From: Candidatus Omnitrophota bacterium
GTDB taxonomy: Bacteria; Omnitrophota; Gorgyraeia; Zapsychrales; Zapsychraceae
Direction of reading: 5' to 3'
Length of the DNA: 64,000 nucleotides
Assembly: GCA_020429915.1 (NCBI GenBank)
Contig: JAGQKV010000018.1
Span: 133,770 to 197,769, forward strand
Shown here: positions 1-64,000 of the stretch, in pieces
How positions within the stretch are numbered: position 1 is the stretch's first letter
Layout of the letters: every line of letters begins with the position of its first letter
The notes under the pieces: model-generated
Seen by the model: the letters and a program-made list of their open reading frames with translations, nothing else
What the model was told of the DNA's origin: nothing
Database searches by the model: none
Made by a program: the position numbers and the translations under genes

Positions 1-881
1 GTCTCCGGAATAAGAATAGCGTTTTCCTTGATGTCCAAGATCAACTCCAGGTTGGCGAACATCCCGGCGCGCAGTTCCCCCTGCGGATTCGGGATCCTCG
101 CCTTGACCAGCGCGGTACGGGTTGTCTCATCGATATTGGGAGAAATAAAATAGACTTTTCCTTCGTAAGACTTATCCTTGAAAGCCGCCACTTTCGTCGA
201 GATAGTTTGACCCGTGCGGATTTCGCCGACATAGCGTTCCGGCACGTGAAAGGTCACCTTCATCGGGTTTTGATTATAGAGCGATCCAAGCGGCGTGCCC
301 TGGGTGACAAACTGCCCTTCGCTGACCAGACGTTCTCCCATAACCCCTTCAAACGGGGCGACGATCGTCGCGTCGGCCAATTGCTCCTTGGCCAGAGCCA
401 AGGTGGCCCGGTTGGATTCGAGGGTGGCCACGGTCTGGTCGTACTCCTGCTGGGATACCGCTTTGTTCTGGACCAAATTTTTATAACGGGTGGCCGTTGT
501 CTCGGCGAGTTTCAGATTGGCAAGCGCCTGATCGTAGGAGGCCTTCAGCTTTTCCTTATCGATCTCGAAAAGAAGTTCACCGGCCTTAATGGGCTGGCCT
601 TCCTCAAACCGGATGCTTTCGATGGTACCGCTAATCTCGCTTTGGATATTAACCTGCTCGTTGGATTCCATTGATCCCACAATCGAAATCTTGTCGGTCA
701 GCGCGGTCCGTTGCGATTTAAATGCCACGACGTTCACCGTCGGCGGACCACCGGGCTCATTTGCTTTCGACGGTTGCTCAGCGGTGCTCTCACTGGAACA
801 CCCGCTGGAGGTCAGCACGGCGGCCGCTATGACCGCCAGCAGGACCCCGCCCTGTTTATCGGATCTGATGCCGTATCTCAT
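1..881 (-). CDS. Efflux RND transporter periplasmic adaptor (membrane fusion protein, HlyD family); 3' end truncated by the window edge
   Basis: Minus-strand translation from the ATG at 879-881 gives MRYGIRSDKQGGVLLAVIAAAVLTSSGCSS..., a lipoprotein signal with lipobox LTSSGC. It is followed by coiled-coil and beta-barrel MFP motifs (...ATIVAPFEGVMGERLVSEGQFV..., ...MKVTFHVPERYVGEIRTGQ...). The ORF runs off the window start, so it is absent from the ORF track. Its start overlaps the stop of the MarR gene. Confidence 0.8.
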   Translation of the reverse strand, partial: MRYGIRSDKQGGVLLAVIAAAVLTSSGCSSESTAEQPSKANEPGGPPTVNVVAFKSQRTALTDKISIVGSMESNEQVNIQSEISGTIESIRFEEGQPIKAGELLFEIDKEKLKASYDQALANLKLAETTATRYKNLVQNKAVSQQEYDQTVATLESNRATLALAKEQLADATIVAPFEGVMGERLVSEGQFVTQGTPLGSLYNQNPMKVTFHVPERYVGEIRTGQTISTKVAAFKDKSYEGKVYFISPNIDETTRTALVKARIPNPQGELRAGMFANLELILDIKENAILIPE

Positions 882-1333
882 GAATGTCCTCCCTTGGCCG
901 ATGACAGGCTGCTGACGAGCTTCTGCAGAATGTCGAGATAGTTTTGACGTTCCTGGGCGTTAAGACGCTTGAACAACTGGATGATCCCGTGCTTCTTCTG
1001 GGAATATACTTCACTAATAATGTCCCGACCTTTGGTCGTAATCATGACCAAGACGGTACGCCGGTCTTCCTTTCCCCGGCGCCGGCGGACGAGACCGTGC
1101 TTGACCAAGCGGTCGATCATGCCCGTCGCGGACGAAAATTTCATATCCGTGGATCGGACGAACTCCTGCATGGTCCACTCTTTTTTACGGGAAAGTTGGT
1201 CAAGAACCAGAAACTGCTGACAGGTGATTTTTCCGCTCGTCACATAGTTATTTTCGTAACGCGAGATTTCCTGCATCAACTGCGGCAGGAGTTCGACCAA
1301 GCGGTCGCCGAATTTGACGGGACTGATCCCCAT
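878..1333 (-). CDS. MarR family transcriptional regulator
   Basis: 151 aa. The winged-helix signature (...QQFLVLDQL..., DRRTVLVMITTKGRDI) is typical of MarR. Its stop overlaps the MFP start by 4 nt (atga coupling), so the regulator heads an efflux operon. Confidence 0.8.
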   Translation of the reverse strand: MGISPVKFGDRLVELLPQLMQEISRYENNYVTSGKITCQQFLVLDQLSRKKEWTMQEFVRSTDMKFSSATGMIDRLVKHGLVRRRRGKEDRRTVLVMITTKGRDIISEVYSQKKHGIIQLFKRLNAQERQNYLDILQKLVSSLSSAKGGHS

Positions 1334-1337
1334 ATCG

Positions 1338-1400
1338 CTGCTCCGGAAGTATTTCGTGATACGAAATTTTCTTCCTACGAAATATATACCATGGCAGCGG
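1338..1400. promoter_or_regulatory. Palindromic element in the marR leader: ATTTCG-N5-CGAAAT, then a second TACGAAAT half-site
   Basis: Read directly from the sequence: gtATTTCGtgataCGAAATtttcttccTACGAAATatata, immediately upstream of the marR start at 1333. MarR-family operators are typically palindromic. Confidence 0.3.
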
Positions 1401-1474
1401 ATGATGCAAGTTATTTTATATGGCGGAAATCCCCGCGCGGGGCGGGTGCGGAACCGGATTTGTTATCCGGCGAC

Positions 1475-1993
1475 TTACGTCATCTGGTACACGGCCCTCA
1501 CGGCATACATGATCAGCCACAGACCGGCGATCATGACCAGCGGATAGGTCACCGCGTACGGTGTCAGCTGATAGAATGGCTCTCCGCTGGTCTTGAGGTC
1601 TTTGAGCTTGTCCTCGAAGAAACGGCCCGAAAACGCCGCGATGAGGATATTCAGGACAATCATAAAGAACACGATTTCCGGGATGGTTTCCCAGGAGATC
1701 GTCTTGATACTGAGCCGGTGTTTCAGCGCCCAAAAGATACCGAGATTCAGAAACAGCGTCGATAACAGGCCCCGAACGAAGTAGTGCAGCCGGTCGAACA
1801 TGCAGGTGGACACGCCAAAAATCCAGGCCAGATACACACCGATACTCATCATCAACATAAACGTCATATTGCGGTGTTCCACGCCCACATGTTTCGCAAT
1901 ACCGTCCAGGACGTCCAGCACAAACATGCCCAAAAACATCCCGGCATACCCGAGCACCACGCAGCTGACGATCTGCGACCAGCGATTGTCCAT
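1475..1993 (-). CDS. Hypothetical polytopic membrane protein (~5 TM)
   Basis: 172 aa ORF with several hydrophobic helices (LGYAGMFLGMFVL, IGVYLAWIFGV, IVFFMIVLNILIAAF, YPLVMIAGLWLIMYAV). I recognise no family. Confidence 0.45.
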   Translation of the reverse strand: MDNRWSQIVSCVVLGYAGMFLGMFVLDVLDGIAKHVGVEHRNMTFMLMMSIGVYLAWIFGVSTCMFDRLHYFVRGLLSTLFLNLGIFWALKHRLSIKTISWETIPEIVFFMIVLNILIAAFSGRFFEDKLKDLKTSGEPFYQLTPYAVTYPLVMIAGLWLIMYAVRAVYQMT

Positions 1994-2110
1994 TTCCCGC
2001 CCTCCCGGAAGTGAGTCCGTTGACGCGACTTTCCCGTTCCCGTGAATTTATAGGAATTATACCATCCACAGGCGAACCTGCACAGGTCAGGAGACACAAA
2101 TCTCTGATGT

Positions 2111-3067
2111 TCAGGTGTTTAAGGACGCCAAATGACGGATGCGCTTAAGCATGTTCGGGTGGGTGCTGAGGACCTCGAGCATCTTGTCCTGGGAGGATAG
2201 GTTCAGCCGCTGCTGGCGAAAATGGGCCAGTTCCGCGGCATCGATATCACCGGACCGGTCCAAATCCAGCTGGGCCAGCTCGCGAATTTCTTCCGCAGCA
2301 CGCGAGGGATCGTTCATAAAAAATGCCTTGAACCCCTCCACCTCCTTGATGCCCCGCTTGCCGGCGCGGGCGGAACCGTACACCAGCTTGTATAACGCGC
2401 TGGCCAGGGCCTCAGGCCGGTTACCGAGCTCCACTGACCCCTTGTCCGCGAAATACTCGCGAATCCGTGAGGCGTACAAGACCAGCAGATTGGTGATGAA
2501 GTAGAAAAGAAAGGCGACCAGGCCGATAAGCATGGTGTTGCCGCGGTCCCGGTCGCGTCCGCCGAAAAAAAGCATATGAAAGGCCACGCGGTACATGATC
2601 AGCGGGATGACCGACAAGATGGTGATCGTCACCACGTCACGGTTCCTGATGTGACTGATTTCATGACCGATCACCGCCTTCAATTCCTCGTCGTTAAGAA
2701 GTTGCATGATTCCCTGCGTCACACAAACACGGCCGTCGGCCTGACCGCGCCCGAAAGCAAAGGCATTGGGGACACTCAACGGTGAGACGCAGACCTTGGG
2801 CATCGGGATCCCGGCGCGGCGGGCCTGGTCTTCGACCATGGCATAGAGCTTGGGGAACTGCTCGCGGGTGACGTATTTGATCCGCATGGACCATTCCACG
2901 ATCTTGGGGCCGATCAGGAACTGAATAATCATGAAAACCCCGGCGATGACCGCATACGTGAGAAATGTGCCCGTCCCGGAGGCGGCTCCGAGCATGACGA
3001 CAATCGCATAAATGATGGCGAACAGGGCGCCAAGCAGCATGTACATCCGTAAGTGCAATGAAATCAT
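2111..3067 (-). CDS. htpX: Zinc metalloprotease HtpX homolog (peptidase M48)
   Basis: HEISH (HExxH) motif with flanking TM helices; overall HtpX-like layout. I chose the start at MISLHL (3067) because an AAAGGA SD sits 8 nt upstream. The longer MKQRIEA N-extension in the ORF track would be translated from the SD itself. Confidence 0.8.
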   Translation of the reverse strand: MISLHLRMYMLLGALFAIIYAIVVMLGAASGTGTFLTYAVIAGVFMIIQFLIGPKIVEWSMRIKYVTREQFPKLYAMVEDQARRAGIPMPKVCVSPLSVPNAFAFGRGQADGRVCVTQGIMQLLNDEELKAVIGHEISHIRNRDVVTITILSVIPLIMYRVAFHMLFFGGRDRDRGNTMLIGLVAFLFYFITNLLVLYASRIREYFADKGSVELGNRPEALASALYKLVYGSARAGKRGIKEVEGFKAFFMNDPSRAAEEIRELAQLDLDRSGDIDAAELAHFRQQRLNLSSQDKMLEVLSTHPNMLKRIRHLASLNT

Positions 3068-3243
3068 GGCTTCTATCCTTTGTTTCAATGGTTATTAAGG
3101 GAAATCGCCCGCGGCGCCGGCAATGCCCTTAACACAAAAGCGCGGTCCGGATATTCAGTGTCCGTCCGCTGCCAAACATTGTACACAATTCATAGGGAAA
3201 TTTTAAGACCCGATTTTGTAAGGCACCGGCGTCCGGCTCCCGG

Positions 3244-5055
3244 TCACCGGTAATTCTTGATGACTTGTATGAATATGTCGGCGAACTTTTTCAGCTTGCG
3301 TTCGCCCACGCCGAAGATCTGTGCGAATTCTTCGTGGGTAACGGGTTTGCGCTGGCTCATGTCGATCAGCGACTTGTCCGGGAAGATCACATACGGCGGC
3401 ACACCGCTCTTGTCGGCCAGTTCCTTGCGTTTAATCTTCAGCAAGGTGAACAGATTATCATCCGCAGCTGTCGCCGCCACCGGCGTCCGCTCACGGGCAC
3501 CGGCCCGGGATTTGGGCCGGTCCGCCGGCGGCTTGATCCCGTGAAAAACTGCCTCGCCGTTGAGGAGCGCGTAGGAGCGGCGGTTGAGTGAGATCACACC
3601 GTACTGCGGCTCCTTGTCGATCAGTTTCTGCACAACCAACTGCCGGACCAGATGCTGCCACTGCCGCTGCGACCAGCCGCTGCCCTTGCCGTAGACCGCA
3701 CATTCATCGTGGTGATAGCTCAGCACCTTCTCCGCCTGACTGCCGCGCAAAACATTTATGACGTGCACCGCGCCGAACATCTCCCCCGTCTCGTGCAGGG
3801 CCTTGAAAAACAGGGCGGCCTGCGACGTCAGGTCGACGCTCTCCCGCTGGGGATTCTTGCAATTGTCGCACATGTCACAACGCGGTTGCGCGTAGTTTTC
3901 CCCGAAGTACGTTATCAAGGGGATCCGCCGGCATACCGTGCTTTCGGCAAAACCGATCATCGCATTGAGGTGATCGCGGGCCACGCGTACTTGCTGCTCG
4001 TCGGTCTTTTGGTCGATAAAGTAATTGATCTTGCCGATGTCCCCCGGACTGAACAGCAGCAGGCAATGCGCGGGTAATCCGTCACGCCCGGCGCGGCCGG
4101 TCTCCTGATAGTAGGACTCGATGTTTTTCGGCAGGTCATGATGAATCACGAAGCGTACGTTGGGTTTGTTGATCCCCATACCGAAGGCGATCGTCGCCAC
4201 CATAATCGGCACGTCATCACGGATGAACCGTTCCTGGTTCCGGCGCCGCTCATCAGGCGTCAAACCGGCATGATAGGGCAAGCAGCTAAATCCGTAGCGG
4301 TTGAGGTCCGCCGCGAGGGTGTCGACGGCCTTGCGCGAAAAACAGTAGATGATCCCGCTTTGATCTTTAAAGCGTTGCAGGAAGTCCACCACCTGATCGG
4401 TAGCGCGCGCCTTTTCGATCACTTCATAAAAGAGATTCGACCGGTTAAAGCTGGCCTGCAATACGGCGGGCTGCTGCAATCCGAGATTGGAAATGATATC
4501 CTGACGGACCCGCTCGGTGGCCGTTGCCGTGACCGCCAGGTATACGGCCCGCGGAAAATATTCGCGCAAAGTCCTGATTTGCCGGTACTCAGGCCGAAAA
4601 TCATGGCCCCATTCCGAAATACAATGCGCCTCGTCGATGGCGATGCAGTCGACGGCGCGTTCCTGCAGAAAAGTGATCGTCTCGGTCTTGAACAGGGTCT
4701 CCGGTGCCAAGAATAACAGTTTGGTTAAACCGGTCTGAATCCGCTCCCGGTTGTGCAGATACTCGCCGTAGCTGAGCGAACTGTTGAGCACGTCCGCCTC
4801 CACCCCCAACTCCTGGAGCTGGTTGACCTGGTCTTTCATCAACGAGATCAGCGGGGAGATGACCACGGTCAGTCCGTCAAACATGAGCGCCGGGATTTGA
4901 TAGCACAGCGACTTGCCGCCACCGGTCGGCATGATCATAACGGTGTCGCGCTTGGCCATCACACCGTCGATACACTCGGCCTGCAATGGCCGGAACTCTT
5001 CGTAGCCGAAAATGGATTTGAGCAGGGCGTGTTTGTCGGTTTTTATGACAGTCAT
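3244..5055 (-). CDS. recQ: ATP-dependent DNA helicase RecQ
   Basis: 603 aa with helicase motifs I (MPTGGGKSLCYQIPAL) and II (DEAH: IAIDEAHCISEWGHDFRPEY), the RecQ Zn-binding Cys cluster (CRRIPLITYFGE...CDMCDNC), and a C-terminal HRDC-like region. Confidence 0.9.
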   Translation of the reverse strand: MTVIKTDKHALLKSIFGYEEFRPLQAECIDGVMAKRDTVMIMPTGGGKSLCYQIPALMFDGLTVVISPLISLMKDQVNQLQELGVEADVLNSSLSYGEYLHNRERIQTGLTKLLFLAPETLFKTETITFLQERAVDCIAIDEAHCISEWGHDFRPEYRQIRTLREYFPRAVYLAVTATATERVRQDIISNLGLQQPAVLQASFNRSNLFYEVIEKARATDQVVDFLQRFKDQSGIIYCFSRKAVDTLAADLNRYGFSCLPYHAGLTPDERRRNQERFIRDDVPIMVATIAFGMGINKPNVRFVIHHDLPKNIESYYQETGRAGRDGLPAHCLLLFSPGDIGKINYFIDQKTDEQQVRVARDHLNAMIGFAESTVCRRIPLITYFGENYAQPRCDMCDNCKNPQRESVDLTSQAALFFKALHETGEMFGAVHVINVLRGSQAEKVLSYHHDECAVYGKGSGWSQRQWQHLVRQLVVQKLIDKEPQYGVISLNRRSYALLNGEAVFHGIKPPADRPKSRAGARERTPVAATAADDNLFTLLKIKRKELADKSGVPPYVIFPDKSLIDMSQRKPVTHEEFAQIFGVGERKLKKFADIFIQVIKNYR

Positions 5056-5086
5056 AAGGGATTACAAAATGAGCGGGATTGTGCAA

Positions 5087-5115
5087 TTAACATGCACGTC
5101 CGCGGACGATATACT
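5087..5115 (+). promoter_or_regulatory. Sigma70-like promoter TTAACA-17 nt-TATACT
   Basis: TTAACA at 5087-5092 and TATACT at 5110-5115 with exact 17 nt spacing. It lies ~45 nt upstream of a small ORF with a strong SD and is divergent from recQ. Confidence 0.35.
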
Positions 5116-5159
5116 AAGACGCCTTCCGAAAAAAACAACTTCCAAAAAAGGGGGAAATC

Positions 5160-5327
5160 ATGCGAATCATATTCATGCTGGCATTCACGATCGGTTTGGT
5201 CATCTGCTTCCTTTATATGCAGGAGCAGGAGAAAAAAGCCCAACAACAACCGGTTCATGAACCTCAGGCCGTGTATCAGCAAACGCGCGACGGGATGAGC
5301 GGCCTCGGGGGAAATTCGAGTTCCTGA
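5160..5327 (+). CDS. Small membrane protein (55 aa); too short for the supplied ORF track
   Basis: ATG at 5160 is preceded by AAAAGGGGGAAATC (SD GGGGG, 6-7 nt spacer). Translation: MRIIFMLAFTIGLVICFLYMQEQEKKAQQQPVHEPQAVYQQTRDGMSGLGGNSSS, one TM helix then a polar tail. A candidate promoter lies upstream. Confidence 0.45.
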   Translation: MRIIFMLAFTIGLVICFLYMQEQEKKAQQQPVHEPQAVYQQTRDGMSGLGGNSSS

Positions 5328-5417
5328 TTATAACACGGTCGCCTCGACAATCAAGACGGGATATGAACTCGGGCGCGGCGCCGCAGCGCGTCCGCCCCGT
5401 CTTCCGCCAACTTTTGT

Positions 5418-6182
5418 TTGACAAAGATCGACTGGTTATCAATAATGAGGCGAATTCAATGGTTTCAGCCCCCGGACGGTCCGGCCCGTATGCATATCCT
5501 CATTCTCGTCATATCCCTTGTCCTCGGCTTTCTCACAGCCGGTCTGCTGGCAGGGATACCACCGGTCGTCCTGATCTCAGACATCTTCGGCACGGTGTTT
5601 GCACCGGATAAAAACTCCGGCGCCCTGGAAACCATCTCCGGCGCCAACTTTCTCCTTCCCTATTATTTCATGTTACTGTTTGCCCTGCTCGGTGTGGCCG
5701 GTGTCACCCTGTCGGGCAAAGTCTCCGCCTTTAATCGGCAGCGTCTGCGGTCACATATGGTTATTCAAACCGTCCTGGTCCTGTGCGTACTACTATTGTC
5801 GCAAACGCTCAGCCAGGCCCGCTATTTTGCAGAGGAACTGACCAAATTCACCGGAAAATCGCTGGACGAAAAGATGGCGTACAATTTCGCCAAGTCCTAC
5901 GGCTTTGCCCGCTACTGCCGGGAACATCTTCCCGGCCGGCACTACTGTGGCGTGATTTCGGATATTGACAAGCAGCCGCAGAAGAACCTGATCACCTACC
6001 TGGCCGTCCGCTACTACGTTTATCCGCTGGACATCGTCACACCGACCGATCCCTCCGAACAGGAATGCCAGATCGTTTTCTTAAAACAGCATCCGCGGGA
6101 AGCCGTCCCGCCGGGATACGTTATCAAGCCGCCGTTTGACAGCCGCAGCCTGATCGCGGTACGGGAGGATTCCGCGCCATGA
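5418..6182 (+). CDS. Hypothetical membrane protein, translationally coupled to the downstream membrane protein
   Basis: 254 aa with N-terminal TM helices (ILILVISLVLGFLTAGLLAGIPPVVLI; FLLPYYFMLLFALLGVAGVTL; VIQTVLVLCVLLL). Its stop overlaps the next ATG (ATGA at 6179-6182). The start is uncertain; in-frame Met candidates are at 5445 and 5490. Confidence 0.45.
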   Translation: MTKIDWLSIMRRIQWFQPPDGPARMHILILVISLVLGFLTAGLLAGIPPVVLISDIFGTVFAPDKNSGALETISGANFLLPYYFMLLFALLGVAGVTLSGKVSAFNRQRLRSHMVIQTVLVLCVLLLSQTLSQARYFAEELTKFTGKSLDEKMAYNFAKSYGFARYCREHLPGRHYCGVISDIDKQPQKNLITYLAVRYYVYPLDIVTPTDPSEQECQIVFLKQHPREAVPPGYVIKPPFDSRSLIAVREDSAP

Positions 6183-7579
6183 CCATTGTCAGACTCCTCA
6201 TTGCGCTGGGCTTTCCGGTTATCCTGGGACTGGCGTTGATGCGTCGTTTGCACGCGGACCGGTTGTTATCACTCGGCGCGCGCGTTCCCTGCGCGTTCGC
6301 CCTCGGGATGGGCATGGTGAGCCACTGGATGCTGCTGATGACCATAGCGGGCGTGGGCTATTCGGTGGTGAGCCTGCATCTGCCCCTGGCGGTTATCGCT
6401 GCCGCCTTGTGGCTTACGGCCGGTGGCAGCCATACGGACACGCCGGCGCCGAGGCAAGGCACCGCCGCCGGCGGTTGGCGCACGGCGGCATTGGTCGTGA
6501 TTTACGCCTTTATCGCATATATGACGGTGTTCATCGGCGTACGCGCGCTGATGGTCCCGATCATGGAGTGGGACGCGATATCCTGGATCGCGCTGAAGGC
6601 GAAAATCCTTTTTTATGAAAGCGGCGCGATCCCCATCGCCAAGCTTCCAAATTCCGCCTACCCGCTGCATGTGCCATTGAGCCTGGCGTGGATCGCCTTC
6701 CATCTCGGCGAGTGGAGCGAGACCCTGATCAAGGTCCTGTTTCCCACGTACTACCTCTTGTTCGCCCTTTTTCTGTACGCCACGGCGCGGCTATACGTCG
6801 ACCGTCTCTGGGCCGCCCTGTGCGCAGCCTTGTTCCTTTCGGTCCTCTTCGCTCCCTATCACGCGACCATCGCGTACCGCGATACGGTGATGATGAACTA
6901 TTTCTGCGGTGGCATGCTGGTGCTGGTTTACTGGCTGAAAAATACACGCCCGCCGTTGTTATGGATCACGGCGATCCTGTTAGGTCTCGGAAGCTTTGTC
7001 AAACTGGAAGGGGCTTTGTATATGGGACTGGGATTGATGCTCCTTGCCGCGGCGGTCTTGTTGTACGGTCCGCGGGAGCGCTTCGCCAAGATCCGCGCAA
7101 CCGGGATCAGCGCCGCCATTAGCGCGGGGATCTTTGCGATCTATTTCATCTATAAAAATCTGATTGGGGCAACCCACGCCACTCAGGACACCACGGTCCA
7201 CGCCGCCGGCGGGACAGGTTCCCGGCTGTGGGAAGTGCTGACGGCCGTCGGCCGGGAGCTTTTCTTAAGCGGTAATTGGCATATTTTGTGGGCGCTCTTC
7301 GCGCTGAGCATCTGGCTGCCGGTGGACCGGCAACGACAGGCGGCGCGTCTCGTTACCGCGGTCACCGTCATCGCGTTTATCACCGTGTATGTTGGCCTGG
7401 GGACGTTGACGGGCATCTACAAGTCGGTGCTTGGCCTGGGATCGTCCGGGGTCCTTCCCCGTATCTTCATACATGTGTATCCGTTGGCGGTGTTGAGCAT
7501 CTGCCTGGCGGCGGCTGAGCGGCCCGACAGCGTCGGAACCGGTCGTCCCCAGCAGGAGGGGAATGTCGGTGAGCGGTGA
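6179..7579 (+). CDS. Polytopic integral membrane protein (~12 TM), possibly GT-C-fold (ArnT/PMT-like) glycosyltransferase
   Basis: 466 aa, almost entirely hydrophobic helices with short loops. It pairs with the upstream membrane ORF. The family call rests on architecture only, with no motif match. Its last 315 nt overlap the 3' end of the giant minus-strand ORF (see findings). Confidence 0.4.
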   Translation: MTIVRLLIALGFPVILGLALMRRLHADRLLSLGARVPCAFALGMGMVSHWMLLMTIAGVGYSVVSLHLPLAVIAAALWLTAGGSHTDTPAPRQGTAAGGWRTAALVVIYAFIAYMTVFIGVRALMVPIMEWDAISWIALKAKILFYESGAIPIAKLPNSAYPLHVPLSLAWIAFHLGEWSETLIKVLFPTYYLLFALFLYATARLYVDRLWAALCAALFLSVLFAPYHATIAYRDTVMMNYFCGGMLVLVYWLKNTRPPLLWITAILLGLGSFVKLEGALYMGLGLMLLAAAVLLYGPRERFAKIRATGISAAISAGIFAIYFIYKNLIGATHATQDTTVHAAGGTGSRLWEVLTAVGRELFLSGNWHILWALFALSIWLPVDRQRQAARLVTAVTVIAFITVYVGLGTLTGIYKSVLGLGSSGVLPRIFIHVYPLAVLSICLAAAERPDSVGTGRPQQEGNVGER

Positions 7580-10500
7580 GATGTTGATGATAACGGGCAC
7601 AAAGCCGTTGATGTTGATGTTGTGCAGTTCCTGCGGCGTGAAATAAGTCGGCGTGAATACCCACTCTCCCTGAGTCCGCAATTCGTAGTTGGCCGGATTC
7701 AGGTCGATCCCCCCTTTGGTATCTTCGGTCAACAAGGCATTGTCGAGGATCTCCTGCATTAAGTCGCGGGCATTAAATAGCCAACTATCTCCCATGGTGA
7801 CCATCCTACTACCGGGCCGATTCATCCTTTCGATGCGCTCCTGGATAATCCGGTTAAAGGCCCGGATAATGTCGCGGTCGGCGTCCGACAACAAGGCCTT
7901 GTTGCGACTGAAGCGCATCAACGGATAAAGGCCCAAATCCCAATAGTCGTATCCGGAATTGCCGCTGGCCATCCAAGCCGTCAGGCGCGCAATCTTATTC
8001 AAATTGGCCTGCTTATGTCCGTCAAATACATGCGCAAAGTCCGGGCGGACGTCCTTGACACCCAGCTCCCAGAGCATATCGATAGCAACCTTACGCACTA
8101 GGAGATCGGTTGAACTCAGTGCCAGCTCAAGGGACGGGATTACCTGTTCCCGATCCACCGTTTCCAGCAAAAACTCTGACACGCGCAGGTGACGCGTGGC
8201 GTAATACTGGATGCGGGTCAGCGCCAATGCGGCGAGGACTCGCGATGAACGCTGCGGCGAATTCAATAACGGCGCCAGGTCCGCGAGTCCGTTGACATAT
8301 GTCTGTAATATCGCATCCGGCAAAACAGGATGCGTCGCGTACATTGGCCGATAGGTCCCGCGGGCGTTTAAGTCAATACGCGGTTGGATAAACAATAGGT
8401 CGGGCAAGACCAGACGGACCATGGAACCCAACACCCGCGCCGACTCGACGGCCACAGGCAGCGGATAATCTTTGCTACGATCCCTAAGACCGAGATTCGA
8501 TAGTAGTGTTTCTAACGAAGTACCGCCGGACCGCCGGGATAGCTCCGCAGGGTCGAGTCGATACAGCTGACGGTATTCTTCAATCATTGGACCAAAAACT
8601 TCTCTCCGACGGGTGTCGGCGTTGTATGCCGCGATATCCATGTAAATCTCTTGAATCTCCGCAACTGTCAAATCCTCATAACGGTTACTGGGGACCGACT
8701 GCGGGACTCCGGCGGTCCTCCGGGCGGTCAAACCGGGCGCGGTGCAGGCGGAACAGAGACCGACGACAGCCAACCCCAGGAAGGATCGGCGTGACATCTT
8801 GACGGCCTCTTCCGGACGAAAGCCTGAGTGCAGGGCGTTTCCGAAGGCGGCCGCCAACTGATCAAACAGTGTTGCCAAGTCCTCATCATCCGCAGAAACG
8901 ATGACCGCCTGGTCCGGAGTCTGCAGGGCGACAATGGCCTCAAGGAAATTGGTGATCACCACCGTCAGGCGCTCGCGGCGCACCTCGTCCCCCTTCAACA
9001 CACGCCGGGCTTCGGCCAGGATATCGTCGAATTCTTCCTTAAGCTTCCGACGCAAAGCACTCCGCTTTTCCTCTCCGGTGACGACCTTCCAATCTCCGTC
9101 TCTCACCCGGCCGTCGTCGATACGCGGCTGCAAGGTCTTATCACGCAGAAGACGGCCGTCTTCCCCGTTGTCCTCGATGACCTCACCGGTTTGTGGATTG
9201 CGTTCCCGCAGCAGAACATAACCCTGCTCGTAGCCGCCGGCCTTATCAAAACGGGCGCGGCGGATCGCATGGATCTTCTGAATACCGAACATATCCGCCA
9301 CCGCCCGGGCGTTCTTGGACATAGTGATCAACGCTCGGGCGTCGAATTGTCGGTTAACGTACAATGTTCGAAAAACGAGATCCGCCGTCGACAGGAACTT
9401 ATCGGCGTCCCGGACCACCAGGCTATCGGCGGCCGCACTGCCCGGCGCTTCCGGTTGCATCGGCCGATCACGCGTTGTGTCGATCTGCGTGTGGCGGACC
9501 GGATCCGGATAGACCGCCATGGCCGGATTGCCGTTCGGCGCAATCAGGATCCGGTCGCGGGCCGTGACTTCCTGGTCCATGGCGCGGGCCGAAATATTGT
9601 TGATAAACAAATGCGCCCGCGCGAAATCAAATTCTCCGTCACGGGTGAACAGCCGCGACCGGAGATCCTGCAGTCGAATCAGCCGGCGGTCCAGCGCCTC
9701 GCGATCTTCCGAACCAAGTCCCTCCTCCAGCTTGTCCCGCTCCAGTTTATAAATCCCGACATCCATCGCCAGGCGAAGAGCATCAATGAGCTGCGCCACG
9801 GTGTTGCCCGTGACATAGGGCCGGGACAACGGACCGGCCAGGTCGGCCAGCTCGTCGGCGATGACGACATCCAGCGTATTGCCCGGCAGTACAGAGCCGA
9901 GGGCATGCTTGATCACGGCGGCGGCGTCCCGGTTCATGATAAAGCGATCCCGTCCGTTGGCCAGAAAGGCCACGAATTCATCGGTGGTCAACGGCACGCC
10001 GACATACCCGAGGGCCTCGGCAAAGTTTTCATCAGCCAGTATCGCGTCGACCGCGCCGCGGTCGAATATCAAATAACTTTCCATCCCGTAGGGAGATTCC
10101 GTAGACGTCACCTTGACCCGGCCCAATCCGCGGTGATACGCTTCTTCCAAGATCATCTCCCGCCGCCGGGAACCGACTATCGCAAACGGCAACACGGCGA
10201 TGGGCGTTTCCCGACCGACCCGGCTCAAGTCCCGCGCTGATCGTACCAGCAGCGCGGCATCGGACTCATCCATAGCCTGCAGGGCATAAACGGCATCCAT
10301 GAAATTAGTCATCACGACCGTCATTCTCTCCCGGCGATGTTCCTCGCCATCCATGACGCGTTGCGCTTCGCTCATGACATCCTCAAACTCCTCCTGCAAT
10401 TTGGCATGCAGGGCCTCGCGCAACGCGCTTCCGGCGACGGTTATCCAGTCGCCTTCGCGAACCCGGCCGTTGTCGATGCGCGGCTGCAATGTGTTGTCGC

Positions 10501-12925
10501 GCAGCAGACGCCCCACCGGGCTGTTATCCTCGGTAATTTCGCCGGTGGCCGGATCACGCTCCCTTAAAAGGACAAACCCCTTCTCATAACCGCCGGACAT
10601 TTCCAATCGAGCTGCTCGTTGACCTTCGAAATTCGCAACGTTCATGGCATCCGCAATCGATTCGATTTGAGAGAGCATGATCCGCAACGAGTCCCGGTCA
10701 TATTTCTTATTAAGGTACAAAGCGCGGACGCTGGTGTTCGCCCGCTCCACAACCACCCGGACATTCCCCGCCAGTCGCACGCGGGCCGGTAGATACAGAC
10801 GCAGCAGATTCATGGTTTTTAGACCTACATCGCTCTTGCCCGGGACTCCAATCACGTTGGGGAAGGCCGTCATGACAAAGTTGCTCAACCGTGTCGGAAA
10901 CCAGTGGCCGTTGCCCAACTGATTGTCGCGGACAATCACCGGCAGGTCGGGATATGTCTCCCCCAATGCACGGGTGAATTGGATCCCGTTCATATCCGGC
11001 ATACTCACGTCAGTGATCACCATATCCGGACGGCGCTGTCCCACACTGGACAGTCCGGCGAGACCGCTGTCGGCCACGGTCACTTCGTAGCCCTCCTCTT
11101 CAATGCGGGCAATCAATTTTTCAACCTCACTGAAATTATCGTCCACCACGAGGACCAGCGGCTTACGGCCGTCGGCTTCACGGGGTTCGAAATGACGGCC
11201 GTTTCTCTCCGGCCAGTTTCGGGGATGACTGGTCAATTTCCGGGCCAATCCGGTGATGGTCTCATCGTCCGCAATGATCCCATACCCGATCACATTGTTC
11301 AGCAACACCAGTGTTCGGGTAGCCCGGCCGGTCTCGGTGACCGCATCCAGGACGGCGAGCAACAATTCCGCCGGCCGCATGCCCCGGAAGTTGTCCGTAT
11401 TACTTTCGTAAAGAAATGTGTAAAGCATGATTTGTTCGTACAGCGATTCTTTTTGCTCGGGAGCGGCGTCGATCAGGGCGTCGAGTCTGTTAACAATGGC
11501 CACCAGCTGCGCGGCGGTTTCATAACGCTTGCGCGGACGCAGCGGGCCGCGCTGCAGATCCCCGGGCAGACGGTCACGCGCTTCATCCCACAGATTGTAC
11601 CGGGGAAGCGCGGCCAACAATTCTTCTTTGAATCCCAGCGAGCGGACGGCGCGCCATTCCACTTCTTCAGTGACGCGGCCGAGCCTCCGGTCGAATTCGT
11701 CTTTGGACAGCATGGCTCCGTCACGCGCCTCCGTCACGCCGGCCCCGTCGGACAGGCGTTCTCCCTGAAACCGGTCCAGTATCACCGCGACGGTGCGGGC
11801 CCCTTCCAGGGTGTCACGCAGACGCTGCCGGCTCAACATCGATTCGTCAGTGGCGACTTGCACCTGTGCCTGCACGCCGCCGGAGAAATACTTGCGCGGC
11901 ACGGTGTGACGGGTCACGGGATCATAGTCTTCACGGATGTAGTCGTACACGCCCTTTTCAAACGCCGCGACATACTGCCGGTAGATCTTGCGGTTGATGT
12001 CGGCATCGGCCGTATCGACGCCGTCCGTCCTGGCCCGGTCGACATACACCTGACCGAGAAAACTTTCGCGCAAATTCTGTTTGTACCAACTCGCCAGAAT
12101 AACCGCGCTGAAGATCTGCCGCAGCGGCGCAAAGGTCCGGCCCGTATTCACCTCACGTTCGATTTCCGGAATAAGTACCTCACGCACGATATCGGCGGTG
12201 ATCCCGTTGTCACCATCGACGGCGCCGCTTTCGGCGTGATGTTCCGCCAGGCTGAGGTAATCCGATTCCAGCATGACCCGCAAATGAGAGTCAACCACAA
12301 ACACGGCTCCGTCATGCACATACACGGTGGCCGTCTGTGGAACGATCCAAACCTTATTGAAGGTGTTCATCGGGATGGCGGTGGTCCCGAAGCGCGCCTG
12401 CGCCTTTCGATACACACGCTCCCAAAACTCACGGCCGAGCTCCTCCTCCGGATACATGAGTGAGGCGGTGAGTTGCTTCAGGAGATAATCCTGGGCCAGC
12501 ATGTCACGGCCGAGACGTGTCCTGCCGAAGTCTGCGGGAATGATGCGGTCGGCTTCATAGGGTGACAAATTGACCCAGAGTTGATCTTCGGGCGTTGTCA
12601 ATGCGGCGAGAAAGTATTTGATGAGTTTATCGGATTCGTCCCGGAAGGCGGCATCATCCGCGGAAGCGTCGCCGGGATGGATCACGAATTCGAGCTTGAG
12701 CGGATTGCCTTCATCCAGCCGCATCCCGCGCATCAATGCCGGCTCGAAGCGGCCGGCCGGCTGCACCCGGGTCCCGGGCGCGGGCAGATCGAGTACGGTG
12801 GCGGGCTGAGCGGCACGGGCAGGAACCGGAGGCACAATCGTTCCCCAGACAAAGACCGCCGTGATCAACACGGACAAAATCTTGCGGCCACAGGAATCCC
12901 GCAATGTTCGTTCGAAAAGGGACAT
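7265..12925 (-). CDS. Giant multidomain secreted/membrane protein P1 (1886 aa): signal peptide, unknown N-terminal domain X shared with P2, REC domain, 2x repeated domain Y, internal Tat/lipobox-like segment, HEAT-like C-terminal region
   Basis: One uninterrupted frame of 5.66 kb. A random GC-rich frame would carry dozens of stops, so the open frame implies selection. The N-terminus is a signal peptide (KILSVLITAVFVWGTIVPPVPARAAQ). Residues ~45-350 are paralogous to the N-terminal domain of ORF 26102..29485, with shared blocks LWVNLSPYE..RIIP, DYLLKQLTASLMYPE, FNKVWI.P, LIPEIERE.N.G..FAPLRQI, SFLGQ.YVD, PR.YFSGG. The last ~100 aa are RQ-rich and low-complexity, antisense to the 6179..7579 gene, so the true 3' end is uncertain. 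Confidence 0.75.
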   Translation of the reverse strand: MSLFERTLRDSCGRKILSVLITAVFVWGTIVPPVPARAAQPATVLDLPAPGTRVQPAGRFEPALMRGMRLDEGNPLKLEFVIHPGDASADDAAFRDESDKLIKYFLAALTTPEDQLWVNLSPYEADRIIPADFGRTRLGRDMLAQDYLLKQLTASLMYPEEELGREFWERVYRKAQARFGTTAIPMNTFNKVWIVPQTATVYVHDGAVFVVDSHLRVMLESDYLSLAEHHAESGAVDGDNGITADIVREVLIPEIEREVNTGRTFAPLRQIFSAVILASWYKQNLRESFLGQVYVDRARTDGVDTADADINRKIYRQYVAAFEKGVYDYIREDYDPVTRHTVPRKYFSGGVQAQVQVATDESMLSRQRLRDTLEGARTVAVILDRFQGERLSDGAGVTEARDGAMLSKDEFDRRLGRVTEEVEWRAVRSLGFKEELLAALPRYNLWDEARDRLPGDLQRGPLRPRKRYETAAQLVAIVNRLDALIDAAPEQKESLYEQIMLYTFLYESNTDNFRGMRPAELLLAVLDAVTETGRATRTLVLLNNVIGYGIIADDETITGLARKLTSHPRNWPERNGRHFEPREADGRKPLVLVVDDNFSEVEKLIARIEEEGYEVTVADSGLAGLSSVGQRRPDMVITDVSMPDMNGIQFTRALGETYPDLPVIVRDNQLGNGHWFPTRLSNFVMTAFPNVIGVPGKSDVGLKTMNLLRLYLPARVRLAGNVRVVVERANTSVRALYLNKKYDRDSLRIMLSQIESIADAMNVANFEGQRAARLEMSGGYEKGFVLLRERDPATGEITEDNSPVGRLLRDNTLQPRIDNGRVREGDWITVAGSALREALHAKLQEEFEDVMSEAQRVMDGEEHRRERMTVVMTNFMDAVYALQAMDESDAALLVRSARDLSRVGRETPIAVLPFAIVGSRRREMILEEAYHRGLGRVKVTSTESPYGMESYLIFDRGAVDAILADENFAEALGYVGVPLTTDEFVAFLANGRDRFIMNRDAAAVIKHALGSVLPGNTLDVVIADELADLAGPLSRPYVTGNTVAQLIDALRLAMDVGIYKLERDKLEEGLGSEDREALDRRLIRLQDLRSRLFTRDGEFDFARAHLFINNISARAMDQEVTARDRILIAPNGNPAMAVYPDPVRHTQIDTTRDRPMQPEAPGSAAADSLVVRDADKFLSTADLVFRTLYVNRQFDARALITMSKNARAVADMFGIQKIHAIRRARFDKAGGYEQGYVLLRERNPQTGEVIEDNGEDGRLLRDKTLQPRIDDGRVRDGDWKVVTGEEKRSALRRKLKEEFDDILAEARRVLKGDEVRRERLTVVITNFLEAIVALQTPDQAVIVSADDEDLATLFDQLAAAFGNALHSGFRPEEAVKMSRRSFLGLAVVGLCSACTAPGLTARRTAGVPQSVPSNRYEDLTVAEIQEIYMDIAAYNADTRRREVFGPMIEEYRQLYRLDPAELSRRSGGTSLETLLSNLGLRDRSKDYPLPVAVESARVLGSMVRLVLPDLLFIQPRIDLNARGTYRPMYATHPVLPDAILQTYVNGLADLAPLLNSPQRSSRVLAALALTRIQYYATRHLRVSEFLLETVDREQVIPSLELALSSTDLLVRKVAIDMLWELGVKDVRPDFAHVFDGHKQANLNKIARLTAWMASGNSGYDYWDLGLYPLMRFSRNKALLSDADRDIIRAFNRIIQERIERMNRPGSRMVTMGDSWLFNARDLMQEILDNALLTEDTKGGIDLNPANYELRTQGEWVFTPTYFTPQELHNININGFVPVIINISPLTDIPLLLGTTGSDAVGPLSRRQADAQHRQRIHMYEDTGKDPGRSQAKHRLVDARQRPQANIHGDKRDDGDRGNETRRLSLPVHRQPDAQREERPQNMPITA
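8743..8797 (-). other. Internal Tat/lipoprotein-signal-like segment in P1 (MSRRSFLGLAVVGLCSAC) with an upstream SD-like sequence
   Basis: In-frame ATG at 8795-8797, preceded by GGAAGAGG with an ~8 nt spacer. It encodes a twin-arginine consensus S-R-R-x-F-L-G, a hydrophobic core and a lipobox L-C-S-A-C. The ~500 aa that follow are HEAT-like. Confidence 0.4.
8890..9405 (-). repeat. Internal duplication in P1, copy 2 of domain Y
   Basis: RTLYVNRQFDARALITMSK...RRARFDKAGGYEQGYVLLRERNPQTGEVIEDN..GRLLRDKTLQPRIDDGRVRDGDW...KLKEEFDDI..EARRVLKGDEVRRERLTVVITNF..A.VALQ. I estimate ~45-50% identity to copy 1 by eye. The copies are ~1.35 kb apart. Confidence 0.6.
10240..10755 (-). repeat. Internal protein-level tandem duplication in P1, copy 1 of a ~170 aa domain Y
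   Basis: Residues ~725-895 (RALYLNKKYDRDSLRIMLSQ...RAARLEMSGGYEKGFVLLRERDPATGEITEDN..GRLLRDNTLQPRIDNGRVREGDW...KLQEEFEDV..EAQRVMDGEEHRRERMTVVMTNF..A.YALQ) align with residues ~1175-1345. The duplication is also visible as two similar antisense ORFs in the track (10299..10589 and 8901..9221). Confidence 0.6.
10820..11170 (-). other. Embedded receiver (REC, CheY-like) domain inside P1, about aa 588-700
   Basis: KPLVLVVDDNFSEVEKLIARIEEEGYEVTVADSGLAGL...RPDMVITDVSMPDMNGIQF...LPVIV. It has the acidic pair (DD), the phospho-acceptor Asp (ITDVSMP) and the DMNG motif. The conserved Lys after beta5 is not obvious, so it may be degenerate. Confidence 0.6.
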
Positions 12926-12987
12926 AGTTTATGGCTTACATGCTCGCGCACGGAAGCGTATCTGATTCAGAATCTAAAGATTGGATA

Positions 12988-13030
12988 TGATTGGGGAATG
13001 GGTTGGTGTATTACTATGATTAATAGTATA
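12988..13030. promoter_or_regulatory. Upstream motif pair before P1: TGATTGGGGAAT (12988-12999) and ATGATTAATAGT (13016-13027)
   Basis: The same 12-mer TGATTGGGGAAT and a near-identical ATGATTAATA(T/G)T box recur upstream of paralog P2 at 29505-29516 and 29549-29560. Both are in the same orientation relative to the genes. This P1 intergenic region is noticeably AT-richer than its surroundings. Confidence 0.45.
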
Positions 13031-13125
13031 AGTCATTCAACCGCCGGAATCAACCGCGCGGAAGCGATCCGGACAGAACGTCATTACCTCTTTACTCGGA
13101 ACAATTTATGATGCGTAATCGGCCC

Positions 13126-13518
13126 TTACTCGGCTTCTTCCAGAGCGCATACCCCTCCATCACAAACTGGTTTCGGCACGGCGGCCGCGGGCCGGGCACA
13201 ATCCAGAATGGCGCCGTACTGAACCGCCGCCTTGTCATAGCACTGCCGGAACTCCTGATTGACCGGGGTAAATTGTCCGCACGGGACCATAACCACGGCG
13301 CAGTCTTCATCCTGTTCGCAATGGCGCACCGTTTCTTCCGTTAAGTCCAGGACGGCCTTGGCCATCGTGGTGTCCATACCCTGCAGCGACAGAAAGTCCG
13401 TGCAGACCTGATCGGCATTGTCGGCCTCCTGGGCGCCGGTTTTTCCACCATTGGCAATAAGCATGCCTGCGGCCGCGATAGCTGGTAACGTCGCGACGAT
13501 TACCCAACGTGATCTCAT
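13126..13518 (-). CDS. Small secreted Cys-rich protein (130 aa)
   Basis: The ATG at 13516-13518 has AAGGAG 6 nt upstream. A signal peptide (MRSRWVIVATLPAIAAAGMLIANG) is followed by a mature domain with 8 Cys (CTDF..HCEQDEDCAVVMVPCGQF..QCYD..LDCARP..PVCDGGVCALEE). It sits directly upstream of P1 on the same strand. Confidence 0.55.
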   Translation of the reverse strand: MRSRWVIVATLPAIAAAGMLIANGGKTGAQEADNADQVCTDFLSLQGMDTTMAKAVLDLTEETVRHCEQDEDCAVVMVPCGQFTPVNQEFRQCYDKAAVQYGAILDCARPAAAVPKPVCDGGVCALEEAE

Positions 13519-13564
13519 GGCATCTCCTTGTGAATCGGTTGCGTCTCCGGGCAGACAGTAAAAA

Positions 13565-14038
13565 CTAGGCCCGATATCCGTCAAGGTTAATTTCGAGGTA
13601 CGGTTCCTGTTCCGGCCAGTCGGTTTCAATCGTATCTTCGTCGATAATCTCCGGCATTTTGACCGGCTTCTCCGTCGTAGGCACGTCAGTCACCGTATCG
13701 GCGTACGCGGTATCCGTATCGAAAATCCGGTCGCGGGTCTCCACCATACGCTGCCCCACATACGTGGCGGGCAGCAGAAAAAACATCAGCACCAACCACG
13801 TGGTCCACAACAGCCAGAAATACTCCGCAAAACCGCGGCCGGTAATGGCGCGGTAGAAGGTCACAAACGGGATCGTCCCGTTGGCGCTGATAAAGGTGAT
13901 ACCCAGCGCCCACCCGATGTAAAACGTCAAATTCAGCGAAAAACCGGCATGCTCCATCAGCGCACCGATCGCCCCGAGACTGATCAGGCAAATCAACAAA
14001 CAATGCCAAGTCAGATTGCGGATGAAAGATTGTTTCAC
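13565..14038 (-). CDS. Hypothetical membrane protein (4 TM) with an acidic C-terminal tail; GTG start
   Basis: 157 aa with helices LTWHCLLICLISLGAIGAL, LTFYIGWALGITFI and YFWLLWTTWLVLMFFLL, then a D/E-rich tail. The start codon is GTG at 14036-14038. Confidence 0.45.
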   Translation of the reverse strand: MKQSFIRNLTWHCLLICLISLGAIGALMEHAGFSLNLTFYIGWALGITFISANGTIPFVTFYRAITGRGFAEYFWLLWTTWLVLMFFLLPATYVGQRMVETRDRIFDTDTAYADTVTDVPTTEKPVKMPEIIDEDTIETDWPEQEPYLEINLDGYRA

Positions 14039-14173
14039 GAAAGCTTTCCCAATTTACAGAATTGGCTCGGCAGGAAGTACGCTCCCCCGCCATGTCAGGA
14101 CCGCTGAGCGGATCCCTGTTTGAGATCTACTATAGCATACTTTTCCTACCCGGCTGGTCCCGGACATAACCCC

Positions 14174-14531
14174 TTAGTTGTCCACAACCGCCTGCTTTAA
14201 ACCGACGCGAGCGTCGGACAGGTCGGGCTTGTGGCGCAGGGCCGCGTCGATTTTCTCACGGCGTTCCTGCTGCTGGGCCAGCGAGATCAACGCCAGGTGA
14301 TTGCCGGGACTGACCGCCAGCCAGCGGGTACTGTAGCGCTCCTCATCCTGCCAGAACGCGACTTCTCGAGTATCTCCAGTCCCATCTCCAGTACCTCGCT
14401 GTCGGCGCATGCAGCGGAATGTTTTTCACATAGACGGGATCCCAGGGGATAATCAACCGGAAAACGGCCCAGCCGGTGAGGGTCAACCAATTGTCCAGAT
14501 AAGTCGTATAGCCGTAACCCAGTATGGTCAA
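14174..14531 (-). pseudogene. Possible frameshifted small gene (two overlapping minus-strand ORFs, 14343..14531 and 14174..14410)
   Basis: The N-part (MTILGYGYTTYLDNWLTLTGWAVFRLIIPWDPVYVK...) and C-part (...EVAFWQDEERYSTRWLAVSPGNHLALISLAQQQERREKIDAALRHKPDL...) are in different frames. The overlap lies at a short direct repeat tctccagtcccatctccagt (14372-14392), a slippage-prone site. Confidence 0.25.
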
Positions 14532-14534
14532 AGG

Positions 14535-15137
14535 TTATTCGATGGTCCGCCGCGCGTTAAGGGACATCGTCAAGGTGGACAGATCGGCGAACTCGAGGCT
14601 GCCGCCGACCGGGATGCCGAGGCCGATGCGGCTAACCCTGACGCCGAGCGGCTTGAGCTGTTTGGTGAGATACAGCGCGGTCATCTCGCCGTCGCTGTCG
14701 GGATCGGTGGCGAGCACCACTTCCTGCGTGCCTTCCTGGCCGACGCGGTCGAGCAGGTGCTGGACCTTCAGCTGCTCCGGCCCGCGGCCGTCGCCGGGCG
14801 AGATCGTCCCGAGCAACACATGGTACACTCCGCGGTAGGCGCCGGACTTTTCAATGGCCAGCACGTCTTTCGGGTCTTCGACCACACAGATCGTCTTCTG
14901 ATCACGGCCGGAGTCGTTGCAAACGGCGCACAGTTCCTGGTCACTTAAATGATTACAGCGCCGGCAGCAACGCAGGCCCGCCTTGAGCTGCACCAGATCA
15001 TCGGCGATGTGCCGCACTTCGGCGGCGTCCTGATCGAGCAGCCAAAAGGCCATGCGCTCGGCGCTGCGCCGGCCCACGCCGGGGAGTTTGCTGAGTTGGA
15101 AAATGACGTTCTCGAGGAGACGCGGGTAAGTACTCAT
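14535..15137 (-). CDS. recR: Recombination protein RecR
   Basis: 200 aa with a helix-hairpin-helix N-terminus (LSKLPGVGRRSAERMAFWLL), a C4 zinc finger (CRRCNHLSDQELCAVCN) and a Toprim domain. It overlaps the dnaX stop (ATGA). Confidence 0.9.
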   Translation of the reverse strand: MSTYPRLLENVIFQLSKLPGVGRRSAERMAFWLLDQDAAEVRHIADDLVQLKAGLRCCRRCNHLSDQELCAVCNDSGRDQKTICVVEDPKDVLAIEKSGAYRGVYHVLLGTISPGDGRGPEQLKVQHLLDRVGQEGTQEVVLATDPDSDGEMTALYLTKQLKPLGVRVSRIGLGIPVGGSLEFADLSTLTMSLNARRTIE

Positions 15138-16789
15138 GATTCGTTGTGCCAGCGGTTGACGACCTTGCCGCCGAAGGAGTCGAGGGTCTTTTGGACCTTC
15201 TCCTCGACCGGAATATCCTGCTGTTCTTCCACGGTCTCGAGTTTAATTTTAACGGGTTGGCGCAGCTTGTCGGCGAAGATGCGTTCCACCATCTGGGTAT
15301 TCTTCTGATCGCCCACGGCATCCATCTGAAAGGAACAGTGCGGCGGGAATCCGATCACCAGAAAATCCTTCTCATAGCGCTGCGGATAACCTTCCTGCAG
15401 GTAGGTGGCCACCGACATCTTCTCCTTGCTCACCGCCGAGGTCAGCACATCCCAGACCTTCTGCACGTGCTGGATATCCTGTTCGACCGGATCGGGCATC
15501 TCGATCTCCGGCGGGAGGTCCTCTTCGCCCTCATCGTCCACCGGCGGGGGATCTGCCGGAGGCGGCGACGCTTTCGGCGCCGGGACCACGGCCGCAGAAC
15601 CGGTCTTTTCATTTAACCGGGGCTTGGCCGCGGGACGCGGCTTCGACGGCGCGGGCTGCGCACGCGACGTCTTGACCGACGGAACGGCCGCGTCAAGATT
15701 CTCGCTGAAGGTGAGCTTGGCCAACGCGACTTCGAGCGGCATGCGCAGTGACTCGGTGATGCGCGCGTCTTCCTGCGCCTTGATCAGTGTGTCGATCGCC
15801 TTCAGGATCATGGGCAGATCGAACTCCTGCGATTGCTTCCATAATCGCTCCTTGATGCTGCCCGGATAATCGACAAGATGTTTGAGATCGGTGCCGCCGA
15901 TATGCACGACCATCAGATGTCGAAAGTGCTCGGTCAGGTCTTTGAGCAGCTGCTTGACGTCTTTTCCCTTGCCGATCAGCGTGTCCAGGTCCTGCAGGGC
16001 CGCGGCGCAGTTCTGTTGGGCGATATGATCGACCAGCGCAAAAAGCAGCTCGACCTCGACCAGCCCGAGCATGCCGTAGACATCGTCTTCCTTGATACCG
16101 TCGTCGCTCAACGCGCTCAGCTGGTCCAGGATGCTCAACGCGTCGCGCAGGCTGCCTTGGGCGGCCTTGGCGATCGAAAACAGCGCGCTTTCGTCGATCT
16201 TGTATTTCTCTTTCTTGCTGACCGCCTTCAGCCCGTCGACGATCCGGTTCATGGCGATGCGTTTGAAATCAAACCGCTGGCAGCGGGAAATGATCGTCTG
16301 CGGCAGCTTGTTAGGTTCGGTGGTGGCAAAGATGAATTTGACGTGCGCGGGCGGCTCCTCCAGCGTCTTCAACAACGCGTTGAAGGCCTCGGTAGTGAGC
16401 ATGTGGACCTCGTCCACGATATAGATCTTGAACTTGGCGACCGTCGGCGCGAAGCTGATGTTTTCCCGCAGCATGCGAATCTCATCGATCCCGCGGTTCG
16501 AGGCCCCGTCGATCTCCAGGACATCGAAGCTGCGGCCCTCGGCGATCTCACGACAGATGATGCTGTCCGCCGGCGGCGTCGCCTGGGGACCGTCTTCACA
16601 ATTCAGGCACATCGCCAGGATGCGCGCGCAGGTGGTCTTGCCGACCCCGCGCGGCCCGCTGAACAAATACGCGTGCGCCAGGTGACCGGTTTCGATGCCT
16701 TTGATCAGCAGATTGGTGATATGCTCCTGACCGATCACATCGTCAAATGTTTGCGGCCGGTGTTTACGGGCGAGTACCAGATAGCTCAT
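15134..16789 (-). CDS. dnaX: DNA polymerase III subunit gamma/tau
   Basis: MSYLVLARKHRPQTFDDVIGQEHI..., Walker A GPRGVGKTT, a clamp-loader box and a Pro/Ala-rich linker. There is no ybaB between dnaX and recR here. Confidence 0.9.
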   Translation of the reverse strand: MSYLVLARKHRPQTFDDVIGQEHITNLLIKGIETGHLAHAYLFSGPRGVGKTTCARILAMCLNCEDGPQATPPADSIICREIAEGRSFDVLEIDGASNRGIDEIRMLRENISFAPTVAKFKIYIVDEVHMLTTEAFNALLKTLEEPPAHVKFIFATTEPNKLPQTIISRCQRFDFKRIAMNRIVDGLKAVSKKEKYKIDESALFSIAKAAQGSLRDALSILDQLSALSDDGIKEDDVYGMLGLVEVELLFALVDHIAQQNCAAALQDLDTLIGKGKDVKQLLKDLTEHFRHLMVVHIGGTDLKHLVDYPGSIKERLWKQSQEFDLPMILKAIDTLIKAQEDARITESLRMPLEVALAKLTFSENLDAAVPSVKTSRAQPAPSKPRPAAKPRLNEKTGSAAVVPAPKASPPPADPPPVDDEGEEDLPPEIEMPDPVEQDIQHVQKVWDVLTSAVSKEKMSVATYLQEGYPQRYEKDFLVIGFPPHCSFQMDAVGDQKNTQMVERIFADKLRQPVKIKLETVEEQQDIPVEEKVQKTLDSFGGKVVNRWHNES

Positions 16790-16792
16790 AGG

Positions 16793-17092
16793 TTAGAGTT
16801 CCTCGATGTCGGTTTCGCAGATCTCACACAACCCGAAGCGTTCCATAAACGTAATGACGTTTTGTAACGAGGCGTGTATGCGGCGGTTGTCGTTGCCAAC
16901 CATAGCGATGCCGAGCGTGGCGACCTGCCACTTGTCCTGCTGCCCGATTTCGGCCACGGTGACGTTGAATTTATGTCGCATCCGCTCCTTGAGGCTCTTG
17001 ATGACCATCCTCTTTTCCTTGAGCGACTGGGCGTGCGGAATATGCAGCCGGACGGTCAACAGTTGCAGATGCGTGGTGGTATTCTCGAACAT
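16793..17092 (-). CDS. DUF503 (YlxP-like) protein
   Basis: 99 aa: LTVRLHIPHAQSLKEKRMVIKSLKERMRHKFNVTVAEIGQQDKWQVATLGIAMVGNDNRRIHASLQNVITFMER matches the DUF503/COG1550 pattern (L...SLKEKR.V.KSL..R.R.KFNVSVAE....W..A..G). Confidence 0.65.
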   Translation of the reverse strand: MFENTTTHLQLLTVRLHIPHAQSLKEKRMVIKSLKERMRHKFNVTVAEIGQQDKWQVATLGIAMVGNDNRRIHASLQNVITFMERFGLCEICETDIEEL

Positions 17093-17096
17093 TGTA

Positions 17097-18005
17097 TCAC
17101 GACTTCAGACTGACGGCTAAGGCGGAGTCGATATCGGGATATTGAAAAGCGTACCCGGCTTCCAGCAGTTTCTTGGGCATGACCCGGGCCCCCTCCAGCA
17201 GGATGGCGTCGGCCATTTCACCGAACAGCAGTCGCGCGCCGAAGGCCGGCACCGGAAAGATCGTCGGCCGCTTGATGGCCCTGCCGAAGGCCTTGGTAAA
17301 CTCCGCGTTGGTGACGGGTTGCGGACTGGTGACGTTGACCGGTCCCATCACATTGTCATTGGTGATCAGAAAATCCATAATCGGAGGTATTTCCTCCAGC
17401 GCGATCCAGCTAAACATCTGCCAGCCGTGCCCGAGGTTCCCGCCCATGCCGAGCTGAAAAGGGATCCACATCTTTTGAATGGCCCCGCCTTTTTTACTCA
17501 GCACCGCGCCGAGGCGCATGTTAACGGTGCGGATGCCCTTCTCTTTCGCCGGCTGGCTGGCGGCCTCCCATTGATGACACACGTCGGACAGAAACCCTCT
17601 CCCTAACGGCGACTGCTCCTCAAAGGTCACGCCGCTGTCCGGGTCGGTGTTGCCGTAATAGCCGGTCGCCGAGGCGCATAAAAATACCTTCGGCGGATTT
17701 GCGAGTTTGCTCAGGGCGCCGGCGAGGATGCGGGTCGTCTCAACCCGGCTGAGCAAAATCTGCGATTTGTAATCATCGTTCCAGCGCTTGCCCGCGATGT
17801 TGGCCCCGGCGAGATGAATCACAGCGTCGACGCCTTCGAATTTCTTGCCGTCGATCATATTCTTCTTCACATCCATCACGACGGCCCCGGACGGATCGGC
17901 TCCTTCGGCCCGGGCAATACGGATGATCTCATGCCCCTTGGCAGTAAAATATTTGGTCGCGGCGGTTCCGACCATCCCCGTTGCTCCGGAAACAGCAATC
18001 TTCAT
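17097..18005 (-). CDS. TIGR01777/YfcH-family NAD-dependent epimerase (SDR39U1-like, with DUF1731 C-domain)
   Basis: The ATG at 18003-18005 has AGGAG 10 nt upstream. MKIAVSGATGMVGTAATKYF is the Rossmann GxxGxxG motif. The C-terminal half (VNVTSPQPVTNAEFTKAFGRAIKRPTIFPVPAFGARLLFGEMADAILLEGARVMPKKLLEAGYAFQYPDIDSAL) is the characteristic DUF1731 tail. Confidence 0.75.
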   Translation of the reverse strand: MKIAVSGATGMVGTAATKYFTAKGHEIIRIARAEGADPSGAVVMDVKKNMIDGKKFEGVDAVIHLAGANIAGKRWNDDYKSQILLSRVETTRILAGALSKLANPPKVFLCASATGYYGNTDPDSGVTFEEQSPLGRGFLSDVCHQWEAASQPAKEKGIRTVNMRLGAVLSKKGGAIQKMWIPFQLGMGGNLGHGWQMFSWIALEEIPPIMDFLITNDNVMGPVNVTSPQPVTNAEFTKAFGRAIKRPTIFPVPAFGARLLFGEMADAILLEGARVMPKKLLEAGYAFQYPDIDSALAVSLKS

Positions 18006-18012
18006 GAACGTA

Positions 18013-19008
18013 TCACTCCTTAACGATACGGTAGGTTGGATAGGCAAAATTAACGTCGGGGTGCTTGTCGAAATCCTCCAGGATCGCGCGGCACAGCTGG
18101 TCCTGGGTAAAGCGTCTTTTTTTGGCTTCGGTGAGATAACGCAGAGTCAGTTCCACTCCGCTGTCCTTGATATTGACGTAAACGATGGGCGTTAACTTCC
18201 CGTAGTAAATCATATACCGGTTACGCATCGCGTCGATTTTGCGGCGGACGTTATCCTCCTGGCCTTCGGCCAAGCGCATGGCGTGGCTGATGATGATATC
18301 ACGGCCCTTCTGCCAGTCGCTCTCAAAAGTGACCAATATCGGAATCTCGTTCCAGATGAACTCGAATCCGCGGCTGTAATTGTAGTTCTCCGTCTTAAAA
18401 ACGAAGCTGTTGGGGATGTTAACGATCCGCCCGGTGCTTTGGTCGGCGTCGACCCAGTTGCCTATCTCCAGCATCGACGTCTGGAACAGCCTGATATCGA
18501 TGATGTCTCCCTTGATGCCGTTGATCTCGATACGGTCGCCGACCTCAAACGGCCGCCGGATCAGGATCAACAACCACCCGGCCACCCCGAGGATGACCTC
18601 CTGCAACGCCAGTGTCAGACCGGCACCCGCCACCCCGATGAAGAGTGACAAATACGTGATGTTTTGCATCCAGATCACCAGGATCATCATGATGACCGTA
18701 AAGGTGATCGCATAAGCGGTATTTTTGCGCACGACGTGGCGCGCCTTGATATCCTTGACTCGGTTGTTGATGAACTTGATTATAACGAACAACAGGATAT
18801 AGCTGGTCACCAGCAGGATGATGGTCTGCAGGATTTTCTTGTGAATAAATTCTTTTCGCAGTGCCGCGTCGGGATGGGACGCCGCGGCCGGATTTTGGGC
18901 GGCGAGTTCCATCGGCGGCTGCGCCACCGCGGGTGTCTGCGCCAAACACACTCCCGGCCATGCACTTAAGATTGCCGAACAGATCAGCAGGATGAGAATA
19001 TGACGCAC
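18013..19008 (-). CDS. Mechanosensitive ion channel family protein (MscS-like) with an N-terminal signal peptide
   Basis: GTG start at 19006-19008 with AAGGA 7 nt upstream. Signal peptide, TM helices, then the MscS beta-domain (GDRIEINGIKGDIIDIRLFQTSMLEIGNWVDADQSTGRIVNIPNSFVFKTENYNYSRGFEFIWNEI). Confidence 0.8.
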   Translation of the reverse strand: MRHILILLICSAILSAWPGVCLAQTPAVAQPPMELAAQNPAAASHPDAALRKEFIHKKILQTIILLVTSYILLFVIIKFINNRVKDIKARHVVRKNTAYAITFTVIMMILVIWMQNITYLSLFIGVAGAGLTLALQEVILGVAGWLLILIRRPFEVGDRIEINGIKGDIIDIRLFQTSMLEIGNWVDADQSTGRIVNIPNSFVFKTENYNYSRGFEFIWNEIPILVTFESDWQKGRDIIISHAMRLAEGQEDNVRRKIDAMRNRYMIYYGKLTPIVYVNIKDSGVELTLRYLTEAKKRRFTQDQLCRAILEDFDKHPDVNFAYPTYRIVKE

Positions 19009-19149
19009 GTAAGGTCCTTGACTGGTGGGGTTTTCGCTGCCACAACACTCTTGCTGCGGGGACAAATTATGTTACAGGCTGCCAAAATGCTTGTCAATAT
19101 AATAGCGAGGCAAATGTTGAAGGATCCGGCCGGCGCGGTACAATAACTC

Positions 19150-19536
19150 ATGGAGACCGCCACGCCCCTCACTATCATGCTCATCGATGACGACCAGGAG
19201 ATTTCAGACGCGACCGCGGCGCTGCTGAGCAAACGCGGTTACCGGGTGTTACACGCGGGCACCGGCGAAGAAGGCCTGGAACTACTGCGCAGTCTCAGGC
19301 CGGATGTGATCATTCTGGATTACCGGCTGCCGGGAAAGAACGGGGATGTAATCACCGATATCATCAAGTCGGACGTGTCCACCGCCGGCATCCCGATTTT
19401 GATGTGTACGGCCCAAGCGACCCTGGCCCAGCCGTTGGGCGGGAATCCGCGCCTGCGCAAACCCGACGCCTACCTCATCAAACCTTTTACGTCCGCGCAG
19501 CTGCTGGAACAGGTCCGTTTATTGACGGGCGGATAA
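19150..19536 (+). CDS. Single-domain response regulator (REC only)
   Basis: 128 aa: LTIMLIDDDQE...DVIILDYRLPGKNGDV...ILMCTA...IKPF, the canonical CheY-like receiver. Its 3' end overlaps the convergent tex gene by 18 nt. Confidence 0.75.
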   Translation: METATPLTIMLIDDDQEISDATAALLSKRGYRVLHAGTGEEGLELLRSLRPDVIILDYRLPGKNGDVITDIIKSDVSTAGIPILMCTAQATLAQPLGGNPRLRKPDAYLIKPFTSAQLLEQVRLLTGG

Positions 19537-21774
19537 GGCAATACGCATCCGCTCTTTATCCACCTGCATCACCGTGACATTGACCTTTTGATGCAGCTTG
19601 ACGACTTCATGCGGATCGCGGATATAGCGGTCCGATAGTTCACTGATATGAATCAGGGCGTCGTGATGAACGCCGATATCGACAAACGCGCCGAAGGCCG
19701 TGATATTGGTGACCACGCCGGTGAGTTTCATACCTTCCCGCAAGTCGTCGATCGTTTCCACCCCTTCCTTGAAGGTAAATACCTCAAACGGATCACGCGG
19801 ATCGCGGCCCGGTTTGGCCAATTCTTCCTTGATGTCACGCAACGTCGGCAGACCGACCGCCTTACTGACGTACTTGTGCAGGTCGATTTTGTCGCGTTTC
19901 ACTTCGTCGGCCATCAGTTCCTGGATCGTACACTTGGCGTCCTTGGCCATCTTGTCGACGATATGGTAGCTCTCGGGGTGGACCGCACTGGTGTCGAGCG
20001 GATTCTCCGCGCCGCGGATCCGCAGAAAACCGGCCGCCTGTTCGAAGGCCTTGCCTCCCAGCCCCGGCACTTCCTCCAACTGGGTCCGTGATTGAAACGG
20101 ACCATGCTGATTGCGGTAATCGATGAGCTGCTGGGCACGGGCCGGACCGAGTCCCGAGACGTACATCAGCAATTGCTTGCTGGCGGTGTTGATCTCCACG
20201 CCGACCTGGTTCACACAGCTGATAACCACGTCGTCCAAGCTCTTCTTGAGCAGGTTCTGATCGACGTCATGCTGGTACTGGCCGACGCCGATGTTCTTGG
20301 GCTCGATCTTGACCAGCTCTGCCAGCGGGTCCATCAGCCGGCGGCCGATGGAGACGGCCCCGCGCACCGTGACGTCCTGGTCCGGGAATTCTTCCCGGGC
20401 GACATCCGAGGCGGAATAGATCGAGGCCCCCGACTCAGAGACCATCATAATCGGGATCTCATTGGGGAGCCGGATTTCCTTAAGAAACTGCAGTGTTTCG
20501 CGCGAAGCGGTCCCGTTGCCCACCACGATGATATAAGGGTTATATTCCTGAACCAGGCCCTTGACGATATCCTCAGCCTTGGTCTTTTGTTTGGCATTGC
20601 CGAAAAGGTAGATCGCCTTGAATGTTTTGAGGTTGCCCTGCCCGTCCAGGCAGACCACCTTGCTTCCCGTGCGCGCCCCGGGGTCGACGGCCATCACACG
20701 TTTCTCGCCCAGCGGCGCGGCCATCAGCAGTTCCCGCAGATTGCTGGCAAAGACTTCGATGGCGGCTTCGTCCGCTTCCTTCTTGAGAGCGACCTTCAAT
20801 TCGTTTTCCAGCGACGGGGCCAACAGGCGTTTGAAACTGTCATCGATGGCGATCTCCACCTGGCGGGAGTCTGCCTGTTTGCCTTCCACGAAAAGGGAAT
20901 TTAAGATGGCGATCGCTTTTTCCTCGGTAATCTGAAATTTGACCGTGAGGATCTTTTCCTTTTCTCCGCGGCGCACCGCCAGCATACGGTGTGAAGGCAT
21001 AGTCCGGGCCTGTTCGTCGAAATTGAAGTAATCGCGGAACTTGACTCCTTCCTTTTCCTTCCCCTTGGCGACCTTGGAAATCAATCGGGCTTCTTCTTCA
21101 TAAACCTTGCGCAGATGACCGCGGGCCGAGGAATTCTCACTCACCCATTCGGCAATGATGTCGCGGGCACCGGCGAGAGCCTCATCGGTATCCTTGACCT
21201 GCTTGGCCTGGACTTCTTTCTCCAGATGCTCCAGTTCTTTCTTCGTGAGCTTTTTCGGTTCTTCCCCGGCCTCCTTGGCCTTCTCCTTGGCGAGCTTTTC
21301 CGCGGCGGCGGCGGTGTCGACTTTTCCGGTCACGAATTTCTTCGCCTCGGCCTCCAGCTCCTCGGCGGTCATACCGTGCTGATCCCAGATGAGTTGGGCC
21401 AGCGGTTCCAATCCCTTCTCCTTGGCCACGGTCGCGCGCGTCCGGCGTTTGGGTTTGAACGGCAAATAAATATCTTCGAGCACGGTCAGCGATTCGGCGG
21501 CATCGATTTTGGCCTTGAGTTCAGGCGTAAGCTTGCCTTGTTGCCGTATCGAGGCCAGGATCGTGGCGCGGCGTTTATCGATCTCGCGCAATTGATGAAT
21601 GCGGTCGCGGATCTTGGTGATCTGGACCTCGTCCAAATTGCCGGTCACTTCCTTGCGGTAGCGCGAGAGGAACGGAACGGTGGCGCCGTCGTCCAACAAT
21701 TCTACGGTGACCTTGATCTTGTCGCTGGGGATCTTTAATTCGGCGGTGATTTTTTGGATGTGTTTTTCATTCAT
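19519..21774 (-). CDS. tex: Transcription accessory protein Tex (S1 RNA-binding domain protein)
   Basis: 751 aa. The N-terminus (IQKITAELKIPSDKIKVTVELLDDGATVPFLSRYRKE) is the Tex HTH. YqgF/HhH domains follow, and a C-terminal S1 domain (GMKLTGVVTNITAFGAFVDIGVHHDALIHISEL). Confidence 0.9.
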   Translation of the reverse strand: MNEKHIQKITAELKIPSDKIKVTVELLDDGATVPFLSRYRKEVTGNLDEVQITKIRDRIHQLREIDKRRATILASIRQQGKLTPELKAKIDAAESLTVLEDIYLPFKPKRRTRATVAKEKGLEPLAQLIWDQHGMTAEELEAEAKKFVTGKVDTAAAAEKLAKEKAKEAGEEPKKLTKKELEHLEKEVQAKQVKDTDEALAGARDIIAEWVSENSSARGHLRKVYEEEARLISKVAKGKEKEGVKFRDYFNFDEQARTMPSHRMLAVRRGEKEKILTVKFQITEEKAIAILNSLFVEGKQADSRQVEIAIDDSFKRLLAPSLENELKVALKKEADEAAIEVFASNLRELLMAAPLGEKRVMAVDPGARTGSKVVCLDGQGNLKTFKAIYLFGNAKQKTKAEDIVKGLVQEYNPYIIVVGNGTASRETLQFLKEIRLPNEIPIMMVSESGASIYSASDVAREEFPDQDVTVRGAVSIGRRLMDPLAELVKIEPKNIGVGQYQHDVDQNLLKKSLDDVVISCVNQVGVEINTASKQLLMYVSGLGPARAQQLIDYRNQHGPFQSRTQLEEVPGLGGKAFEQAAGFLRIRGAENPLDTSAVHPESYHIVDKMAKDAKCTIQELMADEVKRDKIDLHKYVSKAVGLPTLRDIKEELAKPGRDPRDPFEVFTFKEGVETIDDLREGMKLTGVVTNITAFGAFVDIGVHHDALIHISELSDRYIRDPHEVVKLHQKVNVTVMQVDKERMRIALSARQ

Positions 21775-23905
21775 GGTCGGTCGCTTTGCCTCGCTGTTTT
21801 ATGAGTGATTGGATTTGCTGGATGTAAACCTCATGGACGTCCTTGCCCAACTCACGCGCCTTGCGGACATCGGCCAGGGCGCGCTCGTAGTCGCCGGTCT
21901 GCATATACACCAGTGACCGGTTGAAATACGCTGACGAATAATCAGGGTCATAGTCGATCGCTTTATTGAAATCTTCCAGGGCCAGCTCGCGGCGGCCGCG
22001 GCCGCCGTAGATAATTCCCCGGTTGTTGTAGACCTGAGAGTAATTATAACGTATTTTCAGCGCCGCGGCATAATCCTTCATCGCCGCCTCAATATTGTGC
22101 ATATCCCGGTATACGTTGCCCCGATTGTACAGGGCGTCGGCATAATCGGCCTTGCGTTGCAGGGCTTCGTCAAAATCGGCCAGGGCCAGTGGAAAAAGCC
22201 CTTTTTGCTGATACACGATGCCCCGGTTATTGTAAGGTTCATACAGCGTGGGATTTAGTGTAATCGCCCGGGTAAAATCCGCCAGGGCCAGCTCCGATTG
22301 CCCGCTCTGCCCGTACAGGACGCCCCGGTTTACATAAGCCTGGGCGTAGGCCGGCCGCAGGGAAATCGCCCGGTCATAGTCCTGCAGGGCCAAATCATCC
22401 TTGCCCAGCCGGCGGTACAGATCGCCCCGGTTATTGAAAGTGATCGCGCTCCCGGGCTTCAGGGCCAGGGCGCGGTTATAGTCCCGCAGGGCCTCATCCA
22501 AGCGTCCCAGCTTGGTCAGGGCCAGCCCCCGGTTGCCGACGGCCTTGTAGGCCTGCGGATTCAGGCTGATGGCCGTGTCCAAATAATCAAGTGCTTCGGC
22601 CGGCTGATCGCGCTGCAGGTACGCGATCCCCAGACTCGTATAGGGCCGCGATTTGTGAGGCGACTTGCGGAGCACATCGGTCCACAGGCTGATCCCGTCC
22701 CGCCAGACCAGGTTGCGCTGGACCGTCAGAACCGACAGCACCGCCACCCAGATCAGGACCGCCGCCCTGACCGCCCCCGGCCGGCGCGTGCCCGTCCACA
22801 GCGCGGTAACAACGGCCAGGGTCAGCCCCGCCATCGGCAGGTACATCCGGTGTTCGAAAATGACATTTTTGATGGTGATAAATGTCGACTCCACACTGAT
22901 CGTGATAAAAAACCACAGGATACCGAAGCCAACTAACGGATGCCGGCGGAGCGCCCGGCAGCCGGTGACAAACAGTAGGGTCAAACCGACGAATCCGGCG
23001 ATCACCGGCGGATCAAAAAAGTGATAGAACGTCGGGAAATCATAGTCCAGGTTCTGTCCGTACGGCAGGAAGAAAAGCCGGATGTAAGTCCACAGCACCG
23101 GCATCTGGGTGAAAAAATAGCTGAGCGGTGTTAACGGGTCCCCCTCATGCGATTCGGAGACGTGCTGAATATTGAGGATGCCGGGCTTAAATGAAAATAT
23201 GCCCGGTACGACCAACAGGAACAGGGCAATGACGCCGATGGTGCGCCAGCGGGTCCGTTCCTCCCGCAGAAATGCCGTCTCCATCAGGATCAGCGTCAAC
23301 GGCAGAGTAAAAGTGATCTGCTTGGTAAACATTCCCAACAAGGCGGAGACCGCCGCCGCGATGAAACAAACCGCCGCCGGCACCGCCCGGGCCCGTCGTC
23401 CCAACAGATAAAGTACCGCGGTCAGCAGATAAAAAAGCGTCGCCAAGCTGGCAAAACGTTGGCTGATGTAGGTGACCGCCTGCGTCTGCAGCGGATGCGC
23501 GACGAACACCAGGGACGTCAATAAAGCAAGCCAGCGGGCATGCTCCCCGAGCGGATGCCCGCGCATCCGCGGCGTCGAAAACAGCAGCATCACCATCCCC
23601 CACACCAGCAAGCCGTTGATCACATGCACGACCGTGTTGAAGATATGGTAGCCGACGACATCATAGCGGTGCCAATGGTAATTCAGGGCGAAGGTGTAAA
23701 AGGCCACAAAGCGGGCCGGATGGGAGTGCGCATGCCAGATGGCTGTGGTATCCTTGATATCACGGATTTCGGGCTTTTCCACGATAAAGAACATATCGTC
23801 GAAATGGAAGGCGTTGTGCAGGGAATTCGCGTATATGGCCGTGCCCAGGCCGGCGATCAGGCAGAGGGATAGCAGACAAAACGTTTGAGCTTTAGCGGGA
23901 ACCAT
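21767..23905 (-). CDS. Membrane protein with an N-terminal PMT_2/GT39-like polytopic domain and a C-terminal TPR array
   Basis: 712 aa. The first ~400 aa are TM helices, as in dolichyl-phosphate-mannose-protein mannosyltransferase-like (DUF1736) proteins. Then come ~9 TPR repeats (AYLQRDQPAEALDYLDTAISLNPQAYKAVGNRGLA..., repeated). Confidence 0.8.
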   Translation of the reverse strand: MVPAKAQTFCLLSLCLIAGLGTAIYANSLHNAFHFDDMFFIVEKPEIRDIKDTTAIWHAHSHPARFVAFYTFALNYHWHRYDVVGYHIFNTVVHVINGLLVWGMVMLLFSTPRMRGHPLGEHARWLALLTSLVFVAHPLQTQAVTYISQRFASLATLFYLLTAVLYLLGRRARAVPAAVCFIAAAVSALLGMFTKQITFTLPLTLILMETAFLREERTRWRTIGVIALFLLVVPGIFSFKPGILNIQHVSESHEGDPLTPLSYFFTQMPVLWTYIRLFFLPYGQNLDYDFPTFYHFFDPPVIAGFVGLTLLFVTGCRALRRHPLVGFGILWFFITISVESTFITIKNVIFEHRMYLPMAGLTLAVVTALWTGTRRPGAVRAAVLIWVAVLSVLTVQRNLVWRDGISLWTDVLRKSPHKSRPYTSLGIAYLQRDQPAEALDYLDTAISLNPQAYKAVGNRGLALTKLGRLDEALRDYNRALALKPGSAITFNNRGDLYRRLGKDDLALQDYDRAISLRPAYAQAYVNRGVLYGQSGQSELALADFTRAITLNPTLYEPYNNRGIVYQQKGLFPLALADFDEALQRKADYADALYNRGNVYRDMHNIEAAMKDYAAALKIRYNYSQVYNNRGIIYGGRGRRELALEDFNKAIDYDPDYSSAYFNRSLVYMQTGDYERALADVRKARELGKDVHEVYIQQIQSLIKQRGKATDHE

Positions 23906-23983
23906 GAATAATAGTACGTAGTCAACGGGCTATTATCTTAACGAAGCGGGCTCATTCTTTCAATCAAAAACAACGGAGGCCGG

Positions 23984-24418
23984 ATGGACTCGGTGATGGA
24001 AGAGATTAAAAAGTGGCTGACCAGATTCGCGGTGTGCGTGCGCGAACGGAATTTTGCCGGCGGCCGCGAGATGTTCTACGAAGACGTGGTCTGTTTCGGG
24101 AGCCGGGCCGAGATCCTCATCGGGTTGGATGATCTCATCGAGCGGCAATGGAAAGCGATCTGGCCGAACATCACGGGGTTCCATTTCCTCACCGATCGCT
24201 TTCACTGCGAGATGAGCGCTGACGGGCGCACAGCCTGTGTAATCGTCCCCTGGATCTCAACCGGATATCATGAAGACGGAACCTCCTTTCCCCGTCCGGG
24301 GCGCGTCACCATCCTGCTCGTTCGGGACAATGAACAGGGCGCCTGGCTGGCCAAACACACCCACTACTCGCTTTATCCGGGAACACCTAATCAAACATTC
24401 GGACGGACCGGCGGCTGA
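23984..24418 (+). CDS. SnoaL-like / NTF2-fold (DUF4440-type) small protein
   Basis: 144 aa; EEIKKWLTRFAVCVRERNFAGGREMFYEDVVCFGS...W...TACVIVPWISTGYHEDGTSFPRPGRVTILLVRDNEQGAWLAKHTHYS fits an NTF2-like alpha+beta cone. Its stop lies 3 nt before the next ATG. Confidence 0.45.
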   Translation: MDSVMEEIKKWLTRFAVCVRERNFAGGREMFYEDVVCFGSRAEILIGLDDLIERQWKAIWPNITGFHFLTDRFHCEMSADGRTACVIVPWISTGYHEDGTSFPRPGRVTILLVRDNEQGAWLAKHTHYSLYPGTPNQTFGRTGG

Positions 24419-24420
24419 TC

Positions 24421-25482
24421 ATGCAGATTTTCTACCTGTACTGCGGGACGAATCCCAATCCGATCCGCCAGTATCTGACCCTCAGCGGACGTGTGCACGC
24501 GGGTTCCGTTCTGCCGGTGACCTACCGGTCGCTGCTCAAGAAGAAAAACTTCCCCCCCGGACTGTATATCTTCACGGACATCGAACTGCTGGACGGTGAA
24601 CGGCGGCGGAGGCTGGTCGAGCTGTATGAAAGGCTGGCCGATCAGCCGCAGCGCTACCGGCTGTTCAACCATCCGGGGCGCACCTTAACACGTTTCCCGC
24701 TGCTGCGCACCTTACATGAAAAGGGTTTCAATGACTTCAATGTCTTCCGGGCCGCCGACGACCTTTCCTCCCTCAGCTTTCCGGTGTTTCTGCGCCGGAC
24801 GGATGACCATCGCGGACCGCAGACCGGATTATTGACGGATCGCCACGCCCTGAACAAAGAACTGGAACGGCTCGCGCACAACGGCGAGGATTTGCGGAAG
24901 TGGCTGGTCACCGAATTTTGTAATGTGATCGACCGGCACGGCATTTACCGCAAATATTCGTCGTTTGTCTTCGGCACCACCATCATCCCGCGGCATTTGT
25001 TCTTCAGCAAGGAGTGGATCCAGAAATTCGACATGAACCTGCCCGAACTTGATCAGGGCCGCGAGGAACTTGATTTCCATCACCACAATCATTTCACCGA
25101 ACAATTGACGGCGATTTTTACCCGAGCCGATGTGCAATTCGGACGGATCGACTTCGGCGTGCTCAACGGTCGTGTGCAGACATGGGAAATCAATACCAAT
25201 CCGATGATCATCGCCCACAGTCACGTGGGCAACGTCCCGCGACGTAACATTCACGAGTTGTTTTTTGAAAACTTCCGGCGGGCCGTAGACCGGATGATTC
25301 AGGAACCACCGCACCACCGTCCCGGACCGGCGTACTGGCCTGACCGTGTGGCGATGACCGCGGGGACTTTGTGCGAGCGGCAACGGCATACGCCTGTCGG
25401 AGAATTATGTTCGCGGATCAAATGGAAATGGGATCGACTGACGCGCAAAGGCGGGCCTTGTGTTGACGGACGGACTGCGTGA
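24421..25482 (+). CDS. Hypothetical protein (353 aa), possibly ATP-grasp-like; family not recognised
   Basis: Plausible globular ORF (no TM), translationally coupled to the SnoaL-like gene. I cannot assign a family from sequence alone. Confidence 0.45.
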   Translation: MQIFYLYCGTNPNPIRQYLTLSGRVHAGSVLPVTYRSLLKKKNFPPGLYIFTDIELLDGERRRRLVELYERLADQPQRYRLFNHPGRTLTRFPLLRTLHEKGFNDFNVFRAADDLSSLSFPVFLRRTDDHRGPQTGLLTDRHALNKELERLAHNGEDLRKWLVTEFCNVIDRHGIYRKYSSFVFGTTIIPRHLFFSKEWIQKFDMNLPELDQGREELDFHHHNHFTEQLTAIFTRADVQFGRIDFGVLNGRVQTWEINTNPMIIAHSHVGNVPRRNIHELFFENFRRAVDRMIQEPPHHRPGPAYWPDRVAMTAGTLCERQRHTPVGELCSRIKWKWDRLTRKGGPCVDGRTA

Positions 25483-25826
25483 GTTCGTGCTTTACAGGGA
25501 TTGGAAAGTTTGGTATAAAGGAAACTTGAATTTCGCACAGCATCAGCCTCCTCTTCCCGGCCTCTTTGGCGGGAATTTATGTATTCCAGGCACATCTTGA
25601 TAAGCTGCTGCAGAAAAAAGGTTTATGTCGATTGCTGAAACATCCCGGGCAACGGCTGCGGAAACATCATCCCGGGAAGGCCAGTTCAAGCCGGGTGAAT
25701 CGACCAACCCCTTTTTTGATCATTGAACTGTCTGTATTTAGTCTGTGTAATTCCGGAGAGTCCGCCAAACTTGCAGAACAAATTTGACGAGACGGCTCCA
25801 CAGGAAATTACGCAGCTACCCCTTTT

Positions 25827-25915
25827 GGAGAGGTGCCAGAGTGGCCGAATGGAGCTGACTGCTAATCAGTTGTCTCCCGCAAGGGGGACCCAGGGTTCGA
25901 ATCCCTGCCTCTCCG
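25827..25915 (+). tRNA. tRNA-Ser (anticodon GCU), type II with a long variable arm
   Basis: GGAGAGGtgCCAGAGTGGCCGAATGGagCTGACTGCTAATCAGTTGTCTCCCGCAAGGGGGACCCAGGGTTCGAATCCCTGCCTCTCCg. The acceptor stem 7 bp is GGAGAGG/CCTCTCC; anticodon loop CTGCTAA; T-loop GTTCGAATC; extra arm 18 nt. Confidence 0.85.
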
Positions 25916-26031
25916 TTCTTCTTCTCCAAATCCCGTCTGAGAAACTCAAACAAGATTTCTGAGAACCCGCGTAGCGTCAATCAATGATTGATCCGCTGAC
26001 GTCATTGAATCCATTGATTAATTCGCGCCTA

Positions 26032-26075
26032 TCGGGCCGCCGAATATCCCTTCGGCGGATTTTTTATTTATAATC
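26032..26075 (+). terminator. Rho-independent terminator downstream of tRNA-Ser
   Basis: GGCCGCCGAAtatcccTTCGGCGGattttttattt: a 9-10 bp GC stem with a 6 nt loop, followed by a T-tract on the plus strand only. Confidence 0.5.
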
Positions 26076-26101
26076 AAGGGGGGTGCGTCGGGGAGGCGGG
26101 A

Positions 26102-29100
26102 CTATTCCCGACCGGAAAAGATGAGGGCCTCGGAAACCGGTGTCAGTTCGACAATCACGGGACGGAGTCCGTTAATTAAAACTCCCGCCCTCTCCCCCGC
26201 GCCGGGGCTAGGGGAAAGACCATCCAGGCGACCACCGCGGTCGATGACAATTTCGTTCATGTCGATACCGCCGACCTCCGACAGTTGCGCGTTGTCCTGG
26301 GACCTGTTACGCCGGATATACCCGTAGAAAGCGAGCAGGGCCAGCAAGCCGCCGGCCGTCAGGCTCCAATTGCGAATCACCGGCCAGCGCTTCTCCTTGA
26401 ATATTCTCCACTCGAGTCCGTCAAAGTATTCCGGATCGACGGCCGCCAGTAAATCCAAATCATCGGCGTACACTTCCAGAAAATCTTCCCTGTCATAGGC
26501 GTCGAGCAAGCGCGTCTTCAGAATCGCGGCTAAGACCTCGCGGTCCGTTTCATTGTAGAGAATAGCATTAATATCTCTGTTCCTATTGTATCTTAGCGTT
26601 AGCTGCGGCGATGCATTGACCCGGGCCCGTACATCCAATAGTGTGACCGGATCCATGGCCAATACCTTCAGACTGGACACATAATCCACGGCGTTGGGGG
26701 ATCGGGCACTGTAGAAATGCCGTTCCACGATCGGCATCACTCCTTCCGTGTAACCGATACTGACCAGCGTGTCGGCAATGGCGGGATAATCTTCGTAGAG
26801 GTTGGAATTACCAAAAAGGCGTTCCACATCTATGATATCCCTCAAATACGGCCCGGCGGCCGCGGCCTCCGGCCCCATCCGGCGCATCCCTTCCAATGTC
26901 ACCAGGAACAGGCTGTTAAGACCCACGATCTTGGCTCTATGTAACCAGTATTTCTCCAGGACATCAATATATATGGGCAGGAGAGCTTCCTCGGGGACCT
27001 CCAGCCTATGCAACTGCTGCAGGGCCGCGATCCGGGCAGGTCCGTTGAGGTCTCTGGTATAAAGGTACGCCGAACTGCCCGGCATACTGGTGGGTGTGAA
27101 AATGTCCTCCGTGCGGGCAATCCTCAGCAAATCCTCCACCAATTCCGCCGGGACCGTCGCAAGGGCGCCGACAGAGCGAGCGGCATGCGTCCGCAATTCC
27201 GGTTGGGCTGAGTCCAGGTCCCGTCGAATACGCCTGATCCTCTCTGATTCCGGAACCTCTGACAGATATACAGCGCGCACCGAATCAGGCAAGCGTTCCG
27301 CAATCCGGTAAGCGAGCAATCGCATCCGCCATTCCTCACTATCCCGGTATTTCCTGATAGCCGGCAAAAGAGAGTTGGACTGCGCCTGGAGCCTTAAATA
27401 AATTTCGGTAAGGGCGGAGATGACGTTAGTGACTTCATACGGTATTGATTCTTCACTAATAATCCGCAACTGTCGAAGTCGTTCTTCGAGGACAGGTACG
27501 GCGGATTCATCGCCGATACGCTGCAAATCTCTGATCGCCACCACATGATTGCTACGGTCCGGGTACAATCCTCGGTTGCCGACGACCCGCCTGTCGGCGG
27601 CACGCAGCGCACGGGCATAGATCGGTATCGCCGCCTTGACCCCCTCGTTTTGAAATCTGGTCAATGCCTGGCTCAGCCCGTCATTGAGACGTCCGTCCGC
27701 TGTCATGAGCCGGCGGATTAAAAACGGAATCGCTCGCGGATCGCCGAACTCTAACAAACCTTCCGCCGCGCGGCCCTGCACATAGGGATCGGGACTTTCA
27801 AGCAGCCCCAGTAGGGCATTGTACGCCGGTTCGCCGAAACGTGTCAGAAGTCTGTAAGCGGACTTCGGCACGACTGTGTTGCCGGCGACATCCTGAAAGA
27901 CGGCCGATTGGGGATTTCCCAATTCCTGAATGAGGCGGTCCATAGCCCTGGGTCCCAGGGCCAGGAACTGATCTTCGTATCCCTTGGGAAAACCGAAATT
28001 GTCGCTGTCGCGGTAGATCGCTATCAACAAATCCTCAAGGCGATCCGCCTCGAACAACTGGATCACGGTCGTGTCCTGTTTGCCCTGGCCTCCGGCCTGA
28101 TCCCGTTCGCATGCCGTGCACACACCGAGGACAATGAGGCCGCTGAGAATAAGCCGTAAAGGCACGGATGTGCTGCGGAATTTCCCCTTAAACGGGACCT
28201 TGAGAATGTGTCCCAACTGCGTCAATATGGCTTGGTCCGAGGGGTAGGGAGAATTCCACTCAGGGTGGACTTGCAGGTTCACTTTATACAAATCACCCGT
28301 AAGGTTCCGGGCAAACATCGCCCGGTCGGGGCTGTGCCCGAGCGTAATGTCCGTACCGGTAAATCCTCCGGAGAAATAATGCCGGGGAATCGCATGAGCC
28401 GAGAGCAAATCCCGGTCTTCTTTGATGTAGTTGAAAACTCCGATCTTGTAAGCGGCCATATACTGATCGTAGATGCGACCTTGCATACTGGCGTCAACGT
28501 CGTCTATTCCACGGACCTTGTTGAGGTCAACGTAGGCCTGCCCCAAAAAGCTGTCCCGCAGGGTTTCTTTATACCATTGTGCCAAAATCAACGCGTTGTA
28601 GATTTGCCGTAAAGGCGCAAAATTCTCACCTTCATTAATCTCCCGTTCAATCTCCGGCAAAATTAAATCGCGCACAATCTCGGCACTGAGAGGAAGTTCC
28701 GCGGGGGCATGTGCGCGGGCGGCGAAATCATCGGCCTGCCGCAACGCCTGATAGTCATGATCCAGCATGACTTTCAAGCGCGATTGGACGATATATACCG
28801 TCGATTGATCCTCGTAAACCCGCGCATAATCCGGCAGGATCCAGACCTTGTTGAACGTTTCCAGCGGAATATCCGTTGTCCCGTACCGGGCGCGGGCCTT
28901 GTTATAAATACGCTCCCAGAAGGTTTTCCCCAATTCCTGCTCGGGGTACATCAAACTCGCCGTCAGCTGCTTAAGCAGATAATCTTGTTTAAGTAAGTCC
29001 CGACCCATCTGCGTGCGGGCCAAATCCGGCGGAATGATCCGCTCTGACTCATAAGGTGATAAATTAACCCATAAATCTCCCTGGGGAACCGTCAAAGACG

Positions 29101-29485
29101 TCAGAAAATATTTCGCCATCTTTTGAGCCTCGTGACGAATGCCCTCGCGGGAGATGCTGGCGTCTCCGCTTTCCATAATAAACTCGAAATGGAAAGGCTC
29201 GTCCGGATAGACCGTCATTCCCTTGACCAGAACCGGGTGATAAGCGGGACTCGGAGCGACTCGAACACCGGGCACGGGCAACCCCTCAGCTCCGGCACCG
29301 GGATCGGCACCATAGACCGGGGCCGGCAGCATCACGTTGCCGGTGATAAAGCAAACCATCAGGGCAACGGTAACGATCCGGCGAAAGATTCCATTCCTGG
29401 GTTGATGTTGTTCGATAAACATGGGACTCCCCGAATACGAAAAACGGCCGGCCATGCCGATCATGGCCAAACGGTATTCGCTCAA
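26102..29485 (-). CDS. Giant secreted/membrane protein P2 (1127 aa): signal peptide, domain X (paralog of the P1 N-domain), internal hydrophobic lipobox-like segment, HEAT/PBS-lyase-like repeats, C-terminal TM helix
   Basis: Signal peptide RRIVTVALMVCFITGNVMLPAPVYGA; the real start may be the in-frame Met at 29422 (MFIEQHQ...). Residues ~65-400 align with P1 residues ~45-350. An internal hydrophobic segment LRLILSGLIVLGVCTAC (28108-28159) parallels LAVVGLCSAC in P1. Then come HEAT-like repeats (YVQGRAAEGLLEFGDPRAIPFLIRRL...) and a C-terminal TM (WSLTAGGLLALLAFYGYIRR). Confidence 0.75.
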   Translation of the reverse strand: MSEYRLAMIGMAGRFSYSGSPMFIEQHQPRNGIFRRIVTVALMVCFITGNVMLPAPVYGADPGAGAEGLPVPGVRVAPSPAYHPVLVKGMTVYPDEPFHFEFIMESGDASISREGIRHEAQKMAKYFLTSLTVPQGDLWVNLSPYESERIIPPDLARTQMGRDLLKQDYLLKQLTASLMYPEQELGKTFWERIYNKARARYGTTDIPLETFNKVWILPDYARVYEDQSTVYIVQSRLKVMLDHDYQALRQADDFAARAHAPAELPLSAEIVRDLILPEIEREINEGENFAPLRQIYNALILAQWYKETLRDSFLGQAYVDLNKVRGIDDVDASMQGRIYDQYMAAYKIGVFNYIKEDRDLLSAHAIPRHYFSGGFTGTDITLGHSPDRAMFARNLTGDLYKVNLQVHPEWNSPYPSDQAILTQLGHILKVPFKGKFRSTSVPLRLILSGLIVLGVCTACERDQAGGQGKQDTTVIQLFEADRLEDLLIAIYRDSDNFGFPKGYEDQFLALGPRAMDRLIQELGNPQSAVFQDVAGNTVVPKSAYRLLTRFGEPAYNALLGLLESPDPYVQGRAAEGLLEFGDPRAIPFLIRRLMTADGRLNDGLSQALTRFQNEGVKAAIPIYARALRAADRRVVGNRGLYPDRSNHVVAIRDLQRIGDESAVPVLEERLRQLRIISEESIPYEVTNVISALTEIYLRLQAQSNSLLPAIRKYRDSEEWRMRLLAYRIAERLPDSVRAVYLSEVPESERIRRIRRDLDSAQPELRTHAARSVGALATVPAELVEDLLRIARTEDIFTPTSMPGSSAYLYTRDLNGPARIAALQQLHRLEVPEEALLPIYIDVLEKYWLHRAKIVGLNSLFLVTLEGMRRMGPEAAAAGPYLRDIIDVERLFGNSNLYEDYPAIADTLVSIGYTEGVMPIVERHFYSARSPNAVDYVSSLKVLAMDPVTLLDVRARVNASPQLTLRYNRNRDINAILYNETDREVLAAILKTRLLDAYDREDFLEVYADDLDLLAAVDPEYFDGLEWRIFKEKRWPVIRNWSLTAGGLLALLAFYGYIRRNRSQDNAQLSEVGGIDMNEIVIDRGGRLDGLSPSPGAGERAGVLINGLRPVIVELTPVSEALIFSGRE

Positions 29486-29504
29486 TATTAATTGGCAATG
29501 TTAT

Positions 29505-29560
29505 GTGATTGGGGAATCGCGTGCGGGAGTATCGCTGCGGTGCTACAAGATGATTAATAT
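29505..29560. promoter_or_regulatory. Upstream motif pair before P2: TGATTGGGGAAT (29505-29516) and ATGATTAATATT (29549-29560)
   Basis: Identical 12-mer and near-identical AT box to those upstream of P1 (12988-13027), in the same orientation relative to the gene. Spacing between the boxes differs (44 nt here, 28 nt at P1). Confidence 0.45.
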
Positions 29561-29634
29561 TAACACATTTTTCCTATTTCCGGCAAATTATTAAATTTTG
29601 GAAATAACCGCTGAAAACCGTGCTCTGTGGGGGT

Positions 29635-31128
29635 TTATTGCGAGAGAGAGGACAATTTGGCCTGCGACGCGCGGGATTCCGGCGTTTGAAATTGAGCCAA
29701 CGTTCTGCCCCGCTTGGGACGCAAGAGGTGGATGGTCCGTTTTACGCACTGCCAGGCCTTGCGCGGCAGGTAGGCTTTGTTGGGATACCGCCGGATGAGT
29801 TTAATGGCTCTGATGGGGTGGGCATAAAACAAGATGTAACAGATCTGTTTGCCCAGCGCAATCTGCCAATCGGGAACCGGCGACAATCCGGTGTAGCTGC
29901 GGTGGTAGGTGTCCATATCAAAGTCCTGCTCCGGGCCGGAGGTGCTGCCCCGGTCTTCTTCATACAATTCCGTGCCTTCAAACGGCGTCACGGTGTGCAT
30001 CACCGCCAGATTCAGCCGCGATGTCACCATATAGCGGAAGGTCTTCAGCATTTGGCTGAACGTCTCCCCTCTAAATCCGATCATGAAGAATCCCATGGTC
30101 AACAAACCCACCCGGTCGGCGATTGCGATATTCTCTTTGATCTTCTCCAGCTTGTTATTCTTTTTGATCTGTTTTTGAATCCCCTTATCCGCCGATTCCA
30201 CGGCGATGCACATAAAGACGCAGCCGGCCTGTTTAAGCAGCGTGATGATGTGCTCATCCATGATGTCCATACGGATCCCATTGGGAAAGTGAAAGGATAT
30301 GGCGAGCTTCCGGGCGATCACGAGCTCGCAAAACCGGATCACGCGCTTGCGGTCGAGATTCCAGATATCGTCGATAAACTCAAAGTCACGGATCCCGTAC
30401 TCGGCGATGTAATGCTCAATCAACTCCACCATGCGCTCGGCGCTCATCGCCCGAAAGGTCTTGCCGAAAATATCGTGACAATACGTACACCGGTAGGGAC
30501 AGGCCCGCGAGCTGAAGATTGCGATATACGGCCGGCAGCCGATCGGGGCCATCGATTCGGTCCGGGCGTAATATTTCAGATCGACCAGATCGTAAGCCGG
30601 TGCCGGCAGGGAATCCAGATCCATGATCGGCAGCCGTGGAGGTCCTTGCGTGACAAGCCCGTCGTCGCCGGCTACGGCCGTTCCGGCAATACCGTCCAGA
30701 GACTCGCCGTCGAAACGGCGATCAAGGATCTCGCGAAAGGTCTCCTCTCCCTCTCCGATGACAACCAGATCAATATTCGGATCCGCCACCACCGACCGCC
30801 AGGAGGCCGACGCATACGGACCGCCGCACACCACCAGGCAGTCCGGATTCCAGCGCTTGACCCGTTCCGCCGTCTGTCGGATGCATTCGCGATCAATGGT
30901 CAGACCGGTTAATCCGACAACATCCGGTTGCGTCTGTCGGAGGACCGACTCCAGCTCCCGGTACTTGCCGGGTATGTTGAAATCGAGCAAATCAATAGCC
31001 GTATGTCCTTCCCGGCGCAAATAGGACGCCAACGATAAAAGGCCAACCGGGTAACACCGGTTGGCCGTGTATTCCTGTATGGTGAGGATACAGGTATTAA
31101 TGAGCAATATATTGCGGTTGGGCGGCAT
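29635..31128 (-). CDS. B12-binding domain-containing radical SAM protein (class B rSAM)
   Basis: 497 aa. An N-terminal cobalamin-binding Rossmann region (ILLINTCILT...DVVGLTGLT...LVVCGGPYAS) is followed by an rSAM core with CxxxCxxC (SSRACPYRCTYCHD). Confidence 0.85.
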   Translation of the reverse strand: MPPNRNILLINTCILTIQEYTANRCYPVGLLSLASYLRREGHTAIDLLDFNIPGKYRELESVLRQTQPDVVGLTGLTIDRECIRQTAERVKRWNPDCLVVCGGPYASASWRSVVADPNIDLVVIGEGEETFREILDRRFDGESLDGIAGTAVAGDDGLVTQGPPRLPIMDLDSLPAPAYDLVDLKYYARTESMAPIGCRPYIAIFSSRACPYRCTYCHDIFGKTFRAMSAERMVELIEHYIAEYGIRDFEFIDDIWNLDRKRVIRFCELVIARKLAISFHFPNGIRMDIMDEHIITLLKQAGCVFMCIAVESADKGIQKQIKKNNKLEKIKENIAIADRVGLLTMGFFMIGFRGETFSQMLKTFRYMVTSRLNLAVMHTVTPFEGTELYEEDRGSTSGPEQDFDMDTYHRSYTGLSPVPDWQIALGKQICYILFYAHPIRAIKLIRRYPNKAYLPRKAWQCVKRTIHLLRPKRGRTLAQFQTPESRASQAKLSSLSQ

Positions 31129-31188
31129 GCTTCAATTATAACCAACTCCCGCGGGGGAGGCAAGGAGGATCCCGACGGGGAGCGCGGG

Positions 31189-33612
31189 TCATCCCTCCTG
31201 TTTTTTTGTCACCGTAGTAAGGGGTTGATTAATAATTTTGGTAATCGCCTCGAAATCGACCGGCCGCGAAAAGAGATAACCCTGCGCCTGGTCACAATGG
31301 TTGCCGCGCAGAAAACGCAGCTGCGTCTCGGTTTCGACTCCTTCCCCGACCACTTCATAGCCGAGCTTATGCGCCATCACGATAATCGCCTCGATGATAG
31401 CGGTCCGGTCGGGTTCGGCTTCCAGGGAATGAATGAAATGCCGGTCGATCTTCAAATGATCCACCGGAAACAGCTTCAAACTGTTCAGCGAAGAATAACC
31501 CATGCCGAAGTCATCGATGGATATCGTTATTCCCATCGCGTGCAGTTGATTGAGCAGCGCAATATTCATTGCGACATCACTCATGGCGACCGTTTCGGTG
31601 ATCTCAATCCCCAACCATTTCGGGGACACCTGATTATCGCTCAACGCCTCCCTGATCTGCTTGATCAATCCCCGCTGTTCGAACTGCTTTGCCGAAAAAT
31701 TGACGTTGAACCGCACCGGCGGCAGTTTTAAGTCGAACCAGCGCCGGATATCCTGGCAAACCTGTCGCAGGACCCAACGGTCAATCTCCACGATCATGCC
31801 GGTTTCCTCGGCATTATGGATAAACTCGTCCGGCTGAACAAAACCGCGCTCGGGATGCTGCCAGCGGATCAAGGCCTCTAACCGCACAATACGCATCTGC
31901 TTGAGACAGACAATGGGTTGATAATACATGACGAATTGCCCCTGTTCGAGAGCCGAACGCAGGTCCATCTCCAATTGCATCGTCGACATGACCGACGACC
32001 GCATAGTCTCGTCAAACATCTTGTACTTGGTCGCGTGCGACGACTTGGCATAGTACATCGCGGTATCGGCATCCCTCAAATAATCCGAAGGCTGTTCGTA
32101 GCCGGGCTGGCTGATGATAATCCCGACACTGCAGCTGACATAAATTTCCTGCCCGCTGAGTTTAAACGGCCGATCTAACTCGAGCTGGAGCCGCTCCGCC
32201 AGGATCTCGGGATCCCGTTCCGTGGCGATTTGGTCCATCAAAATGACGAACTCATCACCCCCCAGCCGGCCGACAGTATCGACGTCGCGTACGATCCGGC
32301 TCAGCCGTTGGCTGATCTGCTGCAGCAATTTGTCTCCGGCATGATGCCCCATGCTGTCATTGACCAACTTGAACCGGTCGAGATCGATAAAGAGCAACGC
32401 GAAGCGGCTACGGGAATCGCGACGGTAGCGGCGGATCAGCATATCGAGGCGGTCGATCAACAGGGCTCGGTTCGGCAAATCGGTCAGCACATCATGGCAG
32501 GCCTCATACGTTAAGCGGTCATTAGACTGCTTGAGGTTGCGGACCATGCTGTTAAACTGGTCCGTCAACAGGCCGATCTCATCATTCGATCCGACCTGAA
32601 TAAAGGTCGACAGGTCACCGTTGGAAATCCGCTTTGTCCCCTCGACCAATTGATTGATCGGACGGGAAATGAACCGTGACAGCACATAGGCGGCGAGCGC
32701 TACCAGCGCCATCATGAAGCAGGCTATCAGCAGGAAATCGATCAGCTCCTGATGAATTTCTTTGGAAAAAATCGACAACGGTATCATCGACTTAACGACA
32801 AACAACGGACGCTGATCGCTTCCGGACTGAATCAGATTCGCGGACACAATATAGCGGCTTTCGTCTTCACGCTCATACGGCGCGCCGCCGGGATAGGCAT
32901 CGAAAATCTTCTCACCGTCCAGAGTGTACGACTTGATAATCGGGTAACCGTCGACCTCTACGGCTGAGATGTAATCGTAAAAGTCGCTGAGCGAGATATG
33001 AAGCACCACCGCCCCGCCGAAACCGAGGACCTCCGGATCCTCCTTGGCGATCGCCGCCACGAGGGTGTACTCGTTTTCATGAATGAACGGTTTGGAGACG
33101 ATCACACCGACACTTTGATCCGCACTCAATTCTTCATACAGGTGATAAATCTCGGCGTAAAGCCGGTCACGGGAGTGGTCGCGCAATTGATCATAGGAGA
33201 TGTATTCACGGATGCGGCGGTTGCCTTCGGTGATCACCTGTTCTTCCCCTTTGGCATCGATGAACCGCAGCGACAGGTACTTATGCGCATCATTGCGGGT
33301 GAAATGCAGAAAGAGTTTCTCGACATTCGGCCGGGTGACCAGCGCCTCATTGCGCTGTGAGGTCAGCATATTGTCGAGTGACGGCGACTCCGCGATGAGC
33401 TGCAAATCGCGGATCATCCGCAGATTGTAGACTTCCTGGAAGTAATCCACCGCGGCGTTGAGGAATTGCTGTCCCTGAGAGCGGAAACTGTTTTCGATGT
33501 ACGCCTTGCGGCTGTTGTACTGGATGATGTTGGTGACCGAGATCGTCACGACCCCGATCAAAACGTAGGCGAGAAAAATCTTGTGGAATATCTTAATGCC
33601 CTTGGCGCGCAT
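31189..33612 (-). CDS. Sensor diguanylate cyclase/phosphodiesterase (periplasmic sensor-TM-HAMP-GGDEF-EAL)
   Basis: 807 aa: an N-terminal TM (IFLAYVLIGVVTISV), a ~270 aa extracytoplasmic region, a second TM, HAMP, GGDEF (RLGGDEFVILM) and EAL (EALIRW...; DDFGMGYSSL). Confidence 0.85.
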   Translation of the reverse strand: MRAKGIKIFHKIFLAYVLIGVVTISVTNIIQYNSRKAYIENSFRSQGQQFLNAAVDYFQEVYNLRMIRDLQLIAESPSLDNMLTSQRNEALVTRPNVEKLFLHFTRNDAHKYLSLRFIDAKGEEQVITEGNRRIREYISYDQLRDHSRDRLYAEIYHLYEELSADQSVGVIVSKPFIHENEYTLVAAIAKEDPEVLGFGGAVVLHISLSDFYDYISAVEVDGYPIIKSYTLDGEKIFDAYPGGAPYEREDESRYIVSANLIQSGSDQRPLFVVKSMIPLSIFSKEIHQELIDFLLIACFMMALVALAAYVLSRFISRPINQLVEGTKRISNGDLSTFIQVGSNDEIGLLTDQFNSMVRNLKQSNDRLTYEACHDVLTDLPNRALLIDRLDMLIRRYRRDSRSRFALLFIDLDRFKLVNDSMGHHAGDKLLQQISQRLSRIVRDVDTVGRLGGDEFVILMDQIATERDPEILAERLQLELDRPFKLSGQEIYVSCSVGIIISQPGYEQPSDYLRDADTAMYYAKSSHATKYKMFDETMRSSVMSTMQLEMDLRSALEQGQFVMYYQPIVCLKQMRIVRLEALIRWQHPERGFVQPDEFIHNAEETGMIVEIDRWVLRQVCQDIRRWFDLKLPPVRFNVNFSAKQFEQRGLIKQIREALSDNQVSPKWLGIEITETVAMSDVAMNIALLNQLHAMGITISIDDFGMGYSSLNSLKLFPVDHLKIDRHFIHSLEAEPDRTAIIEAIIVMAHKLGYEVVGEGVETETQLRFLRGNHCDQAQGYLFSRPVDFEAITKIINQPLTTVTKKQEG

Positions 33613-33630
33613 GCACGACAGCTCCCCGGT

Positions 33631-34746
33631 TTATGGCTGCAAGGCCATGGCTTCGTCAATGTACTGCTCGATAAAATCGATGCCCGAAATATCCAGACCG
33701 AGCATCTCGGCGCGCCGGCGATTAATGATAACCGGACCGCGCGTAGGCGCCGTGACGGAAATCAACGCCGGGTCCTGTCCCTTCAACAGGATGTCCAAGG
33801 CGATTTTCATGGCGTCGAATCCCTGTTTGAATCCGGAATCGTCGACGACCAGGAGTATTCCTTCCTGGGCAAACTGCTTCTCCTGGGCGCAATCCGGTTT
33901 GCGAATATTTTCCAGGTACCAGCGGCCGGCCTCCAGCTGATCGACGGCACTGCCGTTCACGTCCTTAAGGGTGTTGTGGTTCAGGACAAAGAAGGAATCC
34001 ACCTTTTTGCTCATGCGCAGGGCCCGCTCCTTCCATTCCTCATAGGCATTAGTCACGACGCTGCCGATGATCTTTACCGGAAGATCTTCGGTTTCGGCCA
34101 ACCGTTCGATCGCCTTGACCTTAGACCGGCCGGTCGGCGAATCATCCGACAAAATCGCCATGGTCCGAATATCGGGGACCAGCTTCTTCAGGAATACGAT
34201 GTTTTCCTGAAGGTAACCCGCCTGGTATACACCGGTCACGTTATGGCCGGGCCGTTCTACGGAATCGATCAAACCGTAACGAACAGGCAGGCCGTTGACC
34301 CCCCAGAACACAACAGGGATCGGCGTATCAATGTACTGGTTGCCCACATAATTCGACGCGTTATCGTCGCCCAACAGGATGATATCCGGCCGGAACTCTT
34401 CGACCTCTTTGACGATTTGCGCCACAGCGTCGGCGATTTGCCTCCGGCTGTTCTTGCGCTTGGTATCCATCCACACCTTGCGCAGTACAACCCGTTCGTT
34501 TTCCAGGACATCCTTCTCGGTAAATTCATTTTGCTCTTCGATACTGCTAAGCAGCCCGGCTTCCAACAGGGCGGCGCACAATCCGGACTGAACATCCTGC
34601 GACCACAAATAAGTCCGATGATAACTGCTGACGATAAAAATACGAAATTGCCGGTAGTATCCGGTCCCGGCCTGCGCCCGCGGCACGATCACCGCGCACA
34701 ACAATACGGCCAGGACCGTCAATAAAGGGCGAGCGGTTCGGCTCAC
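33631..34746 (-). CDS. ABC-transporter-type substrate-binding protein of the PF04392 (ABC_sub_bind) family, a likely sensor partner
   Basis: 371 aa with a signal peptide. Blocks ILLGDDNASNY, VVFWGVNG and NVTGV resemble PF04392, which is commonly encoded next to signalling proteins. It sits directly upstream of the GGDEF-EAL gene (19 nt gap). Confidence 0.65.
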   Translation of the reverse strand: MSRTARPLLTVLAVLLCAVIVPRAQAGTGYYRQFRIFIVSSYHRTYLWSQDVQSGLCAALLEAGLLSSIEEQNEFTEKDVLENERVVLRKVWMDTKRKNSRRQIADAVAQIVKEVEEFRPDIILLGDDNASNYVGNQYIDTPIPVVFWGVNGLPVRYGLIDSVERPGHNVTGVYQAGYLQENIVFLKKLVPDIRTMAILSDDSPTGRSKVKAIERLAETEDLPVKIIGSVVTNAYEEWKERALRMSKKVDSFFVLNHNTLKDVNGSAVDQLEAGRWYLENIRKPDCAQEKQFAQEGILLVVDDSGFKQGFDAMKIALDILLKGQDPALISVTAPTRGPVIINRRRAEMLGLDISGIDFIEQYIDEAMALQP

Positions 34747-34882
34747 TGACGTCCTTTCCGTTTATCTTGTTTTTGAAGGGATTTTCGCGTACCCACGATA
34801 CTTTTGATTGTAGGTGCTGGCGGCGGTTCGCTCAAGCCGAATCCGGGATATTTGAAGAGCCGGATAACACAACCGGTTTGCC

Positions 34883-35881
34883 TCAGGCGCGGGGTTTCAC
34901 CAGATTGGCGGGGTCGACGTGGCCGGCGGCAAAGCCGGTGAGATTGGCGATGGTGGTCTCGGCGATATTATTCAAGGCCACATCCGTAAAAAAGGCTTGA
35001 TGGCCCGTGATGATCACATTGGGAAAAGTCAGCAGACGCGCGAAGACATCATCCTGGATGACACTGTCCGACAAATCCTCAAAGAAGAGGTCCGCTTCCT
35101 CTTCATAGACGTCCAGGCCGAGGTAGCCGATCCGCCCCGACTTCAACCCGTCGATAACGCTCTGGGTCTTAATCAGGCCGCCACGACTCGTATTGATGAT
35201 CATCACGCCGTCCTTCATACGGCCGACCGCTTCATCATCGATCAGATGATGCGTTGCCGGCAGCAGTGGCACATGCAAGGAAATGATATCGCATGTCGCG
35301 TACAGTTCATCCAGGCTCAGATAGGTCATGCCCATCGCCTCGCAAGCGGGATTGGGCCGGGTATCGTATCCGAAGAGGCGCATGGAGAATCCTTTAAGAA
35401 TACCGGCGGTCAGCTCGCCGATCTTCCCCGTTCCGATAATGCCGGCGCACTTTCCGTGCATCTCAAAACCCATCAACCCTTCCAGGGAGAAGTTTCCGTC
35501 CCGGATACGGTTATGGGCGCGGTAAATCTTGCGATTCAGGGCGAGCATCAGGGCCACGGCATGTTCGGCCACCCCGTGCGGTGAATAGGCCGGCACCCGG
35601 GCCACGGTAATCCCCAGTTCGGCGGCCGCCGGGATATCCACATTATTGAATCCGGCGCAGCGCAGCGCCAACAGGCGTATCCCGTTCTTTGCGAGTTGCT
35701 CCAGTATGACCCGGTCGGCCCGATCATTCACAAATACACACACGGCCTCGAAGTCGTGAAGGAGTTTCACGGTATGGGTGTTCAACGGCCATTCGAAAAA
35801 AGTAAGATCATGCCGGTGATCGTTGGCCTCTTTTAAAAACCGCCGGTCATAGGACTTGGTGCTGAATACGGCTGTCCGCAT
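34883..35881 (-). CDS. ldhA: D-isomer-specific 2-hydroxyacid dehydrogenase (D-lactate dehydrogenase-like)
   Basis: 332 aa; NAD motif GIIGTGKIG, catalytic R/E/H context ([24 protein letters not shown]), global LdhA-like. Confidence 0.85.
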
Positions 35882-35913
35882 CTCTGATTCCTTTGCGTCA
35901 GGGTCCCGGGTCG

Positions 35914-37596
35914 TCAGGGTGACGGGGAATGAATAAATTTCCTGGTGACTTCGTCAATATGCGGCATGGTGTCCAGGTGTCCGTATTTATCCAGCAATCC
36001 CTGCAGTAATTCATGCGTGGTATAAAAGCGGCCGTACTCCGTGTACAGAATCTGCTGCGTCTCCACAATCAGGTTGGACACCTGGTACGGGCTGATGATC
36101 TCGGTATCCACCAGCCGGTCGATCATGGCCTCCATTTCCTTCACCAGCGGATGATCGCCGGGGAGCAGTTCCTCCTCGTCAATCACTGCCAATTGATAGG
36201 GCGCCGCGAAAAACTTACCCACGCTGCGGGGATAGATCCGGGTACTGGGTTGGTTCAGTCCCGTCGGATTAATCAATATCGGATAATACGGGCCGATCTC
36301 AGCGTGCGCGATGTTGAGTTCGGGATTGATGAATAGCGAAAACGGACGGCCGTTGGTGGAGGCGAACGAATTAACGCTGACCAACGGCGCATAAATTCCC
36401 TTGGCGGTGTAACGCTCGCGGATGTAGTTCGCGTACTCCAGGATCATGTCCGGGTGGTGATTCATGATCAGGTAGCTCCCGGGGTTAATTCCGGACAGCC
36501 GGGGCACCTCTTCGGTCTTTCCGGTGATGATGTCCGTGACAAAAAAATCGATATGTCCGACGTTGACCTGGGAAAGAATCCGCCAGCTGAAACGTTCACC
36601 CAGCATGTTCCATTGCACCGGTCCCGGGATGAGAAAATGCCGAAGCGGGATCATCACCTGCAGAAATAAATACACACAGAAAAAGGCCCACGCCGGGCCG
36701 GGCACCCGCGCATCCTTGGCCGGCGCCGGAGGCGTATACGCGGCCCTCCCGCCTTTCGCTCCCCCCAGGTGTCGAATCCAGACGGGATTGACAAACAGGG
36801 CGGCCGTACTGATCATCAAAAACGGTAATATCGTCATGTCCAGATAATACTTGATGCCGATGTTAAAGGCGATGAGAATAATGAGCGCCAGGGGCCGCAA
36901 CGCGCGGATTGTCAACATGACCGCCAAGCACATGTCCGCCAGCAGGCCGATCACAACCGTCGCAAACACAAAGGCGTCTCCGGCCCCGGTGAAAAGCGAC
37001 TGGGCGACACGGCCGCTGAGCCATTCCCCGTTGATGCGATTCAATGCGCTGAAAAAATAAACGATGACCACCTGAGACCGGAAGAGAAACAGCGTCCAGC
37101 CGGGCAATACCGGCGCCGAGCCCTTGCGAAACAGAAGCCGGTCGGCGGCCCAAAAAGGCCCGGGCCCGGTCACCGTAAACAGCAGCAGAAACAACAAAAT
37201 GAGATAGTCATGATGCGCGTAGACCGCTTTCTCCAGCAAGAAAAGGTATCCCGAAGTGAATAACAGGACAGCGGCGGCCGCTCGCGTGAACAGTCCGATC
37301 ACCAGCAAACCGGCACCCGCCAGCATGATCCGGTGAATGACCAGCAACATCCCTGCGGTCGGCACCGGCAGGTGCAGCCACTGTCGCAAAGGAAAGGAAA
37401 AATGAAAATCGGAAGACAGGTAAAAAAGATTGAGGATCGCCGGTGTCCGGTAAAAGCTGAAATAGCCGATGAGGACCAATCCGAATAAAATGCGGAACAG
37501 CCCCAAATTCAGCGGATCCACCGGAGTCATTAAGCGGCGGCGGAGGTCGCTCAGAAATTCGCTGAGTCCTTCTTCCCGGTTTACCGTTTGGCCCAT
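35914..37596 (-). CDS. HTTM domain (vitamin K-dependent gamma-carboxylase-like) membrane protein with an additional C-terminal domain
   Basis: 560 aa. The N-terminus ([20 protein letters not shown]) is the hallmark start of HTTM (horizontally transferred transmembrane) domains. Multiple TM helices are followed by a ~250 aa soluble C-domain. Confidence 0.65.
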
Positions 37597-37994
37597 AATC
37601 CCCTCTTGTGCTCCACCGCGTCGCGGTACAGCATTTCGAAAAGCTCATCATGCATGGTATTGGGCGGCGTGGACTTGGGCACCGCGTACCCGGCGTATAC
37701 CATGGTCGCGTTCAGATTGGTTTCGATCAAAAGCACGTAGGCCTGCCAGTTTCCCTGCGCGTCCTGCCGTTGTTCGTCGAATTCCAGTTTAACGCCCTTG
37801 CCCTCCACCAAATCCCGCAGAAAGCGGTCCGATTCGGCCTGATCCGTATCAATCCCGATCAGCGAGACCGTCTTGTTATTCGACAACAGCAGCGTGTGAC
37901 CGTTAATGACTTTATCGACGCGGAAGATATCCGCAGCCGCGGCGGTTTGAGCCAGCACGCCCATGGCGAACAGCATCAGGAGCAGGCGTTTCAT
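37581..37994 (-). CDS. Secreted thermonuclease (SNase-like) family protein
   Basis: 137 aa; signal peptide (MKRLLLMLFAMGVLAQTAAA); IGIDTDQAE is equivalent to the SNase GIDTPE site; C-terminal ...YVLLIETNLNATMVYAGYA...RGLW. Confidence 0.65.
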   Translation of the reverse strand: MKRLLLMLFAMGVLAQTAAAADIFRVDKVINGHTLLLSNNKTVSLIGIDTDQAESDRFLRDLVEGKGVKLEFDEQRQDAQGNWQAYVLLIETNLNATMVYAGYAVPKSTPPNTMHDELFEMLYRDAVEHKRGLWAKR

Positions 37995-38045
37995 GTCACC
38001 ATTCTAGCCTCTGATGACGCTCTCGGCAAGGCGTATATTGGTTGT

Positions 38046-38519
38046 CTAATTGCGGATATGACGTTTGAGGCGGAAGAAATCCGAAAGGATGTGTGAACAT
38101 TCGCCGCGCAGGATGCCCTGCTCCACCGCTAGGCGGTGATTGAGGGCCTTGTGATTAACCAGGTTCATTTGCGTCCCGCAGGCCCCGGCCTTGGGATCTT
38201 CCGCGGCAAAGACCAGGCGCGCCAATCGCGCCAGGACCAGGGCACCGGCACACATCGGGCACGGCTCCAGCGTCACGTATATCGTACAATCGGTAAGCCA
38301 CTTGGTATTCAGAGTACTCACGGCCTGAGTGATCGCGATCATCTCGGCGTGCGCGGTGGGATCCTTGAGGGTTTCCACTTGATTGTGCGCACGGGCGATG
38401 ATCTGCTGCTCGTGGACGATGACCGCGCCGACCGGGACTTCATCCTGTTCGTACGCCTCGCGGGCTGCGTTCAAGGCCTGTGCCATGAAGAATTCGTCGC
38501 CGGCGTAACTGAGGCTCAT
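38046..38519 (-). CDS. tadA: tRNA-specific adenosine deaminase TadA
   Basis: 157 aa; CDA zinc motifs HAEMIAI and PCPMCAGAL; N-terminal FMAQALNAAREAYEQDEVPVGAVIV. Its start overlaps the upstream kinase stop (4 nt). Confidence 0.9.
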   Translation of the reverse strand: MSLSYAGDEFFMAQALNAAREAYEQDEVPVGAVIVHEQQIIARAHNQVETLKDPTAHAEMIAITQAVSTLNTKWLTDCTIYVTLEPCPMCAGALVLARLARLVFAAEDPKAGACGTQMNLVNHKALNHRLAVEQGILRGECSHILSDFFRLKRHIRN

Positions 38520-39685
38520 TTTTTTCCCAGCGGTTTGTCGTAGATCGGCAGCAACAGCTTGACCCGGGTCCCGGAGCGTCGGTTGCTGGTGATGGAAATG
38601 CTTCCCTGGAATGACTTGATGATCGAATAGGCGATGGCCAACCCGAGACCGGAGCTTTTCTCAAGACCGCGCTCCTTGGTCGTGAAGAACGGATCGAAGA
38701 CGCGGGCCAAATCGTCACGGGAGATGCCGATCCCGTCGTCCAGACATTCGATACGGATCTGGTTGGATTTCTTGAGGTATGAGGTCCGGACTTCAACCCG
38801 CCCTCCCTTGTTGACGGCTTGCAAGGAGTTCGTCAGGACTTTAATGATCACCTGTCCCAACTCGATCTCCCCGATGGCTGCCGGCGGCAGACGCGGGGAC
38901 AGCTTGGTATTGATCGTCCCGTCGATACGGATAATCCCGTCGCGCACCGACTGCAGGGATTCGCGGACCACCTTGTTGACGTCGCTGTAATTGCGCCGTA
39001 GGCCGATCTTGCGTTTGCTGATATTGATCAGACGGTCGGTCGTGTCGAAACAATACTGGGCTTGGTCACGCATATTCTCCAGCGTTTCGAAGATATGGAC
39101 GAACTCTTTGTACCCGATGTATTCAAACTCCCGGGCCTTGTATAGTTTGATCAGCTTGTCGATCTGTTTGACCAACCCTTCAAGTGGATAGTGGATTTCG
39201 TGAGTGGTCCCCGAGATAAAGTTCTGCACCGCGCTCATCTTGGCGGATTCGCGCGCAATGGCCTCCAGTTGCTCGCGCTCGGATATGTCGCGTACCGAGA
39301 CCAAAAACTGTACGACCTTCTTCTCGCGTGCCACCGGCGAGGCGGTGAATTCGATCGGCCGCACCCGCTTGAGCGAATCACGGATGTGAAGATTGTCGCG
39401 GATGGCCACATCACCGAGCTTGACCTTGCTGAAGTAGCGCTTGGCCCGCTGGCGGGATTCGCGGTCCAGGAAAATCATGAAGTGTTTTCCCAAAACCTGC
39501 TTGGCGGGCAGTTTCAACAGATCCCGGGCGGCCCGGTTGGCATACAAAATCTCCCCCTGGAGATTGATGGTAAATATCCCGTCCGCAGCCTGTTCGACAA
39601 GCTGTTGATAAAATCCTTCTAGTTTTCCGTTGATACGATACGACTTGGTGGGGATGATCTGCGGGTTCAGCCGGCTAACGTTCAT
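38516..39685 (-). CDS. Cytoplasmic PAS-domain sensor histidine kinase
   Basis: 389 aa with no TM. PAS (GIFTINLQGEILYANRAARDLL), an H-box region (TTHEIHYPLEGL) and HATPase_c (G1/G2 boxes: LDDGIGI..., GLGLAIAYSII). Confidence 0.8.
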   Translation of the reverse strand: MNVSRLNPQIIPTKSYRINGKLEGFYQQLVEQAADGIFTINLQGEILYANRAARDLLKLPAKQVLGKHFMIFLDRESRQRAKRYFSKVKLGDVAIRDNLHIRDSLKRVRPIEFTASPVAREKKVVQFLVSVRDISEREQLEAIARESAKMSAVQNFISGTTHEIHYPLEGLVKQIDKLIKLYKAREFEYIGYKEFVHIFETLENMRDQAQYCFDTTDRLINISKRKIGLRRNYSDVNKVVRESLQSVRDGIIRIDGTINTKLSPRLPPAAIGEIELGQVIIKVLTNSLQAVNKGGRVEVRTSYLKKSNQIRIECLDDGIGISRDDLARVFDPFFTTKERGLEKSSGLGLAIAYSIIKSFQGSISITSNRRSGTRVKLLLPIYDKPLGKK

Positions 39686-39783
39686 CGAGTCATAATTACC
39701 TTCGTCCTGTTTACGGCCCCGCTGGGGTCGGGGTCCGATGGGGAATCCAACGTCACCGCGGCGCGCCGGCCGGCGGTGTGATG

Positions 39784-39857
39784 TGCGCCCGGGAGGATTC
39801 GAACCTCCAACCTTCTGTTCCGTAGACAGATGATCTATCCAATTGATCTACGGGCGC
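39784..39857 (-). tRNA. tRNA-Arg (anticodon ACG)
   Basis: Reverse complement: GCGCCCGtaGATCaattggataGATCaTCTGTctACGgaACAGAaggttGGAGGttcgaatCCTCCCGGGCGCa, a 74 nt cloverleaf with a 7 bp acceptor stem and anticodon loop CTACGGA. Confidence 0.85.
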
Positions 39858-40010
39858 AACAAAATCTTGTCATATTCAGGCACAAAACGGGGCCGGCTCC
39901 GGTCCGAAACCGGGCGGTAAAAGTCTGCCGCCGTCTGCATATTAGCCAGTATTATATCAGCGATTATTGTTTTGGCAAGCGGCATATCAGGCATTTCCGC
40001 CGCGACCGGA

Positions 40011-43000
40011 TCACCAGAAGATCGCCTTGTTCTTGCGGTTCAAGACATGGGCGATGAGCTTCTTGCGCTGCGGTTTGACCCCGATCATGAAAATGGTGTG
40101 ATTGCGCAGCTTCAGATGCCCGAGCGTGGTCTGCTGATCCATAAAGTCGTAGCTGAGCCAATTCAACTGTTTGCGGTAACGTTGATTCTCCTCCGGCGAA
40201 TAAAATCTGAGTCCGCTGTAGCGGGCCAGGTTCAGCCCGGCCGAGGACTTTTCCCACTGCCGGCGCACAATGGTCAAAACCTTGGAGACCAGCCGCTTAT
40301 TGTGCAGTTTGGAGTGCAGGCTGACCGGACGCACCACGTATTGCCCGTCCGGGTACAACATGACGATGGTTTTCAGGTGATTGTTTCCGCCCACCGCGCG
40401 GATCGACTTGGCAAGGTCGGCGGCCCACTTCTTCTGATTGACGACGGTATCCAGGGTGGTCATATCAAAGAGAAACGCGACCTTGACTTCCTCCTCATGC
40501 ACGCGCGTGCGCACCATGGCCTCACCCGTGGTCGACCGGGCCGTAACGTTCCAGTCGATCATGCGGATGTCGTCGCCGGGGACGTATTTGTCCAGTCGGT
40601 CGAAATCACTACCCTGCTCCATTGCCTTGGCCAGCCGTGCCATGTCCATCCAGCGCCCGCCGTAGTTCAGCCGGGTATGGCCGAGTACCTTGTCAAGGAA
40701 GGCCATGACCCAGTCCTGGATCTGCTCGAAGTCAATGGCCGCCCGGTTCACCGACTCGACCACGGCGGGATCCCGCTGCTCGTACTCCTTCATGATCCGG
40801 TCCAGCTGATCGGAGAGCTTGTGCGTGGGGGTATTCGCCGGGCTTTGGGTGACCAGTTTGAGGATTTTGCGGTTATACTTCTCGCGCTCGGCAAACGGCC
40901 GCTGTTTCCAAAACAGCCATGGATGCCGGGCCAAATACGGCCCGAGAAACGGCAGATAGAACAGCAGCAGATGAAATTCGTTGCGGATCACCGATCGGTC
41001 CGGGATCGCCGGCGCCACGGCCAGTCCGGCATGGAACATAAACCGTTCGCGATTCGAAGACGTCAACCGGAACAGATCGATCTTGCGCTGGAACAATTCC
41101 CCTTTGTCGTAAGCGGAATCGTATATGGAATGGAGCAGCTCCTGTGCGGCATGCAGGTGGCGTTGTCCTCTACGCGCACCGCGGTCACTGGGCAGCGTCC
41201 GGAACATGCGGTCGATAATCTTTAAGGGCGGACGGCCCCGTGTCTTGTAGTTCCGGTACGGCGAAGCCAAGAAGTGAATCAGGACGGCTAACGCTTCAAA
41301 CAGGAAAAAGACGATGACAGCACGGATCAGGGCGGCCCGGCGCAGCGCCGCCGAATCATCGGCTGGCCCTTCCCCGTCCCGGATAAAACGCGGTCCGTCG
41401 CCGGTGGCGAACAATCCGGCCAACCCCGAAGTGACATCAATCACTTCCTTTTGCGGTGAACCGTGAACCCCGTAGACAATCTCTTCGGTATTGGTAAAGA
41501 CGGTGCGGTAACTGGCCGGTTCGGCCGTGATCAGGTATTTAGGCTGATTACGGCACATCAAGATCCCCAACTGCCGTAGTTGCTCATCGTTCAGGCCGTT
41601 CAACTGCATCCAAATCCAGTCGATCCGCTTCTTCTCGAACCGGTTGGTAATCAGCGGTTGATCAAAGCCTTTGACCTCATTCAGATAGGTAATCGTCCCG
41701 TTCAGGATCCCCTTGGCCGACTGGACATAACTGTCCCGCCGGTCCCCGTGTAGAATCAGTTTGAAAACATGCCGTTGCAAGTAATTCTTGGGATGATCGC
41801 TGAAAATCAGCGGGAATAACACGGCGTTGACCTCCACATTCGGAGGTACAGGCTGACCGGCGAATGTATACTGCATGTAATCCACGACATGTCCGAGCTC
41901 ATGCCAAGCGGTCCAGTACGGCCGGGTCGACAGCGAGGTAAACACGATCGCGAACTCCCCTTCGAAGAAACCGGCCTTACCCTTGAACGGATAATTCTCG
42001 CCGGACATGAAGTAGGCCTGCAGACGCTGATTGCTGATATCGTCGTACCAGAACGGATCCATCCCCAGCTTCTGAAGGTCTTCTTTCTTCAAGAGCATCG
42101 TCTTTTCAATCCGGTCCGGATACAGAAACACGTACGGTGTCGCCTCCCTGATCACCAGAAACAGATGCGGATAAACGTTGCCGCGTATCAAAAGCCGCCG
42201 CAGCTCCAGCATCTGCTCACGCAGGTCCGACTCCATGATATGCCGCTTCCGATACAAACCGTTGAGCGCCTCCAGCACGTTCAACATCTCCGGATCGACG
42301 AGAAAACCCGCGCGGTACATATCCCGTTGCATCTGGGGATCGGTCTGCCCCTTGGCCAGCAGGATCAAGTAATCTTTCAGGATAAAATCCGCCAGGATTT
42401 CATGCTTATTGGCACGGCGGTACAGACCGCCGTCGACAAAGTTGGCGAGTTTCTTCTGAAATTCCGGGACCGAGACATTGACGTCCGTGTTGATAATTTC
42501 ATTCTCAAAGTAAGCCATCTTTTCGTTGGCGTGCGGAATCATTTTGAAAACTTGGACGACGTCGTGCCACGCCCACTTCAGGTGGCGCATAATCACGCGG
42601 TTCCCTCCGGTAGCGTACATCGCGTTCACGAACAGGAAAGCCGCCACCGCGACCACGGTTACTGAAAGCAGCCGCCGGCGCTGTTGAATCTTTTCAAAAG
42701 AACGGACCTCGCCCAGCATGCCGCCTGCCTCTTCGCCTACTCCGTCCGGAGACCCGGATCGCAGCCTGGGCGTGTAGCCGTGCAGGATGTCACGAATGAA
42801 TTCCCGGATCTTGCGCAACAATGTACCCCTCTGGCCGGCATCAAAGTCCGCGACTTGCTTCTCGATTTCCTTGAGAGATGAGTGCGCATAAAGGATGGTG
42901 TTAAACAACTCCCGCAGGCGATGATGCTCGCGGCGGTACGTCCGTTTGATCAACCCGCGGATCCGCTCCATGTAAAGTTCCAGATAATCCAGACGCTGTT

Positions 43001-43499
43001 TGGGACTGACTTTTTGGTCCAGATACTTCAGGCGCAGGTCGAGCACGTGTCTCTGAAAGATCTCACCGGATTGCTCGTACACCGCGGCAAACGCGGCCGC
43101 CGCATGCTGTTGCAGCCGCCGTAGATACCATTTATGACGGATCTCGCGTCTGATCTCAAAGGTGGCGTCGTGATCGAGCCAGGCGCCCAGATACAGCAAC
43201 AAAATCTGGCGCGCGGCCTGATGCGTCCGGACGATTTCATCGTGGTATTCGACCAAGACATCGGGATATCCGCTGGGCAGGTTGGCGGCATGACGCTGTT
43301 GCCCGCGGACGAATCTGTCCAGGTGTCGAAAATCACGGTTAAGCCTTTTATAGAGACGCAGGGCCTCGCGAAAATCAGCGGGGTAAACGGTGAGGTGTTG
43401 TTTGTAGGCGATTTCGAGCCGGCGGATCCGCTTAATCGTCGTTAAACGGGATAGCGAGGCGCCCTGCTCGAGCACAAGATATTGGGTGGGGATCACCAT
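40011..43499 (-). CDS. Large membrane protein (1162 aa) fusing a HExxH metalloprotease-like region (WHELGHVVDY) to a C-terminal DUF58 domain
   Basis: C-terminal ~300 aa: RLDKYVPGDDIRMIDWNVTARSTTGEAMVRTRVHEEEVKVAFLFDMTT is the DUF58 signature (Y.PGDD.R.IDW..TAR). Upstream are a HELGH zincin motif flanked by hydrophobic helices (LLSVTVVAVAAFLFVNAMY; AALIRAVIVFFLFEALAVLIHFL) and a charged, probably coiled N-terminal region. Confidence 0.7.
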   Translation of the reverse strand: MVIPTQYLVLEQGASLSRLTTIKRIRRLEIAYKQHLTVYPADFREALRLYKRLNRDFRHLDRFVRGQQRHAANLPSGYPDVLVEYHDEIVRTHQAARQILLLYLGAWLDHDATFEIRREIRHKWYLRRLQQHAAAAFAAVYEQSGEIFQRHVLDLRLKYLDQKVSPKQRLDYLELYMERIRGLIKRTYRREHHRLRELFNTILYAHSSLKEIEKQVADFDAGQRGTLLRKIREFIRDILHGYTPRLRSGSPDGVGEEAGGMLGEVRSFEKIQQRRRLLSVTVVAVAAFLFVNAMYATGGNRVIMRHLKWAWHDVVQVFKMIPHANEKMAYFENEIINTDVNVSVPEFQKKLANFVDGGLYRRANKHEILADFILKDYLILLAKGQTDPQMQRDMYRAGFLVDPEMLNVLEALNGLYRKRHIMESDLREQMLELRRLLIRGNVYPHLFLVIREATPYVFLYPDRIEKTMLLKKEDLQKLGMDPFWYDDISNQRLQAYFMSGENYPFKGKAGFFEGEFAIVFTSLSTRPYWTAWHELGHVVDYMQYTFAGQPVPPNVEVNAVLFPLIFSDHPKNYLQRHVFKLILHGDRRDSYVQSAKGILNGTITYLNEVKGFDQPLITNRFEKKRIDWIWMQLNGLNDEQLRQLGILMCRNQPKYLITAEPASYRTVFTNTEEIVYGVHGSPQKEVIDVTSGLAGLFATGDGPRFIRDGEGPADDSAALRRAALIRAVIVFFLFEALAVLIHFLASPYRNYKTRGRPPLKIIDRMFRTLPSDRGARRGQRHLHAAQELLHSIYDSAYDKGELFQRKIDLFRLTSSNRERFMFHAGLAVAPAIPDRSVIRNEFHLLLFYLPFLGPYLARHPWLFWKQRPFAEREKYNRKILKLVTQSPANTPTHKLSDQLDRIMKEYEQRDPAVVESVNRAAIDFEQIQDWVMAFLDKVLGHTRLNYGGRWMDMARLAKAMEQGSDFDRLDKYVPGDDIRMIDWNVTARSTTGEAMVRTRVHEEEVKVAFLFDMTTLDTVVNQKKWAADLAKSIRAVGGNNHLKTIVMLYPDGQYVVRPVSLHSKLHNKRLVSKVLTIVRRQWEKSSAGLNLARYSGLRFYSPEENQRYRKQLNWLSYDFMDQQTTLGHLKLRNHTIFMIGVKPQRKKLIAHVLNRKNKAIFW

Positions 43500-43536
43500 G
43501 GCAGCTTTGGCCGGGGCTGCGGACCGGCGGCCGGCC

Positions 43537-44904
43537 TTAACGGTCGGCGCTCTTCAGCAGCTCGTTTCGGTCGAAGCCAAGTTGCTCGACGGCCTCATTA
43601 GGGTTCTCGGAGTAATGGCGGCAGAATGTGGAGACCTCCACCATGGTCGTCATCCCCTGCTCATCGAGATGCTTCAGCAGGAATGACCTCAGTAGATGCT
43701 CCTTCATGATATCCTTGGCCGTCAGTCCGGATTGTTGCGCCAGCCGGTCACGAAACACGGTACTCGGATTCATCTGCACCATTTTCTTGGAATCGTAGTC
43801 GAACTTGTACACTTGAGACAGCAGGATCTTAACCTGCTCCATCCCGCTGGTTTCGCTGACTTCGTCGACGACGCGAAACAGCCGGTCCCCGATGTGGTAT
43901 CGTTTCAGCACCACAAACACATCAATCAGGTTGACGAGCATCTCGGGGATGTTCATCGGTTCGTTTTGCAGACGAATAATGGCCTCGCGCGAGGTCAACG
44001 CGTGGATCGTCCCCATACAGTACTTTCCGATGTTACAGGCGGTGATCATATCGGTGGCCTCTTCCCCGCGGACCTCCCCGACGATAATCCGTTCGGGACG
44101 CATGCGCAGGCTGTTTTTAACAAGATCAGCCAGACTGATTTCATCATCACTCTCCAGGCGGGAACAGCTGTCTTCCATGAACGTATTCAGCTCCAACGTA
44201 TCCTCAATAACGACAATCCGGTGACCGTTGGGAATAAAACTCAGCAAGGCGTTCAGGATGGTCGTTTTGCCGACACCGGGACCCCCGGCGATAATCATGT
44301 TGGCCGGCCGGATATTCATCCCTTCCAGATACAGCCAAAGCTGGGCGGCGACCTCATGGCTCATCGCGCCGGTATGAATCAGGTCCATAATGCTCAGGGG
44401 CGTCACCTTGGCCTTGGTGATGGTCAGCTGCGGGCCGAACGGGGACAGCGCAATATTGACCCGACCTTCCAGATTGGGCAACTCGATATTGACGATCTTG
44501 GTCAAATGCTTCTTGTTGCAAAACATCAACAGCTTGCGTATGAACAGGTCAATCTCTTTCTGACTGCCGAACTTCTTGCCCGTGGAAACAAACCCTTTTT
44601 GACCGTGGTGTATGTAAATCGGTTTGAGGTTATTGATGACGATATCTTCCACAAAGCCGTCGCACAGCATATCGGTCAGAATTCCGTAGGATAGAAAATC
44701 CTTGATGAACGCGATCCGCTCCTCCGCCCGTTGGAGCCTTTCCTTCATATTCGGGAACTCATTGGCGTCCAGGATCCCCTGCAGCTCCTTCTCCACCAAA
44801 GCTTCCTTCTCCTCGGCAGGCTGCAACAGATTGATTTGACCCTGCAATTTCTCAACAAGGCGATACTCAAGTTCGATTCGATTGTCCCTAAATTCCGCAA
44901 GCGA
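43537..44904 (-). CDS. Secretion-superfamily ATPase, CpaF/TadA/FlaI (VirB11-like) type
   Basis: Start MSLAEFRD at 44902-44904, 10 nt after the M16 gene. Walker A IAGGPGVGKTTILNAL, Asp box / Walker B RIIVGEVRGEEA, His box GTIHAL. The first ~50 aa of the ORF track entry are antisense read-through and are excluded. Confidence 0.8.
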   Translation of the reverse strand, partial: SLAEFRDNRIELEYRLVEKLQGQINLLQPAEEKEALVEKELQGILDANEFPNMKERLQRAEERIAFIKDFLSYGILTDMLCDGFVEDIVINNLKPIYIHHGQKGFVSTGKKFGSQKEIDLFIRKLLMFCNKKHLTKIVNIELPNLEGRVNIALSPFGPQLTITKAKVTPLSIMDLIHTGAMSHEVAAQLWLYLEGMNIRPANMIIAGGPGVGKTTILNALLSFIPNGHRIVVIEDTLELNTFMEDSCSRLESDDEISLADLVKNSLRMRPERIIVGEVRGEEATDMITACNIGKYCMGTIHALTSREAIIRLQNEPMNIPEMLVNLIDVFVVLKRYHIGDRLFRVVDEVSETSGMEQVKILLSQVYKFDYDSKKMVQMNPSTVFRDRLAQQSGLTAKDIMKEHLLRSFLLKHLDEQGMTTMVEVSTFCRHYSENPNEAVEQLGFDRNELLKSADR

Positions 44905-44914
44905 CATAACGCAT

Positions 44915-47512
44915 CTACTCCTTATCCTTGGCGGGCCGGACGAACACCGACACCATGTTGTCGAAATCCAGATATTGACGGGCCATGGCCTGCACATCTT
45001 CCTGGGTAACCGCATCCACGAATTCGTCGTACCGGGTGTGGTAGTCATAACCGAGACCATAAAGCTCGTTCAGATTACTGCGCGAATTCTGCTGGGATAC
45101 GGTTTGCAGGCTGGAGGCATTGTCTCCCTTCAGATAGTGCTTGATGTCTTCAAGTTCGCCTTCCGGGACCACTTCATCCTTCATCCGTTGCAACTCCTCG
45201 CGGACCAGCTTTTCCACGTCTTCGAGACTTTCCGCGTCCGTTATCACATAAAAATAGATGTACCCGGCATCCATCGTGGCCGAGACGTTTCCGCCCAGGG
45301 TATAGGCCTTTCCGTACACATTCCTGACCTTGGTAAAGAGACGGCCGCTGAACGACGATCCGAGGATAGAGGTCATCACATCGATTTTATAGTAATCGGG
45401 ATGCATGAAACCGACCGCTCGGAAACCGAACTGAACGATAGCCTGCTCCTTTTCCAAGTTCAGGTTGATCCGCTTTTCACCGGCCGGAGGGGCCAGCTCG
45501 GTCATCGCGGGCATATACTCGCCGCCTTCCATCTTGCCGAAGTCTTTCCGGATCTTTTCCGTCACGGCCTCGGCATCGATATCACCGAACACGCTGATGA
45601 CCATGTCGCGCGGGGTCAGGATCTTGCGGTAGAAGGCTGTGACATCGTCGCGGGTGATCCGCGGCAGGGACTCGGGAGTACCGGCGCCATCGAGACGGAT
45701 CGGATTTCGAGAAAATAAATTCTGTTTCAAATGAAAGTTCGATAACCGGAATATCTCCTTATCCCGCTGCTTGAGATGCACCAGCAGATTCTGCCGCTGC
45801 AGATCAATTTCCTTTTGCGGGAAAGTGGGATTGAAAGTCACGTCGCGCAACAAGTCGAGACACAGATCCCAGTCGCGGCTCAGGCAGTCGACATAGACTC
45901 CGTTACTGGTCCGCCCGGAGCTGCCGCTCAGGCTGATTCCGCGAGAATCTTTCAGTTCCGCCAGGGCCTGCGCGGAACGGGATTTTGTCTCCTTGGCCCA
46001 CGCCGTGGCCATGATATTGGACAGACCGGAAAGTTCTTCCGGCTCTTCATTCACGCCGCCGCGAATATTCATCCGGACCGTCACGACCTCAAACTGCGGA
46101 TTCTCCAGCGTGAGCAAGGTGATACCGTTGGGCAACACTTCCCGATGGATTTGCTGCAATACGGCATCGGATTGGGTGGCGGATTTCTCCGGCCGGCTGG
46201 AATTGGGCCGCAGGATGCAAATGGATTCGGTTTGCGGCTTGAGGTATTCATTAGCCACCCGCTTGATATCGGCGGTGGTGACATCCTCAATACCCTTGAC
46301 ATAATTCGCCGTGAAGGCCGGATCTCCCGTGAAGGCCTCGTCGTAGGCCATGAACCAAGCGACCCGTTGCGTGGTCTGGTTGCCGAAAATGAAATCGCTG
46401 AGCACCTGGGTCTGGGCCTTCGCCAATTCGTCCGCGGTAATTCCCTTGGCCTTGATGCGCGCGATGTGGTCGCGAATCCCTTCTATGACCTCTTCCACGT
46501 TGTCTTCGTCTTCCAATGTGGCGGTAATATCGAAGACCCCCTTGTCCACCGGGGTATAGTTGCCGGCGCTGATCCATGAGACCAGGGTCCGATCCTTGAA
46601 CAGATCTTTGTACAACCGTGAACTTTCACCTTCACCAAGCACTTGGGCCAAGACGTCCAGCGCGTATACATCGTGGTTCAGCATGCGTACCGACGGGTAC
46701 GCGACGGTCAAACGGGTGACGTCCGTCTCGAAGTACTCCTCAACACGCCGGGGCGCGACCTGGTCGGGTTCCTGCGGCAGATTGCGGACCAAATACGGTT
46801 TACGCGGATAATCTTTCAGCTTCTCTTCTATCATCGGCATGATTTCTTCAGCCTTGACGTTTCCGGCAATCGCCAGGACCATATTGTTAATGAAGTAGCG
46901 GGACTTGTAATATTCCCACATCTCATCGCGGGAAATCTGCGCCAGCAGGTCTTTGTAACCGATGATCGGATGATAATACGGATGAACGGTAAACATGGTC
47001 TCATAAACCATGCGGGTGAGTCTGCGTTGGGGCCGGTCATTGATCAGCCTCATTTCATTGAAGACGACTTCACGTTCCTTGGCCACTTCCTCCGGATCAA
47101 GAACAGAGTTCAGGACCATATCCGTAACCACATCAAGACCGGTCTCGAACTCCGTATAGGGAACATTGATCGTATAGATCGTAAAGTCCATGCTGGTCGA
47201 GGCGTTGAGACTGCCGCCCACGGCCTGGATTTCCGCGGGAATCTGCCCGACGCCGCGCTTCTCCGTCCCCTTAAAAAGCATATGCTCCAGGAAATGCGAT
47301 AACCCGGTGCCCAGAAACTTATCTTCGGTAGCCGAACCCGCCTTGACCAGCACATAGACCGAGACCATGGGATTGTTCGGCATCTCCTGGATGACGACGG
47401 TCAAGCCGTTGCTTTTCAGGACGCGTTTGGTAATGTGGGGCTCATAGGCATCGCCGACGCGGGGAACACATAACAGGATCAGCACAGCGGCGGCGGAAAG
47501 AAATTTCTTCAT
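44915..47512 (-). CDS. Secreted tandem M16 (pitrilysin/insulinase) family zinc peptidase
   Basis: 865 aa; signal peptide MKKFLSAAAVLILLCVPRVGDA; inverted zincin motif HFLEH...E in the first M16 unit; a second, inactive-looking M16 unit follows in the same polypeptide. Confidence 0.85.
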   Translation of the reverse strand: MKKFLSAAAVLILLCVPRVGDAYEPHITKRVLKSNGLTVVIQEMPNNPMVSVYVLVKAGSATEDKFLGTGLSHFLEHMLFKGTEKRGVGQIPAEIQAVGGSLNASTSMDFTIYTINVPYTEFETGLDVVTDMVLNSVLDPEEVAKEREVVFNEMRLINDRPQRRLTRMVYETMFTVHPYYHPIIGYKDLLAQISRDEMWEYYKSRYFINNMVLAIAGNVKAEEIMPMIEEKLKDYPRKPYLVRNLPQEPDQVAPRRVEEYFETDVTRLTVAYPSVRMLNHDVYALDVLAQVLGEGESSRLYKDLFKDRTLVSWISAGNYTPVDKGVFDITATLEDEDNVEEVIEGIRDHIARIKAKGITADELAKAQTQVLSDFIFGNQTTQRVAWFMAYDEAFTGDPAFTANYVKGIEDVTTADIKRVANEYLKPQTESICILRPNSSRPEKSATQSDAVLQQIHREVLPNGITLLTLENPQFEVVTVRMNIRGGVNEEPEELSGLSNIMATAWAKETKSRSAQALAELKDSRGISLSGSSGRTSNGVYVDCLSRDWDLCLDLLRDVTFNPTFPQKEIDLQRQNLLVHLKQRDKEIFRLSNFHLKQNLFSRNPIRLDGAGTPESLPRITRDDVTAFYRKILTPRDMVISVFGDIDAEAVTEKIRKDFGKMEGGEYMPAMTELAPPAGEKRINLNLEKEQAIVQFGFRAVGFMHPDYYKIDVMTSILGSSFSGRLFTKVRNVYGKAYTLGGNVSATMDAGYIYFYVITDAESLEDVEKLVREELQRMKDEVVPEGELEDIKHYLKGDNASSLQTVSQQNSRSNLNELYGLGYDYHTRYDEFVDAVTQEDVQAMARQYLDFDNMVSVFVRPAKDKE

Positions 47513-47527
47513 GAAGGATTCCTTTGT

Positions 47528-48061
47528 TTAGGGATGGTCATCTTTGAAGCGCTCCAGCAGTTTGCGGATGTCGATGTCGGCATTGCGCGCAACCTGCGTG
47601 CAGGTAAAAATAAGGACGGAAAAAGGCCAATACTCTTCCGATCCCTTGATCAGGCCGGTCGATACATTTTCCTGCCGGCTGAGTTCATTCTGAAAATGCT
47701 TGGCGGCTTTGCTTAAATCGCCTTCGAAAACGGATATCGACTGGGTACGGTTGTCGTAACGGAATGACGGGATGCTGACCCCGCGAATCAGCAGAAAATT
47801 GACCATGGCATTCTGATTGAAGGCGTTCAGCTGATCGAATTCAAAACCCTCGAACTGGGGATTATTGGGCGGCAGGATGAGCGACGGTTTGTCGACCTTG
47901 ACTTCTCCGGTGCGAACGACGGTATCACCGACATTAATGGACGATTCAGCCAGCAGCACATACGGCACGGAAGTCGCTGTGGCCGTCGGCAATGCAGCCA
48001 CGCGGGCACGGATGATCTCGGTCTCTTTGAGAGCGGCATTCCAGGCTTTTTCCAGATCCAT
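47528..48061 (-). CDS. Hypothetical protein (~177 aa), first gene of the M16 / ATPase / DUF58 string
   Basis: ATG at 48059-48061 (MDLEKAW...) with AAAGGA upstream. No TM and no family recognised. A 15 nt gap separates it from the M16 gene. Confidence 0.45.
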   Translation of the reverse strand: MDLEKAWNAALKETEIIRARVAALPTATATSVPYVLLAESSINVGDTVVRTGEVKVDKPSLILPPNNPQFEGFEFDQLNAFNQNAMVNFLLIRGVSIPSFRYDNRTQSISVFEGDLSKAAKHFQNELSRQENVSTGLIKGSEEYWPFSVLIFTCTQVARNADIDIRKLLERFKDDHP

Positions 48062-48239
48062 ATCTTCAAATCCTTTCACCGCAAGCGGATATATTAATAT
48101 ACACGATTGGGCGGTAGTTGCAAGAATATTCCGCTACGGGGGGGAGAATATCGTTGCATTGCAGGTGCTTGTGTGATATTCTTGATTTCTTCATCGATAG
48201 CGGACTGGCTGTCCGGTCCCCATTCAAAGCTACATATCA

Positions 48240-48328
48240 GGAGAGATGGCCGAGCGGTTGAAGGCGCACGCTTGGAAAGCGTGTGGTCATTGAAAAATGG
48301 CTCCAGGGTTCGAATCCCTGTCTCTCCG
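48240..48328 (+). tRNA. tRNA-Ser (anticodon GGA), type II
   Basis: GGAGAGAtgGCCGAGCGGTTGAAGGCgcACGCTTGGAAAGCGTgtGGTCATTGAAAAATGGCTCCAGGGTTCGAATCCCTGTCTCTCCg; acceptor stem GGAGAGA/TCTCTCC; anticodon loop TTGGAAA; long extra arm. Confidence 0.85.
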
Positions 48329-48538
48329 TTCACCTTCGCTTGGACCAAAGGATTGAATCTATTTTTCACTCCTTTGGTCCAGCTTCACAGGAATTGATAC
48401 TGATCCTGCGAAGCGCCAATCCGACGTTCAAGCCATGAAGCATGGCTCTCTCCTTTCGATATAAAAACACTCTCTTCCTTGTAAAAATACGTGTGCCGGG
48501 TTCAATGTGGAATTGACCGGCGATGTCCAGGATTTCGG

Positions 48539-50044
48539 CTAAGGGTTATAGGCGGGCGAAACGGGGGCGTTGGTGCTCAAGGCCGTCCGTGCGGTATTTT
48601 CACCTGTAATAATGGTCGGGGTGAGAAATATGGCGATCTCATTCTGCGTTTCTTCGGTTTCTTCACTGCCGAACGTTCGGCCGATGACCGGGATATCACC
48701 CAAATACGGGATCTGTTTTTTGGTGTGAATAGTATCTTCTTTGATAAGTCCGCCGATGACAATCGTGACTCCGTCTTTAACCGTAACGGTAGTCTCGGCC
48801 TCCGTCGTCTCTACGACCGGAATGACATTGTTATTGCTCGTTATGAGCGACCGGGTTACAGAACTCACTTCCGGTTTGATCTGCAGAGTCACATAGTCAT
48901 CTTTATGGATCGTCGGCGTCACCAACAATTTCACGCCGACTTCGATAAACTCTACCGACTCCGATGAAGTCGTCGGTCCGGCCGAGGGCGTGGTCGTTGT
49001 GGTGGTCACGTACGGTTCGGTTGAACCCACTAAAATTTTGGCCTCCCGGTTATTAAGAGCTACGATGCTCGGGCTGGACAGAATTCGGGTATCACCGATC
49101 GTTTCCAGGGCCTCGACGGTTGCCTCGTATTCGTCACTGGAGAGCGTACCGATGCGCAGCCGGCCGCTCTTATCGTTGCTTTTGATCACGTCAAAATCGC
49201 CACTGACGGTAAGATCATGTAAATCCTGCACCAAGCCTGTCCAATCCACACCGAGTTTGAATTCATCTCCCAGATTGACCTGCACGATCTTGGCCTCGAC
49301 CAGGACCTCCCGGTCCTTTTTATCGAAGGCGGCAATAATACGCCCGGCTTCGGCGATTTTGGCCGGCATGTCGGAAACAACCAGGGTATTTGATCTCGTA
49401 TCCTTGCGGATGGTTCCAAACTCTGGAGTCAGCACCTGACTTATTTCGCTGAGAATTTTGTCGGCATCGGCATAAGCGAGCTCGAAAACTTCGGTGGCAG
49501 GCGGCTTATCAACCCCCCTGATAATCTCCTCCATTGATGCCACCGCGTCAGGGGTGTCCATTAAAATAAGACTGCGGGAACTTTCGGACGGCATGATCTT
49601 GCCTGATTCGGTTTTGACCTTCTCCAGGATCTTAACCAACTCGTCCAGGTTCATAAACTCGACCGACCGAACCTTTAATACGGTTTCGGGTCCGTACGGG
49701 TAGCCGAACTTATTGGCAAACTCCTGTTTGGTCATAACCTTAACGACGTCTTCCTCCGTGGCGTATGCCCACCCGTTGGTGTCGACAATCATGCTTAAGG
49801 CCTGCATGGCGTCGACGTCTGTGAGATAAATATTCACTTCGCCTTGCACTTCCCTGCTGGCAATAATATTGCGGCCGCTTTTCTTGGAGAGTAATTTCAG
49901 GACGTCGTGGACGCCCAAACTGCGGATGTCGAGAATTTCGATATGGCTTGGAGAAACAGGTTGACCGGATGCAGGTGCGCCCCAGACGGATCCGGCACCA
50001 CATAAACCGTTCACAATGGCAATCGTCGCAAGAAATTTCTTCAT
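48539..50044 (-). CDS. Secretin (GspD/PilQ family outer-membrane channel)
   Basis: ~500 aa with a signal peptide, N-domains and the C-terminal secretin domain (VLVEAKIVQVNLGDEFKLGVDW...; TRILSSPSIVALNNREAKILVGSTEPY...; IPYLGDIPVIGRTF). There is a Thr-rich linker. Confidence 0.85.
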   Translation of the reverse strand: MKKFLATIAIVNGLCGAGSVWGAPASGQPVSPSHIEILDIRSLGVHDVLKLLSKKSGRNIIASREVQGEVNIYLTDVDAMQALSMIVDTNGWAYATEEDVVKVMTKQEFANKFGYPYGPETVLKVRSVEFMNLDELVKILEKVKTESGKIMPSESSRSLILMDTPDAVASMEEIIRGVDKPPATEVFELAYADADKILSEISQVLTPEFGTIRKDTRSNTLVVSDMPAKIAEAGRIIAAFDKKDREVLVEAKIVQVNLGDEFKLGVDWTGLVQDLHDLTVSGDFDVIKSNDKSGRLRIGTLSSDEYEATVEALETIGDTRILSSPSIVALNNREAKILVGSTEPYVTTTTTTPSAGPTTSSESVEFIEVGVKLLVTPTIHKDDYVTLQIKPEVSSVTRSLITSNNNVIPVVETTEAETTVTVKDGVTIVIGGLIKEDTIHTKKQIPYLGDIPVIGRTFGSEETEETQNEIAIFLTPTIITGENTARTALSTNAPVSPAYNP

Positions 50045-50049
50045 GAAAA

Positions 50050-50694
50050 TCACCGGGTCAGTTCCGTGATCCGTCCGCCGCTTTCGAAAATGACCTTCTC
50101 CGGACGTATTTCCTTCACCATGATCCCGTCAATATGTTCACCCACGTGGACCGTGTATGTTTGTTTGCTGCGCCGGTCTTCCAGCACAGCGTTGGAATCA
50201 GCACCGATCATCAGACCGAGAATCCGGAAACGGTCATGGACTACGACAGGCGGTTGCGTGACACGCACGGGTGGAGTCGAAAGCCGTAATGGGAAATCCG
50301 GCACTACTTGCTCCGGCAATACAGATTCATAAGCCGGCACGCGGCTGTTTTCTTTCCGGGCCGGGGCCTCGACTGTTCGGGTGACCTTCGGTACCGGCAT
50401 GACCGCCGCCATTTCCGGCACAGGATTCGCTTCCTCCGTAGGCGCCGGAGGAGATCTGTAGGCAGATTTTTGCATATTGTAAACCAGCGTCGGCCCCGCA
50501 GCCAATGCAATGCCGAGCAATACCAGCATCATCCATGCCACAGGCCAGGATTTCTGAACCGCCGCTGCGGATTTGACCGTGAATTCCTTCACGGTTACCG
50601 GTTCTGCCACACTGCCGTGCGCATCCAAGTAGGAACGATCGCTGTTGCGGATCAGATTTAACAAGCGCTCTTCAGAAGTTTCGGCTGATAGCAT
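50050..50694 (-). CDS. GspB/ExeB-like (or GspC-like) bitopic secretion-system protein
   Basis: 214 aa: a cytoplasmic N-terminus, one TM (WMMLVLLGIALAAGPTLVY), a Pro-rich linker and a C-terminal beta domain (RILGLMIGADSNAVLEDRRSKQTYTVHVGEHIDGIMVKEIRPEKVIFESGGRITEL). It overlaps the ExeA-like gene. Confidence 0.55.
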   Translation of the reverse strand: MLSAETSEERLLNLIRNSDRSYLDAHGSVAEPVTVKEFTVKSAAAVQKSWPVAWMMLVLLGIALAAGPTLVYNMQKSAYRSPPAPTEEANPVPEMAAVMPVPKVTRTVEAPARKENSRVPAYESVLPEQVVPDFPLRLSTPPVRVTQPPVVVHDRFRILGLMIGADSNAVLEDRRSKQTYTVHVGEHIDGIMVKEIRPEKVIFESGGRITELTR

Positions 50695-51538
50695 GCTGTC
50701 CCCAAATTTTATCCTGATCGATGATCCTGTTAATCAATGTACTGGAGACGCCTTCACACCGGTTTGTCAGGACATACTCCATCACCCGGTGACACACACG
50801 GGCGATCTGCCGCGGGTAACCCTTGGTATGGCGATGAATGCGTCGCACAGCGGAGCGGTCAAACAGTTCGTGAGATGCCTGATAGCCGGCCTGCTTCAAG
50901 CGAAAGTGAATAAGCGCGCCTGTTTCGAATTCATTCAAAGGTTCGAGCAGGCAGGTGTCAACGATCCGGTCGACAAAATTCGGCATCTTGCGGACGACCG
51001 GCAGGATCTCCAATTGCGAAAGAATGACCACTTGCAACATCTTGTACTCGTTAGTCTCATAATTCAGCAGTACCCGCAGGATTTCCAACTGGCCGGCCGT
51101 GAGCTTCTGTCCTTCATCAATAATTAATATGACCGTCTTTTGTTCGTCGACAGCCTTGCGGTAAAGATAGTGAACGATTGCTTCTTTGGCTTCCTGCAGA
51201 CTGGCAAACGGGACCGACATGTTGAACAGCCGCGCCAAATAGGCGATGAATTCGCCATCGTCGGCAAATTGCGGATCAAGAATCACATGAAATATGTAAT
51301 CCCGTTCCCGGTGAAAAGAGGTCACCAGCGAACGCCACAATGTGGTTTTGCCGGTCCCGATATCTCCCAGGAGCAAGGTCAGCCCCCGCCTCAGGCGAAT
51401 GTTGATTTCCAGACGGATCTTGGCACTTAGATGGCCCGGGGAATGATAAAAAAAAGCGGGATCCGGACTTGTGGAAAACGGTTCCTTGGTCAGTTCGAGT
51501 GGGGTATAAATGTTCATTTGGGCAATGATTCCGGTCAA
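50672..51538 (-). CDS. ExeA/GspA-like AAA ATPase
   Basis: TTG start at 51538 (the ATG alternative at 51517 gives MNIYTPLEL...). N-terminal LTKEPFSTSPDP...FYHS is characteristic of ExeA; Walker A GDIGTGKTTL; Walker B VILIIDEGQ. There is no periplasmic peptidoglycan-binding extension. Confidence 0.7.
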   Translation of the reverse strand: MTGIIAQMNIYTPLELTKEPFSTSPDPAFFYHSPGHLSAKIRLEINIRLRRGLTLLLGDIGTGKTTLWRSLVTSFHRERDYIFHVILDPQFADDGEFIAYLARLFNMSVPFASLQEAKEAIVHYLYRKAVDEQKTVILIIDEGQKLTAGQLEILRVLLNYETNEYKMLQVVILSQLEILPVVRKMPNFVDRIVDTCLLEPLNEFETGALIHFRLKQAGYQASHELFDRSAVRRIHRHTKGYPRQIARVCHRVMEYVLTNRCEGVSSTLINRIIDQDKIWGQHAISRNF

Positions 51539-51627
51539 TACCGACTTGTTATTTTATTTTTATATAGCGACCGGACAGTGTCAAGACAATACCGCAATAT
51601 CTGCGATCTATCTCGGTCGAAATTTGA

Positions 51628-52089
51628 TCACAAACGAAGTTCCACCGTGCGCTGACCGTCACTGAGAAGCACCCGCTCGGGTGAGATCTCGGTAACGGCA
51701 AATCCTTCGACCTGTCCGTTGAGAACAACCTCTTCTCCGTTGATGACCGCCACAGCATTGTCCGGATTAACCATTACCGCGTTTAAGCGGAGTTCGGGCA
51801 AGGGCTTCGGCTGCGGCTCCGGAACGGGACGTCGCCGCACGACCACATCCACCGGCTGCCGAAAGGGATCTCGCCCCCATCCTCCGGACGAGTCGAGTTG
51901 CGGAGCACTGCCTTGAAGCTGTTGATAGCGGGCCATAAGATCCCGCACTCCGGTATGCTGCGCAGAAGCCTTCTTCTTGCGATCCGTACGACCGGGGGCC
52001 GTACCTGTAGAAAAATTTTGAGACCATACGTATACCGCGACAAGTATCAATACGGGAAAAATAGCCTTTAAAAGAGTCTGTCTATTCAT
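51628..52089 (-). CDS. PilP/GspC-like pilot/assembly lipoprotein-type protein
   Basis: 153 aa: N-terminal TM/signal, a Pro-rich spacer and a C-terminal beta-domain (LRLNAVMVNPDNAVAVINGEEVVLNGQVEGFAVTEISPERVLLSDGQRTVELRL), the classic PilP fold pattern. Confidence 0.55.
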   Translation of the reverse strand: MNRQTLLKAIFPVLILVAVYVWSQNFSTGTAPGRTDRKKKASAQHTGVRDLMARYQQLQGSAPQLDSSGGWGRDPFRQPVDVVVRRRPVPEPQPKPLPELRLNAVMVNPDNAVAVINGEEVVLNGQVEGFAVTEISPERVLLSDGQRTVELRL

Positions 52090-52603
52090 TCGTTTCTGTC
52101 TCTGTATAAATATGCAGAGTCACACGCGCGTTGATGGAGTTTCGTTCTTGCGGTGTCGCCGACATGCGAATTTCCTCCACGCTGATGAGGGCGCGCGGAT
52201 ACGTTTGAATCGCACCCAGGAATTCACCGGCGGCCGGAAAATCGGCGGTAAACGTCAGGACGACCGGTTTTCGTGCGTATCCCTGCGCGCGCAACGCTCC
52301 TTGGAAATCCACCGCCGACAACGCAATTTCGTTACGGACAGCCATTGCCGAGAGATCATCGACAACGGAGGATAAGGCCGAAGCCGGCAGCAGGGCGGCG
52401 ATGTGCTCCTTCAGTTTGCCATCGGCCGCGGCGGCCTTCAGGCCGGCGGTATCTGCCCGCAGCCCATGCGTTTTTTCCCGCAGTACCGTTGTCTCACGGA
52501 CGGCATTCGTCGCCATGGTCCCCAGCAACAGACAGCCGGCCATCCCGACAGCCAAGAGACCCGTCCACATGGTTTTGCCGGATGTGACGGGCGTTTGGTT
52601 CAT
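52082..52603 (-). CDS. PilO/GspM-like inner-membrane assembly protein
   Basis: 173 aa: one N-terminal TM, a coiled segment, then a ferredoxin-like C-domain; position and size are typical. Confidence 0.55.
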   Translation of the reverse strand: MNQTPVTSGKTMWTGLLAVGMAGCLLLGTMATNAVRETTVLREKTHGLRADTAGLKAAAADGKLKEHIAALLPASALSSVVDDLSAMAVRNEIALSAVDFQGALRAQGYARKPVVLTFTADFPAAGEFLGAIQTYPRALISVEEIRMSATPQERNSINARVTLHIYTETETNE

Positions 52604-54192
52604 CTTCGCGTTATCCTCCAGGGAATCTCGCAGGCGATCCGAAATTCCGTTCGTTTGTCCTCACCACGCAACCGGCGCACCTGCAAAAGCTGTGACTTGG
52701 AACAGGCCTCGCCTTCAAGCGCTGACATAAATCCTGACACTCCGGACTCACCGTCCGCTTCACCGACGACCGCCCCTTTTATGTACAGCATATTATCCTC
52801 AGTCCACATCTCGGAAAAATAAATATCCGCGGGAACGATACGGCTGATGACCTGCAGGGCCGTCCGCCAGTCCCGGCGATCCTGCGCGATCGACGCCAGC
52901 TCTACCGACATCCGCACTTCGTCGACACGCGGCTGCAGGGCGTCATATTGTCGGCGCGCCTCTTCCCACTGATTTTGTCCCCGTATGCGTTCACTCTGGG
53001 CCCAACCGTATGTCAGCGAAACGGCGGCCGCGACCGCCAGCAACACGGCATAACCGACCCGCGAAGGTCCCGGCGCGGCGGAAACGGTGGACTGTCGGCT
53101 CAGCCAATTGATCTCATCCGGCGGATGGCAAGCGGCTCCGGTCGCCTGATCAAAATCAAGGCCAAATCCGGAGTACTCGCTTGTCACGGCAGGCAGGACG
53201 GCCAGACTATTGGCCGCGACCGCTGTTGCGACGTTCAAATCCAACTGTTCCCCGAGATAATCGACTAATCCTTTGATGTGCGCTCCCGGCCCGGAGAGGA
53301 TAACGTGCCGGACCGGATACCCGGACTTTTGGGCATAAAAGTTGACCGAACGGCGGATCTCGTTGACCAGCTTTTCCAACTGCGGACGGATCAGCATATA
53401 GATCTGTTTGCCGGATATTTTTCCGTCCAGGATCTGGTCGCTATCGCGTTCGGCAATCCCGTACGCTCGCTTGAATGTTTCCGCTTCACTCAGTGAGAGC
53501 TCAATCTTGCCTTCCGGTGACACCAGGGCCTTGGTCATACTGATGGTGATATCCTTTCCGGCCAATGGTAAACGCCGGAACAATTCCAGTCCGCACTCCC
53601 GAAGAAATACCATACTGATCATATGGTCATCCATGTGCACAACCGCCACGTGTTCTGCTGCTGCCACAAGCTGATGTCGGAAGAGCTGAGTAACGGCAAG
53701 CGGTGCAGGGATGATCTTGGCCAACCGGATATTCCGGAGTTCTCGGTCAACGTTGACCAACCGGAAGGCTGAACGGATACGATCGATGGCGTCACGCGAC
53801 ACGGCCGCGGTCAGAAGGCTGAATTTCTCGCCTGTCCCTCCGCGTAGCGTCTCCGTTCGGAAATAATCGATCGCCGCCCGCTCCGATGGAAAGGTAAGGT
53901 TTTCACCGATCTCCCAACGGATCGCCTCCGCTAACTCCCGGCGCGGCATTTTTGGCGTCACGATCTTGCCGAGGTACATATCCGGCAAATTGACGGCGCA
54001 AATTACTTCCGCCCGTTTCGCGGTTATCGTGCGCAAAACCTGTCGCAGGCCTTTGGCGAGGCCCTCCGGACTAAAATCCGTCACCGGCGCTGTCGCGGCG
54101 TTCGTGATCACGCAACCGTTTTTGTCCCGCACCCCTTCCACTAACCGGAGGACATGCGGCGCGATACTCAGACCGATAACGTGTTTGGACAT
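52600..54192 (-). CDS. PilM-PilN fusion (actin-like ATPase-fold PilM N-domain, TM, PilN-like periplasmic domain; GspL-like architecture)
   Basis: Start MSKHVIGLSI at 54190-54192. The first ~350 aa have the PilM/FtsA-like pattern (VIGLSIAPHVLRLVEG...; HVILSGPGAHIKGLVDYLGEQL). A TM (VGYAVLLAVAAAVSLTYGW) and a PilN-like C-terminus follow. Confidence 0.7.
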   Translation of the reverse strand: MSKHVIGLSIAPHVLRLVEGVRDKNGCVITNAATAPVTDFSPEGLAKGLRQVLRTITAKRAEVICAVNLPDMYLGKIVTPKMPRRELAEAIRWEIGENLTFPSERAAIDYFRTETLRGGTGEKFSLLTAAVSRDAIDRIRSAFRLVNVDRELRNIRLAKIIPAPLAVTQLFRHQLVAAAEHVAVVHMDDHMISMVFLRECGLELFRRLPLAGKDITISMTKALVSPEGKIELSLSEAETFKRAYGIAERDSDQILDGKISGKQIYMLIRPQLEKLVNEIRRSVNFYAQKSGYPVRHVILSGPGAHIKGLVDYLGEQLDLNVATAVAANSLAVLPAVTSEYSGFGLDFDQATGAACHPPDEINWLSRQSTVSAAPGPSRVGYAVLLAVAAAVSLTYGWAQSERIRGQNQWEEARRQYDALQPRVDEVRMSVELASIAQDRRDWRTALQVISRIVPADIYFSEMWTEDNMLYIKGAVVGEADGESGVSGFMSALEGEACSKSQLLQVRRLRGEDKRTEFRIACEIPWRITRR

Positions 54193-54203
54193 GCAATCAC
54201 CTT

Positions 54204-54674
54204 TTATAATTCGCGCCACGTCGCGGGCACGGGATCCACTATATTGGGAGTTCCCAAGGTTAGCGTGACCACCTGCTGGACCGTTCTGTTTAACAGGCCG
54301 ACCTCACCGCGTGCGGTGATCACAACCTGACTGCCCGAACTCTCCACCCACAGAGTGTAAGTCCCGTCCGCGAGTGTTTCTTCCTGCGGATCGGTCACGC
54401 CCGGACCGGAGACCGCGGGATAAGCGGCGGTCCGCCATGATCCATCGGTGGATCCGTCGGGCGCGGCATGGATGAGGTACCACACCGCCCGGTTCACGCC
54501 GGCCTCGGCCAGGTACAGGGCCTGTTCAGAAGCATACCTGTCGCTGTTCCACCGCGTTTGCCAACGGACCATGACCAGGTACGTAGACAGAATCACTGTC
54601 AACCCTACGAGTATGATGACCGTGACCACCAACACGGCTCCTCGTTGCCGTCGGAGAGCGTCGCGCCTCATCAT
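54204..54674 (-). CDS. Minor pseudopilin, GspK/PilX-like (short)
   Basis: 156 aa; N-terminal QRGAVLVVTVIILVGLTVILS hydrophobic segment without the Glu5 typical of GspK-type pseudopilins; unusually short for GspK. Confidence 0.5.
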   Translation of the reverse strand: MMRRDALRRQRGAVLVVTVIILVGLTVILSTYLVMVRWQTRWNSDRYASEQALYLAEAGVNRAVWYLIHAAPDGSTDGSWRTAAYPAVSGPGVTDPQEETLADGTYTLWVESSGSQVVITARGEVGLLNRTVQQVVTLTLGTPNIVDPVPATWREL

Positions 54675-55195
54675 AAATTCCTCGGCCGGACTGCCGAACG
54701 CAACCGTAATGCGCGCTCGTCCACCAAGATCGACCAGTCCAGACTCACGACCGGTCCGTTCATACTAAACGGCAGTTCGCCCGGCGCTGCCACTCCGCGC
54801 ACCAGGACAGCCCCCGAACCGTAATTCGTATCCGCGACCGCCAGGCGTACTTCATATTCGCTCTGGGTGAAAGGCGGATTGGGGTCAGGGTCCAAGGGAT
54901 GATAAAGATACAAGCGGTACGTATTATCGCCGTCGCCGAGATCAGCGGTAAACGTCATGCCCCCTGCCGTCAATGCATCAATACTCTTGGCCTGTCGCAG
55001 CATCCGTGCCGCAGTATCCAAGGCCTGCGTGAGGTCCGCCCGCGCGGCGGCGATCTCCCGGTATGACGCAATCGCGTTGGTCCCGAAAAGATAAGCTGAT
55101 GTAGCCAATCCGCCCAGTATCGCCAGCACGGCAAGACTGACCATCAGTTCCACGAGCGTGAGCCCCCGCGGTGAAGAAAAACGCCTACCCGTCAT
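54671..55195 (-). CDS. Pseudopilin with prepilin-type N-terminal cleavage/methylation motif (GspJ/GspH-like)
   Basis: PRGLTLVELMVSLAVLAILGG: G|LTLVE, the class III signal peptide. Confidence 0.65.
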   Translation of the reverse strand: MTGRRFSSPRGLTLVELMVSLAVLAILGGLATSAYLFGTNAIASYREIAAARADLTQALDTAARMLRQAKSIDALTAGGMTFTADLGDGDNTYRLYLYHPLDPDPNPPFTQSEYEVRLAVADTNYGSGAVLVRGVAAPGELPFSMNGPVVSLDWSILVDERALRLRSAVRPRNL

Positions 55196-55203
55196 GCCCT
55201 CCC

Positions 55204-55590
55204 CTAAAATCCGTAGTCCGCCATTAACGTGGTCAAGGCAAGAGCCATTTCATCCCCTTTTTCATCCCAATACACGTTGACCACCACCTGTTTGGGATCG
55301 GCGACGACTGTCACTTCACGTTCAAATATGGGAAATCCACCGCCCACCGGCGCACGTACCCCGGCATAAGAATCGATGTCGCCGTAACTCGCGGCGGCCT
55401 TGATCTGCTCCATGCGTTCACGGGCAAGTTGCAATGCGATACCCCTGTTCTCGATAGAGGTATCGGCATTAATTGCCAAACTGAATAAATGAAAAATGAC
55501 CACGACGCCGATGACGAACAAGGTCATGGTCAGAATGGATTCAAGAAGGGTAAATCCGTTTTCGCGGGAACTGACAGTTACCGGTTTCAA
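55204..55590 (-). CDS. Pseudopilin GspI-like
   Basis: NGFTLLESILTMTLFVIGVVV prepilin motif; 128 aa. Confidence 0.65.
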   Translation of the reverse strand: MKPVTVSSRENGFTLLESILTMTLFVIGVVVIFHLFSLAINADTSIENRGIALQLARERMEQIKAAASYGDIDSYAGVRAPVGGGFPIFEREVTVVADPKQVVVNVYWDEKGDEMALALTTLMADYGF

Positions 55591-55598
55591 GACACAAC

Positions 55599-56063
55599 CT
55601 AAACTCCGAAATTACCGGATCCGTTGGTCACAAAAATATCATCGGTCTCGGTGTCGTCGACATCGATGTCTCCGGTAGAATCCTGGATTCTGAGAATATT
55701 GGACACTCCGTCGGGGCCATAACTATAGATAATATAAAAGTGCCCGTCGTCCGACAAAATGTATTGATATTCGGCTTCGTTGTCCGGATTAAAGGGGTCA
55801 TACAAGATCGAACTCACGATCTGGGGCGAGGCATCCAACAAGTAATCTTCCACGAGACTGGTCGCAGTATCCGGATATGCAGGCGGATTTTGGTTGGAAC
55901 GATAAGATTCCACAGCCACCTGCAGCGTCTTAAGTTCGCTTTGGGCCTTGGTGATATTTGCCTCGTCCTGCATACCTTTAAAGCGCGGAATCGCTATCCC
56001 GACCAGGATAGCAATCACGACCATGACAACCATTAACTCGATGAGGGTAAATCCCTTTTTCAA
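55599..56063 (-). CDS. Major pseudopilin / pilin GspG-like
   Basis: MKKGFTLIELMVVMVVIAILVGIAIPRF...ANITKAQSELKTLQVAVESY, the textbook GspG/T4 pilin N-terminus. Confidence 0.8.
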   Translation of the reverse strand: MKKGFTLIELMVVMVVIAILVGIAIPRFKGMQDEANITKAQSELKTLQVAVESYRSNQNPPAYPDTATSLVEDYLLDASPQIVSSILYDPFNPDNEAEYQYILSDDGHFYIIYSYGPDGVSNILRIQDSTGDIDVDDTETDDIFVTNGSGNFGV

Positions 56064-56098
56064 ATTCGACTCCTTTCCTTTGTCACATACGAGCCTAC

Positions 56099-57337
56099 TT
56101 ATCTTTGGATCGTCTTAACCATATCGAAAAGCGGCAATATCATCGATGCCATAATCAGTCCGGTGACACCACCCATGATCACGATCAAGACAGGTTCGAT
56201 AAGGAGCAACAGGCGTTTAATCGCGTGATCAATGCCTGCATCGTAAAAATCGGCAATCTTGTCCAGCATTGCCCCCAACTTGCCGGTCTCTTCACCGACA
56301 GCGATCATGTGCCGCACATCTTCGGGTATGCCTTTATGCCGTGCGAAGGCCGTCGCCAGCATTTCGCCTTTCTCGATCGACCGCCGTGCGTCTCGGATCA
56401 TCGCTGCCATGACGGTGTTGCCGGTGGCGTCGTGCGTAATGGTAAGTGATTCCAACATGGATACCCCGCTTTGCAACAAGGTGGCCAATGAACGGCAAAA
56501 GCGCGCCAACATGATTTTATTCGCAAGATCACCGACAACCGGAAGGCGCAACTGAATTCGGCTGACATGCGCCCGCCCTACTCCGGTGCGCACGTAACCT
56601 TTAAGGAACATTATAACGCCAATCAATATGATTCCAAACAGATACCAGTATTTATTTATGGCCGTTCCCAGCTGGTAAAGCAGCTGGGTAGGCAACGGGA
56701 GCGGGACTCCGGATTCGGTAAAAATAGCAATAAACTTCGGAATGATAAAGATTATCATCACTGAGAATATGATCGCGGCCGCACACAACAGGATCATCGG
56801 ATAAAACGTTGCGTTCTTGATCTTTTGCCGGATATCCTCCTGATTCTCCAGGTAAACCGCGTAGCGATGGAGTACCAACTTCAAATTTCCGCTCACTTCA
56901 CCGCTTTTAATGATACTGATAAACAGCGCAGAAAAGATTCCGGGAAGGCAGGCCAAGGCGTCCGAAAACGAGGAGCCGCCCGATACGGCCCGGCGCACAC
57001 CCTCCAGGGCCTTCGCCAGACGAGGATTGGCGGTCTGACGGACCGAAATATCCAGACAACGCAGTAACGGTATTCCTGCGTCGATCATATTTGACAATCG
57101 GACGGTAAACATGATCATCTGAACTGCGCTGACAGGACGATATCGGTCCAAATCAAACAAACTGCCTCCGCGCCTGCCGTCGTCCGCGGATTCGTTGTCA
57201 GCTACCGGTGTAATGTGTGTCGGCATGCATCCGGCATTGCGCAATTTGCGGGCCAACTCGTCCGCACTGGCGGCAGCCATTTCCCCGTGGATCAGCCTTC
57301 CGTTTTCTTCCCGCGCCTTATAGAGGTATTTGGGCAT
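56099..57337 (-). CDS. Type II secretion / type IV pilus platform protein GspF/PilC
   Basis: Start MPKYLYKARE at 57337. Two T2SSF repeats with TM segments (FYPMILLCAAAIIFSVMIIFIIPKF...; IEPVLIVIMGGVTGLIMASMILPLF). The upstream 84 codons of the ORF track entry are antisense of gspE. Confidence 0.8.
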   Translation of the reverse strand: MPKYLYKAREENGRLIHGEMAAASADELARKLRNAGCMPTHITPVADNESADDGRRGGSLFDLDRYRPVSAVQMIMFTVRLSNMIDAGIPLLRCLDISVRQTANPRLAKALEGVRRAVSGGSSFSDALACLPGIFSALFISIIKSGEVSGNLKLVLHRYAVYLENQEDIRQKIKNATFYPMILLCAAAIIFSVMIIFIIPKFIAIFTESGVPLPLPTQLLYQLGTAINKYWYLFGIILIGVIMFLKGYVRTGVGRAHVSRIQLRLPVVGDLANKIMLARFCRSLATLLQSGVSMLESLTITHDATGNTVMAAMIRDARRSIEKGEMLATAFARHKGIPEDVRHMIAVGEETGKLGAMLDKIADFYDAGIDHAIKRLLLLIEPVLIVIMGGVTGLIMASMILPLFDMVKTIQR

Positions 57338-57347
57338 CGTCGTGAAA

Positions 57348-58967
57348 TCATCCTTCCTTGATAACGCGTAGTACTTCCTCCGGACTTGTGAGACCGGCCT
57401 CCGCCTTGCCCATGCCGTCATCATGCAGGGTGCGCATCCCGCTGGCCAAGGCCGCCTGCCGGATGTCCTCGGACGAAGCCTTTCTGAGGACCAATTGCCG
57501 GATATCCTCATCGGGCAGCATGAGTTCGTAAATCCCGGTACGTCCGGCGTAACCCGATTGCAAACACCGCTCACAACCTTTGGCGTCACAATGGCGGCAC
57601 TTCAGACGGATTAAACGCTGCGCCAATACGCCGATCAGTGCGGAGGCGATCAAATACGGTTCGATTCCCATATCGGTAAGCCGGGTGACGGCCGACGGGG
57701 CATCGTTAGTGTGTAAGGTCGACAATACCAAATGCCCGGTCAACGAGGCCTGAACAGCCATTTCTGCGGTATCAAGATCACGAATTTCCCCGACCAGGAT
57801 GATGTCGGGATCCTGACGGAGAATCGAGCGCAGGCCGTTAGCAAAAGTCAGGTCGACGGACGGATTGACTTGAATCTGAGTGATCCCCTTTAACCGGTAC
57901 TCCACGGGATCCTCCAGGGTGATGACATTCTTGTCCGGAGAGTTAATCTCGTGAAGCGACGAATACAAGGTGGTTGTCTTGCCGCTCCCCGTAGGCCCGG
58001 CCACCAGTAGAATCCCGTTGGGTTGACCGAGCAGCCTGCGGTAGTCCGGCATGACGTCATCGGGAATGCCGATATCGTTCAACGGCAGCAAGACCGTCCC
58101 CAAATCCAACAGACGCATGACGATCTTCTCTCCGTAAATTGTCGGCACGCAGGAGACGCGGACATCAACAGGTTTATCTTGGACTTTAATCTGAAAACGG
58201 CCGTCTTGGGGCCGGCGGCGTTCGGAGATATCCAGATTGGCGAGGATTTTAACTCGGGATATGACGGCAGGATGAAACTTCATGGCCAGCGAGTCTTTTT
58301 CGTGGAGGAATCCATCGATCCGGAAACGAATGACGAAACGATCTTCTTGGGGCGCAAGGTGCACATCGGAAGCTCGCTGGAGCACGGCCTCGTCCAGTAT
58401 CTTGTCCACCATCCGGATAATCGGCGCTTCTTCCACCAAGCCGCGCAAGCGGTTCACTTCATCAGCACTAACCTCCTCCATCGATCCCCAGTTGCGGGCC
58501 TCGAACTCCTCGATGACCTCTCCAAAGTCGCCCTTGACGCCGTAATGCTTATCGAGAACCGTCCGGATCTCGGCTTCGGTAGCCACCGCCGGCTCGATGG
58601 TCATGCCTGTTACCGCCGCAATCTCGTCCAACGCGTCAAGGTCGAAAACGTCGGCCATCGCGCAGGTCAGACTGTCTTCAATCTTCAGAACGGGTATACA
58701 CAGATACTTACGCGCCAGCCCTTCCGGTATCAACGCGATAAGCTCCTCATGTATGTCAAAATTACCCAACTCAAGGCGGGGCACATCCATGTGCTCTGCA
58801 ATAAAATTGACCAAATCCTCTTCGGAAATGAATCCGGCCTGGATCAATGCCCGCTGCAAAGTCGATCCGTGGCGCGCCGTCGCGCGCGCCTCCTCCAGCT
58901 GCATGGCCGTGATGAGCCCCTTGGCTAACAGTAATTCGCCTAAAGTATTATTTTTGTGTGTCGACAT
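57348..58967 (-). CDS. Secretion ATPase GspE/PilB family
   Basis: 539 aa: N-terminal T2SSE_N domain; Walker A LVAGPTGSGKTTTLYS; Asp boxes; Walker B DPDIILVGEIRD; His box; tetracysteine CRHC...CERC. Confidence 0.85.
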   Translation of the reverse strand: MSTHKNNTLGELLLAKGLITAMQLEEARATARHGSTLQRALIQAGFISEEDLVNFIAEHMDVPRLELGNFDIHEELIALIPEGLARKYLCIPVLKIEDSLTCAMADVFDLDALDEIAAVTGMTIEPAVATEAEIRTVLDKHYGVKGDFGEVIEEFEARNWGSMEEVSADEVNRLRGLVEEAPIIRMVDKILDEAVLQRASDVHLAPQEDRFVIRFRIDGFLHEKDSLAMKFHPAVISRVKILANLDISERRRPQDGRFQIKVQDKPVDVRVSCVPTIYGEKIVMRLLDLGTVLLPLNDIGIPDDVMPDYRRLLGQPNGILLVAGPTGSGKTTTLYSSLHEINSPDKNVITLEDPVEYRLKGITQIQVNPSVDLTFANGLRSILRQDPDIILVGEIRDLDTAEMAVQASLTGHLVLSTLHTNDAPSAVTRLTDMGIEPYLIASALIGVLAQRLIRLKCRHCDAKGCERCLQSGYAGRTGIYELMLPDEDIRQLVLRKASSEDIRQAALASGMRTLHDDGMGKAEAGLTSPEEVLRVIKEG

Positions 58968-59013
58968 GACTTCAAGATCCGTCCGCGAACCGGACCGGCA
59001 ACCCCGTTCGGGA

Positions 59014-59376
59014 TCAGCCCGACAGCTGGCGGACTTTACTTAGCAATTCACTAAAATCCGCGGTCTTGCAAATAATGGCATCCATCCCAATATTCTTCTT
59101 GAGATCTTCCTCATCCGTGACCAACCGCGCGGTATAGATAATAACCGGGACACTCTTAAAACGCGCGTCGGCCTTGAGCAACGCACACATCTTGTACCCG
59201 TTTAGTTTGGGCATCATTTCGTCCAGAATGACCAAATCAGGCCCTTCCGATTTGACCATCGTCAAACCGGCCTGGCCGTCTTCAGCGGTTATGACTTCAT
59301 AACCTTCCGCTTCAAAGCGATATTTGATGGTCTCTAAGATATCCGGTTCGTCTTCGACGATAAGTATTTTCTTCAT
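59014..59376 (-). CDS. Single-domain CheY-like response regulator
   Basis: 120 aa: KILIVEDEPD...DLVILDEMMPKLNG...VPVIIYTA...ICKTADF. Confidence 0.75.
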   Translation of the reverse strand: MKKILIVEDEPDILETIKYRFEAEGYEVITAEDGQAGLTMVKSEGPDLVILDEMMPKLNGYKMCALLKADARFKSVPVIIYTARLVTDEEDLKKNIGMDAIICKTADFSELLSKVRQLSG

Positions 59377-59440
59377 GCTGAGATCCTATATGTTTCTACT
59401 GTTGGGAAAATTGTCCCTTACGCGACCCAAAGCGGCCAGC

Positions 59441-60226
59441 CTAAAAAACACCGTTAACGGCGGGTAGGATATCGCTGAAATCATCGGACGGAACATATTT
59501 ATCCACTCCGTCTTTATGCGCTATGGTGGATGTGATGACCGTCTTATCAACATCAGCCTCACGGCTGGAGTACAGGACGATCCTGAAATTTTGTGCAATA
59601 TTCTCGCGCACCAGTTTTCCGACCAGAATGTCTCCCGAGATATCCCGCAGCAACATATTGATAACGGCCACATCCGGCGGATCGAGCTTCATCCGTCTGA
59701 TAGCAGCCGAACCGCTGTGAGCGATCTGAACCACGTAACCGCAGCATAGAAATCCGAGCGACAGCTTTTGCATGATCTTGGGATTGTCCTCCACAATACA
59801 GATCCGACGCGCCCGCACGACACCCACTGTCGATTCGTTATGCAATACTCCCGAGTTGCTGAGGATGATTTGTTCAGCGGTTTGCAAAAGATCGTCCAGC
59901 TCAAACGGTTTGGCCATAAAGCCGTCGGCGTCGAGATCATGAAACAGGTTCTCCATGTTAGCCCGCGCGGTCAGGATCAGGACGGGGTACTTGGTGCGAT
60001 CATCGGGCCCCTTGATTCTTTGATAAAACTCCAGTCCGTTCATGCGCGGCATGTTAACGTCGAGTATGATCAAATCGGGCTCCAAATCCGCGAGTTTCTC
60101 CAACCCGTCAACGCCGTCTATGGCGGTTACGACGGTATAGCCGGCCGCTTTAAATTTATACCCAACGGTGTCGCGCAGGTCTTCCTCATCATCGATAATC
60201 AATACGGTCTTGGGGTGATGGCTCAT
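59441..60226 (-). CDS. Response regulator with an N-terminal REC and a second degenerate REC-like domain
   Basis: 261 aa. REC1: VLIIDDEEDLRD...DLIILDVNMPRMNG...VLILTARAN...KPF. A second alpha/beta unit (ICIVEDNPKI...DVAVINMLLRDISGD...) lacks a clear acceptor Asp context. Confidence 0.65.
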   Translation of the reverse strand: MSHHPKTVLIIDDEEDLRDTVGYKFKAAGYTVVTAIDGVDGLEKLADLEPDLIILDVNMPRMNGLEFYQRIKGPDDRTKYPVLILTARANMENLFHDLDADGFMAKPFELDDLLQTAEQIILSNSGVLHNESTVGVVRARRICIVEDNPKIMQKLSLGFLCCGYVVQIAHSGSAAIRRMKLDPPDVAVINMLLRDISGDILVGKLVRENIAQNFRIVLYSSREADVDKTVITSTIAHKDGVDKYVPSDDFSDILPAVNGVF

Positions 60227-60228
60227 GG

Positions 60229-61392
60229 CTATCCTTTTCTCCTTTCCTCAATGGGCAGCAGGAAGCAGAAACAACTCCCTTCCCCGACCTGTGACTCGAC
60301 CCAAATCTTTCCGCCGTGACGGTCTACGATCTCTTTGCAGATCGCCAATCCCAGGCCGGTCCCACCGGTGTGTTGATGGGGCTCTCCAAGTTGTTGAAAT
60401 TTCTGAAAAAGTTTATCTTTATCCTCCACGCTAATACCCGGACCGGTGTCGGCAACTCTCACTTCGACGTAGTTCCGCTCGACGTTGTTGGTGCACACGA
60501 CCATGACACCGCCTTGCTCGGTAAACTTGATAGCGTTACTAAGCAAGTTATTCAACACCTGGTGTATTTTATCAACAGCCATGGGGATCGCGGGCAAATT
60601 ATCGGAAATATTCGTTGTCAATGTTAATCCCTTGGCCGCAGCCGCCTCCGCGTGGTTATCGACGTCTTCGGCAATCAGTTGGGCCAGATTGTGAAAGGAT
60701 ATCTGTAGTTCTGTCTTTCCGGATTCCAACTTGGTTAAGTCCAAGATGTCATTGATCAGGCGGTTGAGCCGGTCGACATTGTTCTTGGTTTTCTGAAGAA
60801 ACTTGCTTTGATCTTCCGTTAGGGGCCCCGGAGCACCGCTGAGTACAAGGTCGACTGTGGATTTAATAGACGCCAAAGGTGTACGCAGCTCATGCGATAC
60901 CGTAGAGGTGAACTCCTTTTGCGTCTCATACATCCCTTTTAACCGACGGTTAAGAACCTCCAATTCCTCATTCTTTGCTTTGGTTGCTTCGAACAACTCC
61001 CGGTTCTGCACGACCAGATCGTGATGTTCGATAGCTTGCTTAACGGTTGCCTTCAACTCCTCTGAATTCCACGGTTTGTTGATAAAGCGGTAAACACCGC
61101 CGTAGTTGATCGCGTCTTCAGCCGCCTGAATGTCCGCGTGGCCAGTAATGAGGATGCGCACCACGTCCGGGAATTTCTCACGGACCTGTTTCAAGAACTC
61201 CACTCCGGTGATTTGAGGCATACGTTGATCGCTCAGAATCACCTTGATCGGATGCTTCTCGATAATACCGATGGCTTCTTGGGAGTCCCCCGTACTCGTT
61301 ACCGCGAAAGATTCCCGGAAGAACAAACGCTTTACCGATTCGCGTATGTTTTCCTCATCATCGAGAACCACGACATTGATTTCTTTTTCCAT
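60229..61392 (-). CDS. Hybrid response regulator-histidine kinase (REC-HisKA-HATPase_c)
   Basis: 387 aa: REC (VVVLDDEENI...VILSDQRMPQITG...ILITGHAD...NKPW); H-box TVSHELRTPLASI; N/G boxes (LNNLLSNAIKFT, DTGPGI, GGTGLGLAICKEIV). Confidence 0.8.
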   Translation of the reverse strand: MEKEINVVVLDDEENIRESVKRLFFRESFAVTSTGDSQEAIGIIEKHPIKVILSDQRMPQITGVEFLKQVREKFPDVVRILITGHADIQAAEDAINYGGVYRFINKPWNSEELKATVKQAIEHHDLVVQNRELFEATKAKNEELEVLNRRLKGMYETQKEFTSTVSHELRTPLASIKSTVDLVLSGAPGPLTEDQSKFLQKTKNNVDRLNRLINDILDLTKLESGKTELQISFHNLAQLIAEDVDNHAEAAAAKGLTLTTNISDNLPAIPMAVDKIHQVLNNLLSNAIKFTEQGGVMVVCTNNVERNYVEVRVADTGPGISVEDKDKLFQKFQQLGEPHQHTGGTGLGLAICKEIVDRHGGKIWVESQVGEGSCFCFLLPIEERRKG

Positions 61393-61419
61393 ATTGACCT
61401 CTTTCCTGCGGTGGCGACG

Positions 61420-63450
61420 CTAGGCCGCCGCGCCCTTGTGCTGTCGCTTCAGTACCGATTCGTTCAAAGGGAGACGGATGGTGAATGTCGTTCCTTGGCC
61501 AGGAACTGATTTCACTACCAGTTTTCCACCGTGACCGGTTATAATTTCATGACTGACACTTAGTCCCAATCCGGTCCCCACTCCGACCGGTTTGGTGGTA
61601 AAAAAAGGCTCGAATATATGCTCCAGATGCGTCTCATCTATTCCACAACCAGTGTCACTGATATCGATGCATGCATACGGAGCATCGACGTAGGTCCTGA
61701 TCGTTATCTCTCCTTTATCCTTAATCGCCTGGGAGGCGTTGACCAGCAACGCGATAAAAACCTGGCCCAACTTTTGCGGATTACAGCGGATGAGCGGGAG
61801 GTCCGCATAGTCTTTCTTCAACTCGGCACGGTACTTGATTTCGTTCCACACAATGTTAATAACTCCTTCGATCACGTCTTCGATACTGTGTAACTCCATC
61901 TGCCCCTCATCCTTGCGGGCAAATGTCTTCAGGTCTTGGACAATCCGTTTGATACGCTCTGTGCCGCTGATTGTCTCCCGGACCACTTTCTCACAATCCT
62001 CCCGTATATACGCCAGATTCAATTGATCTTCCAATTCCTTCAGCGCCTGGCCCTTTTGTTTCGCAGCCTCCCAATCTTCCCTTTCGATAGCAGACCGCAA
62101 TTGAGTGGCGGACTCTGTTACGTCCTGATAAGCAGCGATGTACTCGGCGATCACCGCGATATTGTTGGAAATATATCCGAGCGGGTTATTGATTTCGTGC
62201 GCGACTCCGGCCGATAATTGACCTAACGAGGCCAATTTTTCCGATTGCATCAGCTGGGCATGGGTATTCTTTAGCTCATCGTAGGTATTCTTCATATCAA
62301 ACATCATGTGTTTCAGCGCCCGTTCGTTTTTGCGCAAATCCGCATTGGTCTTTTCCAATACGGCCTCAGCCTTTTTGCGCTCGGTGACATTCTTGGCCAC
62401 TAAGATTAAATTACCCGGCCTTCCGAACTTGTCGGTAAGCACCGACCCGCTGAGTATGACCGGTATGCAGTGGCCGCCCTTTGCCACAAAGCATGTATCA
62501 TAGTCAAGGACCGCCCCCAGACGGACGAGCTTGACTAACTCCTCAGCCTTCAGGGGAGTCCCCCCGCGCAACTCTTCACTCAGTAAGGCACCAATTGATT
62601 GACCGATCAGTTCGTCATCGGCAAACCCCAAATCCAGCTCAACGGCCGAATTAACAAAAAGGATCCGGCCCTTGGGATCAAGGACAATAAGTAAGGCGGC
62701 AATATTGGCAATGATGTTGTCGAAATAATCACGTTTAATGGTAATTCGTGAAAGTTGCTCGGCCATCGTGTTAAAGGTCGCAGCCAATTCTCCGATCTCA
62801 TCTTCGGTCACATCATCTATTCGCGCATCAAAGTCCCCATCACCCAGAGCATGCGCTTTTTCTTTCAAGTGACGCAGCGGTTTTATGAGACCGTCCGTCA
62901 TCTTCCATGAGATAAAAAAGGTTAATGCCCCGACAAGCAACATCAGGAAAACCACGGATCGGTCAATCCGGGCGACTGACGAATCAATAAAGGATTTGTT
63001 GAAACCGACATTCAGGTACCCTTTCTGATGCATAAGTTCGTGCTCAATATCGTAGACCTTCGACCCGTCCGGCAGCTCAACAATAACTGTCATCGGCACA
63101 CCATCCGACGTTAACGTGTGCCGATGAGTTATGATCGATTCGGGAATTTCCGAGAAAAAAGTATGGGCCAAAATTCGGTGTTGTGAATCAAAAACCACGA
63201 TGTAAGAAATATCCTCATTGCGCAAGCTTTCGCCTACGATCAAGCCAGTCAACTTGGCCCGGTCACCGGCCAGGACCAGGTCGCTGACAGGTTCTGTATA
63301 GGCAGCTACTGTGGACTGCCCCCGACGAAGAATTTCATCACGCATATTATGACTAACTAGCCTAACGGTGCTCCATACACTGACGACCGTAATAACCCCG
63401 GACAGCACGACGAGTGAGATAACGATTTGGTGGCGTAGTGACGGCCGCAT
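61420..63450 (-). CDS. Membrane sensor histidine kinase (periplasmic sensor-TM-HAMP-PAS-HisKA-HATPase_c)
   Basis: Likely start MRPSLRHQIVISLVVLSGVI at 63450; a second TM VVFLMLLVGALTFFISW; HAMP; PAS; H-box GVAHEINNPLGYI; HATPase (LLVNASQAI, DTGCGI, GTGLGLSVSHEII). Confidence 0.8.
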   Translation of the reverse strand: MRPSLRHQIVISLVVLSGVITVVSVWSTVRLVSHNMRDEILRRGQSTVAAYTEPVSDLVLAGDRAKLTGLIVGESLRNEDISYIVVFDSQHRILAHTFFSEIPESIITHRHTLTSDGVPMTVIVELPDGSKVYDIEHELMHQKGYLNVGFNKSFIDSSVARIDRSVVFLMLLVGALTFFISWKMTDGLIKPLRHLKEKAHALGDGDFDARIDDVTEDEIGELAATFNTMAEQLSRITIKRDYFDNIIANIAALLIVLDPKGRILFVNSAVELDLGFADDELIGQSIGALLSEELRGGTPLKAEELVKLVRLGAVLDYDTCFVAKGGHCIPVILSGSVLTDKFGRPGNLILVAKNVTERKKAEAVLEKTNADLRKNERALKHMMFDMKNTYDELKNTHAQLMQSEKLASLGQLSAGVAHEINNPLGYISNNIAVIAEYIAAYQDVTESATQLRSAIEREDWEAAKQKGQALKELEDQLNLAYIREDCEKVVRETISGTERIKRIVQDLKTFARKDEGQMELHSIEDVIEGVINIVWNEIKYRAELKKDYADLPLIRCNPQKLGQVFIALLVNASQAIKDKGEITIRTYVDAPYACIDISDTGCGIDETHLEHIFEPFFTTKPVGVGTGLGLSVSHEIITGHGGKLVVKSVPGQGTTFTIRLPLNESVLKRQHKGAAA

Positions 63451-64000
63451 TACTTTGCGCCTTTCAATATTTGCCAATCGGTAAAAAAATGCCAACCGTC
63501 AGGTTGGTATTTAATAAAGTAGGTATAACTCAGCCCTTCACGATCTTCAGGACCATAACCGATCGTCTGGCCGATACCGATCTCATATTCCCATAACGAT
63601 TCAAGCGAGCTGATCAGACTCTCCCGTGTCAAATGCCGCCCCGCGCGTCGCAGCCCCTCGACCAAAACCTGGGCGTTAATGAAACCCTCCAATCCGCTGA
63701 ATGTTGGCTTCTCCTGCGGGTAATACTTAGCCAGCAGGCGACGGTATTCCCGCGGGGCCAGAAGATGGAGATTGTCCGGCGGGGGAACCGTGGCCGAAAC
63801 GATGATGTGCTGATCGGGGAAGGCCGTATAGCCGAGTCGATGCAGTTCGCTCGCCAATGTTTCCGGTCCCACAAAGGAAACCAGATAAAAAACCGGATGA
63901 TATCCGCGCCGCTGGCTAAGAGTAATAAACTTGGCGCTCGGGGCATAGAGCGCCAAGAATAACACCGCCTCGGCTCCGGAAGAAACAATCTCCTCGAGTG
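63450..64000 (-). CDS. Periplasmic substrate-binding protein (type I PBP fold, LivK-like); 5' end beyond the window
   Basis: Open minus-strand frame to the window edge: ...FPDQHIIVSATVPPPDNLHLLAPREYRRLLAKYYPQEKPTFSGLEGFINAQVLVEGLRRAG...YGPEDREGLSYTYFIKYQPDGWHFFTDWQILKGAK. Its stop abuts the sensor kinase start, so it is probably a ligand-sensing partner. Confidence 0.5.
   Translation of the reverse strand, partial: LEEIVSSGAEAVLFLALYAPSAKFITLSQRRGYHPVFYLVSFVGPETLASELHRLGYTAFPDQHIIVSATVPPPDNLHLLAPREYRRLLAKYYPQEKPTFSGLEGFINAQVLVEGLRRAGRHLTRESLISSLESLWEYEIGIGQTIGYGPEDREGLSYTYFIKYQPDGWHFFTDWQILKGAK

Follow-up and report, generated by a model that had tools for sequence, protein, structure and literature searches.

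Few domains of unknown function are as widespread as DUF58, and DUF58 proteins normally adjoin a gene for a MoxR ATPase. Among the closest described systems are the MoxR (AAA_3)–DUF58–vWA operons, namely the Bat operon of Bacteroides, moxR1-Rv1480-Rv1481 of mycobacteria, and BB0170-BB0176 of Borrelia. To our knowledge, the targets of MoxR–vWA pairs are mostly unknown. Proteins that contain DUF2201_N (PF13203, a putative metallopeptidase) and the VWA-like DUF2201 are encoded near AAA_5 ATPases. MoxR–vWA pairs have been described as chaperone/co-chaperone systems for the assembly of complexes, and the effector domains of the vWA–MoxR ternary conflict systems include a metallopeptidase "on rare occasions" (Kaur, Burroughs, Iyer, Aravind 2020; PMC7159879).

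The locus described here contains a DUF58 protein of a different build. It is part of a window of 64 kb, which is the whole stretch of DNA that was analyzed, and comprises the following features:

39783–39857, minus strand: tRNA-Arg(ACG) (ARAGORN), which marks the ancestral right-hand neighbor of the ATPase gene
40011–43499, minus strand: gene for the 1162-aa fusion protein with two TM helices (open reading frame, family, dN/dS, AF2 model)
40014–40622, minus strand: DUF58 (vWA-like) domain, aa 960–1162 (Pfam PF01882, 1.9e-10)
40623–41255, minus strand: helical linker, aa 749–959 (invariant columns in the family)
41256–41342, minus strand: TM helix 2, about aa 716–748, the coordinates covering aa 720–748 (hydropathy; strong K+R excess after it)
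41508–42494, minus strand: uncatalogued zincin-like domain, aa 336–664 (AF2 domain model; the same domain in very large AAA_5/VWA proteins)
41832–41834, minus strand: E556, candidate third zinc ligand, 19 residues past H537 (invariant together with N554)
41889–41903, minus strand: HELGH, aa 533–537, candidate zinc-binding/catalytic motif (translation; invariant in 21 of 21 members)
42606–42677, minus strand: TM helix 1, aa 275–298 (hydropathy; 21 of 21 family members)
42678–43499, minus strand: N-terminal all-helical region, aa 1–274 (AF2 secondary structure, domain-wise identity, K+R bias)
43537–44907, minus strand: FlaI/CpaF/TadA-class secretion ATPase, 456 aa (Pfam T2SSE, PF00437, 102.6 bits)
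44915–47512, minus strand: secreted tandem M16 peptidase, 865 aa (Pfam M16 and M16_C, each twice)
47528–48061, minus strand: small protein of about 177 aa (homologues in L095–L099)
48240–48328, plus strand: tRNA-Ser(GGA) (ARAGORN), which separates the three preceding genes from a T2SS/T4P-like cluster

The 1162-residue gene is genuine, and it encodes a zinc-protease-like domain and DUF58 in one protein. The domain order is N-terminal helical region, TM1, zincin-like domain, TM2, helical linker, and C-terminal DUF58, and the AF2 model of the full-length protein has a mean pLDDT of 76. The open reading frame, the HELGH motif, and the DUF58 C-terminus had been seen in a preliminary description, and all three were recovered. 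Pfam PF01882 matches aa 971–1058 with 40.7 bits, compared to a cut-off of 23.4, and it also matches 17 of the 21 members of the fusion family. In the AF2 model strands and helices alternate at aa 968–1161 (pLDDT about 62–87), the structure yielded no significant match, and D977 and D982 are invariant in this region of the family. The linker carries the invariant hydrophobic motif FxxxFxxPxxGPxxxR (aa 843–858), and its invariant columns are H843, F847, P850, G853, P854, R858, Q866, and F869. The dN/dS value of the gene versus L001 is 0.05, similar to the value of 0.06 for the M16 gene, and the reading frame is unbroken in every member of the window clade. The low dN/dS shows that the fusion gene is functional and under strong purifying selection.

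The TM helices were called with a Kyte-Doolittle threshold. The protein had been described as polytopic, but only two hydrophobic helices exceed the threshold, and both are kept in 21 of 21 members. The number of K+R residues drops from 78 on the N-terminal side of TM1 to 47 on its C-terminal side, and it rises from 43 to 97 across TM2. The members of the family are thus predicted to be two-TM inner-membrane proteins with a cytoplasmic C-terminal DUF58 domain; the N-terminal region is likewise predicted to be on the cytoplasmic side, and the zincin-like domain probably faces the periplasm. In the very large relatives described below no TM helices are found directly beside the HExxH domain, so that it shares the compartment of the AAA+ and VWA domains, which is awkward for a periplasmic location in the window protein. 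The soluble stretch between the two helices has a length of about 420 residues and carries the HELGH motif, which is about 180–235 residues away from either helix. The earlier placement of the motif between hydrophobic membrane helices, as in an M48/M56-like membrane protease, therefore had to be given up; in addition, neither the M48 nor the M56 model matched the 1162-aa protein at E <= 1.

The AF2 model of the zincin-like domain (pLDDT 93.2, pTM 0.90) contains a beta-sheet, followed by the HExxH helix and by a Glu ahead of the next helix, which is the order of gluzincins. HELGH is located on helix 527–547, and E556 immediately precedes helix 557–566. All 21 family members, whose identity to the window protein is 24–54%, share H533, E534, H537, N554, and E556 without exception, and HExxH was found in 29 of the 29 further carriers of the domain that were checked; because of this conservation, HExxH is no chance motif. 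A HExxH on a helix and a downstream Glu as candidate third ligand, the features by which gluzincins are recognized, are both present with all residues invariant. Based on sequence and model, the domain thus appears to be gluzincin-like, with the Glu 19 residues after the HExxH. It is not contained in the catalogues that were searched: no Pfam, NCBIfam, or PADLOC model covers the HExxH–DUF58 fusion, and Foldseek retrieved nothing significant with the domain (best E = 0.09). Significant sequence or fold similarity to a recognized peptidase family was not found.

One alternative keeps the architecture and the MoxR-class partner, but takes the HExxH domain not as a protease but as a metal-binding or peptide-holding module, and the protein would then be a cofactor-insertion or assembly chaperone like NorQ/NorD, CoxD/CoxE, or the chelatases. 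This would agree with the fact that none of the peptidase-family HMMs matches the domain, with its internal position in the very large proteins, where it is flanked by AAA_5 and VWA as a linker or adaptor would be, and with the view of MoxR–vWA pairs as complex-assembly chaperones (PMC7159879). However, the invariance of HExxH includes its catalytic Glu and is not limited to the two His ligands. In addition, many entries of the weak Foldseek list, in which no hit is significant, are true zincin peptidases (M48, M3, M2, M49, M1, anthrax lethal factor), and the sole PDB sequence-profile match is the active site of the M3 oligopeptidase A (E = 0.83). A non-proteolytic domain is considered rather unlikely.

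The fusion of a conserved HExxH domain to DUF58 is thus real, and it is rare, with 68 representatives among 1.84 billion; the fusion family comprises about 25 full-length representatives. The distant full-length relatives have about 30% identity to the window protein. A MoxR (AAA_3) gene was found 12–26 nt downstream of the fusion gene in L005, L006, L085, L089, and L090, which are all distant fusion loci with downstream DNA (five of five). The preliminary description had named homologous fusions with a MoxR as an observation that would speak against a novel system, and such a pairing was present in the relatives at all five informative loci. At the distant loci tblastn did not reveal the FlaI-like ATPase, the M16 peptidase, or the small gene of the window, and no FlaI/CpaF-like ATPase or M16 gene was found within 10 kb. 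In the window the DUF58 gene has no AAA_3 or AAA_5 gene at its side. The previously noted absence of MoxR was confirmed for the complete 64 kb, for which tblastn with two MoxR queries gave nothing better than E=2.3, and Pfam scans of the larger open reading frames also revealed none.

Metagenomic proteins of very large size, about 2,000–7,600 aa, contain the HExxH domain as well. The order AAA_5, HExxH domain, and VWA was observed in P0040, P0046, P0049, P0051, and P0057, P0068 contains AAA_5 followed by the HExxH domain, and P0030 and P0034 combine the HExxH domain with DUF58. Judged from sequence, the natural partner of the fusion family and of the very large relatives is a MoxR-class AAA+ ATPase.

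The three genes upstream of the fusion gene, which encode the small protein, the tandem M16 peptidase, and the FlaI/CpaF-like ATPase, form a triad that is conserved across Omnitrophota. The ATPase had been assigned to the CpaF/TadA/VirB11 family, in accordance with its T2SSE domain and its intact nucleotide-binding motifs, i.e., Walker A (GPGVGKT), Asp box, Walker B (IIVGEVR), and His box. It has 5593 homologues, and the identity is about 70% across Omnitrophota. Similarity to CpaF/TadA and archaeal FlaI/GspE2 extends over the full length, with archaeal GspE (2oap) as the closest PDB sequence match, together with FlaI and CpaF (1e-47 to 1e-37). In contrast to these proteins, it is conserved beside a secreted M16 peptidase, and it stays below the cut-off of the FlaI equivalog model (212.9 bits, cut-off 550); the TadA-family model gave 134.7 bits against 373. 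Genes for a T2SSF platform protein (TadB/TadC, FlaJ), a pilin, or a prepilin peptidase are missing next to the ATPase gene, both in the window and in L095–L099. The ATPase could thus not be assigned to a Tad pilus or an archaellum, as the flanking genes are absent and the equivalog scores are below the cut-off. A longer version of the ATPase reading frame (507 aa) runs into the M16 gene, but it results from an in-frame ATG further upstream and is artefactual. The T2SS/T4P-like cluster had been placed at a distance of 5 kb; in fact, the distance between the small gene and the end of the secretin gene of the cluster at 48539 is 460 bp, and the opposite-strand tRNA-Ser is located in this gap.

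The M16 peptidase has a signal-like N-terminal sequence and contains M16 and M16_C twice, as had been proposed. Peptidase_M16, M16_C, and HxxEH, the hallmarks of the M16 (pitrilysin/insulinase) family, are all present, the motif being HFLEH in unit 1 only, while unit 2 has no HxxEH. The gene is kept upstream of the ATPase gene in L095–L099. The small hypothetical gene of the preliminary description is present at the upstream end, and it most likely starts at 48061 and encodes 177 aa, in agreement with the gene calls in L001 and L003. Its homologues in L095–L099 are at the same position and 52–70% identical. Searches of Pfam and NCBIfam gave no match for the protein, and none to PDB sequences was significant. 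No description of an association of a small protein, a secreted tandem M16 peptidase, and an orphan FlaI/CpaF-like ATPase was found.

A comparison of gene orders suggests how the fusion gene came to its present neighbors. L096 and L097 have the order hypothetical gene–M16–ATPase–tRNA-Arg(ACG)–PAS kinase–deaminase without a fusion gene, and L095 also has the triad but no fusion gene. The fusion gene follows the ATPase gene in the window, L001–L004, L098, and L099, and it is itself followed by tRNA-Arg(ACG) in the window and L001–L003, where the sequence continues and was scanned. A fusion gene between ATPase and tRNA-Arg, and thus next to a CpaF-like ATPase, is found in the window clade only. 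The four genes had been proposed to form a proteolytic processing or export module. They are not one system, because the triad occurs without the fusion gene beside ATPase orthologues of about 70% identity, and because the relatives of the fusion pair with MoxR; the proposed module is a lineage-specific juxtaposition of two unrelated units. The whole arrangement is probably best explained by two independent units that adjoin each other, i.e., the triad and the 1162-aa MoxR-type fusion gene. The fusion is a new zincin-like form of the MoxR–vWA/DUF58 theme and no new secretion or processing system.

The missing MoxR gene in the window and the lack of a significant peptidase match count against this explanation, and so do two further observations. 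First, only 37 nt separate the ATPase stop from the fusion start on the same strand, and this arrangement is kept clade-wide. Second, the DUF58 domain is the slowest-evolving part of the fusion protein within the window clade, with an identity of 79% versus 54% for the zincin-like domain, whereas in the MoxR-linked relatives the values are 43% and 51%; the unusual conservation hints at a change of constraint. The latter two could be explained by a partner swap, in which the FlaI/CpaF-like ATPase replaced MoxR as the energizing partner of the DUF58/zincin protein in the window clade and formed a clade-specific processing or export module with the M16 peptidase and the small protein. The 37-nt gap contains no terminator-like site, all clade members seen have the same gene order, even where the fusion identity falls to 47–54%, and a MoxR gene is missing from the window, all of which would fit. 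If true, this would combine two ATPase worlds in an unprecedented way, and the zincin-like protease, which spans the membrane, would be driven by the secretion ATPase and act together with the secreted M16 peptidase. However, the triad is unchanged without the fusion gene across Omnitrophota, and the relatives of the fusion adjoin MoxR and no FlaI/CpaF-like ATPase. The most variable part of the fusion protein is the N-terminal region, but it is homologous between MoxR-linked and window-clade members, and thus no clade-specific new domain was gained. Furthermore, CpaF/TadA, FlaI, and GspE are known from type IV filament and secretion machineries, we know of no description of these ATPases together with vWA/DUF58 proteins, and synteny in one clade may be mere inheritance. 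A partner swap is therefore regarded as improbable.

Lastly, the preliminary description had reckoned with a coincidental HELGH if all metallopeptidase models failed; all curated models did fail and no MoxR gene is adjacent, but a chance motif, or a decaying remnant stranded without MoxR, is effectively refuted by the invariance of the motif, the clade-wide intact reading frame, and purifying selection like that on the M16 gene.

With two independent units, the following mode of action can be envisaged for the fusion family. A cytoplasmic MoxR hexamer would engage the DUF58 domain and remodel it using ATP, the change would be relayed via the linker and the TM helices, and it might switch or mature the metalloprotease-like domain across the membrane. 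In the window clade the fusion gene would have been placed between the triad ATPase gene and tRNA-Arg, without an adjoining MoxR. As it is under strong purifying selection there, the protein most likely works together with a MoxR whose gene lies at another genomic site.

The C-terminal DUF58 is common to the fusion and the MoxR–DUF58–vWA operons, and the adjacent MoxR AAA_3 gene is shared by the distant members, but is absent in the window. In contrast to these operons, the fusion has about 950 additional N-terminal residues with two TM helices and the zincin-like domain, MoxR is encoded downstream of its relatives and not upstream, and no BatA/BatB-type vWA genes were seen beside the fusion in L006. 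The vWA–MoxR ternary systems also combine a MoxR AAA+ ATPase with a vWA-type protein that bears a peptidase domain (PMC7159879). However, no VMAP, iSTAND, or FtsH third component was seen with the fusion, its peptidase-like domain is N-terminal and not C-terminal to vWA/DUF58, and it is membrane-embedded and without a PADLOC match. The DUF2201_N/DUF2201 proteins likewise have a HExxH domain before a vWA-like domain and an association with MoxR-class ATPases, but they are small and soluble, in contrast to the large membrane protein, and PF13203 matched neither the window protein nor any of 19 domain sequences at E <= 1. Midasin/Rea1-type proteins have an AAA_5 ring and a MIDAS/vWA domain, and the very large relatives similarly have AAA_5 followed by a C-terminal VWA; however, these are prokaryotic and have the HExxH domain between the last detected AAA_5 and VWA, and the window protein represents a split form without an AAA domain.

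Taken together, the association that is conserved across Omnitrophota is the triad and not the four-gene set, which corrects the record. Gene neighborhood and protein fusion both link a conserved HExxH…E domain to DUF58/VWA and MoxR-class ATPases, and the new domain family annotates part of otherwise unannotated very large metagenomic proteins. For one MoxR–DUF58 system it offers a testable output, namely an ATP-controlled metalloprotease-like module that possibly signals across the membrane.

The gene that fuses a HExxH domain to a C-terminal DUF58 domain (the fusion gene) and the three genes upstream of it (the triad) had been proposed in the preliminary description to form one proteolytic processing or export module without MoxR. 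The four genes are:

47528-48061/48079, (-): small gene, 177 aa by the gene calls of close relatives (L001, L003)
44915-47512, (-): secreted tandem M16 peptidase, 865 aa; Pfam M16 and M16_C, each twice
43537-44907, (-): FlaI/CpaF-like ATPase, 456 aa; Pfam T2SSE
40011-43499, (-): fusion gene, 1162 aa; Pfam DUF58

As had been described, DUF58 forms the C-terminus of the 1162-aa protein; it was the sole Pfam match (aa 971-1058, 40.7 bits, cut-off 23.4), and MoxR was indeed not found within the 64-kb window. The ATPase was nearest to FlaI, TadA, TrbB and VirB11 in NCBIfam, with every score below the model cut-off, and its top PDB sequence matches were archaeal GspE (2oap), FlaI and CpaF. A 507-aa version of its ORF, overlapping the M16 gene, was rejected as the product of an upstream in-frame ATG, because the relatives are called at 456 aa. 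The small protein had neither a Pfam match nor a sequence relative in the PDB. A description of the HExxH domain or of its DUF58 fusion was not found in the literature, and in PADLOC the fusion protein likewise had no match and the ATPase had weak P-loop matches only. In comparison with L001 the dN/dS value of the fusion gene was 0.05, showing that the gene is functional; the value of the M16 gene was similar (0.06).

A word-indexed search with the fusion protein yielded six close homologues only (54-100% identity, one labelled Candidatus Omnitrophica), and a search with a 21-sequence family alignment (members 24-54% identical to the window protein) added nothing to these six. A profile of the N-terminal 950 residues, searched exhaustively against 1.84 billion proteins, detected 68 representatives. 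About 25 of these are full-length (1130-1224 aa), and another 30 or so are very large (2,000-7,600 aa) and align over aa ~335-690 only. No relative was found in the viral contigs that were scanned. The candidate active site is conserved: H533, E534, H537, N554 and E556 are invariant in the 21 sequences, as are the preceding segment G-F-E-G and the DUF58 motif residues D977, D982, W983, T986 and R988. The HELGH motif was verified at exactly aa 533-537, and it is no coincidence, because HExxH is present in all 29 further proteins that carry the domain.

The M48/M56 models suggested for a check gave no match, and no other peptidase model of Pfam or NCBIfam matched any member of the fusion family. 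The window does encode a true M48 peptidase (2111-3088(-), 135.8 bits), but this gene lies in another part and has no relation to the HELGH domain. An AlphaFold2 model of the domain (aa 336-664, 19-sequence alignment) had a pLDDT of 93.2 and a pTM of 0.90. In this model a helical subdomain is followed by a beta-sheet, the long HExxH helix, and a second helix that begins just past E556. In gluzincins the element order is that of thermolysin-like enzymes, and the modelled order of the domain matches it. Foldseek with the domain model retrieved nothing significant from the PDB (top match ZMPSTE24, E = 0.09), but many of the weak matches were zincin peptidases (M3, M2, M49, M1, anthrax lethal factor); the lone PDB sequence match of the domain profile was the active site of the M3 oligopeptidase A (E = 0.83). 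The model of the complete 1162-aa protein gave no informative Foldseek matches. Based on the modelled order and the weak zincin matches, and because no peptidase match was significant, the domain is classified as zincin-like, outside every recognised peptidase family.

The protein had been described as polytopic, but hydropathy revealed two transmembrane helices only (about aa 275-298 and 716-748), both of which are kept in 21 of 21 aligned family members. Consequently, the HELGH motif is indeed flanked by hydrophobic helices, but it lies within a soluble domain of about 420 residues and not in a polytopic membrane core. The family sums of K+R were 78 before and 47 after the first helix, and 43 before and 97 after the second, from which an N-in, loop-out, C-in topology is predicted, with the zincin-like domain in the periplasm. 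This predicted location is in tension with the very large relatives, in which the HExxH domain has no directly flanking transmembrane helices and is in the same compartment as the AAA+ and VWA domains. The linker, predicted to be cytoplasmic, contains the hydrophobic, Pro/Gly-rich motif FHLLLFYLPFLGPYLAR (window 40926-40976, aa 842-858), which is invariant across the fusion family and may enter the membrane as a re-entrant segment or lie at its surface. Should the motif cross the membrane, DUF58 would be on the side opposite to that predicted.

The neighbourhood of distant relatives was analyzed in genome contigs and metagenomes. One of the two patterns of the genome-contig scan was the DUF58 motif, so that ordinary DUF58 genes dominated its output and only two of its 80 loci held a true relative; the scan was repeated on metagenomes with a domain-only alignment. 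Both scans together gave seven distant loci whose fusion homologue is complete or almost so. Downstream DNA is available for five of them (L005, L006, L085, L089, L090), and in each a 331-aa MoxR gene begins 12-26 nt past the fusion gene; for L006 it matched AAA_3 (208 bits) and AAA_lid_2. Homologues of the window ATPase, M16 or small gene were not detected by tblastn in the distant loci. Domain fusions gave the same picture: the Pfam order AAA_5, HExxH domain, VWA was constant in the proteins P0040, P0046, P0049, P0051 and P0057, AAA_5 precedes the HExxH domain in P0068, and P0030 and P0034 combine it with DUF58. Thus, both gene neighbourhood and domain fusion tie the HExxH domain to vWA/DUF58 and a MoxR-class AAA+ ATPase, a canonical partnership (reviewed in PMC7159879). 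Very large metagenome proteins with the domain (2,000-7,600 aa) include P0031, P0033, P0037, P0040, P0046, P0049 and P0050, and further carriers are encoded in L092 (116-12313, 4065 aa) and L094 (332-13327, 4331 aa). Where tested, their order AAA_5, domain, VWA is similar to midasin, but the carriers have a protease-like insert.

The triad was found to be conserved without the fusion gene. The ATPase had 5593 homologues; the best 120 of these are 65-100% identical, annotated as CpaF, TadA or FlaI, and, where an organism label is given, from Omnitrophota. In L095-L097 (ATPase about 70% identical) the small gene (52-61%) and the tandem M16 gene (43-47%) are kept upstream. L096 and L097 have no fusion gene; tRNA-Arg(ACG) and the genes of a PAS histidine kinase and a deaminase directly follow the ATPase gene there, the same three that the window has behind its fusion gene. 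The fusion gene follows the ATPase gene only in orthologues at least 80% identical (L001-L004, L098, L099, together with the window called the window clade), and in those scanned further downstream (window, L001-L003) tRNA-Arg comes next. Thus, the conserved block is the older arrangement, into which the fusion gene was inserted in a single clade. A search around this gene revealed no flanking direct or inverted repeats and, therefore, no insertion scar. The proposed four-gene module is not supported, since the triad occurs without the fusion gene and distant fusions pair with MoxR. The triad (window 43537-48079(-), L095-L099) is a separate unit, and it is the one actually conserved across Omnitrophota. 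Its ATPase is an orphan, as no platform, pilin or prepilin-peptidase genes were found beside it in the window and L095-L099. The triad was not found described in the literature.

Further window genes were annotated. The ORF at 35914-37596(-) encodes a bacterial homologue of vitamin K-dependent gamma-carboxylase (HTTM and VKGC lumenal domain). The adjoining 137-aa ORF (37581-37994(-)) is staphylococcal-nuclease-like by synteny with L001, and the pair is kept in the clade (L001, L002, L098, L099). A 1886-aa ORF (7265-12925(-)) has a single receiver-domain match (aa 591-665), the remainder being unannotated.

For the fusion protein of the window clade, a change of partner to the secretion ATPase was also considered. 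Between the window protein and the homologous protein P0005 the identity was 31% for the N-terminus, 54% for the zincin-like domain and 79% for DUF58; for the equally divergent, MoxR-linked L005 and L085 the values were 30%, 51% and 43%. Within the window clade DUF58 (aa 960-1162, nt 40014-40622) is 79-97% identical, whereas the rest diverges to 31-54%, and it is by far the slowest-evolving part, which is not so in the MoxR-linked relatives. In addition, the ATPase and fusion genes are separated by only 37 nt without a terminator-like site; a promoter and terminator scan yielded no more sites than in shuffled sequence. The slow evolution of DUF58 and the short spacing keep this partnership alive, albeit at a low probability. 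A T2SSF-like platform role of the N-terminal helical region was rejected, because no T2SSF match was obtained and the MoxR-linked members have a homologous N-terminus.

Membership of the triad in the neighbouring secretion cluster was rejected as well:

48539-58967, (-): complete T2SS/T4P-like cluster (GspE, GspF, pseudopilins, PilM, PilO, AAA_22, secretin)
57348-58967, (-): GspE with MshEN domain
48539-50053, (-): secretin

This cluster, which includes four pseudopilins, a PilM-like protein and an AAA_22 protein (ExeA/MshM-like), ends 460 bp from the small gene and not 5 kb away, as had been noted. However, it has its own GspE and GspF, tRNA-Ser(GGA) lies in between on the opposite strand, and no such cluster precedes the triad in L095-L099. 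The adjacency is local, because the upstream context of the triad varies among all compared loci. T2SS-like loci upstream of giant genes have been described in Omnitrophota (preprint 10.1101/2023.11.21.568195).

Taken together, the fusion protein varies the MoxR–vWA/DUF58 theme in a new way, and a new kind of secretion or processing system is rejected. In this variant, a MoxR hexamer would remodel the cytoplasmic DUF58 domain, and the remodelling may control or mature the metalloprotease-like domain across the membrane.
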